Shown here one piece after another: positions 1 to 64,000 of a DNA stretch of 64,000 bases. The notes under the pieces were generated by a model, which had not been told where the DNA came from, did no database searches, and worked only from the letters and a program-made list of their open reading frames with translations. Each line of letters begins with the position of its first letter. Positions within the stretch are counted from its first letter, which is position 1. Source of the stretch: Bdellovibrionota bacterium (lineage in GTDB: Bacteria > Bdellovibrionota_C > UBA2361 > OMII01); contig JBBAUR010000003.1 of the NCBI GenBank assembly GCA_040398075.1, positions 4,660-68,659 of the forward strand. Reading direction: 5' to 3'. Position numbers and translations under genes: made by a program.

Positions 1-45
1 CTAGCACACTGCATAGAGCTGATCTGTCCGTTTCGCGCTCGTACC

Positions 46-348
46 TCAAGCTGGTGTCTTTTTGGCCATAGCCGTACGGAGAGCTCCGATAATCGCTATG
101 ACTACCGCGCCACCGACGCCTCCCCCAGCCATGTTAGATACTACCGATTCTAGTCCCGGTGTGGCTAGCGCCCCTGCGACATCGCCAGCACTCAAGGCTG
201 CCAAGATTTGACCTCCAAGACCACCGCCTAGGATACCTGCGATTGAATTCCCAACGGTACCGAGGCTGTTTTTTTTCATCGCTGCACCAGCAACGTTTCC
301 GCCAATCGCACCACTTACCAACTGAACCAGTATGTTTGAAATGTCCAT
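46..348 (-). CDS. Glycine-zipper small membrane/stress protein (Gly-zipper 2TM-like)
   Basis: ORF track 46..363. Product is Gly/Ala-rich with GxxxG repeats ('GILGGGLGGQILAAL', 'AGGGVGGAVVIAIIGAL'). I prefer the start at MDISNIL (348), which is preceded by GGGGAGA-N6-ATG. An A8 run encodes 'MKKN' inside the gene. Confidence 0.45.
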   Translation of the reverse strand: MDISNILVQLVSGAIGGNVAGAAMKKNSLGTVGNSIAGILGGGLGGQILAALSAGDVAGALATPGLESVVSNMAGGGVGGAVVIAIIGALRTAMAKKTPA

Positions 349-1135
349 TAAGATTCTCCCCATGATGAGCTACTCGAGCGTTCCTTCATGAAACACCGCG
401 CTAGAGCCCATGTTTGCGTGGTATGCTATGCAGCCCATCCATGAAAAACAAGCTAAAACTGCTAAACGTACGTATTCGTACCAGCTAGTTCGAGAGAAAT
501 ACCCCTATCTCTCGACCCTTACGTCAGAGAGAGCGCGCCCTTCGGCGATCTCGTTCACCACATCAACGGAACTTCGCGTGCACCCTGGGGGCTAGCAGAG
601 TGACCGAGACGGATATCATCCGCCTCGGCCCCAGCTACGAGTAGGTGCACAGATTTTACGCTCTTCGTGAAATCGAGTGAGTAGCGACGAGGCCAGAAAC
701 AACGTGAGTCCTTGTTTCGAACGATAGATCGCACCTTTCCACGTGAAGGTGCTCGTGCACGTTCACGCCGGGATAACGCTTGGCTATTTTGTGCGAGCAA
801 AGCGAGCATCAAAACGAGCCATTTGATCTCTCTATGATAGCCCCGGGTATGTGTCGTAAGCAACTTATGCGGTAGTTTGCCGGTAAGACGTACATGTATT
901 TTAACGAAGAGAGCGGCGAGAACGGAGAGGGGAAATAAGACCCTCTTACCCAACGGGTCATCGGTTACCTCGTTGTTGAACTTAAGGCAGTCGAGCAACT
1001 TTTACCAATTCACCGAGCCCAAGTATCACCGACATGAAACTCGCCGAAGCTCCGAGAGATGACATCAAACGCCTATTTCCTTCTCCCTCTCTGTCCTCGC
1101 TCCTCTCTTTGTAAAATTATTCTTTGAGAGGGATA

Positions 1136-1176
1136 ACACCGAGTCCTACCCACTCGATTTCACGATGATCCAGATT
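1136..1176. repeat. About 40-bp repeat family (acaccgagtcctaYcSactcgatttcacgaWga...) found just downstream of minus-strand ORF stops; other copies at 6289..6330 and 13472..13498
   Basis: Copies 1 and 2 match at roughly 35 of 40 positions. Copy 3 shares the core 'cccactcgattYcacgatga'. Confidence 0.6.
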
Positions 1177-1851
1177 TTAGAACAGGTTCAACAACTCCTT
1201 CACTCCATAGGCAACACCTGTGCCGATAAGCCCACCGACTATCACCGGCGCAGCCACCGAGGCAGACAAGCCAGCCAGTAGGACTCCCGCCCCCATACCA
1301 GCTGCCGCTCCCAGGGTCATTGAGGTGGTCGAAACAACGGAGGCCTTCAAGGTTCGCGAATAAAGACGATCTCCCACATCACGATCATGCTTGACGGCTT
1401 TAGCAACGTCGAGAAGACCTGTCACCGTATCGACAGCAGCACCCGCCTTTGCAACTACCCCGGTCAGACGACTCGGATGAAAATCGTCCATGTACGAAGT
1501 GATAGCTTCCGCCCGGCTCGAGATCTGCTTCGCATCGTTAAGGTTGACCTGCGTAGAGGCCACGGAGCCCGGCAGGGAGACCGCAGCATCGAGCATATCG
1601 TCGTTCGGGATACTCCTCTCAGCCCAGGCGCCGATCCTCGCAATTCCACCCAGCACTCGGTCAGATGCTCTATTGAGAAAGCTATCACTACCAGGAGTGC
1701 TACGTTGGTACTGTGGCCATGTGCCCTTATGAGACTCTGATGATGATATCACCGGAATTGGTATCGTTCTGGCCGCTTCTGCCGTCGGCAGGTGCATCCT
1801 CCACAAAGGTGTTGGTGTTTGAGTACCTGTTCGAACTGTCTTGGGATCCAC
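1177..1851 (-). CDS. Hypothetical protein with C-terminal glycine-zipper transmembrane segment
   Basis: 224-aa ORF. The C-terminus 'GAAAGMGAGVLLAGLSASVAAPVIVGGLIGTGVAYGV' looks like a Gly-zipper. No recognisable catalytic motif. Confidence 0.4.
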   Translation of the reverse strand: MDPKTVRTGTQTPTPLWRMHLPTAEAARTIPIPVISSSESHKGTWPQYQRSTPGSDSFLNRASDRVLGGIARIGAWAERSIPNDDMLDAAVSLPGSVASTQVNLNDAKQISSRAEAITSYMDDFHPSRLTGVVAKAGAAVDTVTGLLDVAKAVKHDRDVGDRLYSRTLKASVVSTTSMTLGAAAGMGAGVLLAGLSASVAAPVIVGGLIGTGVAYGVKELLNLF

Positions 1852-1881
1852 GATAAAGCCTCCATAAAGGTAGTTTGGACA

Positions 1882-3249
1882 CTACTGCTCATGGTTCTTT
1901 AATCGAACATTCAACAAAAAAGTTGCGTAGCGCTTAAAACGGTGCCCGCAGATAACAGCAAATGCCGAAAACAGGGAGAACACCAAAGCCGGCTTCACGG
2001 ACGTAAAATAACGGGATACCCACAAAAACATAAGGAGCACGCTCGCAATATAGAGCACACTACAGATACACACCATCACGTTCGCCAACGCCAATCCGCG
2101 AAACTGCGGCGCTTCCCGGAGCAGTACAAATTGAGCGAACAGGCAGCCGATTATCAAAAACGCATATCCATGAAGAAAGGTATAGAGTCCACCTTTCAAG
2201 AAGGCGATGTAGCGCTCGGAATGCGTTCTGGCAGCCCTCACAAAAAAGGGGAACGCTGAGACTTGTTCTACTTCCGACCTCAAAGATTTTAGGGCCAAAT
2301 TGAAGTTCCAATGATACGCGTCGTAGTATTCACCACGCCAGCGCTGCACGCTCTCAGCTTGCCAGCCTTCGCTGGATACATCATGACCTTGCTCATTGAA
2401 TCGTTCCAGTAACCTCGCTACCTGGGCACTGTCACCGGCAGTATGCGGAATCGGGCCGAGCGTGCGCGCTGCAGCGAAATACATGTAGCCACCATGAGCT
2501 CCAAAGGAAAAAGCTCCCAATCGATAAAGATTGAATGAGGCCCACAAAAAGAGGGGTATGAGTCCAGCCGCTATCCCAGCCACTGTAGAGACTCGCCTAC
2601 CTCGAGGTGCAGCAAGGGGGAATACAATGGCAGCCGTCAGCCAAGGTAGAAGAGCAAGGCGGGTAAGAATCGCACATGAGAGAAAAAAGCAGGTCCAGGC
2701 GACGCGTTTTGTCGATGGTGCAGCGCACCACAAGCTGAGAGAAAAAAGAGCTCCAAGTAGAAAGAGGGACGAAAGGAACTCACTCATGTGGCAGTAGATC
2801 ATCTGCTTATTGGTAAGCAGTGCCATTCCACATGCACATACGGTAATCGCAGGGGAGAGTAAACTTCGTAACGCGTACGGAGCCAGAAGCAGCACTGCCA
2901 ACGCCAAAAACAGGTGCGTGAGCACGATACCATCCTCGAGCGAAGCACCTGCAAGCTGGTCCGCCAGCAGAAGCATAACAGGATACAGGGGCGGGCGGAG
3001 AGAAAGCTCGAGGGGCAGCTCCTTACCATCAAAAGGTCGGTAGAAATCCTTGGTAAGGAGCGCACCACTCATACGTGTGTACTGCTCGGAGTCGATATCT
3101 AGCGTCATGAAGGGAATGGGCGGTTGGGCCAACAGAAAAAAGAAGAGGGCGATGAGCGCAAGAGTGCTCCAGGAGTATACGCGCGGTGCTCTCATAGAGC
3201 CGGAATTAAACCAAGACACCCTACGTGGCGCAACGCTTAAAGTACACAA
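1882..3249 (-). CDS. Polytopic membrane protein, GT-C (ArnT/PMT-like) glycosyltransferase candidate
   Basis: 455-aa ORF with many hydrophobic helices and an 'RPPLYPVMLL' motif of the kind seen in GT-C/PMT_2 families. Start codon uncertain. Confidence 0.4.
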   Translation of the reverse strand: MCTLSVAPRRVSWFNSGSMRAPRVYSWSTLALIALFFFLLAQPPIPFMTLDIDSEQYTRMSGALLTKDFYRPFDGKELPLELSLRPPLYPVMLLLADQLAGASLEDGIVLTHLFLALAVLLLAPYALRSLLSPAITVCACGMALLTNKQMIYCHMSEFLSSLFLLGALFSLSLWCAAPSTKRVAWTCFFLSCAILTRLALLPWLTAAIVFPLAAPRGRRVSTVAGIAAGLIPLFLWASFNLYRLGAFSFGAHGGYMYFAAARTLGPIPHTAGDSAQVARLLERFNEQGHDVSSEGWQAESVQRWRGEYYDAYHWNFNLALKSLRSEVEQVSAFPFFVRAARTHSERYIAFLKGGLYTFLHGYAFLIIGCLFAQFVLLREAPQFRGLALANVMVCICSVLYIASVLLMFLWVSRYFTSVKPALVFSLFSAFAVICGHRFKRYATFLLNVRLKNHEQ

Positions 3250-3309
3250 GCCTCAAAGACAGCAGCTTGTTGGTCTACCGGGTTTGAAGCTCTAAAGCTT
3301 TGACAGCGC

Positions 3310-4491
3310 TCAGGGCGCGTTGGGCTCCCTAGAAAGTGGCCAAAGGGGAAGTGTGTGTCCGCCTTGGCGGCTAGCCTTCGAAAGATAGAGACTAAAATTA
3401 CCGACATTATGGGCTCGATGGATGACTTGCTTTAGGATTTCGCTCTCCAAGAAGCTCTTCATTCGACCAGCCAATTCCCCCGATACGAAGGGAGCTATCC
3501 ACGGAATCTCAGCTTTCCCGAATTCATGCTCGTTGAGGTTTATCGCCCCAGAAGAGCTCTGCCCTACCGCTGCTAGGCATGCGATGCGCGATACACTTTC
3601 GATAACCGACAGTACCGCCTTTTCTGCGTAGTACACCTTTATCTCAGTGAGCTCGTGCGGCATTTTTCTGTCATATTCACCACGTATGAACAGTCTCCGG
3701 ATAGCCTGAGCATCCACCTCTGCAGCCTCCATAGCCGTAAGCAGCAAACTCTGTGATGCCGCACCCAAAGACCTGCCTAGCTCGAAAATTCCTCGAAGGA
3801 GCTGTTCCTGAAGCAGGGAGAGCTTAGGTGGAGGGTTAAATTCGGGGGAGCTTATCACATCCGAAAAGGCACTTAAAACAGCTCTCGTCAACGGGTTGGA
3901 AATGTCCTGCTTATCTATCAAGTTTATACCCTCAGAGGAGCCAAGAGAGAGAATTTTTTGGACAAGAAGCTCATCTACACGTGGGTCCTCAGCAGGACGC
4001 TGTAGTAGCTGCTCGATCGAGCCACGTATCACCGTTCTAAGCATCCCTATCTTTATATCGAGGTACTGAACTAGGCTGCCGCGATCGACAGCCCTTCCAT
4101 GCTCGTCCTTCAGTTCTTCAGGCCGCAGCGGCGAATTTCGCTTCTGCATGCCGTCTTTGATCTTGCTCCGAAAATTATCTACGAGGCTCTTAAGCTCGCG
4201 CTCAATTTTTGCTGTATCAGACGGAGCTGCCCCTATTTGTTTGTTGGCGTCGTAGTCTTGAGCAGAAAACAACCCGGCGAGATGACCTGTTCTATTAACC
4301 ACCAACGGATGTTGGAGCAGCTTATTTAGTACCTGCTCGAACTCTCGGTATCTATCCACGGCCAGGTAAAGCGGGCTCTGCGTGTGCTCTGTGCGCGTGT
4401 TCTGAACCCCATTTTTCCGTTGCCCAAGCTCGTCTAACATCTCTTCTAACCTACCACCATGCCCCATCCGCAAGATAGACCGGGGGAGCAC
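3310..4491 (-). CDS. Hypothetical protein (no recognisable domain)
   Basis: 393-aa ORF that is acidic and predicted helical, with consistent codon usage. Function unknown. Confidence 0.5.
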   Translation of the reverse strand: MLPRSILRMGHGGRLEEMLDELGQRKNGVQNTRTEHTQSPLYLAVDRYREFEQVLNKLLQHPLVVNRTGHLAGLFSAQDYDANKQIGAAPSDTAKIERELKSLVDNFRSKIKDGMQKRNSPLRPEELKDEHGRAVDRGSLVQYLDIKIGMLRTVIRGSIEQLLQRPAEDPRVDELLVQKILSLGSSEGINLIDKQDISNPLTRAVLSAFSDVISSPEFNPPPKLSLLQEQLLRGIFELGRSLGAASQSLLLTAMEAAEVDAQAIRRLFIRGEYDRKMPHELTEIKVYYAEKAVLSVIESVSRIACLAAVGQSSSGAINLNEHEFGKAEIPWIAPFVSGELAGRMKSFLESEILKQVIHRAHNVGNFSLYLSKASRQGGHTLPLWPLSREPNAP

Positions 4492-4717
4492 TCTGTCTGT
4501 TATGGATATTTTCGGGCGTTATGTGCCACCAAAAGGAAGATAAACTTGCGAGTAAAGCGCTACCCATATTTGGTACCTCATACGACTTCCGCGCATGCGA
4601 CGACTTATCACTTTTGTACGAGGCTTATGATTTCAGCTCTCAGGCTCACGGTTTGAGGCGTTCCAGCCTTAACACAAGGCTACGGCTGACAAGCCACTTG
4701 CTCGCCCACCGAAGCTT

Positions 4718-4944
4718 TAGCTAGTTTCTGTCCAGAAACACCGATTTCTACTCGAGTTCTCGCTTATATTCCCTGCGAGGCAGAAAGATCTTCATCGATA
4801 ATTCCGGGTCGCTGCTGGAAAATTGAGGTTTTTCGCGTCTTCAAACAGAGTAAGCGAATGTCGCTGGTGAACATTGAATCATTTCGAGAGGCGAAAAAGG
4901 TCTTGTTTTCTATGGTTTCTTTCCTAGCGGACAGAAACTAGCTA
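4718..4944. repeat. 16-bp perfect terminal inverted repeats (tagctagtttctgtcc ... ggacagaaactagcta) bracketing about 195 bp that contains the 53-bp repeat (MITE-like)
   Basis: Exact reverse complements at 4718..4733 and 4929..4944. A diverged copy with adjacent arms sits at 28484..28518. Confidence 0.6.
4856..4908. repeat. 53-bp exact dispersed repeat, copy A (gaatgtcgctggtgaacattgaatcatttcgagaggcgaaaaaggtcttgttt); copy B at 28061..28113
   Basis: Identical 53-mers at two intergenic loci 23 kb apart. Confidence 0.85.
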
Positions 4945-5249
4945 GGTGGAAGTCTTCTGGCTTTCGTTTCCCAAGTCCCCGTTTATATTCGTCTCATCCC
5001 TGAAATTCATCCATGGCCCCGTCTCTCTTTAGAGCGAGTAGTCCACGCTATTTTTTCACGGTCGTCGACGATTTCTAGTCGAAATTAGAGGGTAAGATTT
5101 GAAGAACGTTCGCCGATGGGACGATTGTAAAACTGCTCGACGGGCAGCGTGAAGCATATGCGATCCTACGGGGATGAACATGCGATGCTAGCGATCGATG
5201 TTCGTATCGATTAGATCGGCACTTACGGAGTTTTGAGAGATCTGCGAGT

Positions 5250-6170
5250 ATGGTGGGTCTCGTTACGCGATTATCCCGGAGGATGAGCACACTCTGTGTA
5301 GGAATGTCTGATACCCCACAACACACATTAAGCAGCCCTCGCGTGCTACGTAAGATTGCCCCATGGAGGTTTGGTTCGGGCTTCGATGAGCCGGGAATGG
5401 AGGCACACTATCGCTCTCTTGCGATCCATACACTCTCGCCGGCAGAGCAATGCGGAATGAGTGAGTGGAGCTTCACCTTACACCAGAAACTCTTTTCCCA
5501 TCTGATTAATAGAACTAAGAGCCTGGTGCCTGTTGTGTCCGCAAACATACTCGACGTGGGATGTAACAGTGGCTATCTTACAGCGGAACTGGCAAATCAT
5601 TTCAAACATGTCGTCGGAGTTGACTACTCAAGACCACTCGTTGAGTGCGCTCTTGCTCGCGGAACACAAGCCAAATTCATTCAAGCTGACGCGCGGGCTC
5701 TCCCATTCGAGCAGGACTCCTTTGATCTTGTTACCTGTTTCTCGATGATTCACTACTTGAGTGATTGGAGGACTATTATTGACAACATCTATCGAGTGAC
5801 GAAACCAGGCGGTTTCGTCGTTTTCCAGTTTCTGCAATCGAGACCGATCGTAGAAGTTATAGTTCGAATCGTGCTAAGCGCTCTATTGAGGCGTCGAGGA
5901 GTACGAGAGGCATACCGTACTCTCTCACGTCGAATCAGTATCTGTCCATCGCACGGCTATCATTGGCACTCAATTGACGGGAGACCCCTTAAGCAAGTGC
6001 TCGCCCACCTGACACAAACAGGTTTGTTGGTCAGGGAGCTACACCTTCCTCGGCGTTATCCCCTACTGAGTGAAGATCATGTGGCAGTAATAGCTGAGCG
6101 TTCAGAGGATACACTTAATAATCCCCAAAAACCCCGTGTTTGTCGCTCATGCTTGACGGCACCGAGGTGA
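5250..6170 (+). CDS. Class I SAM-dependent methyltransferase
   Basis: Motif I 'ILDVGCNSGYLTAEL' and post-I 'VVGVDYS', then 'FDLVTCFSMIHYL' and 'KPGGFVVFQF' (Methyltransf_11/12-like). The true start is probably an internal Met. Confidence 0.6.
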   Translation: MVGLVTRLSRRMSTLCVGMSDTPQHTLSSPRVLRKIAPWRFGSGFDEPGMEAHYRSLAIHTLSPAEQCGMSEWSFTLHQKLFSHLINRTKSLVPVVSANILDVGCNSGYLTAELANHFKHVVGVDYSRPLVECALARGTQAKFIQADARALPFEQDSFDLVTCFSMIHYLSDWRTIIDNIYRVTKPGGFVVFQFLQSRPIVEVIVRIVLSALLRRRGVREAYRTLSRRISICPSHGYHWHSIDGRPLKQVLAHLTQTGLLVRELHLPRRYPLLSEDHVAVIAERSEDTLNNPQKPRVCRSCLTAPR

Positions 6171-6344
6171 GCACACCAAGTTCTCCACTCCCCAGCTGAA
6201 AAATGAGCGCGCGACTATCGGCAAGACTTCGACGAGCTCGGATCGAAGGCACATGTAAAGCACAGATGCGTATCCCGGCCTTGGTACCACACCGAGTCCT
6301 ATCGACTCGATTTCACGAAGAGCAAATTTTCTCATCCCTACGTA

Positions 6345-7301
6345 TCAACGATTTATGGTCAATTGCTCCGAGCTGATGTCCCGCGTATCGTTCGAGGCGG
6401 GTTGCTTAACAATACCTTTGACCATCGCGAGAACGGTACCGAGATCGGTCAGGTTTGCCGGAACAACTACCGTACTTGATTTCTGGGCTATCTTACCGAA
6501 TTGGGGCAGATATTGCTCCGCTATGCGTAGCTCCATGGCAGCTTTTCCGCCATCACCCATGAGTGATTGGCCCACGAGCCTTAGTCCCTCTGCAGTCGCA
6601 CGAGCAACTTCCAAAATAGCCTCGGCTTCTCCCTTTGCGGTATTGACCTGCGCCATCATGTTGGCTTCAGACTCTTTGATCTGTCGTTGCTTCTCTCCTT
6701 CCGCAGTGTTGATCGCCGCATCTCGCTGTCCTTCAGATGCAAGAATAGCAGCGCGCTTCTCGCGCTCGGCCTTCATCTGCTTTTCCATGGCGGTGATTAC
6801 CTCGCGCGGCGGGGTTATATTCTTGATTTCGTACCGAAGAACCTTGACACCCCACGCCTCTGCGGCTTTGTCGACCTCCGTAACCACATTAGCGTTGATG
6901 TGCGTACGGGCCTCGAAGGTTCTATCGAGCTCTATCTTGCCGATCTCGCTTCTCAAGGTAGTTTGCGCCAGCTGTACGAGGCCGAAAATGTAATCATCGA
7001 TACCATATGATGCCGTCTGGGCATCTATGACGCGGACATACAGCACGCCATCGACTCCAACCTGCACATTGTCACTCGTGATGCAGACCTGCTCCGGGAT
7101 ATCGATGACCTGCTCCTTGACGGAATGTCGGTACCGCACCGCATCAAAGAAAGGGATAAGAACATGGAATCCAGCGTCGAGTGTTTTGTGATACTGCCCG
7201 AGACGCTCCACGACATAACGCATCTGCTGCGGGACGATTACAGCACCCTTGACTACTGTCAGAATAGCCAACACGGCAAAAAACACAAAAACATACGTCA
7301 T
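6345..7301 (-). CDS. SPFH/band-7 (stomatin/prohibitin-like) membrane protein
   Basis: N-terminal TM helix followed by a PHB domain ('RYVVERLGQYHKTLDAGFHVLIPF', 'RTHINANVVTEVDKAAEAWGVKV') and a coiled-coil Ala/Glu-rich tail. Sits downstream of nfeD. Confidence 0.85.
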   Translation of the reverse strand: MTYVFVFFAVLAILTVVKGAVIVPQQMRYVVERLGQYHKTLDAGFHVLIPFFDAVRYRHSVKEQVIDIPEQVCITSDNVQVGVDGVLYVRVIDAQTASYGIDDYIFGLVQLAQTTLRSEIGKIELDRTFEARTHINANVVTEVDKAAEAWGVKVLRYEIKNITPPREVITAMEKQMKAEREKRAAILASEGQRDAAINTAEGEKQRQIKESEANMMAQVNTAKGEAEAILEVARATAEGLRLVGQSLMGDGGKAAMELRIAEQYLPQFGKIAQKSSTVVVPANLTDLGTVLAMVKGIVKQPASNDTRDISSEQLTINR

Positions 7302-7342
7302 ACTTTATCTCCTCGTATAGCTAATCAAACTGAGCACTCCGT

Positions 7343-7768
7343 TTATCGACGCTTCACACACAATGTAAGCTCGTCAACTTCTACCACGACAGCTTCAGAG
7401 GCTGGCTCAAGTATATCTGTCCCTACGTTTCTGATGCGCCATGGTGACCCCCACAGCTCTCCCTTGCCTACCGCTCCGGGAGCAAGCACCTCTGTCACTG
7501 TGACGAGCTTTCCGACAGCATCCGCGGTCATTGGATGTCCCCCTTTGAGCTTCTTTTGAAGCTTGCCAGCAAATCCGAAGCATGCGACCAGCGCCACAAC
7601 CGAAAAGATGAGCAGTTGTACGATCAATCCAGGGGCGACGCCTGCAACGGTCATCAAGCCAACTACCACCCCAGAGATACCCAGTAGTAGAAGGTAGAAG
7701 CCGCTCGGAACAAAAAGCTCCACGAGCGCCAGTGCTAACCCGAGAAAACACCACGTCCATCCGTTCAT
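7343..7768 (-). CDS. NfeD-family membrane protein (partner of SPFH protein)
   Basis: Two TM helices and a C-terminal OB-fold-like 'GKLVTVTEVLAPGAVGKGELWGSPWRIRN'. I prefer the start MNGWTW at 7768 (AAGGGG RBS); the ORF track extends to 7975. Immediately upstream of the SPFH gene. Confidence 0.65.
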   Translation of the reverse strand: MNGWTWCFLGLALALVELFVPSGFYLLLLGISGVVVGLMTVAGVAPGLIVQLLIFSVVALVACFGFAGKLQKKLKGGHPMTADAVGKLVTVTEVLAPGAVGKGELWGSPWRIRNVGTDILEPASEAVVVEVDELTLCVKRR

Positions 7769-7925
7769 ATGACCCCTTGACCCTAGATTATGACTCAGTA
7801 CTCTAATCAGGAAAATCCACGTAGCCAAGGAAAATAAGCAGCTCACAACACGCGTTTGAGGAGTTGCGGATACCGAAACAAACCTAGCCTTATTCATTTT
7901 TGAAACATGGCTCGTGCAGGGTTTA

Positions 7926-9293
7926 CTAATCGGATTTATGACTCCGTCGCTGATTGATAAATGCATAGGTCGCACCCCACAAGGGTCGCAGAGTGGTCAC
8001 TCGTACCAGCAGCTCATGCCCTCGTATGCGCTGGACGGCTCGCACCTCTCGAAAAGCTGGATACAAGAACGCCATCGTCATCGCACGCAAAACTCCCGAG
8101 ATGAGGAACAACCCCAGAAAAGGCGAGGCTGGGACGAGCCAACTGAGGGAGCGCGTCAACACATCAGGCATGTTCATCGCTAACACTCCGCCTATCAGAG
8201 ATCCCGCCGAGACCAATACACCGTTTACGATCGCCTGGTATGCTATACATCGAGCTCGTTTGGCCGGCGTCACAGCATCAAAAACAAAATTGGCCGCTGC
8301 AAGGTTGAAACCGGACCAAAAAAAACCGCTGTACAGCTGTATAAAAACCAGAAATAGGATGTGGTCCGAGACCAGCCACATCCATGGATTGAATGCCACG
8401 AGCCATCCACAAACCCGCAGTATCTTGCGATTCCCGAACTGATCGCTCAATACCCCCCAGGAGCGCATCACCACAAATTGAATCAAGACCGCCGTGGCTA
8501 CCACACAGGTATACTCCAAGTAGCTCAACTTGAGGTCACTGAGCATATACATGGCAAAGTATGGGCCTGAGACGGCTACCGCGAAGTTCATGAACGATAC
8601 GAAGAGGACGAATTTTACGAAATTTGAGTGTCTCGCTCTGGAGATGAATTGCCAAAAGGTGAACTTCGAATCATCTGGAACGTGAATCGGGGGATCATCA
8701 ACCCGGCCAAAAACGTGCCCTCCCCACCAACGTGCAAGCATCGCTATCACAAAGGCTGCAGCGAAACCGTACTCGGGGTAACCCCATCCAGTGAACGAAT
8801 GGATCAACTGCCCTCCTACCACTACCGATATGAACACAGTTATCGAGATCCACTTGTTTCGGTATCCGAAAAACTCCCCTCGGACCTCCTGCGGAATTAT
8901 ATCTCCAGCAAGGCTGTTCCATATCGGAGACATGACACCCGTCAGAACTTGGTATACGACCGCGAGCGCGATTAGAGTTGCAACCGCATTCCAGCCACTT
9001 CCGAGCAAGAACGGGAGCAACGCAATCGGCAGCCACAGCAAACCCTGGGCTTTCATGAGGCCCGCGAGGATTCGTCTACGGCTCCCACTGCGATCAACGA
9101 AGCGAGTACCGATCGTTTGAGCCAACGAGCCTATCAAGGCCGGCAAGGTTGCCAGAGCTCCTATTTGTAGCGGATTTCCGCCGAGAAAGATTCCGAAGGC
9201 ACCGAGATAGGTCTCCGCAGTACCGAATTTCACTGCATCCAGATTTCCCTCTAGAATTAGTGCCCGAGCAGAACCACTCTTCAAAAATTTCAC
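7926..9293 (-). CDS. MFS transporter
   Basis: 455-aa ORF with about 12 predicted TM helices and MFS-like loop motifs ('GTRFVDRSGSRRRIL'). Confidence 0.75.
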   Translation of the reverse strand: MKFLKSGSARALILEGNLDAVKFGTAETYLGAFGIFLGGNPLQIGALATLPALIGSLAQTIGTRFVDRSGSRRRILAGLMKAQGLLWLPIALLPFLLGSGWNAVATLIALAVVYQVLTGVMSPIWNSLAGDIIPQEVRGEFFGYRNKWISITVFISVVVGGQLIHSFTGWGYPEYGFAAAFVIAMLARWWGGHVFGRVDDPPIHVPDDSKFTFWQFISRARHSNFVKFVLFVSFMNFAVAVSGPYFAMYMLSDLKLSYLEYTCVVATAVLIQFVVMRSWGVLSDQFGNRKILRVCGWLVAFNPWMWLVSDHILFLVFIQLYSGFFWSGFNLAAANFVFDAVTPAKRARCIAYQAIVNGVLVSAGSLIGGVLAMNMPDVLTRSLSWLVPASPFLGLFLISGVLRAMTMAFLYPAFREVRAVQRIRGHELLVRVTTLRPLWGATYAFINQRRSHKSD

Positions 9294-9357
9294 GTTGCAC
9301 CCTTCAAACTAATAGCGGCGAAACTCTCAAAAACCTACTCGAGGAGTTACGGGTACC

Positions 9358-9921
9358 CTACCGCAGAGGAATTCCCTCACCCGAAAATTTACGCGCGAGT
9401 CGCAACAGAGCGATGATCGACAGGCTATCTCTTATCTCACCATCATCGACCATCGTCAAAGCATCGCGGAGCAAAACGCTGCGCAACTGGAGCAACTCGG
9501 TGTGGTCTGGTCGACTCTCGCCAAAAGAGAGGCCTCGGGCAAGGAAGAGAACCCCACGTTCGGAGGAAAAACAGTTGCTCAAATGAATCTCTCCACCCAG
9601 AGGCTCCCAGTCTGCAGCACAGATCCCCGTCTCCTCCTGGAGCTCCCTTTGCGCCGCAGCCAGAGGTTCCTCACCTATCTCAGCACCTCCTTCTGGAATC
9701 TCCCAGGAGTACTGCTCGATTGGGTACCTGTACTGACCAACCAGCCAGATCCTCTGATCATCCGAAAGCGCAACGACCCCTGTCGCCACTCGGGTCTCGA
9801 CTACTCCGTATATCCCAGCACTTCCACTCGGGGAGATCACCCGATCCTCACGAACCTTTATCCACGCGTTCTCATACACAAGTCTACTCGAGAGCTTTAT
9901 CCACGGATTATCCGAATTCAT
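9358..9921 (-). CDS. NUDIX hydrolase (ADP-ribose pyrophosphatase-like)
   Basis: Nudix box 'EGGAEIGEEPLAAAQRELQEETGI' (GX5EX7REUXEEXGU). Confidence 0.8.
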   Translation of the reverse strand: MNSDNPWIKLSSRLVYENAWIKVREDRVISPSGSAGIYGVVETRVATGVVALSDDQRIWLVGQYRYPIEQYSWEIPEGGAEIGEEPLAAAQRELQEETGICAADWEPLGGEIHLSNCFSSERGVLFLARGLSFGESRPDHTELLQLRSVLLRDALTMVDDGEIRDSLSIIALLRLARKFSGEGIPLR

Positions 9922-9960
9922 ACTTCACCCTCACGCACCCGGTGGACGCACGACCATTCT

Positions 9961-10650
9961 CTATTCACCAAACTTCGTATAGGGATGCCACACTACAGCA
10001 CCCTCGCGTTTGAAGAAGAGGCACGGTAGGCGCTCACACAAGAAACAGTGATACGGATAGTACGGTTTACCAAAGATACGCATACAGGTGTCATCAGAGA
10101 CCTCCTTGTTGAATCGTGAGTCACTCCACAAATTAGGTTGAATCGATTCGCAGGTGTCCAACACGTGTTTGGCCTTCCTGAAAAACTCCATGTAACGAAT
10201 CATCCAGCTCGGTCTCGCCATCCAGTAATTACAAAAGAAGAGCGGTATACTGGGATCCGTGGCTTGCTGTTCCGAGATACCAAGTTCGCCAGTCATTTGA
10301 CACCATAGCTCTCGAAAGAGCGGGTGATGGCGCTGCCCTTGAAGGATAATAGGCTCATGGCATGGAAAGAAGGGCACTACATCGGGATTTCGCAGGCTAA
10401 CATGAGAGATAAGTGCCTGCATGTCGGGCACAGGGATCTTTCGGGGAGCTTTCCACGAGAGCGTCCCCACGTAGTCACAGTCACGCCACTGCTCGGCGTG
10501 CTCGAGTAACCAGGAGGTATACATAAGATTTTCGAGATAGATCGTGGTTTCGTTGTGAACTACCGTGGCCCAGGGGAGCCCAGTCGTCCACTCCTCGGCA
10601 AACCTGTGCGTCTCACTATCATAGGCAAGAACAAAAATTCTGATCTTCAT
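9961..10650 (-). CDS. Hypothetical Trp/Cys/His-rich protein
   Basis: 229-aa ORF with no motif I can name. Coding potential looks good. Confidence 0.45.
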   Translation of the reverse strand: MKIRIFVLAYDSETHRFAEEWTTGLPWATVVHNETTIYLENLMYTSWLLEHAEQWRDCDYVGTLSWKAPRKIPVPDMQALISHVSLRNPDVVPFFPCHEPIILQGQRHHPLFRELWCQMTGELGISEQQATDPSIPLFFCNYWMARPSWMIRYMEFFRKAKHVLDTCESIQPNLWSDSRFNKEVSDDTCMRIFGKPYYPYHCFLCERLPCLFFKREGAVVWHPYTKFGE

Positions 10651-10779
10651 GGTACCACGCCCTTGGGGCCCAGTATCGCTCGCATATTCCGAATGGGAAA
10701 CCTCCTAATGAGCCGGCATCGTTAGGTGCTCGGGTAGACCAAAGAAGGATTCTGGCTAGTACGCCCCGTCCGTGCGCTC

Positions 10780-11280
10780 CTACTCCATATCTGTCTGAAA
10801 AGCACTCCAGAGCGGCGCTCCCAATTCCATGCGTGTAGCCGCTATGTCAGAAGTACCGAAGCGTCCCGCAGAACGATCAATCAGACATGCAAACCCAACC
10901 ACGTTGCCGCCCTCAGCCTTTACCTTCGTTGCAGCCTCTCGCAGTCGCCCCCCAGAGTGGACCACATCGTCTACAACGACAACTCGCTGGCCTCTCAGAT
11001 CAGGGCCGAAAAATCCACCCTCCTTCTTCAGGATCGCAACCTTTCGTCCACCGGCAACTGAGGCGGCGAATAGAATACCCGAATACGCCAAACCAACGGC
11101 TACATCGAATGCATCGTGATCGAGATGTCCTACTGCAAATGCGCTCAAGCGGGCGTAATCGTTCGGGGTCAGCTGAAAACAGTCATAGAATACGGAGCAC
11201 ACCTGACCACTCGGGATTCGAGTCGGCTTGGGAAATCGAATCGCGATTCGCTCGATGATACCTTTCGTAGTCTCGTCCAT
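10780..11280 (-). CDS. Type I phosphoribosyltransferase-family protein (OPRTase-like)
   Basis: PRPP-binding motif 'QRVVVVDDVVHSGGRL'; 166 aa. Confidence 0.65.
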   Translation of the reverse strand: MDETTKGIIERIAIRFPKPTRIPSGQVCSVFYDCFQLTPNDYARLSAFAVGHLDHDAFDVAVGLAYSGILFAASVAGGRKVAILKKEGGFFGPDLRGQRVVVVDDVVHSGGRLREAATKVKAEGGNVVGFACLIDRSAGRFGTSDIAATRMELGAPLWSAFQTDME

Positions 11281-11410
11281 ATATATCTATCCAAAGTGTG
11301 GTACGCCCCTGTGCAGCGGTCGTATGATAATATCTCCATGATACCATCCTTTCTCGGTAACAGGGCATAGCTGTTTTTGAGCAGCCAATCAGCACTAAAC
11401 TACTGATCAT

Positions 11411-12967
11411 TTAGTGCGGTAACACCTTGAGAATTTTCTTCCTCCACTCAGCGGGGCCAACTTCGTGCACCGATACACCTTGGCTATCGACCGCCACCGT
11501 TACCGGCATATCCTTGACTTCAAATTCGTAGATCGCCTCCATTCCGAGGTCCTCGAATGCCACCACTCGCGAAGCCGTGATCGCTTTAGAAACGAGGTAC
11601 GCTGCGCCGCCCACCGCCATGAGGTAAACCGCTTTGTATTTCTTGATCAGATCAACGGTCTCCGTACCACGCTCGGCTTTTCCTATCATGCCGAGGAGAC
11701 CTGTCTGGGAGAGCATCAGCTCTGTGTATTTGTCCATGCGAGTTGCTGTTGTTGGGCCTGCTGGACCAACTACTTCGCCACCAACTGGATCTACAGGCCC
11801 GACGTAATATATGAAGCGATTGGTGAAATCGACCCCATCAGGCAACTTCTCACCCCTCTTTAGGATATCTGCGATACGCTTGTGGGCAGCATCTCGTCCA
11901 GTAAGTAGGTTGCCAGACAGTAGGACCGTCTCGCCCGGTTTGAGGGTTGCTATCTCAGCACGCGATACCGTCGAGAGATCTATGCGCCGAGCTCCCGCAC
12001 CGAGAGAGAGTGCTATGTTCGGCCAATCATCGAGCGAGGGCGGTGTGAGCTTGGCTGGCCCTGATCCATCGAGCTCGAAATGAACATGTCTCGTGGCAGC
12101 GCAGTTCGGAATCATCGCCACCGGAAGCGACGCGGCGTGGGTAGGGTATTCCAATACCTTTACATCCAAAACCGTCGATAATCCACCGAGCCCCTGAGCA
12201 CCTATACCAAGCTGATTGACCTTTTCGAATAATTCCAGTCGCAACTCCTCGGCTCGAGTAGACGGGCCTCGCACCTGCAATTCGTGTATGTCCACCGGCG
12301 CCATGAGCGACTCTTTCGCGAGCACCATTGCCTTCTCAGCAGAACCACCGATTCCGATTCCCAAGACACCCGGAGGACACCACCCTGCTCCCATCTCCGG
12401 TACTGTCTGCAACACCCATGCTACGATGTCGTCGTTGGGATTGAGCATCTCGAGCTTTGACTTATTCTCGGAGCCACCACCCTTGGCAGCTACCGAGACC
12501 TCTATCTTGTCACCTGAGACGAACTCCACATGAAGGATCCCTGGCGTATTGTCCTTGGTGTTCTTCCGAGCGCCAGCAGGGTCGGTAACGATAGAGGCTC
12601 GCAGAGGATTAAGCTGGCTTCGATACGCGCGTCGAATCCCTTCGTCAAAGAGCTCCTGCAAGGGACGTTTTGAATCGATACGAGCCTCTGCTCCTATCTT
12701 GACGAACCCCACCACTATGCCGGTGTCTTGGCACAGAGGGCGATGACCCTCGGCTGACATCCTCGAGTTGACGAGAATCTGTGCAATAGCATCCTTCGCA
12801 CTCTTCGACTGCTCGGCAAGATATGCCTTGTGCATCGCTTGGATGAAGTCCAGCGGATGATAGTAGGAGATGAATTGAAGTGCGTCTGCAACGCTGATGA
12901 TAAAATCTTCTTCATTTATTGTATTCATCCGATAAAAATACCCTGGAGCACCGGTGCTCTGCAACAT
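11411..12967 (-). CDS. Class I (Fe-S) fumarate hydratase / L(+)-tartrate dehydratase-family hydro-lyase, fused alpha+beta
   Basis: 518-aa ORF; N-terminal catalytic region 'RPLCQDTGIVVGFVKIG' and a C-terminal beta-type domain, typical of FumA/TtdAB-like enzymes. Confidence 0.85.
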   Translation of the reverse strand: MLQSTGAPGYFYRMNTINEEDFIISVADALQFISYYHPLDFIQAMHKAYLAEQSKSAKDAIAQILVNSRMSAEGHRPLCQDTGIVVGFVKIGAEARIDSKRPLQELFDEGIRRAYRSQLNPLRASIVTDPAGARKNTKDNTPGILHVEFVSGDKIEVSVAAKGGGSENKSKLEMLNPNDDIVAWVLQTVPEMGAGWCPPGVLGIGIGGSAEKAMVLAKESLMAPVDIHELQVRGPSTRAEELRLELFEKVNQLGIGAQGLGGLSTVLDVKVLEYPTHAASLPVAMIPNCAATRHVHFELDGSGPAKLTPPSLDDWPNIALSLGAGARRIDLSTVSRAEIATLKPGETVLLSGNLLTGRDAAHKRIADILKRGEKLPDGVDFTNRFIYYVGPVDPVGGEVVGPAGPTTATRMDKYTELMLSQTGLLGMIGKAERGTETVDLIKKYKAVYLMAVGGAAYLVSKAITASRVVAFEDLGMEAIYEFEVKDMPVTVAVDSQGVSVHEVGPAEWRKKILKVLPH

Positions 12968-13235
12968 CTCTCAAAAAACCGCGATTTTACCCTTGTTGGC
13001 CAACCTCGCGGGCAGTGAAGTTCGCCGAGCACATCTACAACGAAGCGATCGAAGACGTTTCTCATCACCACACCGTCTTTACTATCCCAAAACGCCCAAG
13101 GGTCTTCTTTAAGTAAGACCGCAAGCTAAACACCATCCTGTTTCGTGCCGCTTGGGGAGCACTCTCTCAAGTGCTTGGAGAAGAAGAGGGCGCCTCTTTT
13201 TTTTACGATCTCATCCGTGGCAACCCAGCTCACCC

Positions 13236-13323
13236 GGGACCGCGGAGCTTCTAGCTCCGCCGGCAGCCCGCTTACATCGCTATGCATCCTTCGAAGAGGC
13301 GGAGCTAGAAGCTCCGCGGTCCC
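13236..13323. repeat. Perfect 26-bp inverted repeat (gggaccgcggagcttctagctccgcc / ggcggagctagaagctccgcggtccc) with a 36-nt spacer
   Basis: Exact reverse complement confirmed by eye. Lies in a 1.1-kb ORF-poor divergent intergenic region. Confidence 0.8.
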
Positions 13324-14133
13324 CCCTCCGTTGGTTCTCCTCCGCTGGTGCAGTGTACTGCTATAACGAACTGTTTCTAGCAGCTTGGGTAAGAACCGAC
13401 TGTGGTGAACGTGCCAGGTGTTCGAATCTGCCTCCTTGAGAAGTACCATGCACTAGCTAGAAGCTTGTTACTGCCCACTCGATTCCACGATGAGCCCAAA
13501 AAATGGAATGATTCGTCGTCCCGATGCCTTTCAAGTAGACGAATGTTTTTGGCGCGCGCAGGCCTTGCATGTAAATGATGTAAGGCTTCTTTTGGGTTTA
13601 CCGGGGAAATAAGCGGTTAACGTCCGTGGCAAAAACGTGTTCGTGCTTGTGAATGTACCGTGACTATTACCGTTACCTAAGTTCGAAAATGCGGGTATCT
13701 TCCAAAGGAACTGAGCTATTGCGGCCAACACTTACCGAAAACCTTCTCCTGCAAGTTTGAGGAGAGCCTAGCGCGACACCAGCTCGGATACAGAAGAAGG
13801 AAGGTACTGCAGAGAGATCAACTACTTACATAAAAAGAATCGATACTTATTATCCTTCCTCTGAAGCTTTGTGAAGCAACGTCCGACCATAAGCGTGCTT
13901 CGGCTGCTGATGGGTTGTTGGCGTTAGCTAAAATCCAGATTCGGGCTTTTCCCACTTCTCTGCAGCATAGAGCACATGAGAAAAGTAATGGGGAGGTGTT
14001 GTCTCATCGGCAGCTTTACAAATCGGTGACTCGGATGAAGTCGTCCCGAATTTCAACTAAGCCCCTCTCTCTCGGTTGTTGGATCTCGGTAGGAGTACAA
14101 AACGGATATGGAATCTTATGAGGAGAAAAAATA

Positions 14134-14775
14134 ATGAAGACTTGGTGCCGTATTCACATGATTTTGCTACTGGCTTTTGTCGTCCTATCATTACCATCAA
14201 CCGGTTTTGCACAGGCAACAAAATCAACATGCTTGTGCCCTGTTGAAGCAAAGGAATGCATTCCCGCGGACGGATTCGTGTGCGGAGCATCCGCACAAGC
14301 GAGGGACTTGCGCTTATATAATTGCTCGTACGAAGGCGGCAGCGTCGCGAAGCCTCCGGGTAGGGGGGCTTGCAGCCGGCGCCCCGTGGCCTACACGGAT
14401 ACTTGCGGTTCTGCTTGTAGCGCCCAGGAGTGCACAAAACTCAAAAAATCAGTTGCTTCTGCAAAAAGCTGCGAAGAGAGACTAAACGAGGATGGCCGAG
14501 CAGAGTGCGTCGTGACAGCTTGGGAAACGGTTGAGCTTAAATGCACGGGGACACCATCAGGCGCAGGCAACGATGGCGTTCAGGTAACTATGCAGGACAA
14601 ATGTACGGCCTGTAACGATAAGACAAGCTGCCTACAAGCTACTTGTGGTTCTGTCGTCACCGCTGCGAAGTGCGATAAGAACAATCCAAGCACCGTTCCA
14701 CAGTGTTTGCCCAAGGGACAGGGTAGTCGCCCCAAATGCGCATGGAGACCCGCCACCATAGACATCGATTATTAG
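14134..14775 (+). CDS. Secreted cysteine-rich protein (24 Cys), function unknown
   Basis: Strong RBS AGGAG-N8-ATG and signal peptide 'MKTWCRIHMILLLAFVVLSLPSTGFAQA'. The mature region carries many CxC/CxxC pairs. Confidence 0.6.
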   Translation: MKTWCRIHMILLLAFVVLSLPSTGFAQATKSTCLCPVEAKECIPADGFVCGASAQARDLRLYNCSYEGGSVAKPPGRGACSRRPVAYTDTCGSACSAQECTKLKKSVASAKSCEERLNEDGRAECVVTAWETVELKCTGTPSGAGNDGVQVTMQDKCTACNDKTSCLQATCGSVVTAAKCDKNNPSTVPQCLPKGQGSRPKCAWRPATIDIDY

Positions 14776-14801
14776 GGACACAAGCTGCGCAAATAGTCGA
14801 C

Positions 14802-14841
14802 ATTCAAGGATCCTGGCTGCGTGAGCGGATCTCAAGCTCAG
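14802..14841. terminator. Convergent/bidirectional hairpin between the Cys-rich gene (+) and the pilU-like gene (-)
   Basis: 'cctggctgcg...cgcagccagg' forms a 10-bp stem with a nested inner stem. Confidence 0.4.
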
Positions 14842-14980
14842 CGCAGCCAGGCGGATGTTGAACCCTGGATGCTGCGCGGGAGTTTAAGGAGGGGGCCCAG
14901 GGGGAGCCTACCGGCTTCTCCCTGTATCGGGAGAAAGCGTTCGTGCCATATCATCACACCAGTAGCGCAATGTAGCGGGG

Positions 14981-16120
14981 TTAGGAATCCTTCTGCATGT
15001 GCAGACCGAGCGGGACCGATTCAGTTTTTACCGCAGTCTCGGAAGACTCCTGTGAATTATCCCCCGCGAGCCGCACTCGAATCCGCACGTTGTTGGCGCT
15101 ATCTGCATTCCGAAGCGCTTCGTCGAGCGAAATAGCCCCTGCCCGGAACAACTCGTACAGGTGCTGGTCGAAGGATTGCATTCCGACATGCGTACTTTTC
15201 TCCATGGCTTCTCTGACCTCTTCGATCTGCCCCCTGAGGATGAGGTCCCTGACACGAGCGCTATCGGTCAAGATTTCAATCGCTGGTACCCGTCCCCCCG
15301 TAACTCCACTCACGAGCCGTTGGCTGAGGATTGCACGTAGATTGAGGCTAAGCTGCATAAAAACCTGGCGATGCTGCCCTGATGGAAAGAAGCTCAAGAT
15401 GCGCTCGAGTGCCTGATGAGCATTGTTGCTGTGCAGTGTCGCCATACACAGGTGCCCTGTCTCGGCAAAAGCCAAAGCGGCTTCCATGGTTTCAGCATCT
15501 CGTATCTCTCCCACCACGATTACATCAGGCGCCTGACGAAGCGAGTTCTTGAGCGCTGACTCGAGCGATGGGGTGTCTATACCCACTTCCCGTTGGGTGA
15601 TGATCGACCGCTTGTGCGTATGGATAAATTCGATCGGATCCTCGACCGTGACGATGTGCCCGGCAAGCGTCTCGTTGCGATGTCCGATCATGGCTGCCAA
15701 GGATGTCGATTTGCCCGAGCCCGTAGCACCCACTACCAGAACCAACCCTCGCTTGCTCGTTGCAATATCCTTGAGAATCGATGGAAGGCCCAATCCGTCT
15801 ATGCTCGGAATCGAGGAGCGTATCTGACGAACAACCAGACCTACGCACGACCGCTGACGGAATACGTTCACTCGGAACCGACCGTGGTCTTTGTCGTAAA
15901 GACCGAGGTTCATCTCCTGCGTCTTGTCAAACTCTACTTGTTGAGCATCATTCATCAGACTCATGGCAAGCTCCTGAGTGTGCGAGGGTTGGAGCATCTG
16001 AGCGCCGAATGGTTCTAGGGAGTCATTGACCCGATACATCGGTGGAGAATCCACTGTGAGATAGAGATCAGACGCACTTCTTTGCACCATACCCGCTAGG
16101 AGTTCGGCTAATACTACCAT
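14981..16120 (-). CDS. PilT/PilU-family type IV pilus retraction ATPase (pilU-like paralog)
   Basis: Walker A 'GATGSGKSTSLAAMI', Asp box, Walker B 'VIVVGEIRD' and His box 'HLCMATLHSNNA'. Immediately downstream of pilT. Confidence 0.8.
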   Translation of the reverse strand: MVVLAELLAGMVQRSASDLYLTVDSPPMYRVNDSLEPFGAQMLQPSHTQELAMSLMNDAQQVEFDKTQEMNLGLYDKDHGRFRVNVFRQRSCVGLVVRQIRSSIPSIDGLGLPSILKDIATSKRGLVLVVGATGSGKSTSLAAMIGHRNETLAGHIVTVEDPIEFIHTHKRSIITQREVGIDTPSLESALKNSLRQAPDVIVVGEIRDAETMEAALAFAETGHLCMATLHSNNAHQALERILSFFPSGQHRQVFMQLSLNLRAILSQRLVSGVTGGRVPAIEILTDSARVRDLILRGQIEEVREAMEKSTHVGMQSFDQHLYELFRAGAISLDEALRNADSANNVRIRVRLAGDNSQESSETAVKTESVPLGLHMQKDS

Positions 16121-16123
16121 GAC

Positions 16124-17251
16124 CTACCTCGACCGACCTCGGACACCAGCACCCGAAGATTCGGGAAAAAGCTCTGGCTTTCCGGTTTTCTCTACTGCCG
16201 TTTCTCGACTGATTAAGCCTCGGTCATAGAGCTCCCGAATAGAGGCTTCCATAGTCTGCATACCGACCCCCTGCGACGTCTGCATGACACTCGGAAGCTG
16301 ATGAATCTTCCCCTCCCGTATGAGGTTTTTCACGGCGTTAGTGCCGATCAGGATCTCTAGCGCCGCCACTCTACCCCCACCCTCTTTGCGACACAGGGTC
16401 TGTGTCACGATTGCCTGCACTGACTCCGCCAACATAGCTCTAACCTGGGCCTGCTGATTGGGCGGAAAAACATCTATGATTCGATCGACCGTTTTTGGCG
16501 CACTAGACGTATGAACCGTGGCGAACACCAAGTGCCCTGTCTCAGCTGCTGTCAGGGCGAGTTGAATCGTCTCCAAATCACGCATCTCACCGATTAAAAT
16601 GATATCCGGATCCTCACGTAACGCCGCTCTCAGCGCATTTGAGAATGATTGAGTATGCGGTCCTACCTCACGTTGAGAGATTAAGCATCGCTTCGAAGCG
16701 TGAACAAATTCGATTGGGTCTTCGATCGTGAGGATGTGTCCCTGCAACTCCTCGTTGATGAGATCGATCATAGCTGCAAGCGTAGTCGATTTTCCCGAGC
16801 CCGTCGGGCCCGTCACGAGCACCAACCCTTTTTCGCAACGCACGAGCGACGAAAGAACAGGCGGCATACCAAGCTCTTCGAGACTCCGAATATTCATCGG
16901 AATAGCCCTAAATGTAGCCCCCAGCCCACGAGCTTGCCTGTAGACATTCACACGGAAACGGGCAGATGCCCCAAGGCCCATCGAGAAGTCGATATCGTTC
17001 CTCTCATCAAATACTCGGCGTTGCGCGTCGTTCATAATGTCGTAAATCAGCGCATGCGCCTGCTCAGAGGTGAGCGGTGGAATATTCACCTTTTTCATGT
17101 CTCCATGTACGCGCAGCATAGGAGGTTCACCCGCACTGATGTGCAGGTCTGACGCGCACTCTTGCAGCGCAAATGTCAGGAGTTGCGGGATATCCATCGT
17201 AGCCATCTTCACCCTCACCGTTCTGAAGTGTATCGGCAACTCTGCGGCCAC
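16124..17251 (-). CDS. pilT: Twitching motility ATPase PilT
   Basis: 'LVLVTGPTGSGKSTTLAAMI', 'IILIGEMRDLETI', 'GHLVFATVHTSSA' and 'AQVRAMLAESV' match PilT closely. The start is probably MATMDI or MDI, internal to the ORF. Confidence 0.85.
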   Translation of the reverse strand: MAAELPIHFRTVRVKMATMDIPQLLTFALQECASDLHISAGEPPMLRVHGDMKKVNIPPLTSEQAHALIYDIMNDAQRRVFDERNDIDFSMGLGASARFRVNVYRQARGLGATFRAIPMNIRSLEELGMPPVLSSLVRCEKGLVLVTGPTGSGKSTTLAAMIDLINEELQGHILTIEDPIEFVHASKRCLISQREVGPHTQSFSNALRAALREDPDIILIGEMRDLETIQLALTAAETGHLVFATVHTSSAPKTVDRIIDVFPPNQQAQVRAMLAESVQAIVTQTLCRKEGGGRVAALEILIGTNAVKNLIREGKIHQLPSVMQTSQGVGMQTMEASIRELYDRGLISRETAVEKTGKPELFPESSGAGVRGRSR

Positions 17252-17524
17252 TACTTACGCTCTGTGCGCTGCTTATTCACTTTTTGACACAGACCCTCAA
17301 GTCCTAGCCACCCTGGTTGGCCACCCCTATGTAGTAGCGCTCTTTATGTATACACCTGAAACGAAACATGATTTTCACAGAGTCCACGCCATGAGCTACC
17401 ACTGTACCCAGAGCTCATATGCACACGAGCAGCCTAAGGCCCGGGAAGTACATCATATTCAGCAACTCCCCGTTTTCCCCGCCACCTTGCGAGGTTATAC
17501 TGCTTCTTTCGCAGTCGACCAACG

Positions 17525-20500
17525 ATGCTCAACAAGACTTCCCACGATCAAACCACCCGTCGAAAGGTTCTAGGACTACACTGCTCTGCTTCGGGGTGGT
17601 TTCTCGCCTCGGTACGAGACGAGTATCCGAAGTGTCTGGTCGTATGCCCTGACCGCAAAACAGCCGAAGGGCTGACGGATGACCTCACCTTTTTTCTCGG
17701 GGCCGGAAGCGCTTCGTCGTATCCAGCTTGGGAAACTTTGCCTCTCGAACCTGTATCGCCCGGTGTCGAAACATCTGCTCAACGTATTCGGGCTCTCTAC
17801 GAGATTCACACAAAACCCTCCTTCTTGGTCATCACCTTTGCTGATGCTCTTGCGCAGCGCGTTATTCCTCCGACTCAGATCCTCTCCCTTACGACTCACC
17901 TACGTTGTGGGGAGCTGATCGAACGCGATTCGTTCATACAGAGACTCGTTGCATGCGGCTTCGAAAATACGAAGAATGTCGAACGAATAGGTCAGATGAG
18001 CATCAAGGGAGCGGTTATCGACTTCTTCCCGAGCACCACACTCGATCCGGTCAGAGTAGAGACCAAGTACGACGAGATCGTACGGATGCAGACGTTTGAC
18101 GCAGAGACACAAAGAGCACGAGGTGACATCAAGTCGGTCGACATCTTACCTGTACGGGAATTCGCGCTCTCTTCATGGTACGAGCAAGAACGGGATACGG
18201 TCATACGCAAGATCAAGGAACGAGCTGCCGAAACTGGGACACCACCGCGCGAAGTCGAGAAGATCCTCCAGGCTCTGGAGGAACGAGCTGACTATCCAGG
18301 CCTCGAGCTGCTCCAGTACACCGCAGCCCCTCCTCTACACGGACTCCTCGATAACCTACCACGGGACACGACAGTCTGCGCTCTGGACCGATTTCAAACA
18401 TTACGTGCCTTGGAGGAGTTCATCGGTCTTGCGGACGAACGTGCAGCTCGCTTGGAGGAGGAGCAGCATTTCATACCAAGGCGAGCGGATGTGTATCTTG
18501 ATTTCGACGAGATCTCTGAGCGCTTCGAGCGAAGCCTTGCAGTGGAACTGTCCAGTATCGATGATTCGACGACGCGCATGAGGCACGACAACGTTCGCGC
18601 GGAAAGCAATGTTGACCTCGCAACAACCATGCGTACGAGTGTCGGTGGCGGAGAAGGCTTCAAACCACTGAGAGACTTTCTTGATACCTGGCGCTCTCGT
18701 AAATGTGGGGTCGCATTGAGCGTAGGTTCCCATTCACGCGCTCAGCGGCTACAGAAAATACTACTCGATATTGGTACGGACGCCCCAATTTTGACCACCA
18801 CGGCGCTTGGCTGGATCCGATCTCCTCGACGGCCGGGCGTTGCAATCATTCAAGGGCATCTGACAACTGGTTTCAGATTACCCTCCGAGAGGCTCGTATT
18901 CGTCTCGGAGAACGACGTGTTCGGGGAGCGCTCATACCGGTCGAGCGCTACTCCCCGAATCAGTGCGAAGCGCCTGCTTGGCTCTCTCTCCCTCCTGAAG
19001 GAGGGCGATTTTGTCGTCCATATCGATTACGGAATCGGTATCTACCAAGGGCTCAAACACCTCACGGTTGAGGGTGTCCTCGGTGATTTTCTCCAGATTG
19101 ACTATGCAGACAGCAGACTGTACCTACCGGCCCACCAGATCGGAAGGATTCAAAAATTCGTTGCAACTGAGGGCCAACAACCTGTCGTAGACAAATTGGG
19201 TTCCACCCGTTGGTTACGGACCAAGCAAAAGATTCGCGACTCAATCGTAACGCTTGCGGGAGATCTGATAAGACTCTATGCCGCCCGCACCGTCGTCAAA
19301 GGATGGCGTTTCGAACCACAGGGGGCTGAGGATGAGCGTTTTGCTGATACTTTTCCATATGATGAGACCCCAGACCAGAGAAAAGCAATCGAGGAGACCC
19401 TCGCCGATCTTTCTACCGACAAGCCGATGGACCGCCTTGTATGTGGAGACGTTGGATTCGGAAAGACCGAGGTCGCGATACGCGCTGCTTTCAAGTGCAC
19501 CCAACATGCTCGACAGGTAGCAGTACTCGTACCCACGACGATCCTGGTAGAACAGCACAAGAAGAACTTCACGGATAGATTTGCAGGTTATCCGGTCAAA
19601 GTAGGAGCTATCAGCAGATTTTACCCAGCAGTACAGAATCAAAAAACGTTGGATGCAGTGGCCTCCGGGGAGATCGACATCGTCATAGGTACGCACAGAC
19701 TTCTTCAGCCCGATATACAATTCAAGGACCTCGGACTTCTCATTATCGACGAAGAACATCGCTTCGGTGTCAAACAGAAGGAGCGGCTCCGCTCCTACAG
19801 AGCCAACGTGGATGTACTTACCCTGACCGCAACACCCATCCCGCGAACGCTACACATGTCGCTTCTCAATATCAGGGACATTAGCCTCATCCATACCGCG
19901 CCGGTGGATCGAAAGGTAGTTCAAACGTTTGTGGCCGAACGCGATGAATCCCTCGTGCGTGACGCTGTTATTCGCGAGGTTCGACGCGGTGGTCAAGTGT
20001 TCTTCATCCACAATCGTGTACAAAACATCGCTATGATAACGGCAAAACTTGCCGAATCGGTCCCAGAGGCCCGTTTCGATTTTGCTCACGGCCAGATGAG
20101 TGAGACTCAGCTCGAGCGGATCATGCGTCGATTTATCGACAAAGAGATCGATGTCTTGGTGTCAACCACGATCGTTGAATCCGGTCTCGACGTGCCTAAT
20201 GCAAATACGATTATCATAGATCGCGCTGACCAATTCGGTCTTGCACAGCTCTACCAGCTACGCGGTCGTGTTGGTCGAGGAAGACGTCAAGCGTACGCAT
20301 ACTTCCTCGTCCCTCACATGCGCTCGCTCAGTGGAGAGGCCCATGAGCGCCTCAAAGTACTCCAGTCTCTCGATACACTAGGAGTGGGATTCAATCTAGC
20401 GATCCGCGACCTGGAGATTCGCGGAGCCGGCAACCTGCTCGGTAAAGAGCAGTCCGGCAACGTTCTATCGGTGGGATTCGACATGTATTGCCGGATTTTG

Positions 20501-21043
20501 CAGGAGGCGGTCGCAGATCTCAAAGGTGACGAGCCGATACTCGAGGATGTCGTAGACCCGGACGTTCGCGTCCTCGGAGTAGATGCTTTCATCCCCGAAC
20601 AGTATGTGCCCGATATTGGCGAGCGCCTCGTTCTGTATCAGCGACTTTCAAACATTCGAGCGGATGAAGAGGCTTTTGATCTCCAACGCGAAGTCGAGGA
20701 TCGATTTGGCCCCATGTCTGTTGAGGTCGAGAACCTCATGCTACTGATGCGTTACCGCGGCCTCTTGCGTCGTTATGGAGTCGTCAAAGCAGAGGTCACT
20801 CCTCAAAAGAGTGCTCTGACCTTCAGCCCCTTGGCACTTCTCCGAGATGGCCACAAGCCGACGTCGAACACCCGCGTGGATGGACTGAAAGCTCTGAAAC
20901 TGGTCCAACAGTACCCTCACGTATATCGCTTCGGAAAAGGCAACACTTTTTCGATCCTGTTCGAAAGACCCGAGGATGTATCGCTCAGCGATGTCTATCG
21001 GAAGACTTTAGAGGTCTTAGCCAGCATCGCTCACATCAGTTGA
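17525..21043 (+). CDS. mfd: Transcription-repair coupling factor Mfd
   Basis: 1172 aa. Shows the UvrB-homology N-terminus, RNAP-interaction domain, and a superfamily-2 translocase ('CGDVGFGKTEVAIRAA', 'LIIDEEHRFGV', 'QLYQLRGRVGRG') followed by a TRG/C-terminal domain. Confidence 0.9.
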   Translation: MLNKTSHDQTTRRKVLGLHCSASGWFLASVRDEYPKCLVVCPDRKTAEGLTDDLTFFLGAGSASSYPAWETLPLEPVSPGVETSAQRIRALYEIHTKPSFLVITFADALAQRVIPPTQILSLTTHLRCGELIERDSFIQRLVACGFENTKNVERIGQMSIKGAVIDFFPSTTLDPVRVETKYDEIVRMQTFDAETQRARGDIKSVDILPVREFALSSWYEQERDTVIRKIKERAAETGTPPREVEKILQALEERADYPGLELLQYTAAPPLHGLLDNLPRDTTVCALDRFQTLRALEEFIGLADERAARLEEEQHFIPRRADVYLDFDEISERFERSLAVELSSIDDSTTRMRHDNVRAESNVDLATTMRTSVGGGEGFKPLRDFLDTWRSRKCGVALSVGSHSRAQRLQKILLDIGTDAPILTTTALGWIRSPRRPGVAIIQGHLTTGFRLPSERLVFVSENDVFGERSYRSSATPRISAKRLLGSLSLLKEGDFVVHIDYGIGIYQGLKHLTVEGVLGDFLQIDYADSRLYLPAHQIGRIQKFVATEGQQPVVDKLGSTRWLRTKQKIRDSIVTLAGDLIRLYAARTVVKGWRFEPQGAEDERFADTFPYDETPDQRKAIEETLADLSTDKPMDRLVCGDVGFGKTEVAIRAAFKCTQHARQVAVLVPTTILVEQHKKNFTDRFAGYPVKVGAISRFYPAVQNQKTLDAVASGEIDIVIGTHRLLQPDIQFKDLGLLIIDEEHRFGVKQKERLRSYRANVDVLTLTATPIPRTLHMSLLNIRDISLIHTAPVDRKVVQTFVAERDESLVRDAVIREVRRGGQVFFIHNRVQNIAMITAKLAESVPEARFDFAHGQMSETQLERIMRRFIDKEIDVLVSTTIVESGLDVPNANTIIIDRADQFGLAQLYQLRGRVGRGRRQAYAYFLVPHMRSLSGEAHERLKVLQSLDTLGVGFNLAIRDLEIRGAGNLLGKEQSGNVLSVGFDMYCRILQEAVADLKGDEPILEDVVDPDVRVLGVDAFIPEQYVPDIGERLVLYQRLSNIRADEEAFDLQREVEDRFGPMSVEVENLMLLMRYRGLLRRYGVVKAEVTPQKSALTFSPLALLRDGHKPTSNTRVDGLKALKLVQQYPHVYRFGKGNTFSILFERPEDVSLSDVYRKTLEVLASIAHIS

Positions 21044-22727
21044 TCGTGGCGGAGCTCATGTGGAAGGGTCGCCGCTCGTAGCGTGTCACATCCACAAGAC
21101 CTACTCTGTGCTCATATGAGACCATGAAGCCGAGTTCAGGCATATTTCGTTTTACCCATACAGCTGAAAGCTCCCCGAAGGAGCGGTCTGCGTGCAAGGC
21201 TACATTCCAGAACAGTAACCATGCACAAGTAGCTCGCTCGAGTCGCGGCAGCACCGCACTCTGAAAGTACCTTTGCGCATTTTGACCATCGAGCGAGTAG
21301 GGAATGAGCGCACTGTCGTTCGGAATTTTGTGGTAAACCAGAGGGGCTCTGATAAAGTCCTGTACCGCTTCACTATGACCTTGCCCAAGTAGGCGACTCT
21401 CGACATAACCACTGACGTTGAGGAGCAAGCACTGATGCGTCGGGTCATTGGATTTCAGGGCTTGAAGGGCTTCACCCCAGCCTTCTCCACTATTTTCCTT
21501 GGTAATAAGCGTATACTGCATGGCCAATCTAATCGAAAGCAAGACCGCTAGTATCATCATCTGTCTTGAAAAGCGAGGCAGTGCCTTGAGTACGAAACCG
21601 ACTGCGAGTCCTATCCCTAAACACTGCGCAGAGAAGTATCGACCGACCCATAACGAGTGAGCTGAAGCAAAACAGGCTGCAAGCAGCGTCAGTGGTGGAA
21701 CAACCGTTAAAACTATCACAGAAGGAGCCAAACGCCGCAGTGAGTCGAATGAAAGACCTGAGTTTCGTCTACGCCAAATCGTAAATTGAAAAACCGAGAC
21801 TATGCAGAGCACCAAGACAAGGTCGGGTGGGAAGAGCGCCTTCAACACAGACGGTACGGTTGGAGCTTCAGCGAACGCCAATACGCTCCCTTTGGAAAGC
21901 AACCAACGAAGTTGCTTCCAGCTAGGTACCATCGTCAACAGGAAGATACCGCCCACCGCGACTCCGCCGGAGACGAGCTCGAGCCGCTTACGGCGCTCTA
22001 CACCCATAAAACGAAGAGAGAACCAGACGAAATGAACACAAACGACACAGCAAAAGAGATAGTGAGCATAGACCGTTGCGGCAGCGCTCAGGGCATACAG
22101 AACTCCCAGGGATAGTCGGGGAGTTTTGAGCCAGTGGAGGAAAAGCAGCGATGAGATCGAGGCACAAAGGATGGCGAGAGCATATGGCCGTGCTTCGATA
22201 GCAACGCATTCAATCTGAGAACACAAAAGAAATCCAAAGATCGATAAAAAGCCGACCGTTCTTCCTCCGAGTAGCTCCCCCAATCGAAATACTATAAGAG
22301 ATGACAGCCAAGTGCATATGAGAGAGGGGACTCTCAATGCCCAGGTCTCAACCCCAAGCACCTGTACCGTACCCCATAGCACGACGTAGTATAGTGGGGA
22401 TTGCCCCTGTATCTCCAAAGTCCTCGAGAACACAGCTCTGAGATCGTCTTTGACAACCCAGTAACTCCCTAATTCGTCCAATCTCGGATCAACACCCAAG
22501 AAGGGGGCAAAAAGGAGCAGTGTAAGGGCAGTTGCTACTAGGACTACTGACCTCGCTCCGAATCGCGTGGAATCGTCCCTTTCAAAATTCTCCACATCAA
22601 GACTCGACATATCTCTCTTCAGGATCTGCTCATAAACTGACACCTTCCACCCGATGCCTCGTACACCGACGAGGATATTGAGCCTACGACCATCGACCAA
22701 CCCCTCTGCAGTCTGTTGGAGTATCAC
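21036..22727 (-). CDS. Polytopic membrane protein, GT-C family (ArnT/PMT_2-like) glycosyltransferase candidate
   Basis: 'QSPLYYVVLWGTVQVLGVETWALRVPSLICTWLSSLIVFRLG' resembles the PMT_2 N-terminus, and there are many TM helices. Overlaps the mfd stop convergently by 8 bp. Start uncertain. Confidence 0.5.
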   Translation of the reverse strand: MILQQTAEGLVDGRRLNILVGVRGIGWKVSVYEQILKRDMSSLDVENFERDDSTRFGARSVVLVATALTLLLFAPFLGVDPRLDELGSYWVVKDDLRAVFSRTLEIQGQSPLYYVVLWGTVQVLGVETWALRVPSLICTWLSSLIVFRLGELLGGRTVGFLSIFGFLLCSQIECVAIEARPYALAILCASISSLLFLHWLKTPRLSLGVLYALSAAATVYAHYLFCCVVCVHFVWFSLRFMGVERRKRLELVSGGVAVGGIFLLTMVPSWKQLRWLLSKGSVLAFAEAPTVPSVLKALFPPDLVLVLCIVSVFQFTIWRRRNSGLSFDSLRRLAPSVIVLTVVPPLTLLAACFASAHSLWVGRYFSAQCLGIGLAVGFVLKALPRFSRQMMILAVLLSIRLAMQYTLITKENSGEGWGEALQALKSNDPTHQCLLLNVSGYVESRLLGQGHSEAVQDFIRAPLVYHKIPNDSALIPYSLDGQNAQRYFQSAVLPRLERATCAWLLFWNVALHADRSFGELSAVWVKRNMPELGFMVSYEHRVGLVDVTRYERRPFHMSSATIN

Positions 22728-22910
22728 TTGGGTTTACAGGTACTTCTCTTCACCTCGCAAGGATGTAATCAGCCGAAGGGGCAAATCACCCCGAACGATT
22801 CTCGTCCACTTACAAAAAATCGACTGAATTCCCTTGTTATAACAGTCAGGCCGGTCATACTAGCCCATCGAAAGGTTTTGTTACCAGTTCTCTAGCCCGA
22901 AAGGGAGATC

Positions 22911-23825
22911 ATGAATTTGAAACGATGGCTGCTCGTAACGGGCTTCGTTTGTGTTTTTTTGTCGGGAGCGATCTGTACTCGCTTCATCCCAGGAAGCGGT
23001 CACCCGGTACTCCATCCGACAAAAGAGCTCGTGGTGAACCCTTCCCCGGTGCGTTGGCAGCTGCGCTCGAAGCATCTGCCGTACGGGGTTCCGGTTTTGA
23101 TGGACGGTCGATACTCCAAAGTTTCGAACGGAACAGACCCAGGAGTCTCGGTGCTCGTCAGGGAGGGATTCGTAATCGGTCATTTTGATCGAGGAAAAAT
23201 TCCTCTTTGGATGAGTATGCGCTGGACCAAGGCGGACCTCGCAGCAAGCCTCGAAGTAAAGGAGAGACGTCGACACTTCGATGCCGACGATGAACTTCCG
23301 AAAGAGGTGCGCGGTGCGCCCGATTACAATCGGTCGGGTTTGGACCGTGGACATCTTGCCCGGAGCAAGGACACGACGGCTTGGGGGGAAGATAACGCTC
23401 GGACGGGAGACCTGATGAGTAACGTTGTTCCTCAGTCCGCGGCGCTCAATAGAGGGCCGTGGCTCGAATTGGAAAAGGTAGTATCGAGTGCACCGGAAAA
23501 AAAGCTGGCTCTTTCGGATACGTTCTGGATAGTGGCTGGGCCGATATTCGAGCGCGGCATAGTGAGGGAAACTATCGGTAACGGCATCGCCGTGCCAGAT
23601 GGGTTTTTCAAGATCGTGACTTGGATCAACCGCGATCGAAAGTTTCAAGCCATGGCTTTTATCTTTCCGACGGATGCGACGGTCAAGAATCCAACATCCT
23701 ACCTGTCCTCAGTGGACGAGGTGGAGGAGCGCACAGGGATCGACTTTTTTCCGCACCTCGAGCAGGGTATAGCGGAAGAGGTAGAGGCGTTCACTCCGAA
23801 GCGGATGTGGGAGATGTCTCGATAG
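22911..23825 (+). CDS. Secreted DNA/RNA non-specific endonuclease (NucA/EndoG family)
   Basis: Signal peptide 'MNLKRWLLVTGFVCVFLSGAIC' and the active-site motif 'GLDRGHLAR' (DRGH), with PF01223-like context. Confidence 0.8.
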   Translation: MNLKRWLLVTGFVCVFLSGAICTRFIPGSGHPVLHPTKELVVNPSPVRWQLRSKHLPYGVPVLMDGRYSKVSNGTDPGVSVLVREGFVIGHFDRGKIPLWMSMRWTKADLAASLEVKERRRHFDADDELPKEVRGAPDYNRSGLDRGHLARSKDTTAWGEDNARTGDLMSNVVPQSAALNRGPWLELEKVVSSAPEKKLALSDTFWIVAGPIFERGIVRETIGNGIAVPDGFFKIVTWINRDRKFQAMAFIFPTDATVKNPTSYLSSVDEVEERTGIDFFPHLEQGIAEEVEAFTPKRMWEMSR

Positions 23826-23968
23826 GCTTCTGACTAAAGGTGTAATCTTGTTTGGTGAGAACGATTCAAGCGATCGTTCTCACCATTTTTTTTGCGGTCG
23901 GAGAACTCGAGTGACTGCTCCCCGCAGCCATAGCCTAGCAGCCGGCATCGTTACGAGAGAAGGGGGTA

Positions 23969-25711
23969 TCAGTACAAGCGTGACGCGGGTGTGAGTTCAA
24001 TCTGTTTTTTAGAGCGCCACATTGAAATCTCAGCAACGGTTTCCCCAAAACGTCGACTGATTCCCCCAACTACCCCAAAATCCCGCTCTAAAGGGTCAAT
24101 CACGAGATCTCCAGTAGAGACTCGCCGCGGGAGATTCATACCGTGATAGCATAACCCTTGCGAATTGATAGCAGTCTCTAGAAATACGGCAGCCAAGAGT
24201 GGAAAGGGTGAGATACGAGTGTTGAGCTGCCTACATCTGTACAACGAGGCCAGGTCCCGAGGATACAATCCTCGTTTTCTGCACAGGTCTCGAACCAATT
24301 CGTAGAGATGCGTAGCAGAGTGACCCTTTCGAGCTTCACAAGCGTTGAGCAGCTCTGTCATTCTCTCAGCGGGTACTACCATTGCGTCTATATCAAGCGC
24401 GTGAGCTAAATTTGAGTAGTGCTGTGGGGCATACCTTCCACCGGCACGTCCCTTACGTGCGTTGTACCTGTAGTCAGCTAGTAGCTCTTGGAGGTCCTCG
24501 AATGCCGAGAGTGAGAGCTTCGATGACCTCTGGAGGATCCGTGCTCGCGTTTGCTCGGAGGGAAAGACACATTCCATCAATCCGCACCAATCAAGGTGCA
24601 GCTGCTCGGCAAGTGCTCGTATCTGAAAATACACAATTTGCCCGGGTACGTACCCGCGCCTACGAAACTTTGGCTCTTCTAAATACTTCTGAGCAGCACA
24701 CTCAATGAGCGCGAAAAGCCCTACATCAAGTGCGTATCTCCCTGGAAGTGGCGCAGGCAGTAATTCTGGGTTTTTAGAGCGCCATGCCTTGATGGTTGTA
24801 GTACTTGCTCCGACAATTCGGGCAGCGTCAGGAACTGAGATTCTTGTGCGATAATTCTCACTCAGGTGGCAGGGGAGGTAAGGGCCAAGCTCAGTGTATT
24901 CCAGAAGGTCAGCTTGACTGCAGAGATGGCGCAGCGCGTTCTCACATCTGCGCAAGACTACCTCATGGCGCTCATCCTCTCTCGGTGCCAGAAGTTCGGC
25001 CCGCTCTGCGGCAGCGCGTTTGAGCGCCCGGTGGGCAATACCATCAATTTTTTTATCGGGGAGCTCCTCGCGTAGGGCGACCTTGATGCGCCATTCCTCG
25101 AATTCTCGAATTTGCTCGGGAGTGAGGCGCGCACGGCCCAGTGGATCTCTGGCAATCTTTACTCTGCGCGCACTGAAGTAGGAGGTAACAAGATTTAAGC
25201 CAACGCTGCAGCGATCTGCAAGCTGCTTCGGTGAGATATGATCCGCACATTTTTCTAATTCGATGATAGTGCGTTGGACGATTTTTTCAGCTCGAGGAGA
25301 GAGATAGAGTCGTTTGTCCTCTGCTATCAGGAGATCTCCCTCTTCCCCGCGATCGCGGATTATCTTCTCTACGTGATTTCGGTGAAGATTGTGTTCATCG
25401 GCGCACTCCTGAATCCTCTTCCAACCAAGCGCCCGAGGTAGGTAACAAGTAAGGAGGGCGTGCGCCTGCTCCCTATTGAAGATGGTCGTCGAGCTTTCGC
25501 TCCTTTCGCTTGACGGAGCGATTCGATGTTCATGGAGCGATCGGCGGGGAACGTTGAGCAGAGCAGAGAGTTCGCTGGAGCTAATCGAGCCGTTAGTGCA
25601 TACCTCTCGGTTGATTTTGCGGACGATCCTCTTCGCTTCTGGACCTCCCATTAACGCCCGGCGAAACTCATTGTCACGCGAAAAATGTTGATCTATCCGG
25701 GCCCGGGGCAT
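23969..25711 (-). CDS. Hypothetical basic protein with several helix-turn-helix-like segments
   Basis: 580 aa, Arg-rich, with 'ISSSELSALLNVPRRSL', 'ISPKQLADRCSVGLNLV' and 'DAARIVGASTTTIKAWR' (excisionase/MerR-like HTH). No enzyme motif. Confidence 0.5.
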   Translation of the reverse strand: MPRARIDQHFSRDNEFRRALMGGPEAKRIVRKINREVCTNGSISSSELSALLNVPRRSLHEHRIAPSSERSESSTTIFNREQAHALLTCYLPRALGWKRIQECADEHNLHRNHVEKIIRDRGEEGDLLIAEDKRLYLSPRAEKIVQRTIIELEKCADHISPKQLADRCSVGLNLVTSYFSARRVKIARDPLGRARLTPEQIREFEEWRIKVALREELPDKKIDGIAHRALKRAAAERAELLAPREDERHEVVLRRCENALRHLCSQADLLEYTELGPYLPCHLSENYRTRISVPDAARIVGASTTTIKAWRSKNPELLPAPLPGRYALDVGLFALIECAAQKYLEEPKFRRRGYVPGQIVYFQIRALAEQLHLDWCGLMECVFPSEQTRARILQRSSKLSLSAFEDLQELLADYRYNARKGRAGGRYAPQHYSNLAHALDIDAMVVPAERMTELLNACEARKGHSATHLYELVRDLCRKRGLYPRDLASLYRCRQLNTRISPFPLLAAVFLETAINSQGLCYHGMNLPRRVSTGDLVIDPLERDFGVVGGISRRFGETVAEISMWRSKKQIELTPASRLY

Positions 25712-25997
25712 GAGCTACTCCATACAAACTGGTAGAGGGAGCAGTATATGCCATCAGGGGTAGGTTTGAATACATTTCCCCCTGTACCTTTTCCTCGGCA
25801 CCTTGGCTGATGTCCTCGGACTGTTCGGTTAACCTCTCCGTGCTAGGCGCGTGTGCTCCTCGAAGAGTCCGATGCAAATCGCCCGGACTCTTCCTGTCCC
25901 TCAGGGCTCCTCACATGTGGCGTCTGGTACGCTCGGGCGATAGCTTGCCTCTGCAGCACCGCTCCTGCCTACACTGACGTCACAGCGCCTTGCCCCA

Positions 25998-26675
25998 TTA
26001 CTGTGGCGCCAAGCGCTCCGTGATGATAGTAAATCCATTGGCCTTCGAACCTACCACATTGTAGATCGTGAATTTTTTGGCCCCTACACCAGTTAGACGC
26101 GCAACAGGCGCGCGGCTCAAGAGGGTGAAGATCGTCGCCGTGTACGGCAAGCGCGCAGTTAGTACGGACAAGGTGGCAGATTTTCCGTTCCGGATACGGA
26201 AAGTCTGAGGGCGTAGCAACTCCCGGCTACTGTACTTCACGAAAACAGGTCCAGCCTTTGCCAAGTGTCGCACCGTCACGGCTGACGGAAGGAACAGTTC
26301 TCGTGAATTGTTGAAGATAGCCAACTGCGGCGTCCCCTGAGTGTTCAAGCTTGCAACGGCTGAGAACGAGCTACTGGCGTCGTTTGGAATCGTAAACTTC
26401 TTGGTTATCACAGGTGCTTGAGAGCACGAACCATTGGCCAGATGGACGGTAACGGTGTACTCAGCAGGCGGAAGATCGACCAACGCCGACTGCTTGAACG
26501 TTACCCCCTTGAGGGCACAGGTGCCGTTTACCGCAATGTCGACCGGTAGGGACTGCTCCAAGCCAAGATCCCGGCCATCGATTCCATGTACCACATTGAC
26601 ACCCGCCGCCATAGCCGGCACAGAAACGAACATCAGGGACGAAAGATACAAGCCGAACAACTTAAAGGATTTCAT
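25998..26675 (-). CDS. Secreted hypothetical protein (possibly DUF4397-like)
   Basis: Start MKSFKLF with GGAGGG-N7-ATG and signal peptide 'LYLSSLMFVSVPAMAAG'. AT-rich promoter region upstream. The ORF track start at 26690 is rejected. Confidence 0.55.
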   Translation of the reverse strand: MKSFKLFGLYLSSLMFVSVPAMAAGVNVVHGIDGRDLGLEQSLPVDIAVNGTCALKGVTFKQSALVDLPPAEYTVTVHLANGSCSQAPVITKKFTIPNDASSSFSAVASLNTQGTPQLAIFNNSRELFLPSAVTVRHLAKAGPVFVKYSSRELLRPQTFRIRNGKSATLSVLTARLPYTATIFTLLSRAPVARLTGVGAKKFTIYNVVGSKANGFTIITERLAPQ

Positions 26676-27006
26676 ACGGTTACCCTCCACTTAATTTAAT
26701 ACACTATTTACTGTTAATATTTAACACCATATTAAACTAGGTGCTTTTCCTCTGTCAAGATTTAGCTCTATGTAGGGAATTCAAAGGAACCTACCTGTGT
26801 CGGAGAGAAAGAGATACACGGGCCCTCTTGAACTTGCAGACCGTGAAGTGATGGCGTCGAGCACTTGCTAAAAAGAGAGACGACTGAGGAACTAGCAATT
26901 GCTGCTTATCCCCGTTCGTGATCTGTGGTGTGGGATGACGCGCGCTAAGAAAACGCCGAGGTGGTCATCAACGCGCGTCGATCCCCACCAAAAACCGTAT
27001 CACACA

Positions 27007-27498
27007 TCATGTAGCTCCGCGCGCGCCGGTCCATTTCTCGAGTATTTCTTGCTTTCGAGCAGAGAGAGTCTTCCACATTTGGTCGATACCCCTCACCTCT
27101 CTCTCAAGCTGGAGAACTCTCCTTCGGAGGCGCTCTATCTTTGTCTTCGTTATGGAAACAGTCCAGGCGTCATCTTTCAATTGCACCTCTTTCCATTCCC
27201 TAACTTCTTGGTGTTCGCGCGGCTTGCATGCCAAGTGGCCACTCCTCGAAAGAGAGAGGTGGCGTACACCTGCCTCGAGCACACGCAGGTGCGCCTCAGC
27301 ACGCGTGAGTTTAAGGTATAGTGGGAGGTATACCCCCTCCTCAAACTCCATTAGTTCCTCGACAGCATCCCTAAACTCACGCTCGTAGTATTCTGTTTGT
27401 GAAAGGCGGGCGGCGCATTCACTCGAACAGATATCATCGAAACGTGGGTCGGCCCGCTGACATTGACATACCCGGCAGATACTATCAGGCTTTCGCAT
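27007..27498 (-). CDS. Hypothetical protein, N-terminal Cys cluster (CxxCxC...CxxxC) plus coiled-coil
   Basis: 'CRVCQCQRADPRFDDICSSEC' is followed by a charged, helical region. No family assigned. Confidence 0.45.
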   Translation of the reverse strand: MRKPDSICRVCQCQRADPRFDDICSSECAARLSQTEYYEREFRDAVEELMEFEEGVYLPLYLKLTRAEAHLRVLEAGVRHLSLSRSGHLACKPREHQEVREWKEVQLKDDAWTVSITKTKIERLRRRVLQLEREVRGIDQMWKTLSARKQEILEKWTGARGAT

Positions 27499-28060
27499 GA
27501 TGCTTCTCTCCTGGGAAAAACCTCGAAACGAACGTCATCACCACGCCTGATGGCATCTTGAACCGTCAGGCGTGAAACGTTGGATTTATCCTTCTACCCA
27601 TACCGTGCAGCCTTTTTACCGCTTTTGAGAGGAATCAACCAGATCTGAGGATAACAGGCGTGGCAGGCTATTTACCATCCACCATTTACCACAGCAAATT
27701 CCGATGATACTCGGCCCCTGCTCGAGCGCGTCCTTTCATAAGCTGACGAGCTCTTCCGGCGTACTAGCAATCTCGTGACTTAGAGCAGATCTTGGCTATT
27801 TTCTGGAGAGCTTCAGTTGGTAGCGTCTTGAAGAAATCCGAACGATTTGGCTACACGACATCCAGTGTTTCGTGAGCATGCATCAATCGACGTACATTAG
27901 AGAGCCCAGTACAATTTATTCCGACTTGAACTGTCGTATGCTCACCCGCTTGCTTCTCAAGGTCAGCTTTTATGTCTGCGAAGGAATACCCGGGTTCCGA
28001 TAGCGGATCCGGATATCCTCTTTCATCTGCTTCGAAGGAAACGAGTACGTGTTGAACAGT

Positions 28061-28113
28061 GAATGTCGCTGGTGAACATTGAATCATTTCGAGAGGCGAA
28101 AAAGGTCTTGTTT
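28061..28113. repeat. 53-bp exact dispersed repeat, copy B
   Basis: See copy A at 4856..4908. Confidence 0.85.
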
Positions 28114-28182
28114 CCTTTATAGTGCGTAACAAAAATGCTCCTCTGCTTCGGATGGTTGCAATCGGCAGCTACTTCGTCTTCG

Positions 28183-28236
28183 GCAAAAAAGGTGCTCAAC
28201 GTGCCGCTGAGGGCACGTCTCCGCGCCTTTTTTGCC
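28183..28236. terminator. Symmetric A6/T6-flanked hairpin (bidirectional intrinsic terminator-like)
   Basis: 'ggcaaaaaagg tgctcaacgtgccgctgagggcacgt ctccgcg ccttttttgcc' has an outer 11-bp stem and an inner 'acgtgcc/ggcacgt' stem. Confidence 0.4.
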
Positions 28237-28509
28237 TGCATCCTCGTCGCTGCCGATTTCGCTCATCCTCGCTACGAGGTTCATCTTTGTTACGCACTCT
28301 TAGAACTGGTCTCAAAAGTATCTTCTGCTGCGGTTGACGATATGCGGGCCGCGACTTCGTCGAACTTCGCGAAAAAATCCTTGAGTGTATCTCAGTGGAC
28401 ACACCTCCGGTTTTTTCCCTCGTTTTCCTCGTCTCGCCTCGCATCTCGTCAACCTCGCTACGAAGCTACTTTTGAGACCAGTTCTAGTTTTTGTCCTGGC
28501 GGACAGAAA

Positions 28510-29787
28510 CTAACTAGCAACCGCCTCTTGATGGTACACGAGCATCGGAGGTTGCTGGCCTGCCACGACCTCTGGAGTGATAATTACCTCTTTCACGCTG
28601 GCATTGCTCGGAATGTCGTACATGACCTCGAGCATGCACGATTCGATTATCGATCGTAGTCCTCGCGCCCCGGTTCGTTTTTCGAGAGCCTTGGCTGCAA
28701 TTGCATCGAGCGCCTCGACCGTAAAGGTAAGATCGACTCCCTCCATCGACAGCAGCGTCTGGTATTGCTTGACCAGCGCGTTCTTGGGCTTCGTGAGGAT
28801 ATCGATCAAGGCTGCTTTGTCGAGCGGCTCCAGACACGAAACTACCGGTAGTCTTCCGATGAACTCCGGAATCATACCGAACTTGAGCAAGTCCTCACTC
28901 TCGAGCATCGCGAGGGAGTTCTCCTTCTTGTCCTGCATCTGAACGATATTAGTTCCAAATCCGAGGCTCTTCTTACCCGTTCGCTGATTGATGATTCGCT
29001 CTATTCCATCGAAAGCTCCGCCAACGATAAACAGAATATTGCTCGTATCGACCTGAATGAAGTCCTGCTGCGGATGCTTGCGCCCACCCTTCGGAGGTAC
29101 ATTCGCCTTGGTCCCCTCGATGATCTTGAGTAAGGCTTGCTGAACTCCTTCGCCTGAGACGTCGCGCGTTACGGAAGGCGTGTCGCTCTTACGGGCAATT
29201 TTGTCGATCTCATCAATGTAGACGATTCCACGTTGCGTCTTTTCGATGTCGTAATCAGCGGATTGAAGGAGGTTCACGATAATATTTTCCACATCCTCGC
29301 CCACGTAGCCAGCTTCGGTGAGGCTCGTCGCATCTGCTATCGTGAAGGGCACATCGAGGATCCGTGCCAGGCTTTGTGCAAGTAGCGTCTTACCAGAGCC
29401 TGTTGGCCCAATCAGCAAGATATTGGATTTTTGTAACTCTACAGCGCTCTTCGTGTGCTGATTGTTCTGGATGCGCTTGTAGTGGTTGTGGACTGCTACG
29501 GAGAGTACCTTCTTAGCGTGATCTTGCCCGATTATGTAGTCATCGAGCGCCGCCTTAATGTCCTTGGGCGTGGGTACTGCTAACCTGTTGTGCTGATGAC
29601 CGGTCTCATCGAGCTCTTCGTGCAGAATGTCGTTGCACAGATCAACGCACTCGTCACAGATGTAAACGGATGGCCCGGCAACCAACTTTCTTACCTCGTC
29701 CTGGGTTTTCCCACAAAACGAACAGATCAGGTTACCGTTACTTTTTCCAGAATCCTTGGCCATGGCCGCATCCCCCAAAAACCTCAA
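28510..29787 (-). CDS. clpX: ATP-dependent Clp protease ATP-binding subunit ClpX (paralog 1, orphan location)
   Basis: Zinc-binding N-domain '[11 protein letters not shown]...CDEC', Walker A '[11 protein letters not shown]', '[10 protein letters not shown]' and sensor motifs. Highly similar to the clpX at 48296..49555. Confidence 0.9.
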
Positions 29788-30176
29788 GGAAAATCCTTGT
29801 ATTCTCTATCAGATGCTCAAAACCGAGAGAGAGATTGCATCTTCTCTGATGGGCCCCAATAGCATGCCAGAAAAAACCCTTTGGCTAGCCTCGGGGACCG
29901 AACGGACCGTTCAGCATGAGCCTCTTCGTATGTATTATCGGGAAGACAGGACGGGAACTTGACTCTAAAAACTACGAAAAGGGAAATCGGCGCCCTCGTA
30001 AAAAAACTTAAGGCTTATTGAAATACGCGAGATTATCAATATAATCAGGTATCTACTACTTCCTTGAGCATTCTAACCGCTGTGATCTCACACCTCGCTC
30101 AAAGTGCATCAGAGAGCCCCTACCGAGAATCATACAAGCTGATAAAGTACGGCCGTCAAAACGGAAATGAATCACT

Positions 30177-30449
30177 ATGAAAAAGATCAAAGTCAACGAC
30201 CGAGTCCGCAGAGTTCCCTACACCGTCACCATCTCCACGGGGAGTGACGACCTCGAGCCCCGCCTCGACGGGCAAGGCCAAACAACTGCGATTTCGACCC
30301 GCGGATGCGCAGGTACGGTCAAGGCGCTCCGCGAGGAGACCACCAATACGCCGGCCGAAGCCAAGGAGCGGTCCATAATGTTTCAAGTCTTGTGGGACAA
30401 CGGAACGCTCTCCTTCCATGGACCCGAAGGTTTGGAGTTGGATAGCTGA
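30177..30449 (+). CDS. Small hypothetical protein (possibly KOW/Tudor-like)
   Basis: 90-aa ORF 'MKKIKVNDRVRRVPYTV...' with a weak RBS. The antisense ORF 30156..30482 looks non-protein-like. Confidence 0.3.
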   Translation: MKKIKVNDRVRRVPYTVTISTGSDDLEPRLDGQGQTTAISTRGCAGTVKALREETTNTPAEAKERSIMFQVLWDNGTLSFHGPEGLELDS

Positions 30450-30745
30450 GAACGAGACTGCCAAGTCCTCATAAGGAACCAAGGCGTCAGTAAGGTGTGT
30501 ATCTCAAGAGGCACCCTCTGTCGTAGAAATAGCGTCAACAGGCTGCGGAAAAATGGCTTCGTAGAGAAAAATTCGAGGTTTTGGTGATGGGTGAAGATGA
30601 GCGCGCGAAAAAACCGCAAGCGTATCCACGACTCGACTACAGCTCGCCGAAGTCTGCGATACATTGAGGATTTTTTCGTGCTCTCATCTTCGGCCAGCGC
30701 CGAAAGATCGGATTTCGCAGCAGAAGAGCATTTTTCCGCAGCCTG

Positions 30746-31342
30746 TTAAGGCTTCGAACGAAAGGTAGGCTCACGACCCTCAATGAGCCTGCGGATATTT
30801 TCTTCGTGTCGGGCCACTACCACCAGAGCTATCGCGGCAAACGCCACCGTGACCGCCTCTCCGAGGTTAAACAGGAAGCTTGTTATCGGTACGATCAAAG
30901 CTGCGCTCATTGAGGCCAAAGAAACTACCTTCCAGATTGCAAACACCACTCCGAAGGCGATCAGCGCAACAGCAGCGCTAGGTGGATGAAGAGCCAATAC
31001 AACTCCCAGCGCTGTAGCTACCCCCTTTCCTCCCTTGAGCCACGGAGGCACTGAGAAGCAATGCCCCAAGACGAGAGCGATTCCTGCCACCGGGGGGAAC
31101 CAACTCGCATCCGCCATAACCGATGCTAGTACTATACCGACAGTTCCTTTGAGAACATCTCCCAGCAAGGTAAGGATCCCAGCTCTCTTTCCGACTACTC
31201 GCGCTACATTCGTCGCTCCTACATTACCGCTTCCTTGCGCAGTAATATCGACTCCGTGCGACGTGGCGACGATCTTTCCGGTTGGGAATGCACCGATCAA
31301 ATAAAAGGGAACTAAACTGATGAAAGTTAGACCTAGGCTCAT
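30746..31342 (-). CDS. plsY: Glycerol-3-phosphate acyltransferase PlsY
   Basis: 'GSGNVGATNVARVVGKRAGILTLLGDVLKG' is the PlsY signature. 4-bp overlap with rpe. Confidence 0.85.
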   Translation of the reverse strand: MSLGLTFISLVPFYLIGAFPTGKIVATSHGVDITAQGSGNVGATNVARVVGKRAGILTLLGDVLKGTVGIVLASVMADASWFPPVAGIALVLGHCFSVPPWLKGGKGVATALGVVLALHPPSAAVALIAFGVVFAIWKVVSLASMSAALIVPITSFLFNLGEAVTVAFAAIALVVVARHEENIRRLIEGREPTFRSKP

Positions 31343-32004
31343 ACTCTCAAGCTTTCAATAGCCCCTTTACGGTCGGATGCGCCGAAAATATAAGAGCCGG
31401 CTACCAACACACTCGCACCTGCCGCGCGACAGGAGGCCGCCGTCTCCCGGGTAATGCCGCCATCTACTTCGATGACAGTAGCAACTCCCTGCTCATCGAT
31501 CCGTCGTTTGAGCGCTCGAATCTTCTCCACTGTGCTCGGAATAAAGGGCTGACCACCCCAGCCAGGGTTTACCGTCATCACGAGCACGAGGTCGCACACC
31601 TGGAGCACGTCGAACACCATGTCCACCGGCGTTCCGGGATTGATTGCTACCCCACTACTCATACCGAGCCGCTTGATCTCTACCAATGATCGGAACAGGT
31701 GCGGACACGTCTCTTGGTGAATAATGAGCCGATTGGCACCTGCTTCGTGGAAGGTTTTAAAATGCCGCTCTGGCTGCTCAATCATAAGGTGTACGTCGAG
31801 GAAGTTAGGTACCTGACGCCTAAGAGTACCGACGACATTGGCACCGAAGGTGATTGGAGGAACGAAGGACCCGTCCATCACATCGATGTGCAACCAATCA
31901 GCCCCAGCTCCTATTACGGACGCTATCTCCTCTCCCAGCCGAGAGATATCAGCGGCCAGGATGGAAGGTGCAACTATTATTTGTGGTGAGTACGCGGGGT
32001 TCAT
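31339..32004 (-). CDS. rpe: Ribulose-phosphate 3-epimerase
   Basis: 'APSILAADISRLGEE', 'WLHIDVMDGSFVPPITFG' and 'LDVHLMI' are RPE motifs. Confidence 0.9.
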   Translation of the reverse strand: MNPAYSPQIIVAPSILAADISRLGEEIASVIGAGADWLHIDVMDGSFVPPITFGANVVGTLRRQVPNFLDVHLMIEQPERHFKTFHEAGANRLIIHQETCPHLFRSLVEIKRLGMSSGVAINPGTPVDMVFDVLQVCDLVLVMTVNPGWGGQPFIPSTVEKIRALKRRIDEQGVATVIEVDGGITRETAASCRAAGASVLVAGSYIFGASDRKGAIESLRV

Positions 32005-32222
32005 GACAGCTAACGTCCGTAACGTAATAAATGCCTCTCATGGCTCTATCTCATAGGGTCGCGTTGAAGCAAGAGCGTTTGATCGCATAAGGAGACCCAT
32101 GTTTCTTTCGGGTGTATTTCTCCTAAACCGGCACCCAATCGTCTAAAAAAACAAACCGAGGCTCGAATTGGCCCGATCCCTGCTCTCTCCAGCTATCAAG
32201 CCCCTCAAAGGACGAGGGAACG

Positions 32223-33269
32223 ATGACACTCAAAGACATTGGTGAACGAATGGAAGCCATAAATAAAACGGAGACAAGCCCGTCTAATCAGCCAGTTGCG
32301 CCTGCGACACCGGAAGCTTCTCAAGCACCTGCCGCCGGGAAATCAAGCGAGTTCGACACAACGCTACGGTCACTCGTACGCCCAGATCAGGCAAATAAGG
32401 TCAGCGAGGAGGATCTTTTTTCCGCTCTCGTGCAGGAACGTATTAAAAAACTCAAAGGGGATGAGACCCTGAAGGAGTTTCAGGGCATGCTCCAAACGAG
32501 TCAGAATTCAATGACAAAAGCCGATGGGTTCATCCCCATGGAGGATGCAGCCAAGGCTGCTCTGATTGAACTCCGGGCAGCAGGTAAGCTCACCGAGGAA
32601 GAGGCTGATTCCATATATTCCCAAGCTTTTGCAGGAGCTCAACTCGACGAAAACGAGAACGCTCTCTTCGATTCACGGGGGGGCAAGGGAGACCCAACTA
32701 TCGCGGTGGCGACACTCGAGCAAGCATTACTTTCGAGTCGCGTAACGATAGAGGAGTATGACAAGGGCACCAAGACAGCTCCCAAGCGTAGCCTAGAGGA
32801 GGCTAGCAACGGCAAAGTCGCGACCTCGGGTGCGGTATCAGGAATGACGGGCGATGCTGGCTTTCTCTTCAAACCGGTCTCAGATAGCGACGGTAAGCTC
32901 GCCGTCCTCTTGCCACCTCGACTCACAGGCCTGGCACAAAGTGTTCGACTCTTGAGTCCCTCGGGCGAGGTGCTAGAAACCGGCCGCTACAGCGGTAACG
33001 GAAATGGCGGCCGCGAACACTTCCGTTTCACCAAACCTGGCGCCGGATATCCAGATGGATTGACGGTGGAGGTCACGTTGCAGGGTGGTTCAATCGTTCG
33101 ATACATCATCGAGGAGACATCTCAACGTAACGAGGGAGGAAGCGGCTCATCTGGGGTGAGCTCGGCCGCCTCGGGGTCTGAGAGCAACTTCTCCCCCTCA
33201 GCAGCGCCGAACGGCCCCTTGCGCCGAGGGGGTGGAAGAGGGAAAGAACCTGAGGACCTTTCCCTGTAG
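32223..33269 (+). CDS. Hypothetical protein upstream of motA (possibly flagellum-associated)
   Basis: 348 aa, low complexity and Gly/Ser-rich at the C-terminus. Same strand as motA and 90 bp upstream of it. A G7 run lies inside the CDS. Confidence 0.5.
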   Translation: MTLKDIGERMEAINKTETSPSNQPVAPATPEASQAPAAGKSSEFDTTLRSLVRPDQANKVSEEDLFSALVQERIKKLKGDETLKEFQGMLQTSQNSMTKADGFIPMEDAAKAALIELRAAGKLTEEEADSIYSQAFAGAQLDENENALFDSRGGKGDPTIAVATLEQALLSSRVTIEEYDKGTKTAPKRSLEEASNGKVATSGAVSGMTGDAGFLFKPVSDSDGKLAVLLPPRLTGLAQSVRLLSPSGEVLETGRYSGNGNGGREHFRFTKPGAGYPDGLTVEVTLQGGSIVRYIIEETSQRNEGGSGSSGVSSAASGSESNFSPSAAPNGPLRRGGGRGKEPEDLSL

Positions 33270-33358
33270 CGAACCTAAAACATTGTTAGCGCAAATAAGA
33301 TCAAGCCAGCCCTCCAAACTTCCGATCATCCAAACGGATATCTTCTGAGAGGTTCCGT

Positions 33359-34219
33359 ATGCTCGTCATCGTCGGTTGTATAGGGGTACTCGCCAGCGTT
33401 CTGATCGGCTTCATAGGGCCGGGTGGTCCCGTCTTGGTTCTCATTCAGCCCTTTGAGTTCCTCGTTATTGCAGGTGGTATCGGATTCACCGTTTTGATTG
33501 CCTCGCCGGCATCAGTGTTAAAGGGACTCCTACCGGGAATAATCGGAGCTATCAAAGGTAGCGGTATCGACAAAGGAACCTACAGCGACCTACTCGGATT
33601 GATGGCGAGTATCTTCGATACGATGCGCCGTGAAGGAGTGCTGGGGATCGAAGGGGATATATCAAATCCCCACGAAAGCGCGCGATTTAAGAGATATCCC
33701 AAGGCATCCCACGATCACCACCTCATGGAGACCTTCACCGGTGCGTTACGTTTATTCGTTGACGGTGTGGTCAATGCCTTCGACCTCGAACGGCTCCTCG
33801 ACACCGAGATCGAAACACACCACGAAGAAGCTCTCCTTCCACCCACTGCCGTAAAGGTCATGGCCGACTCGTTCCCTGCGATGGGTATCGTGGCCGCGGT
33901 GTTGGGAATCATCATCACCATGCAATATCTCGATGGACCACCGTCCGAGATCGGTCATCACGTTGCCGCCGCACTCGTAGGAACGATGTTGGGAATCCTC
34001 CTTTCGTACGGATTCGTCGGACCTCTTGCCACTAAAATGGAACACAATGTGCGGGAGCAGACTGCCATTCTCAAGTGCATTCAGGCCGGTCTCGTATCGT
34101 TCGCTGGTGGTGCGCCACCGCAGGTCGCACTCGAGTTCGCTCGAAAAACAATTCCGAGTTTTTGTCGTCCGACGTCGGAAGAGCTCGAACAGATTATCAA
34201 GGACGCCAAAAAAAGTTAG
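33359..34219 (+). CDS. motA: Flagellar motor stator protein MotA
   Basis: 286 aa, 4 TM helices, ExbB/MotA-family loop. GAGAGG RBS. Followed by motB. Confidence 0.85.
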   Translation: MLVIVGCIGVLASVLIGFIGPGGPVLVLIQPFEFLVIAGGIGFTVLIASPASVLKGLLPGIIGAIKGSGIDKGTYSDLLGLMASIFDTMRREGVLGIEGDISNPHESARFKRYPKASHDHHLMETFTGALRLFVDGVVNAFDLERLLDTEIETHHEEALLPPTAVKVMADSFPAMGIVAAVLGIIITMQYLDGPPSEIGHHVAAALVGTMLGILLSYGFVGPLATKMEHNVREQTAILKCIQAGLVSFAGGAPPQVALEFARKTIPSFCRPTSEELEQIIKDAKKS

Positions 34220-34245
34220 CACGTTGAAGGCAGCTCTCATCCACC

Positions 34246-35508
34246 ATGGCAGATGACAAGCCAATCATAGTTGTCAAAAAGAAAGGGGGACATGGTGGCC
34301 ACCACGGCGGAGCCTGGAAGATCGCGTATGCCGACTTCGTTACGGCGATGATGTGCTTTTTCATGGTAATGTGGCTCGTCAACAGTGCTTCACAAACCGT
34401 CAAAGAGAGCATATCTTCATATTTCCGAAAGCCAGGAATCTTCAATGAAGGGTCCGGCACCCCCCTGTTGCTGGGAGGTGCTGGGATTCTGAGCGATGCC
34501 TTTGTCCCGCCGCGCCCCGAAGATAAGCGAAAAGTCAAAAACCCGACCGAAGACCCTTCACGAAAAATGCACGGCGAAACCGATAGAGATCTCGACAAGC
34601 ACTATATTCAAGAAGGGCGAGAGGAACCTCAAAAACACAAGGGCCCCGATACATTTACAGGTCTCAATTCCGATAAAAAGGAGATTCGTGACAGCAAGCG
34701 GGAAATCAAGGTCAAAGCGATGGCTGATGCGGCCCAAAAGCAGCTACAACAAATGCTCAATAGCTCTCCGAGTACCGCGCGCCTTCTCGGACAGCTCGAC
34801 ATGAAGGTCGAAGCAGATGGACTCAAGATCGAGATCATGGATACGGACAAGGTATCGATGTTCGACAGCGGCAGTGCTCGCATTCGAAAGGAGGCTGAAG
34901 AGGCATTCGGCAAAGTTACTGAAATCATCAAACAGTATCCGAATACTCTCGAAGTGTGGGGTCATACCGATGCAAAGCCTTTCCCGAGTCGTACCGGAGG
35001 CTATACCAACTGGGAGTTGTCAGCTGATCGTGCAAACGCTGCTCGTCGATTGATCGAAATGAAAGGGTATCCGAGCCCTCAAATAGCAAGCGTAATCGGC
35101 AAGGCAGCAACAGAACCAAAGATTGCTTCTGACCCAATTGCTCCCTCTAACCGTCGAATCACCCTCAAAGTTCGCTTTGATGTCAACAAAGAGAAAACAG
35201 AGGCTCAGAAGAAGGACGAATCCATAAAAGCGCTGGAGAACCACCTACTAGGGCTTCAGCCTGCACGAACTCCTCTCCCAGGTGAGCCCACACCGACGCC
35301 GATGCCAACGCCGACGCCTACGCCCACTGCCACACCGACGCCGCAGCCGACGAACGAGTCGAGACGCATTACCGCGCGACAACCCTCGGACCGCATACGA
35401 TTACCTGATGGAACTCCAATAACCACCAACCCAGATTTCATGCCCGAAGACAAAATCTTCAACGACAATCCCGTCATCAGGCCGAGCGAGTTATACTCCG
35501 GAAGATAA
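34246..35508 (+). CDS. motB: Flagellar motor stator protein MotB (OmpA-like C-domain, Pro/Thr-rich tail)
   Basis: N-terminal TM with the plug region 'YADFVTAMMCFFMVMW', an OmpA-like domain 'WGHTDAKPF...WELSADRANAARR', and a C-terminal 'PTPTPMPTPTPTPTATPTPQPT' repeat. Confidence 0.85.
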   Translation: MADDKPIIVVKKKGGHGGHHGGAWKIAYADFVTAMMCFFMVMWLVNSASQTVKESISSYFRKPGIFNEGSGTPLLLGGAGILSDAFVPPRPEDKRKVKNPTEDPSRKMHGETDRDLDKHYIQEGREEPQKHKGPDTFTGLNSDKKEIRDSKREIKVKAMADAAQKQLQQMLNSSPSTARLLGQLDMKVEADGLKIEIMDTDKVSMFDSGSARIRKEAEEAFGKVTEIIKQYPNTLEVWGHTDAKPFPSRTGGYTNWELSADRANAARRLIEMKGYPSPQIASVIGKAATEPKIASDPIAPSNRRITLKVRFDVNKEKTEAQKKDESIKALENHLLGLQPARTPLPGEPTPTPMPTPTPTPTATPTPQPTNESRRITARQPSDRIRLPDGTPITTNPDFMPEDKIFNDNPVIRPSELYSGR

Positions 35509-35510
35509 GA

Positions 35511-35954
35511 ATGACAGGAGACGTAGCCCATAAGTATCGCAGCAACCTGAGTATTCTAGTGGCAGACGACCATTCCTTGACTCGGTCCATGGTCAAAGCC
35601 ATTTTGAGAGGCGTCGGCTTCGAACATATTACCCAGGCTGAAGATGGTCTCCAAGCGGTGCAGCAGATAGCAACCGGCACTATAGATGTAGTTATCTGCG
35701 ACTGGAATATGCCAAAGGCGACCGGTCTCGAGGTTCTACGCACCATTCGCTCCGATGCGCGCTTTCAGGAGCTACCTTTCTTGATGCTGACTGCCGAGGC
35801 GTATCGAGAAAACATCATCGCTGCATCTCACGCGGGTGTCAGCACGTATGTCATCAAGCCCTTCACAGCAGATGTCTTACTGAGCAAGCTCGAAGAGGTT
35901 TTGAAACCGTTATCTCGCTCTGCGAACTCGATTCAAAAGCCTACTCGTCGATGA
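35511..35954 (+). CDS. CheY-like single-domain response regulator
   Basis: 'ILVADDHSLTRSMVK', 'VICDWNMP' and 'LTAEA...YVIKPF' (receiver-domain Asp/Thr/Lys positions). Confidence 0.8.
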   Translation: MTGDVAHKYRSNLSILVADDHSLTRSMVKAILRGVGFEHITQAEDGLQAVQQIATGTIDVVICDWNMPKATGLEVLRTIRSDARFQELPFLMLTAEAYRENIIAASHAGVSTYVIKPFTADVLLSKLEEVLKPLSRSANSIQKPTRR

Positions 35955-36000
35955 TATCTCCCTTGAGTATCGTAACTTTGTCTCTCGACCACCACTGAAA

Positions 36001-37179
36001 TTAGCCTACCTTCTTCGAGAAGAGATAGTACAACTCTCCCTCCCCATGTACGTGATTCGCACGCTCTCTTGCCCGATCTCCCGTGCCCATGAAGACATCG
36101 ACTCTTCCTGGGCCACGAATTGCGCTACCCGAATCAAGATTGAGGACGAAGCGACTCGAGCGCACTAATTGGATCTTTCCCTTTTTATCCGACCGAGGTA
36201 GTGCGGTCCGAATTATACTTACTGCTCCAGGAGGCAACCGCCCCTGATCAATCGCTATCGACCGTTCCTCCACAACAGGTAGCCCGAGGCTCCCAATAGG
36301 CGAAGAGCTCTCCTGTTCCTTGAAAAATACGAAGCGGTTGTTCTGTGACAAGAGTCGGTCTAACTCGTCTGGACGTTTCTGGAAAAACTGCGGCAGCTTA
36401 CTCCATGCCACCTTCTTTTCTCGTAGATACTCCACAGGAATCCCTTTGAATGGGTGGTCTGTCGCTCCTGCAAAACCGATAGCTCGCTTGGAACCATCGG
36501 GGAATTCGAGTATCGCACTTCCCTGTACCTGAATCATGAAGGCTTCGAAACGAGACCTCAACCATACCAATTCAGATCCGTGAAGAAGTGTGTCTTGATT
36601 ACCAAGTCCGTCGAATCCCTCCAATTTGACACGAGTAGGGTGTGGCTTTGACCACGACTCCAACCCCGCTGGGCGCTGGAAGAGCGGATAACGATACACC
36701 TTGGTTCGTACGCGACTCGCCTGATACACCGGCCTGAAATACCCCGTGAAGAACACGCTCCCACGACCGTCAGAACCCACGGAGCGATACAGATCGAAGG
36801 AGTTTCGAATACTCTGCACGAGCTGTCTGTGCGAGGTGCTCGAGCGCAGAAGATCTGCAAATCTGCTCAAACTCCGGTCGAGTGTCTCCGCATTGATCCC
36901 CTTGTCTCCGAATGTCTCTAATTTGATACGCGCAGCTTCAGTTTTGAGATACTCGCGTGTTTGCTGGATAGAGGTAAGAAGATTTTCACGATGAGCGAAC
37001 AGGAAAGGGTCTACCACCAAATGATCGCCGACCTCATCGAAAGGAACCTGCTCTAAGGCAGTCTCTCTGTCTTGTGCCAAAGAGAGCACTGGTGATTGCA
37101 GAAAGACCCATACCGCCATGAGTAACCAGCTGAGTGTCCAACAACTAGCTTGTTTATCGTAGTGCCGAGGATACCGCAT
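36001..37179 (-). CDS. mltA: Membrane-bound lytic murein transglycosylase A (MltA)
   Basis: 'FFTGYFRPVYQASRVRT', 'FAGATDHPF', and a 3D domain at the C-terminus, as in MltA. Confidence 0.8.
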   Translation of the reverse strand: MRYPRHYDKQASCWTLSWLLMAVWVFLQSPVLSLAQDRETALEQVPFDEVGDHLVVDPFLFAHRENLLTSIQQTREYLKTEAARIKLETFGDKGINAETLDRSLSRFADLLRSSTSHRQLVQSIRNSFDLYRSVGSDGRGSVFFTGYFRPVYQASRVRTKVYRYPLFQRPAGLESWSKPHPTRVKLEGFDGLGNQDTLLHGSELVWLRSRFEAFMIQVQGSAILEFPDGSKRAIGFAGATDHPFKGIPVEYLREKKVAWSKLPQFFQKRPDELDRLLSQNNRFVFFKEQESSSPIGSLGLPVVEERSIAIDQGRLPPGAVSIIRTALPRSDKKGKIQLVRSSRFVLNLDSGSAIRGPGRVDVFMGTGDRARERANHVHGEGELYYLFSKKVG

Positions 37180-37414
37180 ATCGAGTTCATATTACGAAGG
37201 TGATCCTAGCGATACAAGGTGCAGATACCGGAAAGAGTTTGGGCTCGTCGGGTTTTGGACTGGACAACATGGGGCCCAAGAAGGGAGCTACGTCCTCTCA
37301 AAGCCGTTACCATCCACTCGAGTCCACGGTGAGCCAAAGTTGATTCATCTGTGTGTAGCTTACTTTTGCCCCGCCTCGCTAGCGAAAACCGCTCGAATAT
37401 GACACCATTTCGAT

Positions 37415-37807
37415 ATGAGTTACACGAGAACAATCGCCGCCTTTTTCATGGCTATCGGTGTTGGCTGCGGAGCGTTCGGGGCCCACGCTTTGCGAGGTAG
37501 CTTACCACTAGAGCGTCTATCGCAGGATCTCGCCATATGGGAGACGGCAGTGCAGTACAATTTCATCCATGCTTTTGCTGCACTTTTTTTTGCTTCGCTC
37601 GACAGCAAATGGCTTCCCGCTTCAGGCAGGAAGGTCGTAGCTGTAATTATGCTCGTGTCAGTCGTCGTATTTTCTGGCTCTCTGTACCTGCTGGTCCTCA
37701 CAAATCAGAGGTGGCTCGGTGCAATAACACCGATCGGCGGAACTGGATTCATTTTTGGATGGTGCTATGCAGCCCTGAAGCTCCTGAAAGGCTCGCCGGA
37801 ACATTGA
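37415..37807 (+). CDS. DUF423-family small membrane protein
   Basis: 'MAIGVGCGAFGAHALRG...ETAVQYNFIHAFAALF' is the DUF423 (YgdD-like) signature. Confidence 0.75.
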   Translation: MSYTRTIAAFFMAIGVGCGAFGAHALRGSLPLERLSQDLAIWETAVQYNFIHAFAALFFASLDSKWLPASGRKVVAVIMLVSVVVFSGSLYLLVLTNQRWLGAITPIGGTGFIFGWCYAALKLLKGSPEH

Positions 37808-37831
37808 CACCTCTGCCAGCACGTCGCGAAA

Positions 37832-38980
37832 CTACGCCTTTTCAGCAGATTGTTTCACCAAATCTCCACTCGTCCAGATAGCGCGGCCGAAGATGTACGT
37901 GCACACAGGCAGGCCGAGCACGAGTCCCCAAACACCAAAAAGCTTCCCACCTAAAGTCAAAATAATAAGCACCAATACCGGATTAACTCTCAGGGCATGG
38001 CCATATATCTTCGGATTCAAGATATACGCCTCGATCAAGTGAATTATCCAGATTAAGAGCACCGCACCAAACATGAGACCTATCCCGCTCTTTTGAAAGG
38101 CTAGAAGACAGATGGGAACGGAGCTGATGAAAACGCCCGCGACCGGAATAAAACTACAGAAAAACACGACAACCGAGAGAAATGCCGCACTTTTTCCGAT
38201 ACCTAGGATGGTCATTCCAAGAGCCGTCAGCGTCGTATTCAAAATCGCGATGTAGAACTGCGCAGAGAGCGCTCGTCCGAGAACTCTCGCAAACTCTGCG
38301 ATGCTGTGTCCTACCTCTTCGTAAATGAATGCTACTCGCGATTCCTTGAGCCTCCGTACACCTCGAGTGAGTTCCGGTAGATCGAGTACTATCAAGAACG
38401 AGAAAAGGATGGACAGAAGAAAGCTCGAGCCAAGCGCCAAGCCGTGTCCCGTGACTGCCCGCAGACGCTCAATTAATTCCTTCGTACCGATTGTGTCGTT
38501 GTCGCTCGAGGCAAAACCCATGAGGCTCTCGATTATTTGAGCCGATTGACTCCGCTTTACATCCCAGCCTAGGGGTATACCCTGCTCATTTCTCGGTAAA
38601 GGAGGAATTATCTGGCCGAGAAGGGGGGACCTGTCACGAAATTCGTATAATGCATCATCGAGTTGTCGGAGCGCTTGCGGCAGAGACTGGACGAGTGCTG
38701 ACGACTGATCGCGGACGTGCGGGGTGAGGAAGCTGATAACCCCTACTACGAGACCCAGAAACATTACTCCCACAAACACTACTCTCAAGGTCCTTGATTG
38801 GATGTTCGCCGAGAGCTTCTCAACTACATGGGCTTGAATATAGGCAAAAACGAAGGTCAAAAAGATGAGCAGCGAAAAGGAACGTAAGGTCCACAGCACC
38901 CCAAATAGGCCTACCCATACGAGTACCCGTACGGAGAATGTTTTGATTCGGTCAAGCGCCTGATTTTGTGCGTTGTTCAT
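37832..38980 (-). CDS. AI-2E family transporter (PerM/YhhT-like)
   Basis: 382 aa, 7-8 TM helices, AI-2E-type topology and motifs. Confidence 0.75.
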   Translation of the reverse strand: MNNAQNQALDRIKTFSVRVLVWVGLFGVLWTLRSFSLLIFLTFVFAYIQAHVVEKLSANIQSRTLRVVFVGVMFLGLVVGVISFLTPHVRDQSSALVQSLPQALRQLDDALYEFRDRSPLLGQIIPPLPRNEQGIPLGWDVKRSQSAQIIESLMGFASSDNDTIGTKELIERLRAVTGHGLALGSSFLLSILFSFLIVLDLPELTRGVRRLKESRVAFIYEEVGHSIAEFARVLGRALSAQFYIAILNTTLTALGMTILGIGKSAAFLSVVVFFCSFIPVAGVFISSVPICLLAFQKSGIGLMFGAVLLIWIIHLIEAYILNPKIYGHALRVNPVLVLIILTLGGKLFGVWGLVLGLPVCTYIFGRAIWTSGDLVKQSAEKA

Positions 38981-39396
38981 TTATACCGTCAGGTAGATCA
39001 GAAATGTGCAGGTTTAGTGAACCCTTAGCCTATCCTCTTCGGCCGTTCGGGAAAAGAGCCTGGAGTGACGTGCGGTTAAGACGGGCTCAAAATAGGTACA
39101 ATAGGGGGTAGAATCGGCTTTCATCCCTCTGTTCATGTAGCTACAATCCCAGTCTACCTCGCCCTGTTCCTACCTCGTGTCAGGCACTCTGAGATGGGGG
39201 CACTAGGTCGCTAGTCGAAACCGGCCCCCGCTTGGTGGTAGACTTTACGCTGCTCTTTCTCAATAGATTAAGTCTTGCGTCACAGGCGCTCGACGGACTT
39301 CTACCGACACGCGCACCATCATCATGCGGCACAGCACAGGCTGTTCGGCCTGATGATGGCAGAGAGATCAAAAGGTTTTACTGGCTTCGACAAAGC

Positions 39397-39446
39397 GCAA
39401 GCATCGCCTACGCGGGCCCCTATAAGCTCTTGTAGGCGATGCTTGC
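39397..39446. promoter_or_regulatory. 15-bp perfect palindromic half-sites (gcaagcatcgcctac-N20-gtaggcgatgcttgc) upstream of spoVG-like; third half-site at 39476..39485
   Basis: Exact inverted repeat, plus an extra 'aagcatcgcc' copy 25 bp before the start codon. Operator-like. Confidence 0.35.
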
Positions 39447-39511
39447 TTGACTCGTGTCAGGCCTTCCATTTTAGGAAGCATCGCCGTTCCACACCTGGAG
39501 GTGAGTACAGC

Positions 39512-39904
39512 ATGAGAATAACCGAGATAAGGATGGCTCTAGCCGACCCTAACGAAGAAAAAGGTGGGCCGCTGGCGTATTGTTCTGTGACCTTTGATGA
39601 TGCTCTCGTCGTCCACGACATCAAAATCATCAATACTCCGAGAGGGCCAATGATTGCGATGCCGTCTCGTAAGATGCAGGGTCGCTGCTCCAAATGTTCT
39701 ACCAAGAACCATCTGCGAGCACGTTTCTGCAATCAGTGCGGGCAGGAACTACGATTGATAAGCACGGAGGCGGATGGGCAGGGGTCTCCCCTGCTGTACG
39801 CCGATGTCGTCCATCCTGTAACGGTGGAGACGCGTGCGTTCATATCTTCAGAGATCCTCAAGAAATACGAGGAGACCAAAGCTAATCTCACTCGGCCGCG
39901 GTGA
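39512..39904 (+). CDS. spoVG: SpoVG-family protein with an inserted CxxC-X12-CxxC zinc-ribbon
   Basis: 'MRITEIRMAL...VVHDIKIINTPRGPMIAMPSRK' aligns to the SpoVG N-terminal core. 'CSKCSTKNHLRARFCNQCGQ' is inserted before the conserved C-terminal 'VHPVTVETRAFISSEIL'. RBS GGAGGTGAG-N7-ATG. The long ORF-track extension from 39275 is rejected. Confidence 0.7.
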   Translation: MRITEIRMALADPNEEKGGPLAYCSVTFDDALVVHDIKIINTPRGPMIAMPSRKMQGRCSKCSTKNHLRARFCNQCGQELRLISTEADGQGSPLLYADVVHPVTVETRAFISSEILKKYEETKANLTRPR

Positions 39905-40085
39905 ATACGAACATCTGCTCCTAAGACGTTTTTTGCTGACGATGGCGCACGGATAGTTCCTCGTCTTGCACAAGGGAAGGGTCTCTCGCCATCGTTTTAT
40001 TTTAAATCTACAACTCCACATGATAGTTGACGAAAGTTGAAACTCTCGGCGTCCTAGCCTCATCTCAAGGGATCTAGGGATCTTT

Positions 40086-40688
40086 ATGGGACACGCTTTC
40101 ATCTCAAGAGCTTTCTTGGCTGCAACCACGTGGTCATTGGTCACTTTGGGAACTGCATGTGGAGGAGGTGGCGGTGGCGGCGGGCCGCGATCATCGAACG
40201 AGCCTGGCGATATCTCGTTATGGCTCGAAAAAGGCGCTGTGGATTCGGGCGACCTATGCCGAGCAAGGGTTGAGGTCTACAACCCCAATCCTGACGGAAT
40301 AATCCTCAAGATTCGCTTTCCTACCACCATCCGCTATTCTAAGAACAGCGCAGTGCTTTTTCCGAACGAGCAGGACGAGCGCCCTATTCTCCCCTCCTTT
40401 GAATCAGTTTACGAAGGTTTCCGCTACCTCGTTTTCTTTCTATCCGAGGAACAAATAAGGTATGGAGACTATTCAGCCATAGAGCTCAATCTTAAAGCGT
40501 CACAGGCAGATCCTGACGCCCTCGTTTCAGTTGACATCGATAACAACGACCTCAACATACCAGACAATCGAGAGTTCAACGACAAGCATCCTCGATTCTA
40601 CTCTGTCGAGGAATTGGAGCTCGAAATTCGAGGGGAAGGCGGCCCCCCCGTGACACCATCTCCTACGCCAACGAAGAAGGCCGGATGA
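40086..40688 (+). CDS. Hypothetical lipoprotein with poly-Gly linker
   Basis: 'LVTLGTACGGGGGGGGP' looks like a signal plus lipobox-like Cys followed by G8. Acidic C-terminal region. C7 run inside the CDS. Confidence 0.45.
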   Translation: MGHAFISRAFLAATTWSLVTLGTACGGGGGGGGPRSSNEPGDISLWLEKGAVDSGDLCRARVEVYNPNPDGIILKIRFPTTIRYSKNSAVLFPNEQDERPILPSFESVYEGFRYLVFFLSEEQIRYGDYSAIELNLKASQADPDALVSVDIDNNDLNIPDNREFNDKHPRFYSVEELELEIRGEGGPPVTPSPTPTKKAG

Positions 40689-40756
40689 CGCAAGCAGGGC
40701 GTTCTTCGCCTTGAATCTCCTCATAAAGGTTGAGCTATTGGCGCAATCCGGTAAAC

Positions 40757-40784
40757 TTGACCACTGAAATCGCGCATGTTTAAC
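40757..40784 (+). promoter_or_regulatory. Candidate sigma70-type promoter for dam (TTGACC-N16-TTTAAC)
   Basis: Hexamers read directly; about 25 bp upstream of the dam start. Confidence 0.3.
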
Positions 40785-40807
40785 AGTTGCCAGGATGGAG
40801 CGCCCGA

Positions 40808-41674
40808 ATGACCGATCCCTGCCTACCAGATAACGATTCCGATGCGGGCTACCGACGTGTTCAATGCCGTCCCTTTCTGAAATGGGCAGGCGGAAAAACT
40901 CAGCTACTTTCGCAACTCGTTCGACGAACACCTCAATCGTACAATCGCTATCTGGAGCCCTTTCTCGGCGGAGGAGCGCTCTTTTTCGCCCTGCAGCCTC
41001 GATTAGCCTACCTGGCCGATTGCAACGCGGAACTGATGAACTGTTTCGAGGTGGTCCAGTCAGAGGTTGAGCCCCTCATTAGAGAGCTGCAGAGATATCG
41101 GTATGACAAAGACCAATACTATGCGGTCAGAGCACTCGATCGTGAGGAAGCTTTTGACACCCTCTCTTCAGTAGCGCGCGCAGCCCGGTTTATCTTCCTC
41201 AACAAGACCTGCTTCAATGGTCTCTATCGGGTGAACTCAAAGGGGCATTTCAACGTTCCGTTCGGTTCGTACGATAACCCAACTATAGTTGATGCGGAGA
41301 ACCTCAGAGCCTGTAGTACAGCTCTGAATGCAGCAATCCTCAGAAAGCAGCCCTTTGAGGAGATAGTGAATGTTGCTCAGCCTGGAGATTTCGTTTACCT
41401 CGACCCGCCATATGCGCCTGTGAGTGACACTTCGGATTTCACCCAGTATTCAAAAGATGGTTTCGATGAATCTGCCCAAGAGATGCTTCTTCTCATCTGC
41501 CTCCAGCTACACCAGAAGGGTGTCCGTTGGATGGTTTCGAATTCGAATACCCCGCTTATTCAGGAACTTTACCGAGGCTTTAACATCGAACCAGTGGCAG
41601 CTGCTCGCTCGATTAACTCTCGAGCCGAAAAACGTGGTCCCATCTTGGAATTGATCATACGGAATTTCAGTTAG
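40808..41674 (+). CDS. dam: DNA adenine methyltransferase (Dam/D12 class N6-adenine MTase), orphan
   Basis: 'FLKWAGGKTQLL', 'LEPFLGGGALFF' and 'VYLDPPYAP' (DPPY motif IV). ATG at 40808 with AGGATGGAG RBS; the ORF track uses a TTG at 40787. No adjacent restriction endonuclease gene. Confidence 0.85.
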   Translation: MTDPCLPDNDSDAGYRRVQCRPFLKWAGGKTQLLSQLVRRTPQSYNRYLEPFLGGGALFFALQPRLAYLADCNAELMNCFEVVQSEVEPLIRELQRYRYDKDQYYAVRALDREEAFDTLSSVARAARFIFLNKTCFNGLYRVNSKGHFNVPFGSYDNPTIVDAENLRACSTALNAAILRKQPFEEIVNVAQPGDFVYLDPPYAPVSDTSDFTQYSKDGFDESAQEMLLLICLQLHQKGVRWMVSNSNTPLIQELYRGFNIEPVAAARSINSRAEKRGPILELIIRNFS

Positions 41675-41713
41675 GAAGGGGCGGTACACACGGATCTTAA
41701 GGGAGCGAGGTGA

Positions 41714-41789
41714 TGGTGGGCGCTGCAGGGATCGAACCTACGACATTCAGCTTGTAAGGCTGACGCTCTACCAACTGAGCTAAGCGCCC
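41714..41789 (-). tRNA. tRNA-Val (anticodon TAC), CCA encoded
   Basis: Reverse complement 'GGGCGCTTAGCTCAGTTGGTAGAGCGTCAGCCTTACAAGCTGAATGTCGTAGGTTCGATCCCTGCAGCGCCCACCA' folds as a cloverleaf with anticodon loop CTTACAA. Confidence 0.85.
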
Positions 41790-42001
41790 GGAAGGGCTCG
41801 AGAACTATGATAGCACTCGACAAAGTTGAGGAAGGTTATCGGGTCCGCGCCAGAAAGTCAACTGGCGCCCCCTACCACAACCCGCAGTAGCCTGCGATCT
41901 GTTACGCTGCAGGGTTCCCATCCAGGAGGGACTTTCCAAGCCATAGAACACCCCTGGGGTATCCTTCCTTCCCGAGGGCTGCCTGGATTACCCGGCCCGT
42001 G

Positions 42002-43966
42002 CTAGTCCATCTTCCATGAGACCGCAGCAATTCGCGCCTCGAACCTATCGCCATCTGAGCTCTTCACCAAGATGCAGTTAAACGGAGCATCCTCCTTCCT
42101 GCTTACTCGGTGCCACTGCAATCCTGCCTTGCTTCCTGGCGGCACAATGAGACCATCGAAAGTACTCCTCAATTGAACTACCCCTTTAGGCTCATCACAG
42201 AGAGCGAAGGAAACTAAGATCGGGGCTTTGAAGTCGAGCCTCAGATCTACTCCGCGCGCTACATGCATTTTATCGAACGTCACGAGCACCCCACGCTCCG
42301 GAATAACGACAGGATTGAAGGGTTCGTCCTGCGAACCAGGTGATACCTTCTCAAATGTATTGACCGGAACAACCACAGGATTCTGCTCGTAGGCACGGAG
42401 CAAATGGTCAAATGAACCAGTTGAGAACTGCCACACTGCTACGAGTCTCGATATACTGAATAGGTTACCCCGTACGATCTGCAGATATCTTTTATAGAAC
42501 TCGTTCAGATGCGGGTCTACCATCCTTGGTTGCCCCGCCTTTACAGATTCCAGGTATCCTAATGGAACGTCTCTTAAGAGGTGGCCAGGTCTAAAACTAG
42601 AGCGATTCCTAGCCTTCAGTCGAGAGAGAAAGCCATCAGTAAGTCCATGAGCATCGACGAGTACGACATTGTGGCCTGAACTATATCCAGCAAAACCGGG
42701 AAAATCGTTCCTTTTAACTGCTATTCCTGGTGCACCCCACGTTGAAATGGTGATTGGCGTTAAGGCGCGATCCTGTGTCCAAACTTGAAGAGAGTGCTTA
42801 CGAGACCAAAAACGTCTTTCGTCAGCGATTCCAGTCAACCGTATCTGACTATGCGGTAGTATGTCGCATTGAGAGAAGGGAGGACAATCTCCTATCCTGG
42901 ACAGAAGGACACACGAGAGCGCAATAATAGCGCAGCTTGCCGCAGACAATTGTGGAAGGATACCAAAAGCGAGGATACTCGTAGCAATAGCAAGCTCTCC
43001 GAGAAAGAAGCGCCCCATCATGAAGTCACCGCCTATAAAGATGACATACATCATATGTAGAAGCGCCCCCAGTGCGAGGGCACGAGTTTTACCACCGAGG
43101 CTCGTGAGACCGATAAGGACTCCACTCAAAATAGTGAATGCAGTCACCGGATCATGAGAAACAGTATCAATTCCGTAAATTACTCCCTGCCGAACAACGG
43201 TGGTCAGCGGAATATCGTGATTCAACTTCGAAATAGCTGGACTCGGAATGCTCGTTCCGTAATAAAATGTAGTGAACAAGAGCCACATAATCAGTGGTGA
43301 CACTGCGAGCACCAGATTTTTAATCTGGTGACGAATCTCGGCGCGATGGTCAAATATCAACCATGCACAGAGAGGCATGCAGTACAAAGCTGCGTCGAAT
43401 CGTGTCAGTACCACCATTGATGCCCACATGGCGATCGTCGGCAGCTGTTTTCGAAGCATCACTGCTCGAGCAAATCCTACCAAGGTAAACAACAGAAGCG
43501 GAGTCTCAAGACCGCTCGACTGGAAGTCGACAAATGTTCTGCTCGTGAAAAGGATGCTAGCTGGGATGAACACCAACCAGCCTTTCGGTGACAGCCCTTG
43601 GTAAAACAGGACTATCAATGCGCACCCAAAAAAGACATCCAGGAGAAAAAGAACCAAAAAGGAGTCCGCTGTCAGCAGATGTCCTAGCGCGACCAGGATC
43701 ATCCACAGCGCACTTGAGTAGGACTGTACTCGCTCGTTTATATTGAATCTGAGCCCGTTGCCCTCTGAAAAGTGGAGTGCTGTGCGCAGGTACATAAAGG
43801 CGTCATCAGACACCCAGAAGTTGCGGAGCAAGGCAAAGAAAATCCACGCAAAAAGGGCGTACAAAGCTATGCGGTTGGATATCCCGCTACCGGCACCATG
43901 CGTGGCGAACGGAGCAGGCGAAGGCTCGCCGCGAGGAGCGTCTGGATTTGGACTGCGCGTCAGCAT
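42002..43966 (-). CDS. Large polytopic membrane protein with C-terminal soluble domain (GT-C-like glycosyltransferase candidate)
   Basis: 654 aa. N-terminal motif 'WVSDDAFMYLRTALHFSEGNG' and 10 or more TM helices, then a periplasmic or soluble C-terminal domain. Confidence 0.45.
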   Translation of the reverse strand: MLTRSPNPDAPRGEPSPAPFATHGAGSGISNRIALYALFAWIFFALLRNFWVSDDAFMYLRTALHFSEGNGLRFNINERVQSYSSALWMILVALGHLLTADSFLVLFLLDVFFGCALIVLFYQGLSPKGWLVFIPASILFTSRTFVDFQSSGLETPLLLFTLVGFARAVMLRKQLPTIAMWASMVVLTRFDAALYCMPLCAWLIFDHRAEIRHQIKNLVLAVSPLIMWLLFTTFYYGTSIPSPAISKLNHDIPLTTVVRQGVIYGIDTVSHDPVTAFTILSGVLIGLTSLGGKTRALALGALLHMMYVIFIGGDFMMGRFFLGELAIATSILAFGILPQLSAASCAIIALSCVLLSRIGDCPPFSQCDILPHSQIRLTGIADERRFWSRKHSLQVWTQDRALTPITISTWGAPGIAVKRNDFPGFAGYSSGHNVVLVDAHGLTDGFLSRLKARNRSSFRPGHLLRDVPLGYLESVKAGQPRMVDPHLNEFYKRYLQIVRGNLFSISRLVAVWQFSTGSFDHLLRAYEQNPVVVPVNTFEKVSPGSQDEPFNPVVIPERGVLVTFDKMHVARGVDLRLDFKAPILVSFALCDEPKGVVQLRSTFDGLIVPPGSKAGLQWHRVSRKEDAPFNCILVKSSDGDRFEARIAAVSWKMD

Positions 43967-44090
43967 GTCGAGAGCCTTTTTGAATTACCCCACTCCCATG
44001 TGCAAAGCCTAGCCTGATGATCTAGACTATTCAACTGCCCAATAGCAGATGCTTTAGGCGGCCGAGACCACAACCATCGACACCACTCCT

Positions 44091-45341
44091 TCAGTTTTCG
44101 ATTGAATGCCTCCGGGCAAGATGGACAATCACCTCGACTGCTTTCGTCAGAGCGGATAGCGCAATCCACTCCTTTCGAGAATGAAAGAGCATACCGCCCG
44201 CAAAGATATTCGGAGTCGGATATCCCATCGCACACAGCCGACTACCATCTGTACCCCCACGTATAGCCTTAAGGTGCACGCGTATACCTGAATCCTCGAT
44301 GGCATGCTTCGCCCTCGCTACGACTTCAGGATATCGTTCCAGCACCGCTTTCATATTCTCGTACTGATGAACGTGCGATACCTCTATACGCAAACCGGGG
44401 CTTTGTCTTTCGAGCTGCAGCGTGATCTCGCGCACCTTCTGGAGCCGTTCGAGGTTGCGTGCATGAACAAAGTCTCGAATAAGGAGTCGAACAGTTGCAC
44501 GCTCATTAGACCCGGAGATTTCGCTTACATGGAAAAATCCATCCCGATTACTTGTCGTCTCCGGCCGCTCGTTGGGCGGCAGGGCTTGCACAAAGCTACT
44601 AGCAGCTAGTATCGCGTTTATCATCTTCCCGAAGGCATATCCCGGATGCACGCCACTTCCATGGAATTCAATAGTTACCCCAATTGCATCAAAACACTCC
44701 GTTTCCAATTCCCCCGGATATCCACCGTCCATCGTATAGAGATGTGCTGGTAAGCGGCTGGTGTCGATGCCATCTACACCTCTGCCGACCTCCTCGTCCG
44801 ACGTGAAACAGATTTCGATCCGTCCGTGTACCAACTGAGGGAACCGGGTGAAAACCGCCAATGCAGTCATTATCTCTGCAACTCCTGCCTTGTCATCAGC
44901 ACCGAGCAATGTTGCTCCAGAGGCGGTAACGATCGTATCTCCAATAAAGTCTGCAAGTTGAGGGCAGTCGTTTGTAGAGAGAATCAAGGAAGGATCATCT
45001 GGAAATGTAAGAACGCCTCCGTCGTAGCGCTCTCGCAGGAGAGGCCTAACGCCCTCCCCTAGCTGATCAGGTGACGTATCAACATGCGCCATCAAACCAA
45101 AAGGTATGAATTCCTCCATCCCACGGAGAGTCGCATACACAAATCCATGTGGAGAGTGTTCTACATTTTCCAGTCCAAGTTCGCCCAACTCGGTAGCGAG
45201 CAATCCGAGCAACTCGTGCTGTCGAGCAGAGCTAGGTTTCGAAGTCGCTGTTGGATCAGATGTAGTGGCTATCTGTGTGTACCGGATAAAGCGCGAAAGC
45301 ACTTCTTTTTTGATAAATTCGGTTACATCGTGCTGTAGCAT
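44091..45341 (-). CDS. pepT: Peptidase T (tripeptide aminopeptidase, M20B)
   Basis: 'FIRYTQIATTSD', 'GLMAHVDT' and 'GADDKAG' are M20 metal-binding motifs; 416 aa. Confidence 0.85.
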   Translation of the reverse strand: MLQHDVTEFIKKEVLSRFIRYTQIATTSDPTATSKPSSARQHELLGLLATELGELGLENVEHSPHGFVYATLRGMEEFIPFGLMAHVDTSPDQLGEGVRPLLRERYDGGVLTFPDDPSLILSTNDCPQLADFIGDTIVTASGATLLGADDKAGVAEIMTALAVFTRFPQLVHGRIEICFTSDEEVGRGVDGIDTSRLPAHLYTMDGGYPGELETECFDAIGVTIEFHGSGVHPGYAFGKMINAILAASSFVQALPPNERPETTSNRDGFFHVSEISGSNERATVRLLIRDFVHARNLERLQKVREITLQLERQSPGLRIEVSHVHQYENMKAVLERYPEVVARAKHAIEDSGIRVHLKAIRGGTDGSRLCAMGYPTPNIFAGGMLFHSRKEWIALSALTKAVEVIVHLARRHSIEN

Positions 45342-45485
45342 GAGAATGGTCTCTCCAAGCCAATTTATTCTACTTCAACGCCCAAAGTTCAATGAGCTCT
45401 ACGCTGGCTGCTTCCTCATATTTCCGTACTGTTCCACTCTCCGTGGCAGACTCGCTGCTACTTCCCAGCTGAATAGTGGTCGACT

Positions 45486-45533
45486 GTAAATAAAAGGCCG
45501 AGCCCCTCTTCTGGAAAAAGAAGGGGCTCGGCC
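45486..45533 (-). terminator. Rho-independent terminator of lon
   Basis: On the minus strand 'ggccgagcccc...ggggctcggcc' forms a 12-bp stem followed by UUUUAUUU, 25 nt after the lon stop. Confidence 0.7.
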
Positions 45534-45558
45534 GTTTCGTAGAACCCGGAGAATCGTT

Positions 45559-48021
45559 TTAGTGAGCTACGATACCAGCAGGGGAACCCTTCTCATCCCG
45601 TTGCTCACCATCACCCTTTTCCTCCTTCTTCTTCTCATCGGCGTAAAGAAGCTCATCACGAACCCCCTTATTTTCGAGCATAGAGTAGAAGTCTTGGGGC
45701 TTACGGCACTGCAGAGCTTCAAAAAGAACCTCGTCTACATGTGACACCGGGATCAGCTCTAGCTCGTTTCGAACGGTTGCTGGAATCTCCTCGATGTCGT
45801 TCTCGTTCTCCTTGGGTAACATGACTCGGCGAATCCCACCGCGATGAGCTGCAAGAGCTTTCTCTTTCAGGCCACCGATCGGGAGCACGTTCCCACGCAA
45901 GGTGATCTCACCCGTCATCGCGATGTTCCTGTCGATGGGTATCCCGGTAAGTGCTGACACCATCGAGGTGGCCATGGTTATACCTGCAGACGGACCATCC
46001 TTGGGTATCGCCCCCTCTGGGACGTGCACGTGTAGGTCGACCTTATCGTAGAAGTAGCGCGGCAAGCCGAGGATCGCAGCTCGCGAGCGCACATAACTCA
46101 ACGCAGCCTTAGCCGACTCCTGCATCACATCGCCAAGCTTACCAGTAATCTGCAGACGGCCGCGCCCAGGCAGAACGGTTGTCTCAATGACAAGCAGCTC
46201 TCCCCCTTTGTCAGTCCATGCGAGTCCCGTTGCCAAGCCGACCTGATCAAGGTCCTCGGACTTACCGTAGCGGAATTTCGGCTGCCCAAGAAATCGCGGC
46301 AGATTGGCCTTGGTGATATGAACGATCGTCTCAGGACCCTTCTCAACCACTTCGATAGCAGCCTTTCGTGCGAGCGTAGCAATCATACGCTCGAGATTAC
46401 GAACTCCGGCCTCTCTCGTGTAGCGATTGATGATCTCAGAGTAGACTTCATCTTCCACAACCACATTCTCAGCCTTCAGGCCATTTTCACTGACCTGCTT
46501 GTCCAAGAGGTATTTCTTACAGATCGCTATCTTCTCGAGCTCTGTGTAGCCCGAGAGACGGATTATCTCCATGCGATCCATGAGCGGCTGCGGGATGGTA
46601 TGTAGCGAGTTCGCCGTGGTTATGAACATCACCTTCGACAGATCGTAATCACAATCGAGGTAGTGATCATTGAAGGAGTCGTTCTGCTCTGGATCCAGAA
46701 CCTCTAGCAGGGCCGAGGAAGGGTCTCCACGGAAATCCGTGGACATCTTGTCGACCTCATCCAGCAGGAATACCGGATTGCTGGTGCTGGCCTTCTTCAG
46801 AGATTGAATAATCTTACCCGGCAGAGCCCCGATATATGTCCTTCTATGACCCCGTATTTCGGCTTCGTCTCTAACTCCACCGAGCGCTACACGCACGAAC
46901 TTTCTGCCCGTAGACTTGGCGATAGACTTACCCAAAGAGGTTTTACCCACTCCTGGAGGCCCCACGAGGCACAGTATGGGGCCGCGCATCTTGCCAACGA
47001 GCTTTTGGACGGCAAGATACTCTAGGATACGCTCCTTGACCTTCTCGAGCCCGTAATGATCCTCATCCAGTACCTCACGGGCATTCTCCATGTCGATCTC
47101 TTCCTTAGAGACCTCATTCCAGGGAAGCGCAAGCATCCAATCGACGTAATTGCGCACTACCGTGGCCTCGGCAGACATCGGCGACATCATCTTAAGCTTG
47201 CGGATCTCTTTCTCCGTCTTCTCCTTGGCCTCTTCGGGCATATCCTTAGCTTTGAATTTGTCCTCGAGCTCCTGTATCTCATTACGGAAGTCGTCTTTCT
47301 CGCCGAGCTCCTTCTGAATCGCGCGCATCTGCTCGTTGAGATAATACTCCTTCTGAGTCTTCTCCATCTGCTTCTTGACTCGGCTGCGAATCCTCTTTTC
47401 CACTTGGAGGATCTCGATCTCAGACTTCATGTGTCCAAGGATCTTCTCGAGTCGCTCCTGAGGCTCTATCGTCTCTAGGATCTCTTGTTTGTCTTCGAGC
47501 TTGATGTTGAGCTGAACAACCACGGCATCCGCCAAACGGGACGGATCTTCAATGGCATTGACCTGCATGATCATCTCGGGATTGACCTTTTTGCCAAGCT
47601 TAACGTAGTTCTCGAAGGTCACATTGACCGAGCGCATGAGAGCTTTGAGCTCAGTAGAGATCTCGATCGGTGAAAGGATCTCCTCGATGTCGACCATCAT
47701 GAAGTCGTCTTCGCGCACGAAGCGCTTGATGCGTGCACGAGCCTTTCCTTCCACGAGGACCTTTATCGGACCATCAGCCAGTCGGATGAGCTGGACTACC
47801 TCTCCGAGTGTGCCAATCGTGTAGATATCTTTCGGCCCTGGGTTGCTGGTCCTAGCATCCTTCTGCGCTGCCAGGAGGATGTATTTGTTTTCTCGCTGCG
47901 ATTCCTCAATGGCACGAACGCTCTTTTCACGTCCTACGAAAAGGGGCACCACCTGTTGAGGGAAAACCACGAGTTCGCGAAGGGGCAGAAGCGGGATCGG
48001 ATTGTTGTTGGATGATTTCAT
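45559..48021 (-). CDS. lon: ATP-dependent protease Lon (LonA)
   Basis: 820 aa with the LON N-domain, AAA+ '[15 protein letters not shown]', 'FLLDEVDKM' and the protease domain '[14 protein letters not shown]' containing the catalytic Ser. Confidence 0.95.
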
Positions 48022-48295
48022 CGTTTACTCAAACATCTAAGGCAACTAGTTCAACCTTTGTTTGTCCGCTGCGGATATTGAGAGACTTAAAATCCCCCGC
48101 GACCCAAGCTGACAGCGCAACCAAGTTATTTCGACTACTTAAGAGAGGCACCTAACACGACGCAAGGTACCGCGCCTATTCGTATGATGCTAATAGACGC
48201 CCAGAAAAATCACAATATTACAACCGAACGCATTAATGCATTAAATAAGTTTAAAATTAGATTTCACAACCACCGTCCACAAAGGCGGCTCATCC

Positions 48296-49555
48296 CTATG
48301 CGGACTCAGCATGCTGGTATACTACCAGGGGCTTCTCGCCTTTTACGATCGTATCCTCAGAGACGATCACTTCTTTGATATCAGGCTCAGAGGGGACGTC
48401 GTACATCGCCTCGAGCATCACAGCCTCAAGGATAGCTCTAAGCCCTCGAGCACCGGCTTTTCTTTCGATCGCTTGCTTAGCCACAGCAGAGAGTGCCCCT
48501 TCGGTGAATCTGAGCTGCACATTTTCCATGTCGAAGAGTTTCTTGTACTGCTTGGTCAGGGCATTCTTCGGCTCAACGAGGATCTTAACCAATGCCCCTT
48601 CATCGAGATCGTCGAGCACTGCTATCATGGGGAGTCGCCCGATGAACTCAGGTATGAGGCCAAACTTCAGAAGGTCCTCAGGCTGAACCAGACTCAGGAG
48701 CGATCGCTTCTCATCTGGTTTGGGCAACTTCGATCCCCTCTGATGAGCGCCGAACCCGAGCTTCTTCTCTCCAACCCGCCGGCGGATGATATCCTCCAAG
48801 CCCACAAAGGCCCCGCCACATATGAAGAGGATGTTGCTCGTATCGACTTGCAGAAATTCCTGCTGGGGATGCTTGCGACCTCCTTTGGGTGGTACGCTAG
48901 CAACCGTTCCCTCGAGCATCTTGAGCAACGCCTGCTGTACTCCCTCTCCCGAAACATCTCGGGTTATCGATGGGTTCTCGGCCTTTCTCGAGATCTTGTC
49001 GATCTCGTCAATGTAGACGATACCCCGTTGGGCTTTCTCGACATCATAGTCAGCGTTCTGCAAAAGATTGAGGATGATGTTTTCGACATCCTCCCCGACG
49101 TAGCCAGCCTCAGTGAGCGTCGTCGCATCAGTTATCGTAAACGGAACCTGCAAAATCCGCGCGAGAGTCTGCGCTAGCAACGTCTTTCCGGTACCAGTCG
49201 GTCCGATCAAAAGGATGTTAGATTTGGCGATTTCGACATCACCCGCCGTAGTTTTGGCCTCCAGACGCTTGTAGTGGTTGTGGACGGCTACTGAAAGCAC
49301 TTTCTTCGCCATCTCCTGTCCCACCACGTACTGGTCCAGGTAACTTTTGATATCTCTCGGCTTGGGCACCCGAGATTGGGTAGCCGTTACGGACTCTGTG
49401 TCTACCTCTTCCGATATTATGTCATTGCAAAGGTCGATACACTCATCGCAGATATAGACGGAGGGCCCTGCTATCAGCTTCCTAACCTCGTCTTGCGAGC
49501 GATTACAGAACGAGCACACCAACGAGTGTCGATTCTTGTCACCGGACTTGCTCAC
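48296..49555 (-). CDS. clpX: ClpX (paralog 2, canonical tig-clpP-clpX-lon context)
   Basis: Zn-finger '[11 protein letters not shown]...CDEC', '[11 protein letters not shown]' and '[10 protein letters not shown]'. Confidence 0.95.
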
Positions 49556-49576
49556 GGCGCCCTCCCCAAACCGAAT

Positions 49577-50179
49577 TTAGTCTTTCTTGGCTTCTACGAC
49601 CCTTCGCTCGAAGACATCGTCGATCAGACCGTACTCCTTGGCCTGCATCGATGTCATGAAAAAGTCCCTGTCGCTGTCTTCCTCTATCTGCTTGAGAGGC
49701 TTACCCGTGTGGTGAGTCAAAATTTGATTGAGCTCCTGCTTGATCCGCAACATCTCACGGGCGTGGATCTCGACATCAGATGCTTGCCCACTGAAACCTC
49801 CCAGGGGTTGATGAATCATGATCCTGGAATGTGGGAGCGCTGCTCGTTTGCCTTTTTTGCCACCAGCAAGTAACACAGCCCCCATGCTTGCGGCCTGCCC
49901 TACGCAAACAGTGCAGATGTCGGGCCGGACGTACTGCATGGTGTCGTAGATTGCCATACCGGCCGTGACGGACCCACCTGGGCTATTGATGTAGAGGTAG
50001 ATATCCTTTTCTGGATCATCGCTTTCGAGAAAAAGAAGCTGCGCGATAATAACGTTGGCTACCATATCGTTTACCTCGGTGCCGAGAAAAACGATGCGCT
50101 CCTTCAATAGCCGGGAATAGATGTCGTACGAGCGCTCGCCACGACCAGTTTGCTCGATAACGTACGGAACATAATTCAT
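49577..50179 (-). CDS. clpP: ATP-dependent Clp protease proteolytic subunit ClpP
   Basis: '[19 protein letters not shown]', '[13 protein letters not shown]' (catalytic Ser) and 'RIMIHQP' (catalytic His). Confidence 0.95.
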
Positions 50180-50368
50180 CTAGAGAACCCCTAAGTAACA
50201 CACACCTCAAACAGGTGCCCAACAAAGCACGTACGAGAAGACTAGTCCATTCGGCTCCACTACGAAACAGACTTCAAACGCGTCTGACACCATATCCTCC
50301 CTAGCGAACAACTTCCGACTAGGAAGGACCTCATCGATACCACTCCACCAAACAGCGAAGCCGAAAAG

Positions 50369-51673
50369 CTATGCCGCTGCCTGTGCAGAATCATCCCCCA
50401 GAGTGAACTCGACCGTCGTGTTCGCCATCAACTGATCGAGTATCTTGGTTCTACGAACCTCCAGTAAAAATGAGAAAATGCGCGATTTATCCAGAACCGC
50501 CTTACGAGTTTCTTCGATGGTCGAACCGTTTTGCTCGGCTAACCGCTCTACCATCTGATCTCGGTCGGCTTCCTCAACAGATATCTTCTCTGCCGCTCCT
50601 ATGCGATCGATAATTATCGCACACCGGATGCGATTCAAAGCAAATTCTTCGAATTGCGGTCGGTAAAGATTTACATCAATGGATTCAGGCTTGGCCTCCC
50701 TTCTTGCAAATCCGTAGCGAGCTACGAGGCCCCGGATCTCATCGTCCACCATCGCTGACGGAACCTTGAAGGGGTTCTCGCTGACGAGGAGGTCGAGCAA
50801 TGCACCTTGAGTTTCTGATTTCAAATCAGCCTCGGCCTGCTTGGTCAGCTGCTCTTTGACCTTCGATTTGAGCGCCTCGACGGACTCAACGTCCAGACCA
50901 AGACCCTTCACAAAGGCATCGTCTAAAACCGGGAGATTCTTAGTGAACAACCCGTGTAATACGACCCTGTACGTAACGTTCTTACCACGTAGCTCAGGGT
51001 TCGGATGATCCTCTCCCGCTGTTATCGCTATCTCCTTGGTTTCTCCCGAGACCATCCCCACGACCTGATCCTCAGCCGACAGGTACAACTTTCCCGATCC
51101 TAGAACATCAACAAAAGGCTCACCGCGGGAGAACTCACCATCCTCCACTTTGACCTCTACAGCCATAGCAACGACATCGCCTTTTTGAGCCTGCTTACGA
51201 TCTTCGATCGGCTTCATCTCAGCTTTCGATTCCAGCAACCTCTCGAGAGACTGTTCGACATCTTTCTCGGTCACCTCTTTTTTCATCACCTTCACCGTCC
51301 GATTGAAGTAGTTTGCGATGGTCGGGGTCGGATACGTCGAAACGGTTGCGGAGAAGTCAAATGGCTTGGAGATGTCGAACTCCTTAAAATCGATATCTGG
51401 ATTACCTACCACATCGAGCTTATGCTGATCGTAAGCTCCTTTGAGAGCATCACTCATCAACCGATTCACAACATCAAACCGGACCCGATCTCCCATTTGC
51501 CGCTCGATGATATTTCGAGGTACCTTGCCGGGGCGGAAGCCCTTTATTTTGGCGGTTCGAGCTACTGCTGTCAGGGAAGCTTCATACTCCTTGGAAACCA
51601 TCTCTGACGGCACCTGAATCGAAAGGCGCTTAGTAATCTCGTCGATATCCTCAACTGAACTCTGAAAACTCAT
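50369..51673 (-). CDS. tig: Trigger factor
   Basis: N-terminal ribosome-binding 'GFRPGKVP' motif, a PPIase domain and a C-terminal domain; 434 aa. Confidence 0.9.
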   Translation of the reverse strand: MSFQSSVEDIDEITKRLSIQVPSEMVSKEYEASLTAVARTAKIKGFRPGKVPRNIIERQMGDRVRFDVVNRLMSDALKGAYDQHKLDVVGNPDIDFKEFDISKPFDFSATVSTYPTPTIANYFNRTVKVMKKEVTEKDVEQSLERLLESKAEMKPIEDRKQAQKGDVVAMAVEVKVEDGEFSRGEPFVDVLGSGKLYLSAEDQVVGMVSGETKEIAITAGEDHPNPELRGKNVTYRVVLHGLFTKNLPVLDDAFVKGLGLDVESVEALKSKVKEQLTKQAEADLKSETQGALLDLLVSENPFKVPSAMVDDEIRGLVARYGFARREAKPESIDVNLYRPQFEEFALNRIRCAIIIDRIGAAEKISVEEADRDQMVERLAEQNGSTIEETRKAVLDKSRIFSFLLEVRRTKILDQLMANTTVEFTLGDDSAQAAA

Positions 51674-52178
51674 GCTTTCTCCGCTGGTTAGTATAGACTG
51701 CCAACCCCGCGAGTCCCCTGGGCAAGCGAGGCAAACCCCTTCCCTGCTGCGAAAGCGGATCTTGGGTTGATCTTCGATTTTCCCTCACAGGGAAAAATCC
51801 TCGACGTATCGCATTAGTCTGCCGTCCCTTGTGCCCTTTAGAAGGCCGAAGGCCCACCTTAAACCTTTGAGACAACAGTGCTTATTGCAAGGCAGCGCTT
51901 CATTATATATGCTCTGAGCGGTTTTATAAAGTCGAGCCGTGCGGAAAACTTGGTGAAATGTTACCTCGTTCAAAGCGCCCTGAGGTTTTTGAGTTCAAAG
52001 ACAAATATATCGACTAACCAATTGAAGACACCAAGTAAATCCGGGGTGGTGCACACGCTGAATTTGCGCTGATGCACCTCGCGGGCGCCTGTGGAACCCA
52101 CGAGCGGCAGGGTGCTGAAGCAGGTAGCGCCAGGGCAGGCTGCAGGGTAGATTCTTTTGGTTTACGTTGTTTTCCCAC

Positions 52179-52260
52179 GCGGGGGTGGTGGAATTGGCAG
52201 ACACGCCAGACTTAGGATCTGGTGCCGAAAGGTTTGGGGGTTCAAGTCCCCCCTCCCGCA
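52179..52260 (+). tRNA. tRNA-Leu (anticodon TAG), no encoded CCA
   Basis: 'GCGGGGGTGGTGGAATTGGCAGAC...CCAGACTTAGGATCTGG...TGGGGGTTCAAGTCCCCCCTCCCGCA' has a long variable arm and a Leu-type D-loop. Confidence 0.85.
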
Positions 52261-52265
52261 CTCTT

Positions 52266-53252
52266 ATGCTCCCGAGACGGGCTCTCCTCGCTGGCCTCCT
52301 CTATTCTGCTTGCCACATTCTGTGGGGTTGCTCTCTCAAGCCCTCCCAACCCCGGCCTTTACGCGATTGGTGCGATACCGGCTCTCTCACACCTCGGCAG
52401 CTGCCAGATTTTGTTGAAACGCTCTACACTGAGTTTCCCTCGATGAACGATTCTCGGGGCATCACTGCAACCACTACATATTCCTCTTCCGAATACTCCT
52501 CCAGCTCTCACATCGCAAATAGTCCGGATGGCTACCGCGTCGAGATCTCACTCGCACTTCCGAAGACCACGAAGGCCCTGGTTTTATTCACGTCGAACGG
52601 GGACCGCCTCGAAAGCGAGCCCTCGTCCATCCCGGAGGTAGTGCTCTTCCTCAGGAACGGGATCGGAGTTGCTGTAGCACATACGAGAGCCGCTGGAGTT
52701 TCCAGCAAAGGAGATGCCTCCCAAACGCACGCCGTGCAGGACCTCATAGCAGCCGCTCGTACCCTGCAAGGACTCGGCTACGCATCCCCCAGAAACCTCT
52801 TTATCAGGGCGGCTGGTAGTGGCGGGTGGACCGCTGCATCTGCGGCGATCGCGCGACCGGAACTCTTTCGAGGACTCATCCTGGAATCACCGGTGCTCGA
52901 TCTGGAGAATGTAGTGGCCGATCCAACCAGCTCTCTTTATCATCGCTACCTCGAGGCGTGGGGCGCATCCAGTGCGCGCTTGAGAGAACTTTCGCCAATG
53001 CAAGAGACTACAGATTTTCTGCCCCTGGATATTATGCTGATTGCATCCCTGACAGATCGGAGTCCTCATGCCCTTGGCAATTTCGAATGGTTACGGCGCA
53101 CAGCATGTAGGCATCCAGAACTTCGCTCGGTGCTCGCATTCACATCAGTCAAGTCTGCTGTTCCCGAAAGGGAGTTGTCCGCTACGGCGGGGCGCGGAAT
53201 ACTACCACAAGAGGTCTCGTTTGTACTCACGACGGTCCGGCGGCCACTTTAG
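52266..53252 (+). CDS. Secreted protein, possible alpha/beta-hydrolase (S9-like) C-terminal domain
   Basis: Start MLPRRALLAG (a hydrophobic signal), placed after the tRNA. The ORF-track start at 52167 overlaps the tRNA and is rejected. 'RAAGSGGWTAAS' is nucleophile-elbow-like but not a canonical GxSxG. Confidence 0.4.
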   Translation: MLPRRALLAGLLYSACHILWGCSLKPSQPRPLRDWCDTGSLTPRQLPDFVETLYTEFPSMNDSRGITATTTYSSSEYSSSSHIANSPDGYRVEISLALPKTTKALVLFTSNGDRLESEPSSIPEVVLFLRNGIGVAVAHTRAAGVSSKGDASQTHAVQDLIAAARTLQGLGYASPRNLFIRAAGSGGWTAASAAIARPELFRGLILESPVLDLENVVADPTSSLYHRYLEAWGASSARLRELSPMQETTDFLPLDIMLIASLTDRSPHALGNFEWLRRTACRHPELRSVLAFTSVKSAVPERELSATAGRGILPQEVSFVLTTVRRPL

Positions 53253-53452
53253 TGGAGCGAAGTAAAATCGGCGCTTCCGAGTTCGGTGTGAGTAAGTAAC
53301 AGGAGGCTCACGCGAAGGCTGTTGATTTTACCTAAAACGGAGACTAATCGAGGGTCTAAGGGCGAGCATTTACAAATACTGGCCTGCCTACGAGTGGGTC
53401 TTAGGGAAGGATCACGAGAGTTCTTGGACCGCAATCCTTCAATCGCAACTCC

Positions 53453-54016
53453 TCAAGGTTCGAAGCGTTCAGCTAGAAGATCCTCGATACCAGAGACATC
53501 AGTGCCGATATAGGTTACCACTCCCCGAGGATCGATGAGTACTGCCATCGGCACGAGCTCTCCGAAAAACTTCTGGTATGCCTCGTCAAAGATATCGTTC
53601 CCCGAGAAGATGTGAACTATGCTCTCGAGCTGCTGGCTAGAGATGCGACTTTTCAACGTTTCGAAATCTTCATTTCGATCCACGCTCACCGCAAAAAACC
53701 GTACGTTTGTCCGACGACGATAGGCTCGCGCCAAATCCTCGAAATCGGCGATAGCGCTCTTCGAATATCTGCACCAGGTGGCCCAGAACAACACCGCCAC
53801 ATACCGTCCTCGTTCAGCGCTGAGGGTTGTTTCCGACCCGTCGAGCATCATGAGTCTAGCGTCTGGAGCAGGTCGTCCAATCAGACTCGCAGCTTTTTCC
53901 GGAACAGAGGAACATGCTGCAACTTCGAGCAGCAAGCACACAAGCGTGCATCTTAAAAAGGATTGCACTCTGTTCATACTGTGGAACAGTAGAAGGCCGC
54001 GCACAAATGGTCTCAC
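53453..54016 (-). CDS. Thioredoxin-fold lipoprotein (TlpA/ResA-like, CxxS monothiol)
   Basis: 'AVLFWATWCRYSKSA' is a WCxxS motif and the lipobox-like 'LLEVAAC' follows the alternative start MNRVQ at 53977. An ATGA overlap with the kinase-like gene stop supports the 54016 start. Confidence 0.65.
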   Translation of the reverse strand: MRPFVRGLLLFHSMNRVQSFLRCTLVCLLLEVAACSSVPEKAASLIGRPAPDARLMMLDGSETTLSAERGRYVAVLFWATWCRYSKSAIADFEDLARAYRRRTNVRFFAVSVDRNEDFETLKSRISSQQLESIVHIFSGNDIFDEAYQKFFGELVPMAVLIDPRGVVTYIGTDVSGIEDLLAERFEP

Positions 54017-56400
54017 CGATTGACTCGCTCTCTTATAGTACTGATATGTTTTTCGTATGCTGCTCGCACTACCGGATCAGTTTCTACTGCGTACGAATCT
54101 GCTAATATTTTGAGTATGCCTACGTCGTTTGCGGAGCTCAAAGCTTCGACTACAACTGCGCGGACCAGCGGATCCGACTGTCCGACGAGCTCCAGCAGCT
54201 GTGTGCGATCAATCAGGGAATTGTATCTTTTTATGACCTCCCGCACGGCCCGAGATGAAGGCCCCTTCAAAACAACTCGAACAAGGTCTCTGCTTTTAGG
54301 TAAGCCATTTAATCCGTCGAACGCACCACTGAAAACACTATCAGGTAGCACATTTTCCAGGGCTAGAGCCGCTACTATACGCCCTACGAGCGCTCTATCA
54401 GCGTAGTACGTTGAACGCACATAATCATATAGACCTGAGATACCGGGGGCCAGAAGCGGCTTGGCTGCCAGCGCATCGAAGGCCCGTGCCCCGAGTTCGG
54501 GATCTTTGCTTATGACGACGAGCGCCCACAAAACCTTCTCGGCATCCGAATCATACCAGCCGGCAAAACTCACTACCTCCGCCTTGGCGGCTCTTCCCAT
54601 CGCACATGTAACGAGGCTTACCTGCACGCGAGCCGGAATACTTGCTTTTCTAGTTAGAATTTCCAGGAAGAGCTTCGCCTCTGTAGGTACAATCTCGCGA
54701 GCCAGCGCCCGCTCCGAGATCCTCTTGACTCCCGGGAATTGCCGCTTCGCTAACTCCGCAAGTAACCAAAGAACATCCCTATCGTGGAGCGATGAGGGCT
54801 CTACCAATATATCTTCGATGTAGAGCGTCGATACCTCGGGAATCACAAGCATCAGGGCACCTACCGAGCGATCACTCACAGCGGAGGGATCCTCCCGAAG
54901 TGAAGCCGCCGCGCCTGAAACAAATACAGGCCGAAAAGCATCCAGTTGCTTCAGATCAAGCGCGAGGGCCGCTGCAAATCCGATGCTTGCTCTCGGATCT
55001 TCCGCTCTGAGCGCCTCCAACAGCTCGATTCGCGTGACAGTGGGCAGCGCTGGGTCGAGTAGGCGCAGAAACGTGCCCGACTTAGTACCGCGTTGTGGCG
55101 CTGACGACTCACTTTTACCCCATGCCCGAACATAATCGGACGCACGGACTAGTCCACTTCGACGAGCGCGCGTGAGGAGACTATCCCATACCTTGAGCGC
55201 GGTCTGATCGGAGTCCGATTCTTTGAACATGCGAACGAGGATGTCGTGAGCAAGAGGATCTCCCGACATTACCAGTTGATCGATGTATTCATTCCTTGCA
55301 CCCTGTGTCTCCTCTACGAGCAAGGCTTCGCTAACGTCGCCGGGGCGCATCTCAAGAGCTCCCAAATTATCCTTGCTGGGGAAAACCGATGTGCCTTCGA
55401 AGCCCATCCACAGACCAACGCCTATCAGAAAGATCACGAGAGCTACCTTTAGTAGCCTTACCATACTCGGCCCCGAGGGTTCGACGACAGGCTGCTTCTC
55501 CTTGGCGCTACCCGGTAGTGCATGGAGCGAAATCGCCACAGCTGAGGCAGCTGTGCGTGCTGGCGGCGAACTGACTTGCGTCTCGACTTTTGCCGGCAAG
55601 CTGTCTCGAACCACGGCATTCTCTTTCCATTGGGTTATCGCCTGCAGCAGGTCAGCAGCAGTCTGTGGCCTCTCACCTGGAGAGGGACTGAGGGCCTTCT
55701 CGAGCACATCATCAATCCATTCAGGTGCCGACCCGTTGAGCGCATGTGGCTTATGCGTCAATTTTTCGGACTCATTGAATCGAGGATACTCACCAGTGAA
55801 GAGTCGATACCCTATGACGCCAAGCGCAAAGATATCGGTTGCACTAGTGCACTCGTTCGCTTTACGTTGCTCAGGTGCAACGCACTTCATCCAGTCGCCT
55901 GCATCATCGGTAGCTGTATGATTGGTTTGCTCGAATATTCCCCACCCAGCGAATATCTTCATGGCACCGAAGCGATCTAGAAGAAACGACTGCAGGCAGA
56001 GGTCGCCACAAGCGATGTTATGAGCATGTAGTTTTGCGACAAGGCGAACGACTGCCACATAACGTCGCTCTACTTCGACAAGCTCTGGTGACTCTTCGCC
56101 CAAGACAGCCCCATCGAGTAAAGGTAAAACCACAAAAGCTGTGCCAGCACCATCAACTCCGAATGAAGAGATCTCGGTGATTTGAGAGAGTTGTCCAGCT
56201 CGAGAGGCAAAAACAGGGACTTGATCCGGCTTAAGTGGAGCCTTGAATATAACGAGGCCTACACTTTGTCTTCGAAACTTGTCGAGAGCCTTAAATACAT
56301 CGACGATTCGGGTAGAGGCTATCTTGTTTTCGACTACGAAGTAGTCCGAAACAATCCCGGATAATCTAGACATCACTGGAGAGGTAGAAGCCATAATCAA
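54013..56400 (-). CDS. Ser/Thr protein kinase-fold protein with degenerate catalytic motifs (likely pseudokinase) and C-terminal HEAT/ARM-like repeats
   Basis: Kinase fold recognisable: 'VGLVIFKAP' (VAIK Lys), 'WMKCVAPE' (APE) and 'DIFALGVIGYRLFTG'. The catalytic loop reads 'HNIACGDLCLQSFLL' instead of HRDLKPxN, 'AGW' replaces DFG, and there is no Gly-rich loop. The C-terminal roughly 450 aa are helical repeats. Confidence 0.7.
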   Translation of the reverse strand: MIMASTSPVMSRLSGIVSDYFVVENKIASTRIVDVFKALDKFRRQSVGLVIFKAPLKPDQVPVFASRAGQLSQITEISSFGVDGAGTAFVVLPLLDGAVLGEESPELVEVERRYVAVVRLVAKLHAHNIACGDLCLQSFLLDRFGAMKIFAGWGIFEQTNHTATDDAGDWMKCVAPEQRKANECTSATDIFALGVIGYRLFTGEYPRFNESEKLTHKPHALNGSAPEWIDDVLEKALSPSPGERPQTAADLLQAITQWKENAVVRDSLPAKVETQVSSPPARTAASAVAISLHALPGSAKEKQPVVEPSGPSMVRLLKVALVIFLIGVGLWMGFEGTSVFPSKDNLGALEMRPGDVSEALLVEETQGARNEYIDQLVMSGDPLAHDILVRMFKESDSDQTALKVWDSLLTRARRSGLVRASDYVRAWGKSESSAPQRGTKSGTFLRLLDPALPTVTRIELLEALRAEDPRASIGFAAALALDLKQLDAFRPVFVSGAAASLREDPSAVSDRSVGALMLVIPEVSTLYIEDILVEPSSLHDRDVLWLLAELAKRQFPGVKRISERALAREIVPTEAKLFLEILTRKASIPARVQVSLVTCAMGRAAKAEVVSFAGWYDSDAEKVLWALVVISKDPELGARAFDALAAKPLLAPGISGLYDYVRSTYYADRALVGRIVAALALENVLPDSVFSGAFDGLNGLPKSRDLVRVVLKGPSSRAVREVIKRYNSLIDRTQLLELVGQSDPLVRAVVVEALSSANDVGILKILADSYAVETDPVVRAAYEKHISTIRERVNR

Positions 56401-56422
56401 TATTCACATTGCTTATTCAGCG

Positions 56423-58618
56423 TTATCGTGAAGCCAACTCCCAAGTTCCAATCTGCTCCACCGGTATCACAGGATCGAGCTCCTCATAGCTTACGACAAA
56501 TAGTGGGCGAGCCAATCCCCGTGCCAATGATAGCACCTTATCTCGAATTTCACTGCTGCACAGTATCGCAACCGGCACCGTGCCAAATTCGAACACCGAC
56601 TTCAGAACAGATTGAAGTCCTAAAGACAGTGCTTCAAAGGTACTACCCTCGATAGCAAGCGGGAGTCCAGATTCCGAAATTTCGGCCTGCTGCAGAGCCT
56701 GTTCAACGTCAGCAGATAGACCGAGAACCCGCACGCCTCTGGAGGCTCCTAGATAGCGGCGAAGGATCTGACGCTTTCGATGCGTACGGATAAACTGCAC
56801 TGCTCGTGTAACATCGATGTTACTGTCTTGTCCCAAGGAAATCCCGAAACTCGCGCAGTAGGAGGCGACGCTTTCGAGAATCGCCCGGAAGTCTCTGATA
56901 CTTACGCCTTGTCGAACTAGCTCGTGAAGTATCTCTGTAAGAGCTGGTACAGATACGAACTCCTTGCCGAACCCCTCTGCAATCAATCCAGGATGCTTCT
57001 TTTCAACCTGACGCAGCAGAGAGTGAACATCCGTCACCGAAAGAAACTCCTCGGGATGTCGAAGACAAAAACTGCCTACGCGAAGTCCGACATATTCAAA
57101 GAAATCAAAGCTCCGAATCGAGGCCAATTCCAACATCTTGCGCACACCCGGGGTATTACGACACCAGAACACCCTGTTACCGGATATGGGATGGTCCTCC
57201 TCCAGTAAGACATGGAGACCGAGTACTGTAGCCTGAAAACTCGCAATCTCTACGAGTAGCGCGTCGGTCAGAACCGGCCCAGCAACCATCTCCACCCCTG
57301 AACTCGTCACGCGATACGATGAAGAGGGCAGAAGCTCATCCGAGACTACGTGAATATCGGGTAATCTTACCCCCACGTCGGCAAAGAAATCGGCCTGGAA
57401 GGATCGCCACCACGACATCCATTTACCAGGATTCGAACGGTAAGAGCGGTAGAGAACTCCGCTATCGAGCATGAGGGAAAGGCCTGAGTCCTCGAGCTCT
57501 CCTTCTCTCAAGTTAACTGACGACAACGATGGCAAGCCGTCCAAACGACCATACATCCCAGAAGCTAACTCCATGCTCGAAGAATGTCCGCGTCGTCTGT
57601 GAGCTACTATTCCAATCGCCCACGCCAACAGTGCTACTACTACGAAGGGGAAGGCGGGCACTCCTGGTAGCAGCGCAAAAATCATTAGGACGGCCCCGGT
57701 GATGAGCAAAGTAACTGGCTGAGAAAAAAGTTGTTCCCGTAGATCGGAGCTTAACGTCGAAACGTCCGCAGAGGATACACGAGTGACTATGATACCGGCG
57801 CAGATTGAGGTCAGCAGGCCGGGTATCTGCGTTACTAGCCCATCCCCCACGGTGAGCACCGTGTACGACTGCACTGCATCGACCAGAGGCATTCCTCCAG
57901 ACAATCCCATGTACACACCACCTATGATGTTGGTGAGGATGATAAAGAACCCTGCCACTGCATCACCCTGAACAAACTTCATTGCGCCGTCCATGGAGCC
58001 GTACAACTGTGAGTCTCGCCTCAACTCGTCTCTTTTCCGACGAGCTTCATCAGCCGAGATCACCCCCGAACGAGCATCGTTGTCGATCGCAGTCTGTTTC
58101 CCGGGCAGAGAGTCCAATGCAAATCGAGCTGCTACCTCCGATACGCGACTTGCTCCCTTCGATATGACGATAAAATTCACAATCGTCACAATCGTAAAAA
58201 TGATGATTCCCACCACCACTTCGCCACGAATGAGGAAGGTTCCAAAAGATTCAATTACTCGTCCTGCGTCTCCCTGGCTCAAGATCAGTCGAGATGAAGC
58301 CACATTGAGACCCAATCGGAACAGGGTGCTCAGAAGAAGAATGGTGGGAAAGGTGTACAACGCCGCAGAGTTCGGAAGATACAAACCCACCAGGAGCAGC
58401 AAGATCGAGAAGGATATGTTGATGACTAGCAGTACGTCTAGGAGCATCGTCGGAAGGGGTACGATGAGCATCGCCGTGATAGCGACGACCAGAGCAACCA
58501 AAACGACATCGGCGTACCGAAGTCTTCCGTTCATTACGATAGCCTCAACCTTTATCCCCATCTGAACTCGGCCACAGCGATAGCTCCTCACCTCGACGCG
58601 GCGACCATGTAACGCCAC
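56423..58618 (-). CDS. flhA: FHIPEP-family export gate protein (FlhA/SctV homolog), full length
   Basis: TM domain with 'FRLGLNVASSRLIL', 'FALDSLPGKQTAIDNDARSGVI' and 'YGSMDGAMKFVQGDAVAG', plus the cytoplasmic domain hallmark 'VSIRDFRAILESVASY'. 731 aa. Lies 6 bp after tadC, 23 bp before the kinase-like gene. Confidence 0.85.
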   Translation of the reverse strand: MALHGRRVEVRSYRCGRVQMGIKVEAIVMNGRLRYADVVLVALVVAITAMLIVPLPTMLLDVLLVINISFSILLLLVGLYLPNSAALYTFPTILLLSTLFRLGLNVASSRLILSQGDAGRVIESFGTFLIRGEVVVGIIIFTIVTIVNFIVISKGASRVSEVAARFALDSLPGKQTAIDNDARSGVISADEARRKRDELRRDSQLYGSMDGAMKFVQGDAVAGFFIILTNIIGGVYMGLSGGMPLVDAVQSYTVLTVGDGLVTQIPGLLTSICAGIIVTRVSSADVSTLSSDLREQLFSQPVTLLITGAVLMIFALLPGVPAFPFVVVALLAWAIGIVAHRRRGHSSSMELASGMYGRLDGLPSLSSVNLREGELEDSGLSLMLDSGVLYRSYRSNPGKWMSWWRSFQADFFADVGVRLPDIHVVSDELLPSSSYRVTSSGVEMVAGPVLTDALLVEIASFQATVLGLHVLLEEDHPISGNRVFWCRNTPGVRKMLELASIRSFDFFEYVGLRVGSFCLRHPEEFLSVTDVHSLLRQVEKKHPGLIAEGFGKEFVSVPALTEILHELVRQGVSIRDFRAILESVASYCASFGISLGQDSNIDVTRAVQFIRTHRKRQILRRYLGASRGVRVLGLSADVEQALQQAEISESGLPLAIEGSTFEALSLGLQSVLKSVFEFGTVPVAILCSSEIRDKVLSLARGLARPLFVVSYEELDPVIPVEQIGTWELASR

Positions 58619-58624
58619 AGTAAA

Positions 58625-59545
58625 TCACAACGCTGTGAGAATCTGTAGAAGGAATCCGATCAGTAAAATAACGAGGTAGCCGAAAAATACCAAAGCAACC
58701 GGCGCCGTCGCTTCGAGCTCCAATTTCTTTATTTTAGCCTCTATCTTCGTTTCTCGTTGCGCCGAAACAGCATCCGCGAGCTCTTGAAGTTGCTTCGATA
58801 CCTCACCACCGAACTTCGCTACCTGCGCAAGCGCCATAAAAGCATGTTTGAGTTCAACCTGTCCGGAGAGCTTACCCACCTCTGTCAGGGCCTCTTCGAG
58901 ACCTACGCCTGACTTGATATGATACTGAGCATATCGAACTAATTCCGTAACGGCGTTATGACTATCCCTCTCATCTGCCATCTGAACCACACGCGACAAA
59001 CACGGACCTATGTCGAGCGAGCTACTGACTCCGATTGAAATTTGCTCGATGACGAGCGGAAGATAGAAGAGGATGTCTTCGGCTCGTTGTTTCATGCGCC
59101 TCTCGAGAATTCTGAATGGGATGTAGAACCCTGCGAGCAGGCCGATGAGTGCAGCAAGCATCCCGAATTGCCACCCTGATGCGGACCAACCAAAGCCAGC
59201 AAGAACGACAGAGCCGACCGCCGGCAAGAGGATCCGCAGCCTTTGGAAGTCCTTCCGTTGTCTCTCGGTGAAAAGCCCCGCTCTGAACATCTTCTCCTGC
59301 AGCGTAGGCTCAGAGCTTTTTTTGAGTGACTTACGCGTCGCTGCTTTGACCTTCTCGAGCTGCTCTCCAGTCTCGTCATTCTCGATCGACTCACGTAGGT
59401 CAGCATTCGGAGAAACTACAACTCGTGAGCCCATCAAAGAGCGATAGTCGACTTTGGGCGTCGTAAAGAGCATCCAGACCAGCAAGCCAAGGGAGAGCGC
59501 GCCACCAATTCCGGCCACAAGCGGTATTAATGAGGACAGTTCCAT
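58625..59545 (-). CDS. tadC: Tad/Flp pilus assembly inner-membrane platform protein TadC-like (T2SSF domain)
   Basis: 306 aa with N-terminal and central TM helices and a T2SSF-type cytoplasmic domain. Follows tadB with a 4-bp gap. Confidence 0.75.
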   Translation of the reverse strand: MELSSLIPLVAGIGGALSLGLLVWMLFTTPKVDYRSLMGSRVVVSPNADLRESIENDETGEQLEKVKAATRKSLKKSSEPTLQEKMFRAGLFTERQRKDFQRLRILLPAVGSVVLAGFGWSASGWQFGMLAALIGLLAGFYIPFRILERRMKQRAEDILFYLPLVIEQISIGVSSSLDIGPCLSRVVQMADERDSHNAVTELVRYAQYHIKSGVGLEEALTEVGKLSGQVELKHAFMALAQVAKFGGEVSKQLQELADAVSAQRETKIEAKIKKLELEATAPVALVFFGYLVILLIGFLLQILTAL

Positions 59546-59549
59546 CGTA

Positions 59550-60548
59550 TTACACCTTGATCTTGGTCACTTGCCGTACCCAGAACAATCCGAGAATGAT
59601 TCCAATCAAGCCAGCTTGGCAAACAGGACGCCCTATCGGGTGTGTCCACGGGACAGTTACGCACGCAGGCCAGCTGATATACAAGTAACCTTCGAGAGCG
59701 GCTAAAATGGCGAGAATGAACCATATGGAACCTCGCTGGAGCCCGACTGCTGCCACCGCAGACTTTCGGAAGTACTGTCGCTTGCGAACCTGCCTCGAAA
59801 GGCGGTCAAGTGTGTCCGAGAGATTTCCGCCGACACGCCGACTCAGGATGAGCGCTTGTACGAACAACTCTATCTCCGGATGGTAAATATCTTCGCCGAA
59901 TGACCCCACGGAGCGCTCTTCTGGGACACCGAGTTTCAAGCGTTCGAGCATAAGCTGAACCTCGGACCTAACCAGCGATGTTTCCTCGAGCCCCTCTGCT
60001 GCTGACTGTAGGCCCTGAATTGGGTTGAGTCCGGTCTTCAAAAGACCCGCAAGTGACAGCAAAAATTGCGGGTAATCAGCATCGAACTGGTTGAATCGAC
60101 GATCCATCTTCATGGTCAGGAGCCAGTTCATGAAGAGGGGTCCAGTCAATAGCGACATAAACTGCAACACGACATCAAAGTACTGTCGTGTGATCAGAAA
60201 TGCGCCGAGGCTTAGAAGAATTTGGGCTAGGCTGAATGCGAAGGGGGGGATGTGTGTGAGCTGCGAGTACTTCAACCTTTTGCGCAAAGTGAGAACGGTA
60301 TCAGCAACTTTTTCAACGGCTTCGTTCTCTTCGAGCGCGTTGACGAATCGCTTCCCCGCAGCCAAATTCGCCGTCTCCGTGCTGACATCCGCGGAGGCTC
60401 GCTGAGCCGAAGAGATCGAGCGCATCTGTTGCCTCCATGAGCTATTTGCTAAGAAGGTACCAACAATTTGGCCGGAGAAAAGAAACGCGACTGCCGCCCC
60501 GACCACCAAGACCGCTCCGATAATCAGAACCAAAGAGAGTGTACTCAT
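59550..60548 (-). CDS. tadB: Tad/Flp pilus assembly platform protein TadB-like (T2SSF domain)
   Basis: 332 aa with T2SSF-family topology. Directly downstream of cpaF. A C7 run lies in the CDS. Confidence 0.75.
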   Translation of the reverse strand: MSTLSLVLIIGAVLVVGAAVAFLFSGQIVGTFLANSSWRQQMRSISSAQRASADVSTETANLAAGKRFVNALEENEAVEKVADTVLTLRKRLKYSQLTHIPPFAFSLAQILLSLGAFLITRQYFDVVLQFMSLLTGPLFMNWLLTMKMDRRFNQFDADYPQFLLSLAGLLKTGLNPIQGLQSAAEGLEETSLVRSEVQLMLERLKLGVPEERSVGSFGEDIYHPEIELFVQALILSRRVGGNLSDTLDRLSRQVRKRQYFRKSAVAAVGLQRGSIWFILAILAALEGYLYISWPACVTVPWTHPIGRPVCQAGLIGIILGLFWVRQVTKIKV

Positions 60549-60559
60549 ACCCTTTCCTG

Positions 60560-62077
60560 TCAGCCCTTGGTCGAATTTGACACGCCAGCCTGGGCGGGCC
60601 CACTGATTGAGATCTCTTGTGGTGAATCCCCGAGATGAATTCCTGATGCTTTCAGCTGTTCATCGAAGTTACTCGACCACGAATCGACCCTCCATACCGG
60701 TCGATTTCCCTGCTTGATCTGAGTGAACATGGGACGTACCTGTATGACTCCCTCAACGAAATGACCAACCTCTATAATCTCTGCTACTCGTGGCTTACCG
60801 GTTGCTTTCTCGCGCACTAACCAAACTACCGAATCGACCGCAAGGGCAATTTGTTGACGAATGATGTCAATTGCTACCGACTTCTGCGCACGTCCTAGGA
60901 GGCTCTCCAAGCGGACCAAGGTCTCACGCGCGTTTCGAGCATGTACGGTCGACATCCCTACATGGCCGGTCTGCGCACTTTCGAGAAACGCCTCGGCTGC
61001 AAACGGCGTGCGCATCTCTCCCAACAGTACACGGGTTGGGGTCATACGAAGAGTGGTTTTGATGTGCTCCTGCAGGGTCACCTCACCGACTCCCTCAGCA
61101 TTCGGAGGTCTCGATACCAACGACCGAAAGTAGGGGTGGGTAAAGTTAAGCTCAGGGGTATCCTCTACGGCTACAATTGATTCGTCAGGTCCGAACTGCG
61201 TGGCGAGACACTTAATTAATGTCGTTTTTCCTGTTCCAGTCTCGCCTGCCACCATCATCGTCGCAAGTCCGCTACGTACCAGGCACGCGAGGTAATTCAC
61301 TATCAGCGGTGGTGCCACCTGATACGTGATGAGATTTTCCAAGCTGACCTCTGACATACGCGGCACTCGGATACAGAGAAGAGGACCACGCTGACCGCAT
61401 ACACTCTCGTGAACTGCACACAATCGCGTACCGTTTGGAAAGGAGGCATCAACTGTATGCTGCTGTGTCGTGAGTGACTTCCCTAACCGCAGAAGCATTC
61501 GGTCGATGAAGGTCACGTAAGATTGATGATTGGGCCAGTGTAGCCCCGTTGTTTCGCTTACTTTTCCTCTTTGGAGAACAACAGTCTTGTAGTCGTAGAC
61601 GTGAATATCGGTCACCTCACGATTGTCGATGAGCGGCTGAAGCACACCCCATCCCATGAGGTCCTTTTGGAGATGGATGATGACGTTGGCCCGCTCTATG
61701 TCGTCGAGTGCATCCCCTCGTTTTTTGAGAACACGATCGACTGCAGCAGCGATTGCAGTTTCTGCCATCGCGGAGTTGTTCATCTGCTGCTGCATATTGT
61801 AATCGCTACCGAGCTCTCGTCGTGCATCGCGCATGACCGCTGAAGCAAGTGCGGACATCTCGGAGCCACGACTCGCCGAAGCGCCAGAACCCCCAGAGCC
61901 GAATGTATTCGTAGAGGTCGCAGTCGAGGATGATTGCGGAGTCACTGAGCCAGGCAGCGCAGTGCTGGATTGGCCTAACGCTGGCCGCGTTATATCAAGT
62001 TGCGTACGATGGTGAGTCGTGCGCGTCGAGAACATCCCAAGGAGTCCATCTTTTTCATCCTTGCTTGAACCCGCCAT
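60560..62077 (-). CDS. cpaF: Tad/Flp pilus assembly ATPase CpaF/TadA (with S/T-rich N-terminal extension)
   Basis: Walker A 'VAGETGTGKTTLIKCL', 'AVEDTPEL', His box 'TVHARNARET' and Asp box. The N-terminal 90 aa are low-complexity Ser/Thr/Gly-rich. Confidence 0.9.
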   Translation of the reverse strand: MAGSSKDEKDGLLGMFSTRTTHHRTQLDITRPALGQSSTALPGSVTPQSSSTATSTNTFGSGGSGASASRGSEMSALASAVMRDARRELGSDYNMQQQMNNSAMAETAIAAAVDRVLKKRGDALDDIERANVIIHLQKDLMGWGVLQPLIDNREVTDIHVYDYKTVVLQRGKVSETTGLHWPNHQSYVTFIDRMLLRLGKSLTTQQHTVDASFPNGTRLCAVHESVCGQRGPLLCIRVPRMSEVSLENLITYQVAPPLIVNYLACLVRSGLATMMVAGETGTGKTTLIKCLATQFGPDESIVAVEDTPELNFTHPYFRSLVSRPPNAEGVGEVTLQEHIKTTLRMTPTRVLLGEMRTPFAAEAFLESAQTGHVGMSTVHARNARETLVRLESLLGRAQKSVAIDIIRQQIALAVDSVVWLVREKATGKPRVAEIIEVGHFVEGVIQVRPMFTQIKQGNRPVWRVDSWSSNFDEQLKASGIHLGDSPQEISISGPAQAGVSNSTKG

Positions 62078-62304
62078 ATCCGAAATCTCCCATCCATACG
62101 CAGCCGACCGAACTAGTTTCGATGTGCTGCCGCCATAGTCGATTTATGCACAACCTGCACTCCAGGACGTTTGAGATGTCCCTTCCGAGCGACCTAAGGA
62201 GGCCACCTGCTTCCGTAGATGTTGCCTCTCCGAAGGGATCTATCGGATGAGTTTCGTGATTGTATTAGACTATTTCGAACTAATCGAGACTCTGGCGATG
62301 CAGA

Positions 62305-63183
62305 CTACCTATTCGCCGCGTCCTCAGGCACGAGCTTGCCATTCATTATTAAGAACACCTTCCCTTCGACAACTACCCGCCCTTCTGAAGTTATAGGGGC
62401 TGGACCCTTTGGGCCCTCTACGGACAGGAGACTGTCGATTAACACCGTTGTATTAGCCTCGCTCTCGATAGTATCCTCGTCACCTCGCAGCACCAGGCTC
62501 AATACTCCCGAACTTGATGCCAACTGCAACTTTGCCGCCTCATCAATTGAAACCATGATTGTTACTGTCGATGCTGGAGCGCTCTTCTCTCCCGAAGCTT
62601 GACTAGTGGTGCTCCGACCAGCCGACAGAACCTTTGCATTCTGGATGATAACCGATAGCGCTGGTTGCGCATTTACGGCTGATGCGAGCACAACATCGAC
62701 CTTGGCACCCGGCCGTGCCCACCCTTCTACACTGGTGGTGTTGTCCACTGATAATGCAACCGCTCTGTAGCCATCCGGGATATTTGCTTGAATCTGATTG
62801 ACCGGCTGTTTTGAGGTAACGTACTCAGCAACTATAGGCTGCGCCGCGGGCATGTAGGAAGCTGCATACACGCCACGGATCTCCTCGAATGTCTTCAGAG
62901 TGTTCGGTGCAAGAGAATTTGCGAGTCTGGACTCCTTTCGGAACATCGAAGGGTCGAGGGCAGTGCCTACCTCTATCTTCTCGATCGGTACTAACACGTC
63001 TACCAACTCGGAAGCTATAGAGGGCTTGGGCGCTTCTACCGAAGGCTGTGTTGGATTGATTCCGAGAACCGCATAAACCGACAAGGTCAGGATACACAGC
63101 ACCACTATCGCACCCAGCACAAGCGGCGCCGGTGCCGAGCGAGACCTAGAAAGCTGCTTGGATCCTGAAAGGCCTCTGACCAT
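62305..63183 (-). CDS. cpaB: Flp pilus assembly protein CpaB/RcpC-like (SAF domain)
   Basis: N-terminal TM anchor followed by periplasmic SAF/beta-rich domains typical of CpaB. Confidence 0.7.
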   Translation of the reverse strand: MVRGLSGSKQLSRSRSAPAPLVLGAIVVLCILTLSVYAVLGINPTQPSVEAPKPSIASELVDVLVPIEKIEVGTALDPSMFRKESRLANSLAPNTLKTFEEIRGVYAASYMPAAQPIVAEYVTSKQPVNQIQANIPDGYRAVALSVDNTTSVEGWARPGAKVDVVLASAVNAQPALSVIIQNAKVLSAGRSTTSQASGEKSAPASTVTIMVSIDEAAKLQLASSSGVLSLVLRGDEDTIESEANTTVLIDSLLSVEGPKGPAPITSEGRVVVEGKVFLIMNGKLVPEDAANR

Positions 63184-63280
63184 CGTCGTGCTTGCGGGAT
63201 CGACGATCCCTTATCCTCTCGGGTTAAAGTGTGGGAAGAGCGTGTATTGCGCGGCTTCGTAGCTTGCGCCCATTTTCCGA

Positions 63281-63457
63281 CTAGCCGCCGCCCAAGCGGT
63301 TACTGACAGCAGAGAACTGCTGAGAGACGGTGTTACCGAGAGCCCTAACCGCCACTATGGCTACAATCGCTATCAACGCCACTAAAAGGGCGTACTCGAC
63401 GAGCGACGCACCCTTCTCTTCCAGCGACTCAACTTGTTTTTTACCGGTAGCTAGCAT
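63281..63457 (-). CDS. flp: Flp-family pilin (second tandem copy; below ORF-track length cut-off)
   Basis: Hand-translated as 'MLATGKKQVESLEEKGASLVEYALLVALIAIVAIVAVRALGNTVSQQFSAVSNRLGGG'. It carries the Flp 'GASLVEYAL' motif and is near-identical to the flp at 63554..63739. Confidence 0.7.
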   Translation of the reverse strand: MLATGKKQVESLEEKGASLVEYALLVALIAIVAIVAVRALGNTVSQQFSAVSNRLGGG

Positions 63458-63506
63458 CTGTGGGCGACCTTTGTGGTGGTAAAGCTAACGTATGTCAGAT
63501 TAACTT

Positions 63507-63542
63507 GGCGTGAGAGATCACCCAAAGGAGCCCTCTCACGCC
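63507..63542 (-). other. Inter-pilin hairpin (10-bp perfect stem ggcgtgagag/ctctcacgcc, 16-nt loop) between the tandem flp genes
   Basis: Sits 13 nt after the flp1 stop. No U-tract, so it is a candidate partial terminator or mRNA-stabilising hairpin. Confidence 0.4.
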
Positions 63543-63553
63543 GTAACTAAATA

Positions 63554-63739
63554 TTAGCCGCCGCCCAGCACGTTGCTGAGTGCAGAGAATTGCTGCGAAA
63601 CAGTGTTACCCAGCAATCTGATAGCAGCTATAGCCACTACTGCGATGAGGGCAACCAGAAGGGCATACTCTACGAGCGAAGCACCTTTCTCGGGCGACTC
63701 TTGCTCGTTGTCGAGTTTAACATCTATTTCCTCGTTCAT
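63554..63739 (-). CDS. flp: Flp-family pilin (first copy)
   Basis: '...EKGASLVEYALLVALIAVVAIAAIRLLGNTVSQQF' has the Flp G/XXXXEY processing motif. RBS AAGGAG-N6-ATG. Confidence 0.8.
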   Translation of the reverse strand: MNEEIDVKLDNEQESPEKGASLVEYALLVALIAVVAIAAIRLLGNTVSQQFSALSNVLGGG

Positions 63740-63791
63740 TTAGGCTCCTTTACACATTGATTAACCAGGATGAGTAGCCTCACTGCTATTA

Positions 63792-63800
63792 GGGGGGGGG
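63792..63800. repeat. G9/C9 homopolymeric tract in the flp promoter region
   Basis: Nine consecutive G, about 53 bp upstream of the flp start, immediately 5' of a TAATAG -10-like hexamer on the coding strand. Confidence 0.6.
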
Positions 63801-64000
63801 CGACCCCACAGACCCTCATTCGCCGAAGCTATCATCAAATTTATCGGAACATACCGCCCTGGACTAAACGGATATTTCTAAAAGACGCTTATTAATCCAA
63901 CTGCGATTCGTCAATTAGAGGACCGCTTCTCCTCGGTGGACGACCAAAGCAGCTGCGAACACTAGTGTAGTGAACATAAACTGCCCCGTATCTCTTGTTA

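Follow-up and report, generated by a model that had tools for sequence, protein, structure and literature searches.

The 64,000-nt window analysed here comes from an uncultured Bdellovibrionota bacterium (GCA_040398075.1, contig JBBAUR010000003.1, positions 4,660-68,659 of the forward strand). Nine open reading frames follow one another on its minus strand. Their order is flp, flp, cpaB, cpaF, tadB, tadC, a gene of the FHIPEP (SctV/FlhA) family, a pseudokinase with a transmembrane helix, and a lipoprotein of Trx fold. ORF positions, together with Pfam and NCBIfam profiles, bear out the gene order and domains given in an initial annotation.

The first two genes encode Flp/Fap prepilins. They are flp-1 (63554..63739, 61 aa; PF04964 E 6.3e-9) and flp-2 (63281..63457, 58 aa; PF04964 E 1.5e-9). 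Both carry the cleavage motif G/ASLVEY, of the form G/xxxxEY, and the processing motif KG/ASLVEYALLVALIA is conserved in the alignment with relatives. The next gene (62305..63183) encodes a CpaB/RcpC-like periplasmic protein with a single N-terminal TM anchor (aa 21-39). It matches PF16976 (E 8.8e-21) and scores 125 bits on TIGR03177, above the cut-off of 71. The CpaF/TadA-like secretion ATPase (T2SSE; 60560..62077; PF00437 E 1.4e-31) reaches 211 bits on TIGR03819. This is under the cut-off and indicates a divergent CpaF. It has no FHA domain. Its N-terminus presents an S/T-rich linker and the motif LLG[LM]FSTR, conserved in the aligned relatives. Two T2SSF platform proteins follow, one TadB-like (59550..60548; PF00482 E 1.1e-12) and one TadC-like (58625..59545; PF00482 E 1.4e-10). 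With them, the TadA/CpaF ATPase, TadB, TadC, and CpaB/RcpC are all present (PF00437, two PF00482, PF16976).

Between flp-1 and the window end there are 261 bp of intergenic DNA (63740..64000, minus strand). No tadZ sequence was found in the window, nor any tadZ similarity in 63701-64000. The initial annotation had noted the lack of a tadZ/cpaE between cpaB and cpaF, which is probably an effect of the window edge. Every relative whose contig reaches there has a TadZ/CpaE-like gene (AAA_31) at a distance of about 300-380 bp on the upstream side of flp. Its product has 417-427 aa and is identified as TadZ by domain and position only. Pkinase, FHA, and PP2C genes come before it in the relatives L001/L096/L097, L083, and L085. 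By homology, the tadZ, Ser/Thr kinase, FHA, and PP2C genes are predicted to lie just past the window end. The reported absence of a secretin at the locus stands: neither a secretin (RcpA/CpaC) nor a prepilin peptidase (TadV/CpaA) was called in the cluster or in any relative's locus. Their genes may have another location in the genome, which is the case in M. xanthus and B. bacteriovorus.

The FHIPEP gene (56423..58534) encodes a putative export gate of 703 aa. Its open frame runs up to GTG 58618 (56423-58618). The most likely start is ATG 58534, because GAGG lies 8 nt upstream, the alignment to other FHIPEPs begins there, and a 100%-identical NCBI-derived protein has 703 aa. The protein is full-length and carries 'VSIRDFRAILE', as had been proposed. 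PF00771 matches with 570 bits over model positions 1-654/657, so that TM domain, FHIPEP loop, and cytoplasmic domain are all included. The sequence has seven to eight hydrophobic stretches. In the alignment, it keeps the charged residues R147/R154/D158/K203/D208, which FlhA requires for proton-driven export. The dN/dS values were 0.031 for FHIPEP, 0.027 for TadC, and 0.13 for the pseudokinase. It means that FHIPEP is under strong purifying selection, and that the pseudokinase is also under purifying selection.

The pseudokinase (PsK; 54013..56400, 795 aa) shows a Pkinase match (E 4.9e-8) and a weak HEAT_2 match. It consists of a degenerate N-terminal Ser/Thr-kinase fold, a TM helix (aa 316-334), and a C-terminal HEAT-like domain of about 440 aa. 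The latter is all-helical in a low-confidence structure model and is probably periplasmic. An alignment with the cluster's genuine kinase shows that PsK has lost the Gly loop, the beta3 Lys, the catalytic-loop Lys/Asn, and the DFG Asp. The Gly-rich loop, VAIK Lys, HRDLKxxN, and DFG are degenerate in 10/10 homologues, and the upstream kinase keeps all of them. This confirms the earlier assignment as a pseudokinase and argues against an active Hanks-type Ser/Thr kinase. The last gene (53453..54016, with an alternative start at ATG 53977) encodes a TlpA/ResA-like lipoprotein (AhpC-TSA E 6e-13, Redoxin). It has a lipobox and a monothiol WCxxS; the lipobox and CxxS are kept in five relatives.

The spacings first reported were those of the longest ORFs. 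Three of them hold: 4 bp between tadB and tadC, 22 bp between FHIPEP and the pseudokinase, and a 4-bp overlap of the latter with the Trx gene. The 6 bp reported between tadC and FHIPEP depends on an unlikely start codon. With ATG 58534, the gap is about 90 bp, and the called genes of relatives are separated by 58-116 bp. Such an interval could have room for a promoter. A promoter/terminator scan was uninformative, with counts equal to those of shuffled sequence. Both observations leave space for two independent operons, Tad and FHIPEP-PsK-Trx, that share a syntenic region and are functionally unlinked. As had also been noted, flhB and fliPQR are not beside FHIPEP; no flhB, fliPQR, or flhF was found in the window. 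The motA (33359-34219) and motB (34246-35508) genes, reported at about 20 kb, are 21 kb away. A CheY-like gene is also present within the window.

The comparison with related genomes distinguishes two variants of the locus. The window belongs to the short one, together with L001/L002, L003, L004, L083, L084, L085, and L096/L097 (FHIPEP identity 39-90%). In this subclade, the order tadC-FHIPEP-PsK is kept throughout, down to 39% identity. The housekeeping neighbours tig-clpP-clpX-lon are likewise syntenic across it, so adjacency inside the short subclade alone is weak evidence, and this agrees with the reading of two unlinked operons. No other T3SS genes occur within about 75 kb of a short-variant FHIPEP. 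Profile HMMs gave zero matches to SctD/J/O/Q/R/S/T/U in the window or in short-variant loci. T3SS core genes are absent from about 53 kb downstream (window) and from 10 kb upstream (relative L096), and no SctR/FliP gene could be linked to any short-variant genome.

The long variant is found at five loci (L062/L087, L088, L094, L095, L100). In these, PsK is followed by SctD-like, SctJ, FliJ/SctO-like, SctQ, SctR, SctS, SctT, and a truncated SctU gene, with gaps of -4 to 48 bp. No ATPase (SctN), secretin, or needle gene was recognised in any of the five, and no fliF, fliG, rod, or hook genes are among their neighbours. Every clade member examined has FHIPEP between tadC and the same pseudokinase gene. 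This junction is retained at FHIPEP identities as low as about 30-35% and survives in long-variant loci with entirely different outer flanks. Conversely, none of 75 other FHIPEP genome loci (Myxococcota, Chlamydiota, proteobacterial injectisomes) has adjoining Tad genes or the PsK C-domain, whose HMM matches Tad-linked loci only. These results make a mere neighbourhood of unlinked operons quite improbable.

Is the FHIPEP gene simply the flagellar flhA of this organism, located by chance downstream of a pilus operon and perhaps co-transcribed with it? The motA, motB, and CheY-like genes suggest a flagellated organism, every FlhA-critical charged residue is present, and this may be the only FHIPEP of the genome. 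In addition, one homologue bears the name 'flagellar biosynthesis protein FlhA' from the NCBI pipeline. However, FHIPEP scores 506 bits on TIGR01398 (FlhA), with a cut-off of 772, and two true FlhAs score 950 (E. coli) and 835 bits (Sulfitobacter). It is also under the cut-off on TIGR01399 (SctV), with 558 against 692 bits, a model on which the SctV of Archangium, Chlamydiales, and Pseudomonas reach 828-997. Tad-linked FHIPEPs give 464-597 bits on both models. The best PDB sequence match is an injectisome SctV (YscV/LcrD, PDB 7alw; 391 bits).

We placed FHIPEP in distance-based neighbour-joining trees with 200 bootstraps. FlhA, the other SctV, the short variant, and the long variant each form a clade with 100% support. 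The short and long variants are sister clades (84.5-99%). The window FHIPEP is outside the FlhA clade, which spans Proteobacteria and the very divergent FlhA of PDB 12dv; FlhA sampling was limited to Proteobacteria plus one other, none of them from Bdellovibrionota. The Tad-linked clade is long-branched, and its exact place relative to FlhA and SctV is uncertain. On these trees, FHIPEP belongs to a separate clade and is an orthologue of neither flagellar FlhA nor injectisome SctV. Moreover, the sister subclade lies among SctD-like and SctJ-type lipoprotein genes, without fliF, fliG, rod, or hook genes, and flhB, flhF, and fliR are absent beside FHIPEP. The flagellar alternative, which the initial annotation had raised, is therefore disfavoured, and we regard it as highly unlikely.

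Another possibility is that the short variant is a leftover. A long Tad plus T3SS ancestor would have lost its T3SS core and kept FHIPEP and the pseudokinase for a role unrelated to Tad, for example in an ion-conducting or signalling membrane complex. The adjacency would then be merely historical. The sister relationship of the two variants and the lack of SctD/J/O/Q/R/S/T/U in the window and in short-variant loci agree with this. The SctR search, unlike that with the window-clade FHIPEP, yielded no large clusters, a weak signal in the same direction. Nevertheless, the tadC-FHIPEP-PsK order has held to 39% identity with an FHIPEP dN/dS of 0.03, and functionally uncoupled genes usually separate over such distances. 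In addition, locus L101 has p78-SctO-SctQ-SctR-SctS without SctV. T3SS-like genes can thus be scattered, and the core may simply be elsewhere. A leftover seems an unlikely outcome.

The reading we favour, with some reservation, is a reduced composite Tad plus T3SS-like envelope machine of uncultured Bdellovibrionota. It would be analogous to the Tad-like Kil system and the 'needleless' T3SS* of Myxococcus xanthus (Seef 2021, PMC8460266; Herrou 2025, PMC12075869, citing Thiery 2022). The interpretation in the initial annotation is partly supported. Its hybrid or repurposed apparatus, possibly for predation, is backed and sharpened by comparative genomics: tadC-FHIPEP-pseudokinase is syntenic in related genomes, and five loci continue into a non-flagellar T3SS core. 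We found no earlier description of such a composite machine in the papers searched.

The complete cluster would comprise 12 genes: PP2C, FHA, Ser/Thr kinase, TadZ, Flp(s), CpaB, CpaF, TadB, TadC, FHIPEP, pseudokinase, and Trx lipoprotein. A Tad/Flp-type pilus motor thus shares its cluster with an export gate of the SctV/FlhA family and with a dedicated pseudokinase that spans the membrane. FHIPEP may form its usual inner-membrane ring and drive PMF-dependent protein export. Its partner could be a T3SS core (SctRSTU) encoded elsewhere, or flagellar FliPQR/FlhB. The cargo might be effectors or pilus-associated proteins, handed to the Tad pilus or coordinated with it. The kinase/PP2C/FHA triad may turn on assembly at the contact site, with the S/T-rich CpaF N-terminus as a plausible phospho-target and the pseudokinase as a membrane-spanning scaffold or sensor. 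By analogy with Myxococcus, the role might be a contact-dependent attack on other cells; the predatory lifestyle of the lineage is assumed from phylum membership only.

A bolder version dispenses with SctRSTU. The FHIPEP ring would have been recruited straight into the Tad machine, as a chimera in which a type III export-gate/PMF engine and PsK, with the TadB/TadC/CpaF platform, load or energise secretion via a type IV filament. On a larger scale, the clade of Tad-linked FHIPEPs and the long-variant gene set could be a third, deep-branching and hitherto unrecognised type III lineage, born or kept united with the Tad pilus. We consider this proposal doubtful.

The comparison provides independent comparative-genomic evidence, from another phylum, that Tad-like and T3SS-like systems belong together. 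Here, their genes are joined in one cluster, and the diagnostic tadC-FHIPEP-pseudokinase junction is retained over deep divergence. Both machines could function as a single apparatus, an idea put forward recently for predation by Myxococcus. The reduced variants (no ATPase, truncated SctU, or FHIPEP only) point to the parts that matter for coupling. A new FHIPEP clade is also defined; its members are overlooked or given the wrong name by standard FlhA/SctV models. Candidates for interaction modelling and genetics are PsK, the N-terminal motif of CpaF, and the CxxS lipoprotein.

Compared with canonical Tad/Flp systems (type IVc; Aggregatibacter tad, Caulobacter cpa), the cluster shares the Flp G/xxxxEY motif, CpaB/RcpC, CpaF/TadA, TadB, and TadC, and in relatives TadZ/CpaE. 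However, tadZ is upstream of flp, and the secretin (RcpA/CpaC), the prepilin peptidase, TadD, and TadE/F/G are missing from the cluster. The PP2C/FHA/STPK triad, FHIPEP, the pseudokinase, and the Trx lipoprotein are added.

With flagellar FlhA, FHIPEP shares the family, the R147/R154/D158/K203/D208 equivalents, and the C-terminal 'VxIRDxRxILE' motif. It differs in identity (30-33%), profile score, clade, and the lack of flagellar neighbours. With injectisome SctV (YscV/LcrD), it shares the full-length architecture and, in the long variant, a context of SctD/J/Q/R/S/T/U. Yet identity is 34-36%, it is outside the 100%-supported non-flagellar SctV clade, and no needle, secretin, translocon, or ATPase genes are nearby. 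The SctV neighbours SctRSTU/D/J/Q/N are found neither in the window nor at short-variant loci, whereas long-variant relatives have all of them adjacent except SctN.

In the H1-T6SS of P. aeruginosa, PpkA, PppA, and Fha1 form a threonine-phosphorylation switch of an envelope machine. This secretion/pilus cluster likewise has genes for a Hanks-type kinase, a PP2C phosphatase, and an FHA protein at its head. The machine controlled would be a different one, and there is an extra, catalytically dead, membrane-spanning kinase paralogue.

A close parallel is Myxococcus. In M. xanthus, Kil brings in T3SS*, and the two are found together where the cell touches its prey (PMC12075869). Their co-occurrence appears limited to one myxobacterial suborder, the Cystobacterineae (2025 review, PMC12428579). 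Both cases join a Tad-type pilus motor with a T3SS-like inner-membrane apparatus, with secretin and needle unrecognised. Tad-like and needleless T3SS components are seen together in long-variant relatives; the short subclade shows FHIPEP only. Both are associated with FHA-domain signalling proteins and with predatory, formerly 'delta-proteobacterial' lineages, predation being assumed here from the phylum. On the other hand, every T3SS gene but FHIPEP is lost or relocated in the window variant. Myxococcus T3SS* has an SctN ATPase, and none was seen in any cluster here; KilF has an FHA domain, and CpaF here does not. The FHIPEP here, a separate clade, is about 36% identical to Myxococcota SctV. 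Finally, Kil and T3SS* are at separate loci in Myxococcus, whereas here the genes adjoin one another, and FHIPEP is in every case followed by a pseudokinase specific to the clade.

The ORF listing and the Pfam and NCBIfam scans confirm nine minus-strand genes in the window, all in one direction. Their set and order are those of the initial annotation. They encode two Flp prepilins (63554-63739 and 63281-63457), CpaB/RcpC (62305-63183), a CpaF/TadA-like ATPase (60560-62077) and two T2SSF platform proteins (59550-60548 and 58625-59545). Next come a full-length FHIPEP protein (ORF 56423-58618), a kinase-like protein of 795 aa with weak HEAT repeats (54013-56400) and a Trx-fold lipoprotein (53453-54016). 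The spacings first described are right for the longest ORFs. The 6 bp between tadC and FHIPEP is unlikely, since the most likely FHIPEP start is ATG 58534. A GAGG sits 8 nt 5' of this codon, and the alignment with other FHIPEPs opens there. The same start fits a 703-aa protein of the collection, 100% identical to the window FHIPEP. It leaves a tadC-FHIPEP gap of about 90 bp; between the called genes of relatives, this gap is 58-116 bp. A promoter and terminator scan gave the same counts as shuffled sequence, and is uninformative for or against co-transcription.

The motA and motB genes reported earlier are present, with a CheY-like gene, at 33359-35954. Profile HMMs made from related proteins found no match to SctD, SctJ, SctO, SctQ, SctR, SctS, SctT or SctU in the 64-kb window.

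Homologues of the window FHIPEP fall into more than 100 clusters, with identities of 51-90%. Nearly all come from metagenomes or MAGs labelled Bdellovibrionota, Oligoflexia, 'Deltaproteobacteria' or 'Pseudomonadota'. The relatives' loci with the short variant show one order: PP2C, FHA, Ser/Thr kinase, AAA_31 (TadZ/CpaE-like), Flp, CpaB, CpaF, TadB, TadC, FHIPEP, pseudokinase/HEAT and Trx. The FHIPEPs of these loci are 90% (L085), 66% (L001/L002), 61% (L003), 58% (L083), 51% (L084) and 39% (L004) identical to that of the window. L084 belongs to assembly GCA_019694465.1, L003 to a Lake Mendota Bdellovibrionota MAG (JBIIYC01) and L004 to the MAG JALEGQ01. The order, with its tadC-FHIPEP-pseudokinase core, is kept in all contigs examined; L084 and L085 end inside the cluster and show only the part covered. 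Upstream of PP2C, a relative carries unrelated genes only and no T3SS genes. Because of this boundary and the gene order in relatives, the cluster is one of 12 genes.

The lack of tadZ in the initial annotation is an effect of the window edge. The window reaches 261 bp beyond the start of flp-1 and holds no tadZ sequence, and relatives carry the AAA_31 TadZ/CpaE-like gene 5' of Flp. Their gene order places the tadZ-like gene of the window cluster just past coordinate 64000.

In the short variant, FHIPEP stands alone as a type III gene: no other lies in about 53 kb to one side, as seen in the window, or in 10 kb to the other, as seen in relative L096. A comparison of accessions found no assemblies in common between the SctR search and the short-variant genomes, so no T3SS core or flagellar FliP was linked to them. 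Six SctR loci were placed in context. Five are long variants, and one is a low-GC (36%) split locus outside the lineage of the window. A metagenome scan for the same link gave two short contigs only.

The short-variant cluster is followed downstream by an S9 peptidase gene, which is not called in L001/L002, and then by tig-clpP-clpX-lon. In the window, the peptidase (52167-53252, plus strand) consists of the C-terminal catalytic half only, as it does in the 90% relative (327 aa). The counterparts in L083, L084 and L004 have 629-686 aa. The ORF overlaps tRNA-Leu (52179-52261), so the true start is later. The window also has two full-length clpX paralogues (28510-29787 and 48296-49555, both minus strand), each with zinc finger, AAA_2 and ClpB_D2-small. 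Only the second stands in the usual tig-clpP-clpX-lon array.

A long variant of the locus occurs in the more distant Bdellovibrionota MAG GCA_046328905.1 (locus L062/L087), whose FHIPEP is 35% identical to that of the window. It keeps the block FHA-kinase-TadZ-...-CpaB-CpaF-TadB-TadC-FHIPEP-pseudokinase. Pfam and the called genes show T3SS-like genes directly after the pseudokinase, unbroken. The first is a SctD-like protein with two FHA domains and YscD_cpl, followed by a second FHA/YscD_cpl protein and a YscJ/FliF-family lipoprotein (SctJ). Then come a 77-aa protein (p78), a 166-aa coiled-coil protein (with a faint FliJ match in L094), a FliMN_C protein (SctQ), FliP (SctR) and Bac_export_3 (SctS). 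A SctT-sized protein (Bac_export_1 in L095), a short Bac_export_2 protein (SctU), a protein of about 90 aa and a TPR protein complete the run. The long variant is also found in four other loci (L088, L094, L095 and L100), and its intergenic gaps are -4 to 48 bp.

None of the long-variant clusters has a recognised gene for a SctN-type ATPase, a secretin, a needle or a translocon. The SctU/FlhB homologues are short, with 223-261 aa (L087 11797-12582, L088 11751-12527, L095 7634-8389 and L100 11436-12107). The C-terminal NPTH autocleavage (substrate-switch) domain is absent in all three that were checked (L087, L088 and L095). At 75 other genome FHIPEP loci, including Myxococcota, Chlamydiota, Pseudomonas, Bordetella, Vibrio and Aeromonas, neither Tad genes nor the C-terminal domain of the pseudokinase occur beside FHIPEP.

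The small protein p78 (L087 7834-8067) is a conserved protein of about 78 aa between SctJ and the FliJ-like gene, with homologues in L088, L094, L095, L100 and L101. It contains the stretch 'RFRALSxREQAVVAxAVLLDGxDAAEYL', which we take to resemble the FliG N-terminal helix motif. In the split locus L101 (Logan SRR14710901, GC 36%), homologues of p78-SctO-SctQ-SctR-SctS (8248-10919) adjoin flgE, flgK and flagellin genes. Within 10 kb of this set, SctV, SctD, SctJ, SctT and SctU are all absent. The arrangement indicates that T3SS-like genes can be scattered in this family.

We considered whether the window FHIPEP is a decaying pseudogene, and rejected this reading. The frame is intact. Against L085 (90% identical), the Nei-Gojobori dN/dS values are 0.031 for FHIPEP, 0.027 for TadC, 0.040 for TadB, 0.066 for CpaB, 0.047 for Tig and 0.13 for the pseudokinase, with dS saturated (about 2) and the ratios therefore approximate. 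The charged cluster R147, R154, D158, K203 and D208 is critical for FlhA function. In alignment to Salmonella/E. coli-type FlhA, the window FHIPEP keeps the equivalents of all five. The low dN/dS and the retained charged residues thus argue for a gene that is not a remnant.

The class of the protein was examined with NCBIfam models. The window FHIPEP scores 558 bits on the SctV model (cut-off 692) and 506 bits on the FlhA model (cut-off 772). As calibration, E. coli and Sulfitobacter FlhA reach 950 and 835 bits on the FlhA model, and SctV proteins of Archangium, Chlamydiales and Pseudomonas reach 828-997 bits on the SctV model. Other Tad-linked FHIPEPs tested (L084, L004, L062 and L094) have 464-597 bits on both. 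The top PDB match of the window protein is Yersinia YscV, with 391 bits; full-length FlhAs give 251-321.

Neighbour-joining trees (about 680 aligned columns, 200 bootstraps) included 75 SctVs from genome loci, the Tad-linked proteins and eight FlhAs (E. coli, E. coli Flag-2, Ralstonia, three alphaproteobacteria, Vibrio 7amy and 12dv). Support is 100% for each of four groups: FlhA, the remaining SctVs, the short variant and the long variant. The short and long variants group together at 84.5-99% bootstrap, in trees that are distance-based, with a FlhA sample free of Bdellovibrionota and with long-branch attraction possible. The gene context gives independent support to their common ancestry. 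The mean corrected distance of the Tad-linked FHIPEPs is 1.63 to FlhA and 1.48 to other SctV, compared with 1.43 between FlhA and other SctV. In these trees and distances, the Tad-linked proteins thus form a third, long-branched FHIPEP lineage. An injectisome SctV orthologue was rejected as the identity of the window protein, with its score below the cut-off and its clade separate. The label 'SctV-like' reflects the gene context of the long variant (SctD and a SctJ lipoprotein, with no FliF, FliG, rod or hook), and not sequence orthology.

The naming of the 795-aa protein as a pseudokinase agrees with its alignment to a bona fide kinase of the same clusters. Missing from it and from nine homologues are the Gly-rich loop, beta3 Lys, both Lys and Asn in HRDLKxxN, and the Asp of DFG; APE largely survives. 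A single TM helix spans aa 316-334, and positive residues flank it on the N-side. The C-terminal domain, of about 440 aa, is predicted to have about 30 short helices in a single-sequence AlphaFold model of low confidence (mean pLDDT 46), from which only secondary structure was used. Its HMM matches Tad-linked loci only. We infer a cytoplasmic pseudokinase and a periplasmic alpha-solenoid.

The Trx-fold lipoprotein is found in the short variant only. Its lipobox is conserved and its monothiol WCxxS strictly so (window 53453-54016, L001, L083, L084, L003 and L004). In contrast, TlpA/ResA-type proteins have CxxC where this lipoprotein has W-C-x-x-S. CpaF has no FHA domain. Both variants share the conserved CpaF motif 'LLG[LM]FSTR[TAS]', which in the window lies in the first 20 codons (about 62018-62077); a variable linker rich in S/T comes next. 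The kinase/FHA/PP2C triad could plausibly dock at this N-terminus or phosphorylate it.

Other features of the window were recorded. Tandem PilT/PilU-like retraction ATPases (T2SSE; 14981-16120 and 16124-17251, minus strand) suggest a type IVa pilus beside the Tad system. A DNA/RNA non-specific endonuclease (22911-23825, plus strand; PF01223, E 4e-34, DRGH motif) has a hydrophobic N-terminus and so is plausibly secreted, which would fit a predatory or scavenging lifestyle. A SpoVG homologue (39275-39904, plus strand) has a zinc-ribbon insert within the SpoVG domain and, in the ORF, a long basic N-terminal extension. ARAGORN places tRNA-Ser(cga) (36042-36133, minus strand) inside the 3' end of an MltA-like ORF (36001-37179); either the two overlap or the tRNA is a false positive.

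Beyond the co-localisation of the genes, the junction kept across lineages, the distinct clade and the purifying selection, which the data demonstrate, we propose a mechanism. FHIPEP would be an inner-membrane export-gate ring driven by proton-motive force. In the long variant, it would sit within a minimal SctD/J/Q/R/S/T/U basal body with no recognised ATPase. The Tad motor CpaF-TadB-TadC-CpaB, placed by TadZ, would build the Flp filament. The Tad and type III parts would work at one site, and the filament might be the route or trigger for delivery of exported proteins. A Hanks kinase/PP2C/FHA switch would govern assembly, with the pseudokinase as a transmembrane scaffold. The partner core of the short variant could be encoded elsewhere in the genome, in a split arrangement as known from L101, of another lineage. 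It could also be the flagellar FliPQR/FlhB, or FHIPEP may act there without any partner core.

We found no description of Tad-FHIPEP or fused Tad-T3SS clusters in the open-access papers searched. A 2026 preprint on the B. bacteriovorus Tad machine has no mention of T3SS, SctV or FlhA. Likewise, a 2024 comparative genomics paper on Bdellovibrionota has no mention of type III, T3SS, FlhA, Tad, Flp or secretion system. Three things count towards novelty here: Tad-like and T3SS-like genes physically joined in a second phylum, a FHIPEP of a new clade with a dedicated pseudokinase, and a reduced form, that of the window, which keeps the gate alone. In Myxococcus, Kil recruits the needleless T3SS*, and both co-localise where prey is contacted; pilus tips are suggested as a stand-in for the missing needle (PMC12075869; PMC8460266). 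The proposed Tad and FHIPEP mechanism would mirror this model.

Follow-up and report, generated by a model that had tools for sequence, protein, structure and literature searches.

A predicted transmembrane pseudokinase family linked to a lone SctV/FlhA-like protein in Tad pilus operons of Bdellovibrio-like bacteria

Introduction

What does a kinase-fold protein with degenerate catalytic motifs do inside a Tad pilus operon? The question is raised by a gene, here called PsK, in a 64,000-nucleotide stretch of DNA (the window) from a Bdellovibrionota bacterium, for which a preliminary description had suggested a noncatalytic scaffold or sensor role. Bacterial pseudokinases are few and mostly uncharacterised, and the well-studied case in secretion, EssB/YukC, proved to be an assembly hub.

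Results

The PsK open reading frame spans 54013-56400 on the minus strand, as defined by the ORF list, its translation, and the start context. Translation probably begins with the ATG at 56394, since homologues begin at the equivalent methionine, opening MADTSQ..SRLSG. The operon runs from two Flp pilin genes through cpaB, cpaF, tadB, tadC, and the FHIPEP gene to PsK and then a TlpA-like gene, with intergenic gaps of at most 28 nt from cpaF onwards and a 4-nt overlap between the PsK stop and the start of the TlpA-like gene. This bears out its earlier placement inside a pilus/FHIPEP operon. The features of the operon and of PsK are as follows (L091 is the locus that holds the operon head of this organism, beyond the window).

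63554..63739, minus strand: Flp pilin 2 (ORF inspection and L091 annotation)
63281..63457, minus strand: Flp pilin 1 (G-A-S-L-V-E-Y motif in the ORF; called Flp_Fap in L091)
62305..63183, minus strand: CpaB/RcpC (RcpC; TIGR03177, 125 bits vs. cut-off 71)
60560..62077, minus strand: CpaF/TadA-like ATPase (T2SSE and TadA-family matches; translation)
59550..60548, minus strand: TadB-like platform protein (T2SSF; synteny)
58625..59545, minus strand: TadC-like platform protein (T2SSF; conserved synteny)
56423..58618, minus strand: SctV/FlhA-like FHIPEP protein, full length (Pfam FHIPEP, E 5.8e-171)
54013..56394, minus strand: PsK, pseudokinase gene, 793 aa from the ATG at 56394 (stop codon 54013-54015)
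55609..56355, minus strand: PsK kinase-like domain, Hanks-type, predicted cytoplasmic, aa ~14-262 (Pfam Pkinase, PknB/Stk1 alignments, Foldseek, AF2)
55987..56010, minus strand: PsK catalytic-loop remnant CGDLCLQS, aa 129-136, replacing HRDxKxxN (alignments to PknB-type kinases and the operon kinase; census)
55939..55950, minus strand: PsK DFG remnant A-G-W-G, aa 149-152 (alignments and census)
55399..55461, minus strand: PsK single transmembrane (TM) helix, aa 312-332 (AF2 helix 312-330; hydropathy scan)
54019..55305, minus strand: PsK HEAT-like alpha-solenoid, aa 364-792, predicted periplasmic
53453..54016, minus strand: TlpA/ResA-like thioredoxin-fold lipoprotein with a monothiol W-C-x-x-S site (Pfam and NCBIfam matches)

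The FHIPEP protein keeps the FvxGDAxAG loop and has SctV (7alw) as its best PDB match, and neither its SctV score (558 vs. 692) nor its FlhA score (506 vs. 772) reaches the NCBIfam cut-off. The TlpA-like lipoprotein has a lipobox, and its C..S site is invariant in 6/6 homologues. The CpaF/TadA-like ATPase has a Ser/Thr-rich, low-complexity N-terminus of ~100 aa, and no FHA domain was found in it among profile matches or in the translation.

PsK consists of a Hanks-type kinase fold, a TM helix, and a 430-aa HEAT-like alpha-solenoid. The Pfam Pkinase profile (PF00069) matches it with E 4.9e-8 and 33.1 bits, above the curated cut-off of 31.7, and a phmmer search of the PDB retrieved PknB/Stk1-type kinases (E 5e-8). 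The top Foldseek matches of its AlphaFold model are also PknB (E 2e-7, TM(target) 0.5-0.6), the confident part of that model being the C-lobe and the N-lobe having low confidence (pLDDT 27-70). Among Pfam matches at E<=10 none was to the YukC/EssB family, and the best were PknB-type. The kinase fold recognised in the preliminary description is thus upheld, and alignments to PknB-type kinases confirmed the motif substitutions as well.

These substitutions were counted in an alignment of PknB and five real kinases with 143 relatives, each representing a cluster at 50% identity; the relatives have a median identity to PsK of 25%, and all have a full-length ORF of about 800 aa. The GxGxxG Gly-rich loop is gone, as had been stated: the site reads I-A-S-T-R-I-V in PsK and x-T-R in the family consensus (T in 109/143, R in 96/143). 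The beta3 Lys of PknB (K40) aligns to Val48, a position held by Trp in 123/143 relatives and by Val in PsK's own clade. The preliminary description had taken K51 for a VAIK-like Lys, which was a misplacement; K51 aligns to PknB R43 and is K, Q, or R among close relatives, and no compensating Lys conserved near the lost beta3 Lys was found in PsK and these relatives. PknB E59, the alphaC Glu, aligns to Arg65 (Arg in 128/143), leaving PsK without the Lys-Glu pair of a competent Hanks kinase; the loss of this Glu had gone unmentioned.

The catalytic loop follows the family pattern [C/L]GDx[C/S]xxS (G in 132, D in 134, and S in 127 of 143). It had been described as lost, and its Lys (Cys in PsK; Cys in 67 and Ser in 45 of 143) and its metal-binding Asn (Ser136 in PsK; Ser in 127/143) are indeed replaced, but the HRD Asp is kept as D131 and in 134 of the 143 relatives (94%). 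The preliminary description had allowed that intact HRD and DFG equivalents might have been missed through misalignment; the HRD Asp is present, whereas the DFG Asp-Phe pair, reported as lost, is truly deleted in 143/143. The operon's own kinase, with IVHRDLKPENILL..KIADFGIAR, aligns here with IACGDLCLQSFLL..KIFAGWGIFE of PsK. Four of the five key residues for ATP/Mg2+ catalysis are therefore missing from PsK, namely the beta3 Lys, the alphaC Glu, the catalytic-loop Asn, and the DFG Asp.

The structural residues of the C-lobe are kept: APE (P in 139/143, E in 131/143; APEQ at aa 173-176 in PsK), the alphaF Asp (143/143), and the alphaH-I Arg (136/143). All the motifs first picked out by eye (CGDLCLQS, AGW, APE, and the alphaF region) are present, although the alphaF-region string, DIFALGVIGYRLFTGEYP at aa 187-204, had been quoted with one Arg missing. 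A Thr aligned to T171 in the activation loop of PknB occurs in only 60/143 members, so a role for PsK as a universal phospho-substrate is unsupported.

A recent survey, the bSTK Atlas, counts as a pseudokinase any kinase fold from which one or more of VAIK-Lys, HRD-Asp, and DFG-Asp is missing (10.1101/2025.01.12.632604). PsK has the fold, has lost two of this triad across its family, besides the Gly loop, the alphaC Glu, and the Asn, and is predicted to be inactive. The family comprises at least 150 full-length cluster representatives at 50% identity, with 474 matches at E<=1e-30. Because the same substitutions recur in 143 relatives with intact ORFs of about 800 aa, the degeneracy is family-wide rather than sequencing noise, as the preliminary description had argued, and by this evidence the family is an old and selected pseudokinase family. 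We infer that the kinase-like domain lies in the cytoplasm and transfers no phosphate. The HRD Asp kept in 94% of relatives and the conserved Thr-Arg at the Gly-loop site mean that noncanonical catalysis or ligand binding may nonetheless occur.

Literature searches found no name or paper for this family, and the sources that name any member use "hypothetical protein". The bSTK Atlas describes seven bacterial pseudokinase families, CP1, DYD, ActPs1-3, DLHK, and GLW; where all members lack both VAIK-Lys and DFG-Asp (ActPs1, ActPs2, GLW; 98% in ActPs3), the HRD-Asp is also missing in 97-100% of members (10.1101/2025.01.12.632604). The PsK family, with Lys and DFG-Asp lost but HRD-Asp in 94%, is unlike these, being set apart by the published descriptions rather than by sequences. 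Statements on DLHK in that source contradict each other.

Exactly one TM segment was found by hydropathy scan in 133/143 relatives, and Lys plus Arg flanking it number 3.4 on the N-side vs. 1.7 on the C-side (143 relatives), a positive-inside bias. This helix, between the two domains, had been missed in the preliminary description, which had recognised the C-terminal HEAT-like helical repeats. The latter are borne out as an alpha-solenoid of stacked helical hairpins; the HEAT profile PF13646 scores 20.2-24.4 bits on PsK, below the cut-off of 27.7, and matches 9/9 relatives (best E 4.5e-7). PsK is thus predicted to be bitopic, its kinase-like domain facing the cytoplasm and its solenoid the periplasm.

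Examination of 14 loci, down to about 24% identity, shows the FHIPEP gene directly upstream of PsK and downstream of tadB-tadC in 13, the exception being L089, which has no adjoining FHIPEP gene. The TlpA-like gene adjoins PsK in 10/14. The head of this organism's operon encodes, as in the PpkA-PppA-Fha1 type of module, a phosphatase, an FHA protein, and an intact Ser/Thr kinase together with the machine:

L091 4234-5205: PP2C phosphatase
L091 5224-6261: FHA protein (22 bits vs. cut-off 20.7)
L091 6302-7780: intact Hanks kinase (185 bits, all motifs intact)

A C-terminal helix anchors this kinase, which lacks any extracytoplasmic or sensor domain. The kinase also lies upstream of TadZ in L001, L005, L006, L007, and L008, and two-FHA-domain proteins are encoded directly downstream of PsK in L003 and L090. 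No active kinase module was seen in L087, where the cluster begins at cpaB with unrelated genes upstream, or in L094, where it begins at tadB. Since an active kinase is not visible in several loci, the invariant partners of PsK are FHIPEP and TadBC, not the kinase. A CHASE2-guanylate-cyclase-type gene adjoins the L087 locus. Elsewhere, PilZ and FHA proteins are encoded near Bdellovibrio tad genes (10.64898/2026.07.08.737194, a 2026 preprint), and the Tad-like clusters of Kil are rich in FHA proteins (PMC8460266).

Discussion

The preliminary remark that pseudokinases coupled to secretion or pilus machines are rarely described is fair, with one clear precedent in the T7SSb pseudokinase EssB/YukC (PMC9600267), in our best reading the closest analogue of PsK. 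Like that of PsK, its N-terminal kinase-like domain, which is cytoplasmic, is without P-loop, VAIK, catalytic, and Mg-binding motifs; in YukC this domain is the interaction hub, and its partner in the T7SSb ATPase is the FHA region (PMC9600267). Both proteins have one TM helix and a C-terminal extracytoplasmic domain (predicted for PsK), and both are encoded in the operon of an envelope-spanning machine and linked to FHA-domain partners. PsK differs in its length, which is roughly double, in having a HEAT-like solenoid of 430 aa where EssB/YukC has a small helical ectodomain, and in belonging to a diderm host and a Tad/FHIPEP machine rather than a T7SSb.

By sequence and structure, the best matches of PsK are PknB, PknA, and Stk1, which share with it the order of kinase domain, disordered juxtamembrane linker, one TM helix, and extracytoplasmic sensor domain. 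Unlike them, PsK lacks all nucleotide- and metal-binding signatures, and its ectodomain is an alpha-solenoid, not PASTA repeats or a beta-propeller. The PpkA-PppA-Fha1 threonine-phosphorylation pathway, to which PMC8460266 refers, triggers the Pseudomonas H1 type VI secretion system, and it resembles the present case in placing a Hanks kinase, a PP2C phosphatase, and an FHA protein in a machine operon (here L091). There the periplasmic domain is part of the kinase and a pseudokinase plays no role, whereas here the ectodomain is on a separate pseudokinase and the operon is that of a Tad pilus that includes an SctV-like protein.

The MviN (MurJ) pseudokinase of Mycobacterium tuberculosis is a phospho-dependent docking site for FhaA under a PknB-type kinase. 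Like PsK, it is a membrane-tethered bacterial pseudokinase domain found with an FHA protein and an active PknB-type kinase; it differs in its fusion to a polytopic flippase, its truncated activation loop, the absence of the HRD Asp, and its place in cell-wall synthesis of Actinobacteria, not in a pilus. The text of the bSTK Atlas assigns it to ActPs3 (10.1101/2025.01.12.632604). In the Kil system of Myxococcus, also a predatory lineage with FHA-rich clusters, a Tad-type pilus is functionally coupled to type-III-derived parts, but its 'needleless' T3SS* is encoded in full by a cluster of its own, and no Hanks pseudokinase has been reported there (PMC8460266, PMC12075869). Here, the tad operon itself contains a lone SctV-like gene, whose fixed neighbour is PsK.

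The bitopic architecture and the tight, conserved FHIPEP/Tad linkage fit the noncatalytic sensor or scaffold role that had been suggested. With moderate confidence, we propose that PsK is a bitopic inner-membrane pseudokinase and a dedicated subunit of the Tad/FHIPEP machine, coupling the periplasm to the platform and to a Thr-phosphorylation module. The solenoid would bind a periplasmic partner, candidates being the TlpA-like lipoprotein, CpaB, or an envelope cue, and PsK would carry this binding state across the membrane. In the cytoplasm PsK would bind to the FHIPEP ring or the Tad platform, or exert allosteric control over either; in operons that encode them, its targets would also include the sensor-less kinase and the FHA and PP2C proteins that partner it. 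PsK would thereby gate assembly or activity of the machine, in the way that a receptor pseudokinase works beside an active partner kinase and that EssB/YukC serves as a secretion hub.

It is possible, though not probable, that PsK is purely a structural hub in the manner of EssB/YukC in T7SSb, a dimer that ties FHIPEP ring, TadB/C platform, and periplasmic components to one another independently of phosphorylation, the kinase, FHA, and PP2C genes of some operons forming a separate regulatory layer that bypasses it. The invariant FHIPEP and TadB/C neighbours (13/14 loci), the two loci in which the kinase module was not seen, the poorly conserved activation-loop Thr, and the phosphorylation-independent YukC-FHA interaction (PMC9600267) all fit such a hub. 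It sits less well with the suggestive complementarity of a sensor-less active kinase and a sensor-rich paralogue without catalysis in one operon, or with FHA proteins directly downstream of PsK in two distant loci. PsK also diverges far faster than the core machine parts (64% vs. 87-95% identity, window vs. L001), as is commoner for a sensor or adaptor than for a rigid core subunit.

Kinase folds can work in noncanonical ways, as in WNK and CASK, or carry other chemistry, such as AMPylation by SelO and glutamylation by SidJ. That PsK is such an atypical enzyme, with relocated catalytic residues or another reaction, is unlikely: the HRD Asp is retained and the strongly conserved pocket replacements (Thr28-Arg29, beta3 Trp, Arg65, Ser136) argue for a selected pocket function over simple decay, but both metal ligands are gone, with the DFG Asp deleted and the Asn changed to Ser, as are the beta3 Lys, alphaC Glu, and Gly-rich loop, and the variable K51 offers no conserved substitute.

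Slightly more doubtful still is a cytoplasmic small-ligand receptor that controls the pilus through an Arg/Trp-rich pocket binding a phosphorylated peptide or a nucleotide second messenger, for instance c-di-GMP. The conserved Arg at the Gly-loop and alphaC positions, the beta3 Trp, the cyclase-type gene beside L087, and the PilZ and FHA proteins near Bdellovibrio tad genes (10.64898/2026.07.08.737194) are in its favour; however, it is purely inferential, PsK's clade has Val at beta3, the N-lobe model is too poor for judging a pocket, and no known c-di-GMP-binding motif was identified. A decaying gene or a sequencing or assembly artefact of a once-active kinase, for which nothing speaks beyond the degenerate motifs themselves, can be set aside, given an identical protein on independent contigs (P0001/P0164), intact ORFs of about 800 aa without visible frameshifts or stops in at least 150 diverged clusters, conservation of the same replacement residues, and the 4-nt overlap with the next gene.

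Returning to the sensor or scaffold reading, the probable role of PsK is to regulate or scaffold a hybrid envelope machine that has not been described before. More tentatively, PsK might combine with the SctV-like FHIPEP protein and the TlpA-like monothiol lipoprotein in a conserved three-gene add-on that makes the Tad pilus such a hybrid. A type-III gate protein working without SctRSTU would then be built into the platform of TadB and TadC, perhaps as a ring that docks substrates or is coupled to the proton-motive force, with PsK as the transmembrane coupling and regulatory subunit under Thr-phosphorylation control. If so, it could be a contact-dependent predation or effector-delivery device in Bdellovibrio-like bacteria, and a fused genetic counterpart of the Kil pilus and needleless T3SS* pairing of Myxococcus.

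The PsK family almost always accompanies a lone SctV/FlhA-like protein in Tad operons of Bdellovibrio-like bacteria, a near-obligate genetic partnership, and has its own conserved replacements in the former ATP pocket together with a predicted periplasmic HEAT-like sensor domain. It presents a natural pair of sensor pseudokinase and sensor-less kinase in bacteria, an arrangement familiar mainly from receptor signalling in eukaryotes, and points to an undescribed Tad/T3SS hybrid in which an FHIPEP protein works outside any flagellum or injectisome. PsK thus offers a testable handle on how Tad-type machines are switched on in Bdellovibrio-like bacteria, which the papers on Myxococcus Kil and Bdellovibrio Tad have left open.

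Genomic context of the pseudokinase gene

A minus-strand open reading frame at 54013-56400 lies within a tight row of minus-strand genes for a Tad pilus. Translation probably begins at ATG 56394, equivalent to the Met at which homologues start, giving a pseudokinase of 793 aa (hereafter PsK).

Genes of the Tad operon within the window
63554-63739 and 63281-63457, minus strand: two Flp pilins
62305-63183, minus strand: CpaB/RcpC
60560-62077, minus strand: CpaF/TadA-type ATPase
59550-60548, minus strand: TadB
58625-59545, minus strand: TadC
56423-58618, minus strand: FHIPEP (SctV/FlhA-like) protein, full length
54013-56394, minus strand: PsK
53453-54016, minus strand: TlpA-like thioredoxin-fold gene, its start overlapping the PsK stop by 4 nt

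Beyond the TlpA-like gene lie an S9 peptidase gene on the opposite strand and then tig-clpP-clpX-lon, indicating that the DNA is chromosomal. A promoter and terminator scan of the PsK gene region returned nothing exceeding shuffled expectation.

The FHIPEP protein comprises a membrane domain, linker, and cytoplasmic domain, and retains the FvxGDAxAG loop. Among solved structures it matches an SctV best (7alw, 391 bits), and it falls under the NCBIfam cut-offs for both SctV (558 vs. 692) and FlhA (506 vs. 772). No further type-III export-gate genes were seen in the scanned window ORFs or in any of the 14 loci compared below, and this lone FHIPEP gene embedded in a Tad operon may be more remarkable than PsK itself. 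The TlpA-like protein has a lipoprotein signal sequence and a TlpA/ResA-like FW-x-x-W-C-x-x-S site (W-C-R-Y-S in the window protein), with Cys and Ser invariant in 6/6 homologues. The second Cys of the CxxC motif is therefore replaced by Ser, and the protein is a degenerate monothiol member of this redox family. The operon has no obvious Cys-containing client for it.

A public contig whose sequence is identical to that of the window (L091, same organism) continues past window position 64000. Upstream of the Flp genes and on the tad strand, it carries in order a PP2C phosphatase, an FHA protein, a Hanks kinase, and TadZ (PP2C-FHA-kinase stretch at L091 4234-7780). The FHA-domain protein (345 aa) scores 22 bits (cut-off 20.7). 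The kinase (492 aa, 185 bits) has all catalytic motifs intact (GSGSMG, VAVK, HRDLKPEN, DFG, and APE) and ends about six residues past a C-terminal TM helix, and so lacks a sensor domain. In five other loci (L001, L005, L006, L007, and L008) this kinase is likewise encoded upstream of TadZ. Farther upstream lies a SpoIIE-type phosphatase gene (L091 1029-2180). Within the CpaF/TadA-type ATPase, the first ~100 codons encode a long Ser/Thr/Gly-rich low-complexity extension, a plausible phosphorylation target of the operon kinase. A KilF-like N-terminal FHA domain in CpaF was ruled out, since this Ser/Thr-rich region gave no FHA match.

PsK has a degenerate kinase fold

The preliminary description had recognized a kinase fold in PsK with degenerate catalytic motifs, and had proposed profile-HMM alignment and structure prediction as checks; both bear out the fold, and the alignments bear out the motif substitutions, with corrections to two residues. 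Pfam Pkinase matched aa 113-257 (E 4.9e-8, barely over the curated cut-off); in NCBIfam, PknB-type and defence-system kinases matched only in part and scored far under their cut-offs. A phmmer search against PDB sequences aligned aa 14-230 to Stk1/PknB-type kinases. The AlphaFold model (mean pLDDT 73) is confident in the C-lobe and poor in the N-lobe, and its first Foldseek match is PknB (E 2e-7). PsK shares 28% identity with the active kinase of its own operon over the C-lobe (E 3e-12), where IVHRDLKPENILL...VKIADFGIAR of the kinase aligns with IACGDLCLQSFLL...MKIFAGWGIFE of PsK.

In the kinase alignments, IASTRIV occupies the GxGxxG position and A-G-W-G the DFG position, with Asp-Phe missing, confirming that the Gly-rich loop is absent and that DFG is degenerate. 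CGDLCLQS occupies the position of HRDIKPQN in PknB/Stk1-type kinases; the catalytic loop was earlier read as lost, and this holds for the motif but not for its Asp (D131), which is kept. K51 of 'VIFK', previously taken as the VAIK-like Lys, is not the beta3 catalytic Lys: the residue aligned to PknB K40 is Val48.

The substitutions are conserved across a large family

Profile searching across 1.84 billion cluster representatives recovered at least 150 full-length PsK relatives of ~800 aa and 474 matches at E<=1e-30. The relatives have a median identity of 25% to PsK and fall into 46 groups at about 32% identity; the source names recovered for them read only 'hypothetical protein.' True family members among the matches listed in a genome-collection scan were L007 and L008 only, the others being ordinary kinases, and pattern scans of metagenome contigs gave pattern matches but no true relatives. 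We aligned 143 relatives (representatives of 50%-identity clusters) with five ordinary kinases and PknB, the latter serving only as a position ruler.

Residues at kinase motif positions in 143 PsK relatives
Gly-rich loop, second and third Gly: T 109/143, R 96/143
beta3 Lys: W 123/143
alphaC Glu: R 128/143
HRD: C or L, then G (132/143), then D (134/143)
Catalytic-loop Lys: C 67/143, S 45/143
Catalytic-loop Asn: S 127/143
DFG Asp-Phe: deleted 143/143
APE: P 139/143, E 131/143
alphaF Asp: 143/143
alphaH-I Arg: 136/143

The canonical Lys is present in none of the 143, and the replacement residues are themselves conserved; PsK therefore belongs to an old pseudokinase family and is no damaged gene. 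This agrees with the earlier judgment that the changes are not sequencing noise, and the fold together with family-wide loss of catalytic residues supports the pseudokinase interpretation, from which we infer catalytic inactivity. Two candidate features failed to generalize. CGDxC is not a conserved metal or redox motif, as the two Cys occur in about half of the family and the remainder has LGDxS; nor is there support for a universal phospho-acceptor Thr in the activation loop, with Thr at the PknB T171-equivalent position in 60/143.

Between its domains, the AlphaFold model of PsK has a disordered linker followed by a hydrophobic helix (aa 312-332), and exactly one such segment is present in 133/143 relatives. 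Lys and Arg average 3.4 in the 15 residues before the segment vs. 1.7 after it across the 143 relatives, and PsK is without a signal peptide; the kinase-like domain is therefore predicted to be cytoplasmic and the C-terminal domain, a HEAT-like alpha-solenoid (aa 364-792), periplasmic. Stretches within aa 377-480 that are candidate family-conserved surface residues are SxDP (377-380), RRxGL (410-415), LDxxLP (446-451), and ALALD (476-480). With 0-2 Cys per solenoid, none of them conserved, redox coupling of the TlpA-like protein to the solenoid was ruled out. The operon thus pairs a catalytic kinase lacking a sensor with a paralogue predicted to bear a sensor and to lack catalysis.

PsK is syntenic with FHIPEP and tad genes

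We scored 14 independent PsK loci, picked to span the family including the most distant listed member, by tblastn with proteins of this organism. The FHIPEP gene lies directly upstream of PsK in 13/14, a count that includes fragments at contig ends whose identity was established by BLASTP or, for L093, by the tblastn census, and tadB-tadC lie upstream of the FHIPEP gene wherever the contig extends far enough. The sole locus without an adjacent FHIPEP gene, L089, has TadE/TadE/TadG-like pseudopilin genes downstream and is therefore still Tad-linked. The TlpA-like gene adjoins PsK in 10/14 loci; in the distant L003 (12701-13891) and L090 (10632-12713) its place directly after PsK is taken by a gene for a two-FHA-domain (YscD-cytoplasmic-like) protein. 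Among the carriers is a complete Bdellovibrionota MAG (CP129486.1). Identities between the window and L001 are 64% for PsK vs. 87% for FHIPEP, 92% for TadC, 93% for CpaF, and 95% for TadZ, making PsK the fastest-evolving gene of the block.

Other genes in the window

Two adjacent PilT/PilU-like T2SSE ATPase genes (14981-17251, minus strand; 379 and 375 aa) make it probable that the organism has a retractile type IVa pilus as well. A MotA/MotB stator pair (33359-35508, plus strand) suggests that it is flagellated, in which case a genuine flagellar FlhA would be expected elsewhere. A DNA/RNA non-specific endonuclease (Endonuclease_NS; 22911-23825, plus strand) fits a Bdellovibrio-like prey-degrading lifestyle. 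The window has two ClpX paralogues, both with zinc finger and AAA_2 (28510-29787 and 48296-49555, minus strand), one in the usual tig-clpP-clpX-lon row and the other standing alone. Five long ORFs (348-654 aa) matched no Pfam family at E<=1e-4: 1882-3249, 3310-4491, 23969-25711, and 42002-43966 (minus strand), and 32223-33269 (plus strand).

Comparison with known systems

By sequence and fold, the nearest relatives of PsK are PknB-type receptor kinases. The genes at the head of the operon (kinase, PP2C, FHA) recall the PpkA-PppA-Fha1 pathway of type VI secretion, which is mentioned in PMC8460266. The textbook example of a membrane pseudokinase domain that serves as an FHA docking site is MviN-FhaA. 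The bSTK Atlas, a preprint which defines seven bacterial pseudokinase families, places MviN in ActPs3 (10.1101/2025.01.12.632604). As its results text describes them, families missing Lys and the DFG Asp also miss the HRD Asp (10.1101/2025.01.12.632604), whereas the PsK family retains that Asp in 94%; by this criterion, taken from the described motif losses, it would fit none of the seven.

The closest functional analogue is EssB/YukC of T7SSb, a bitopic pseudokinase that is unable to bind ATP and acts as an interaction hub, binding the FHA region of the T7SSb ATPase (PMC9600267); a Pfam search of PsK showed no sequence relationship to it. Myxococcus has a Tad-like pilus, Kil, that recruits a needleless T3SS* and acts together with it (PMC12075869); its clusters encode many FHA proteins (PMC8460266). 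For the Tad machine of Bdellovibrio bacteriovorus, the authors of a 2026 preprint note TPR, FHA, PilZ, and histidine-kinase genes near tad genes, and their text contains neither an FlhA/SctV term nor a Hanks kinase (10.64898/2026.07.08.737194). In our literature search, no paper connected Tad loci with FHIPEP/FlhA/SctV or with a Hanks pseudokinase. Envelope machines that incorporate a membrane pseudokinase have a precedent; the PsK family, its domain combination, and its conserved substitute pocket appear undescribed, as does, above all, the fixed pairing, within Tad operons, of PsK and a solitary SctV-like protein.

Proposed role of PsK

The reading with most support makes PsK a bitopic sensor/scaffold subunit without catalytic activity, belonging to a Tad machine that contains an SctV-like protein. 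The main rival is a purely structural hub, retained because the activation-loop Thr is poorly kept and because no kinase is visible near some PsK loci (e.g., L087 and L094); the same two observations weaken a strict version in which PsK is a kinase substrate. Non-canonical catalysis or ligand binding, to which the retained HRD Asp and the conserved Thr-Arg, Trp, and Arg of the pocket could point, are minor rivals, set against the family-wide loss of catalytic residues. That the whole is a Tad/T3SS-derived hybrid machine, with PsK as its coupling subunit, is a speculative extension that we consider rather unlikely.

As a sensor/scaffold subunit, PsK would use its solenoid to bind a partner or cue in the periplasm, the obvious partner candidates being the co-translated TlpA-like lipoprotein and CpaB. 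On the cytoplasmic side, the docking sites for its kinase-like domain would be the FHIPEP ring or the TadB/C platform, joined by the sensor-less kinase and FHA proteins in loci that carry them. Such docking would gate the assembly or activity of the Tad machine.
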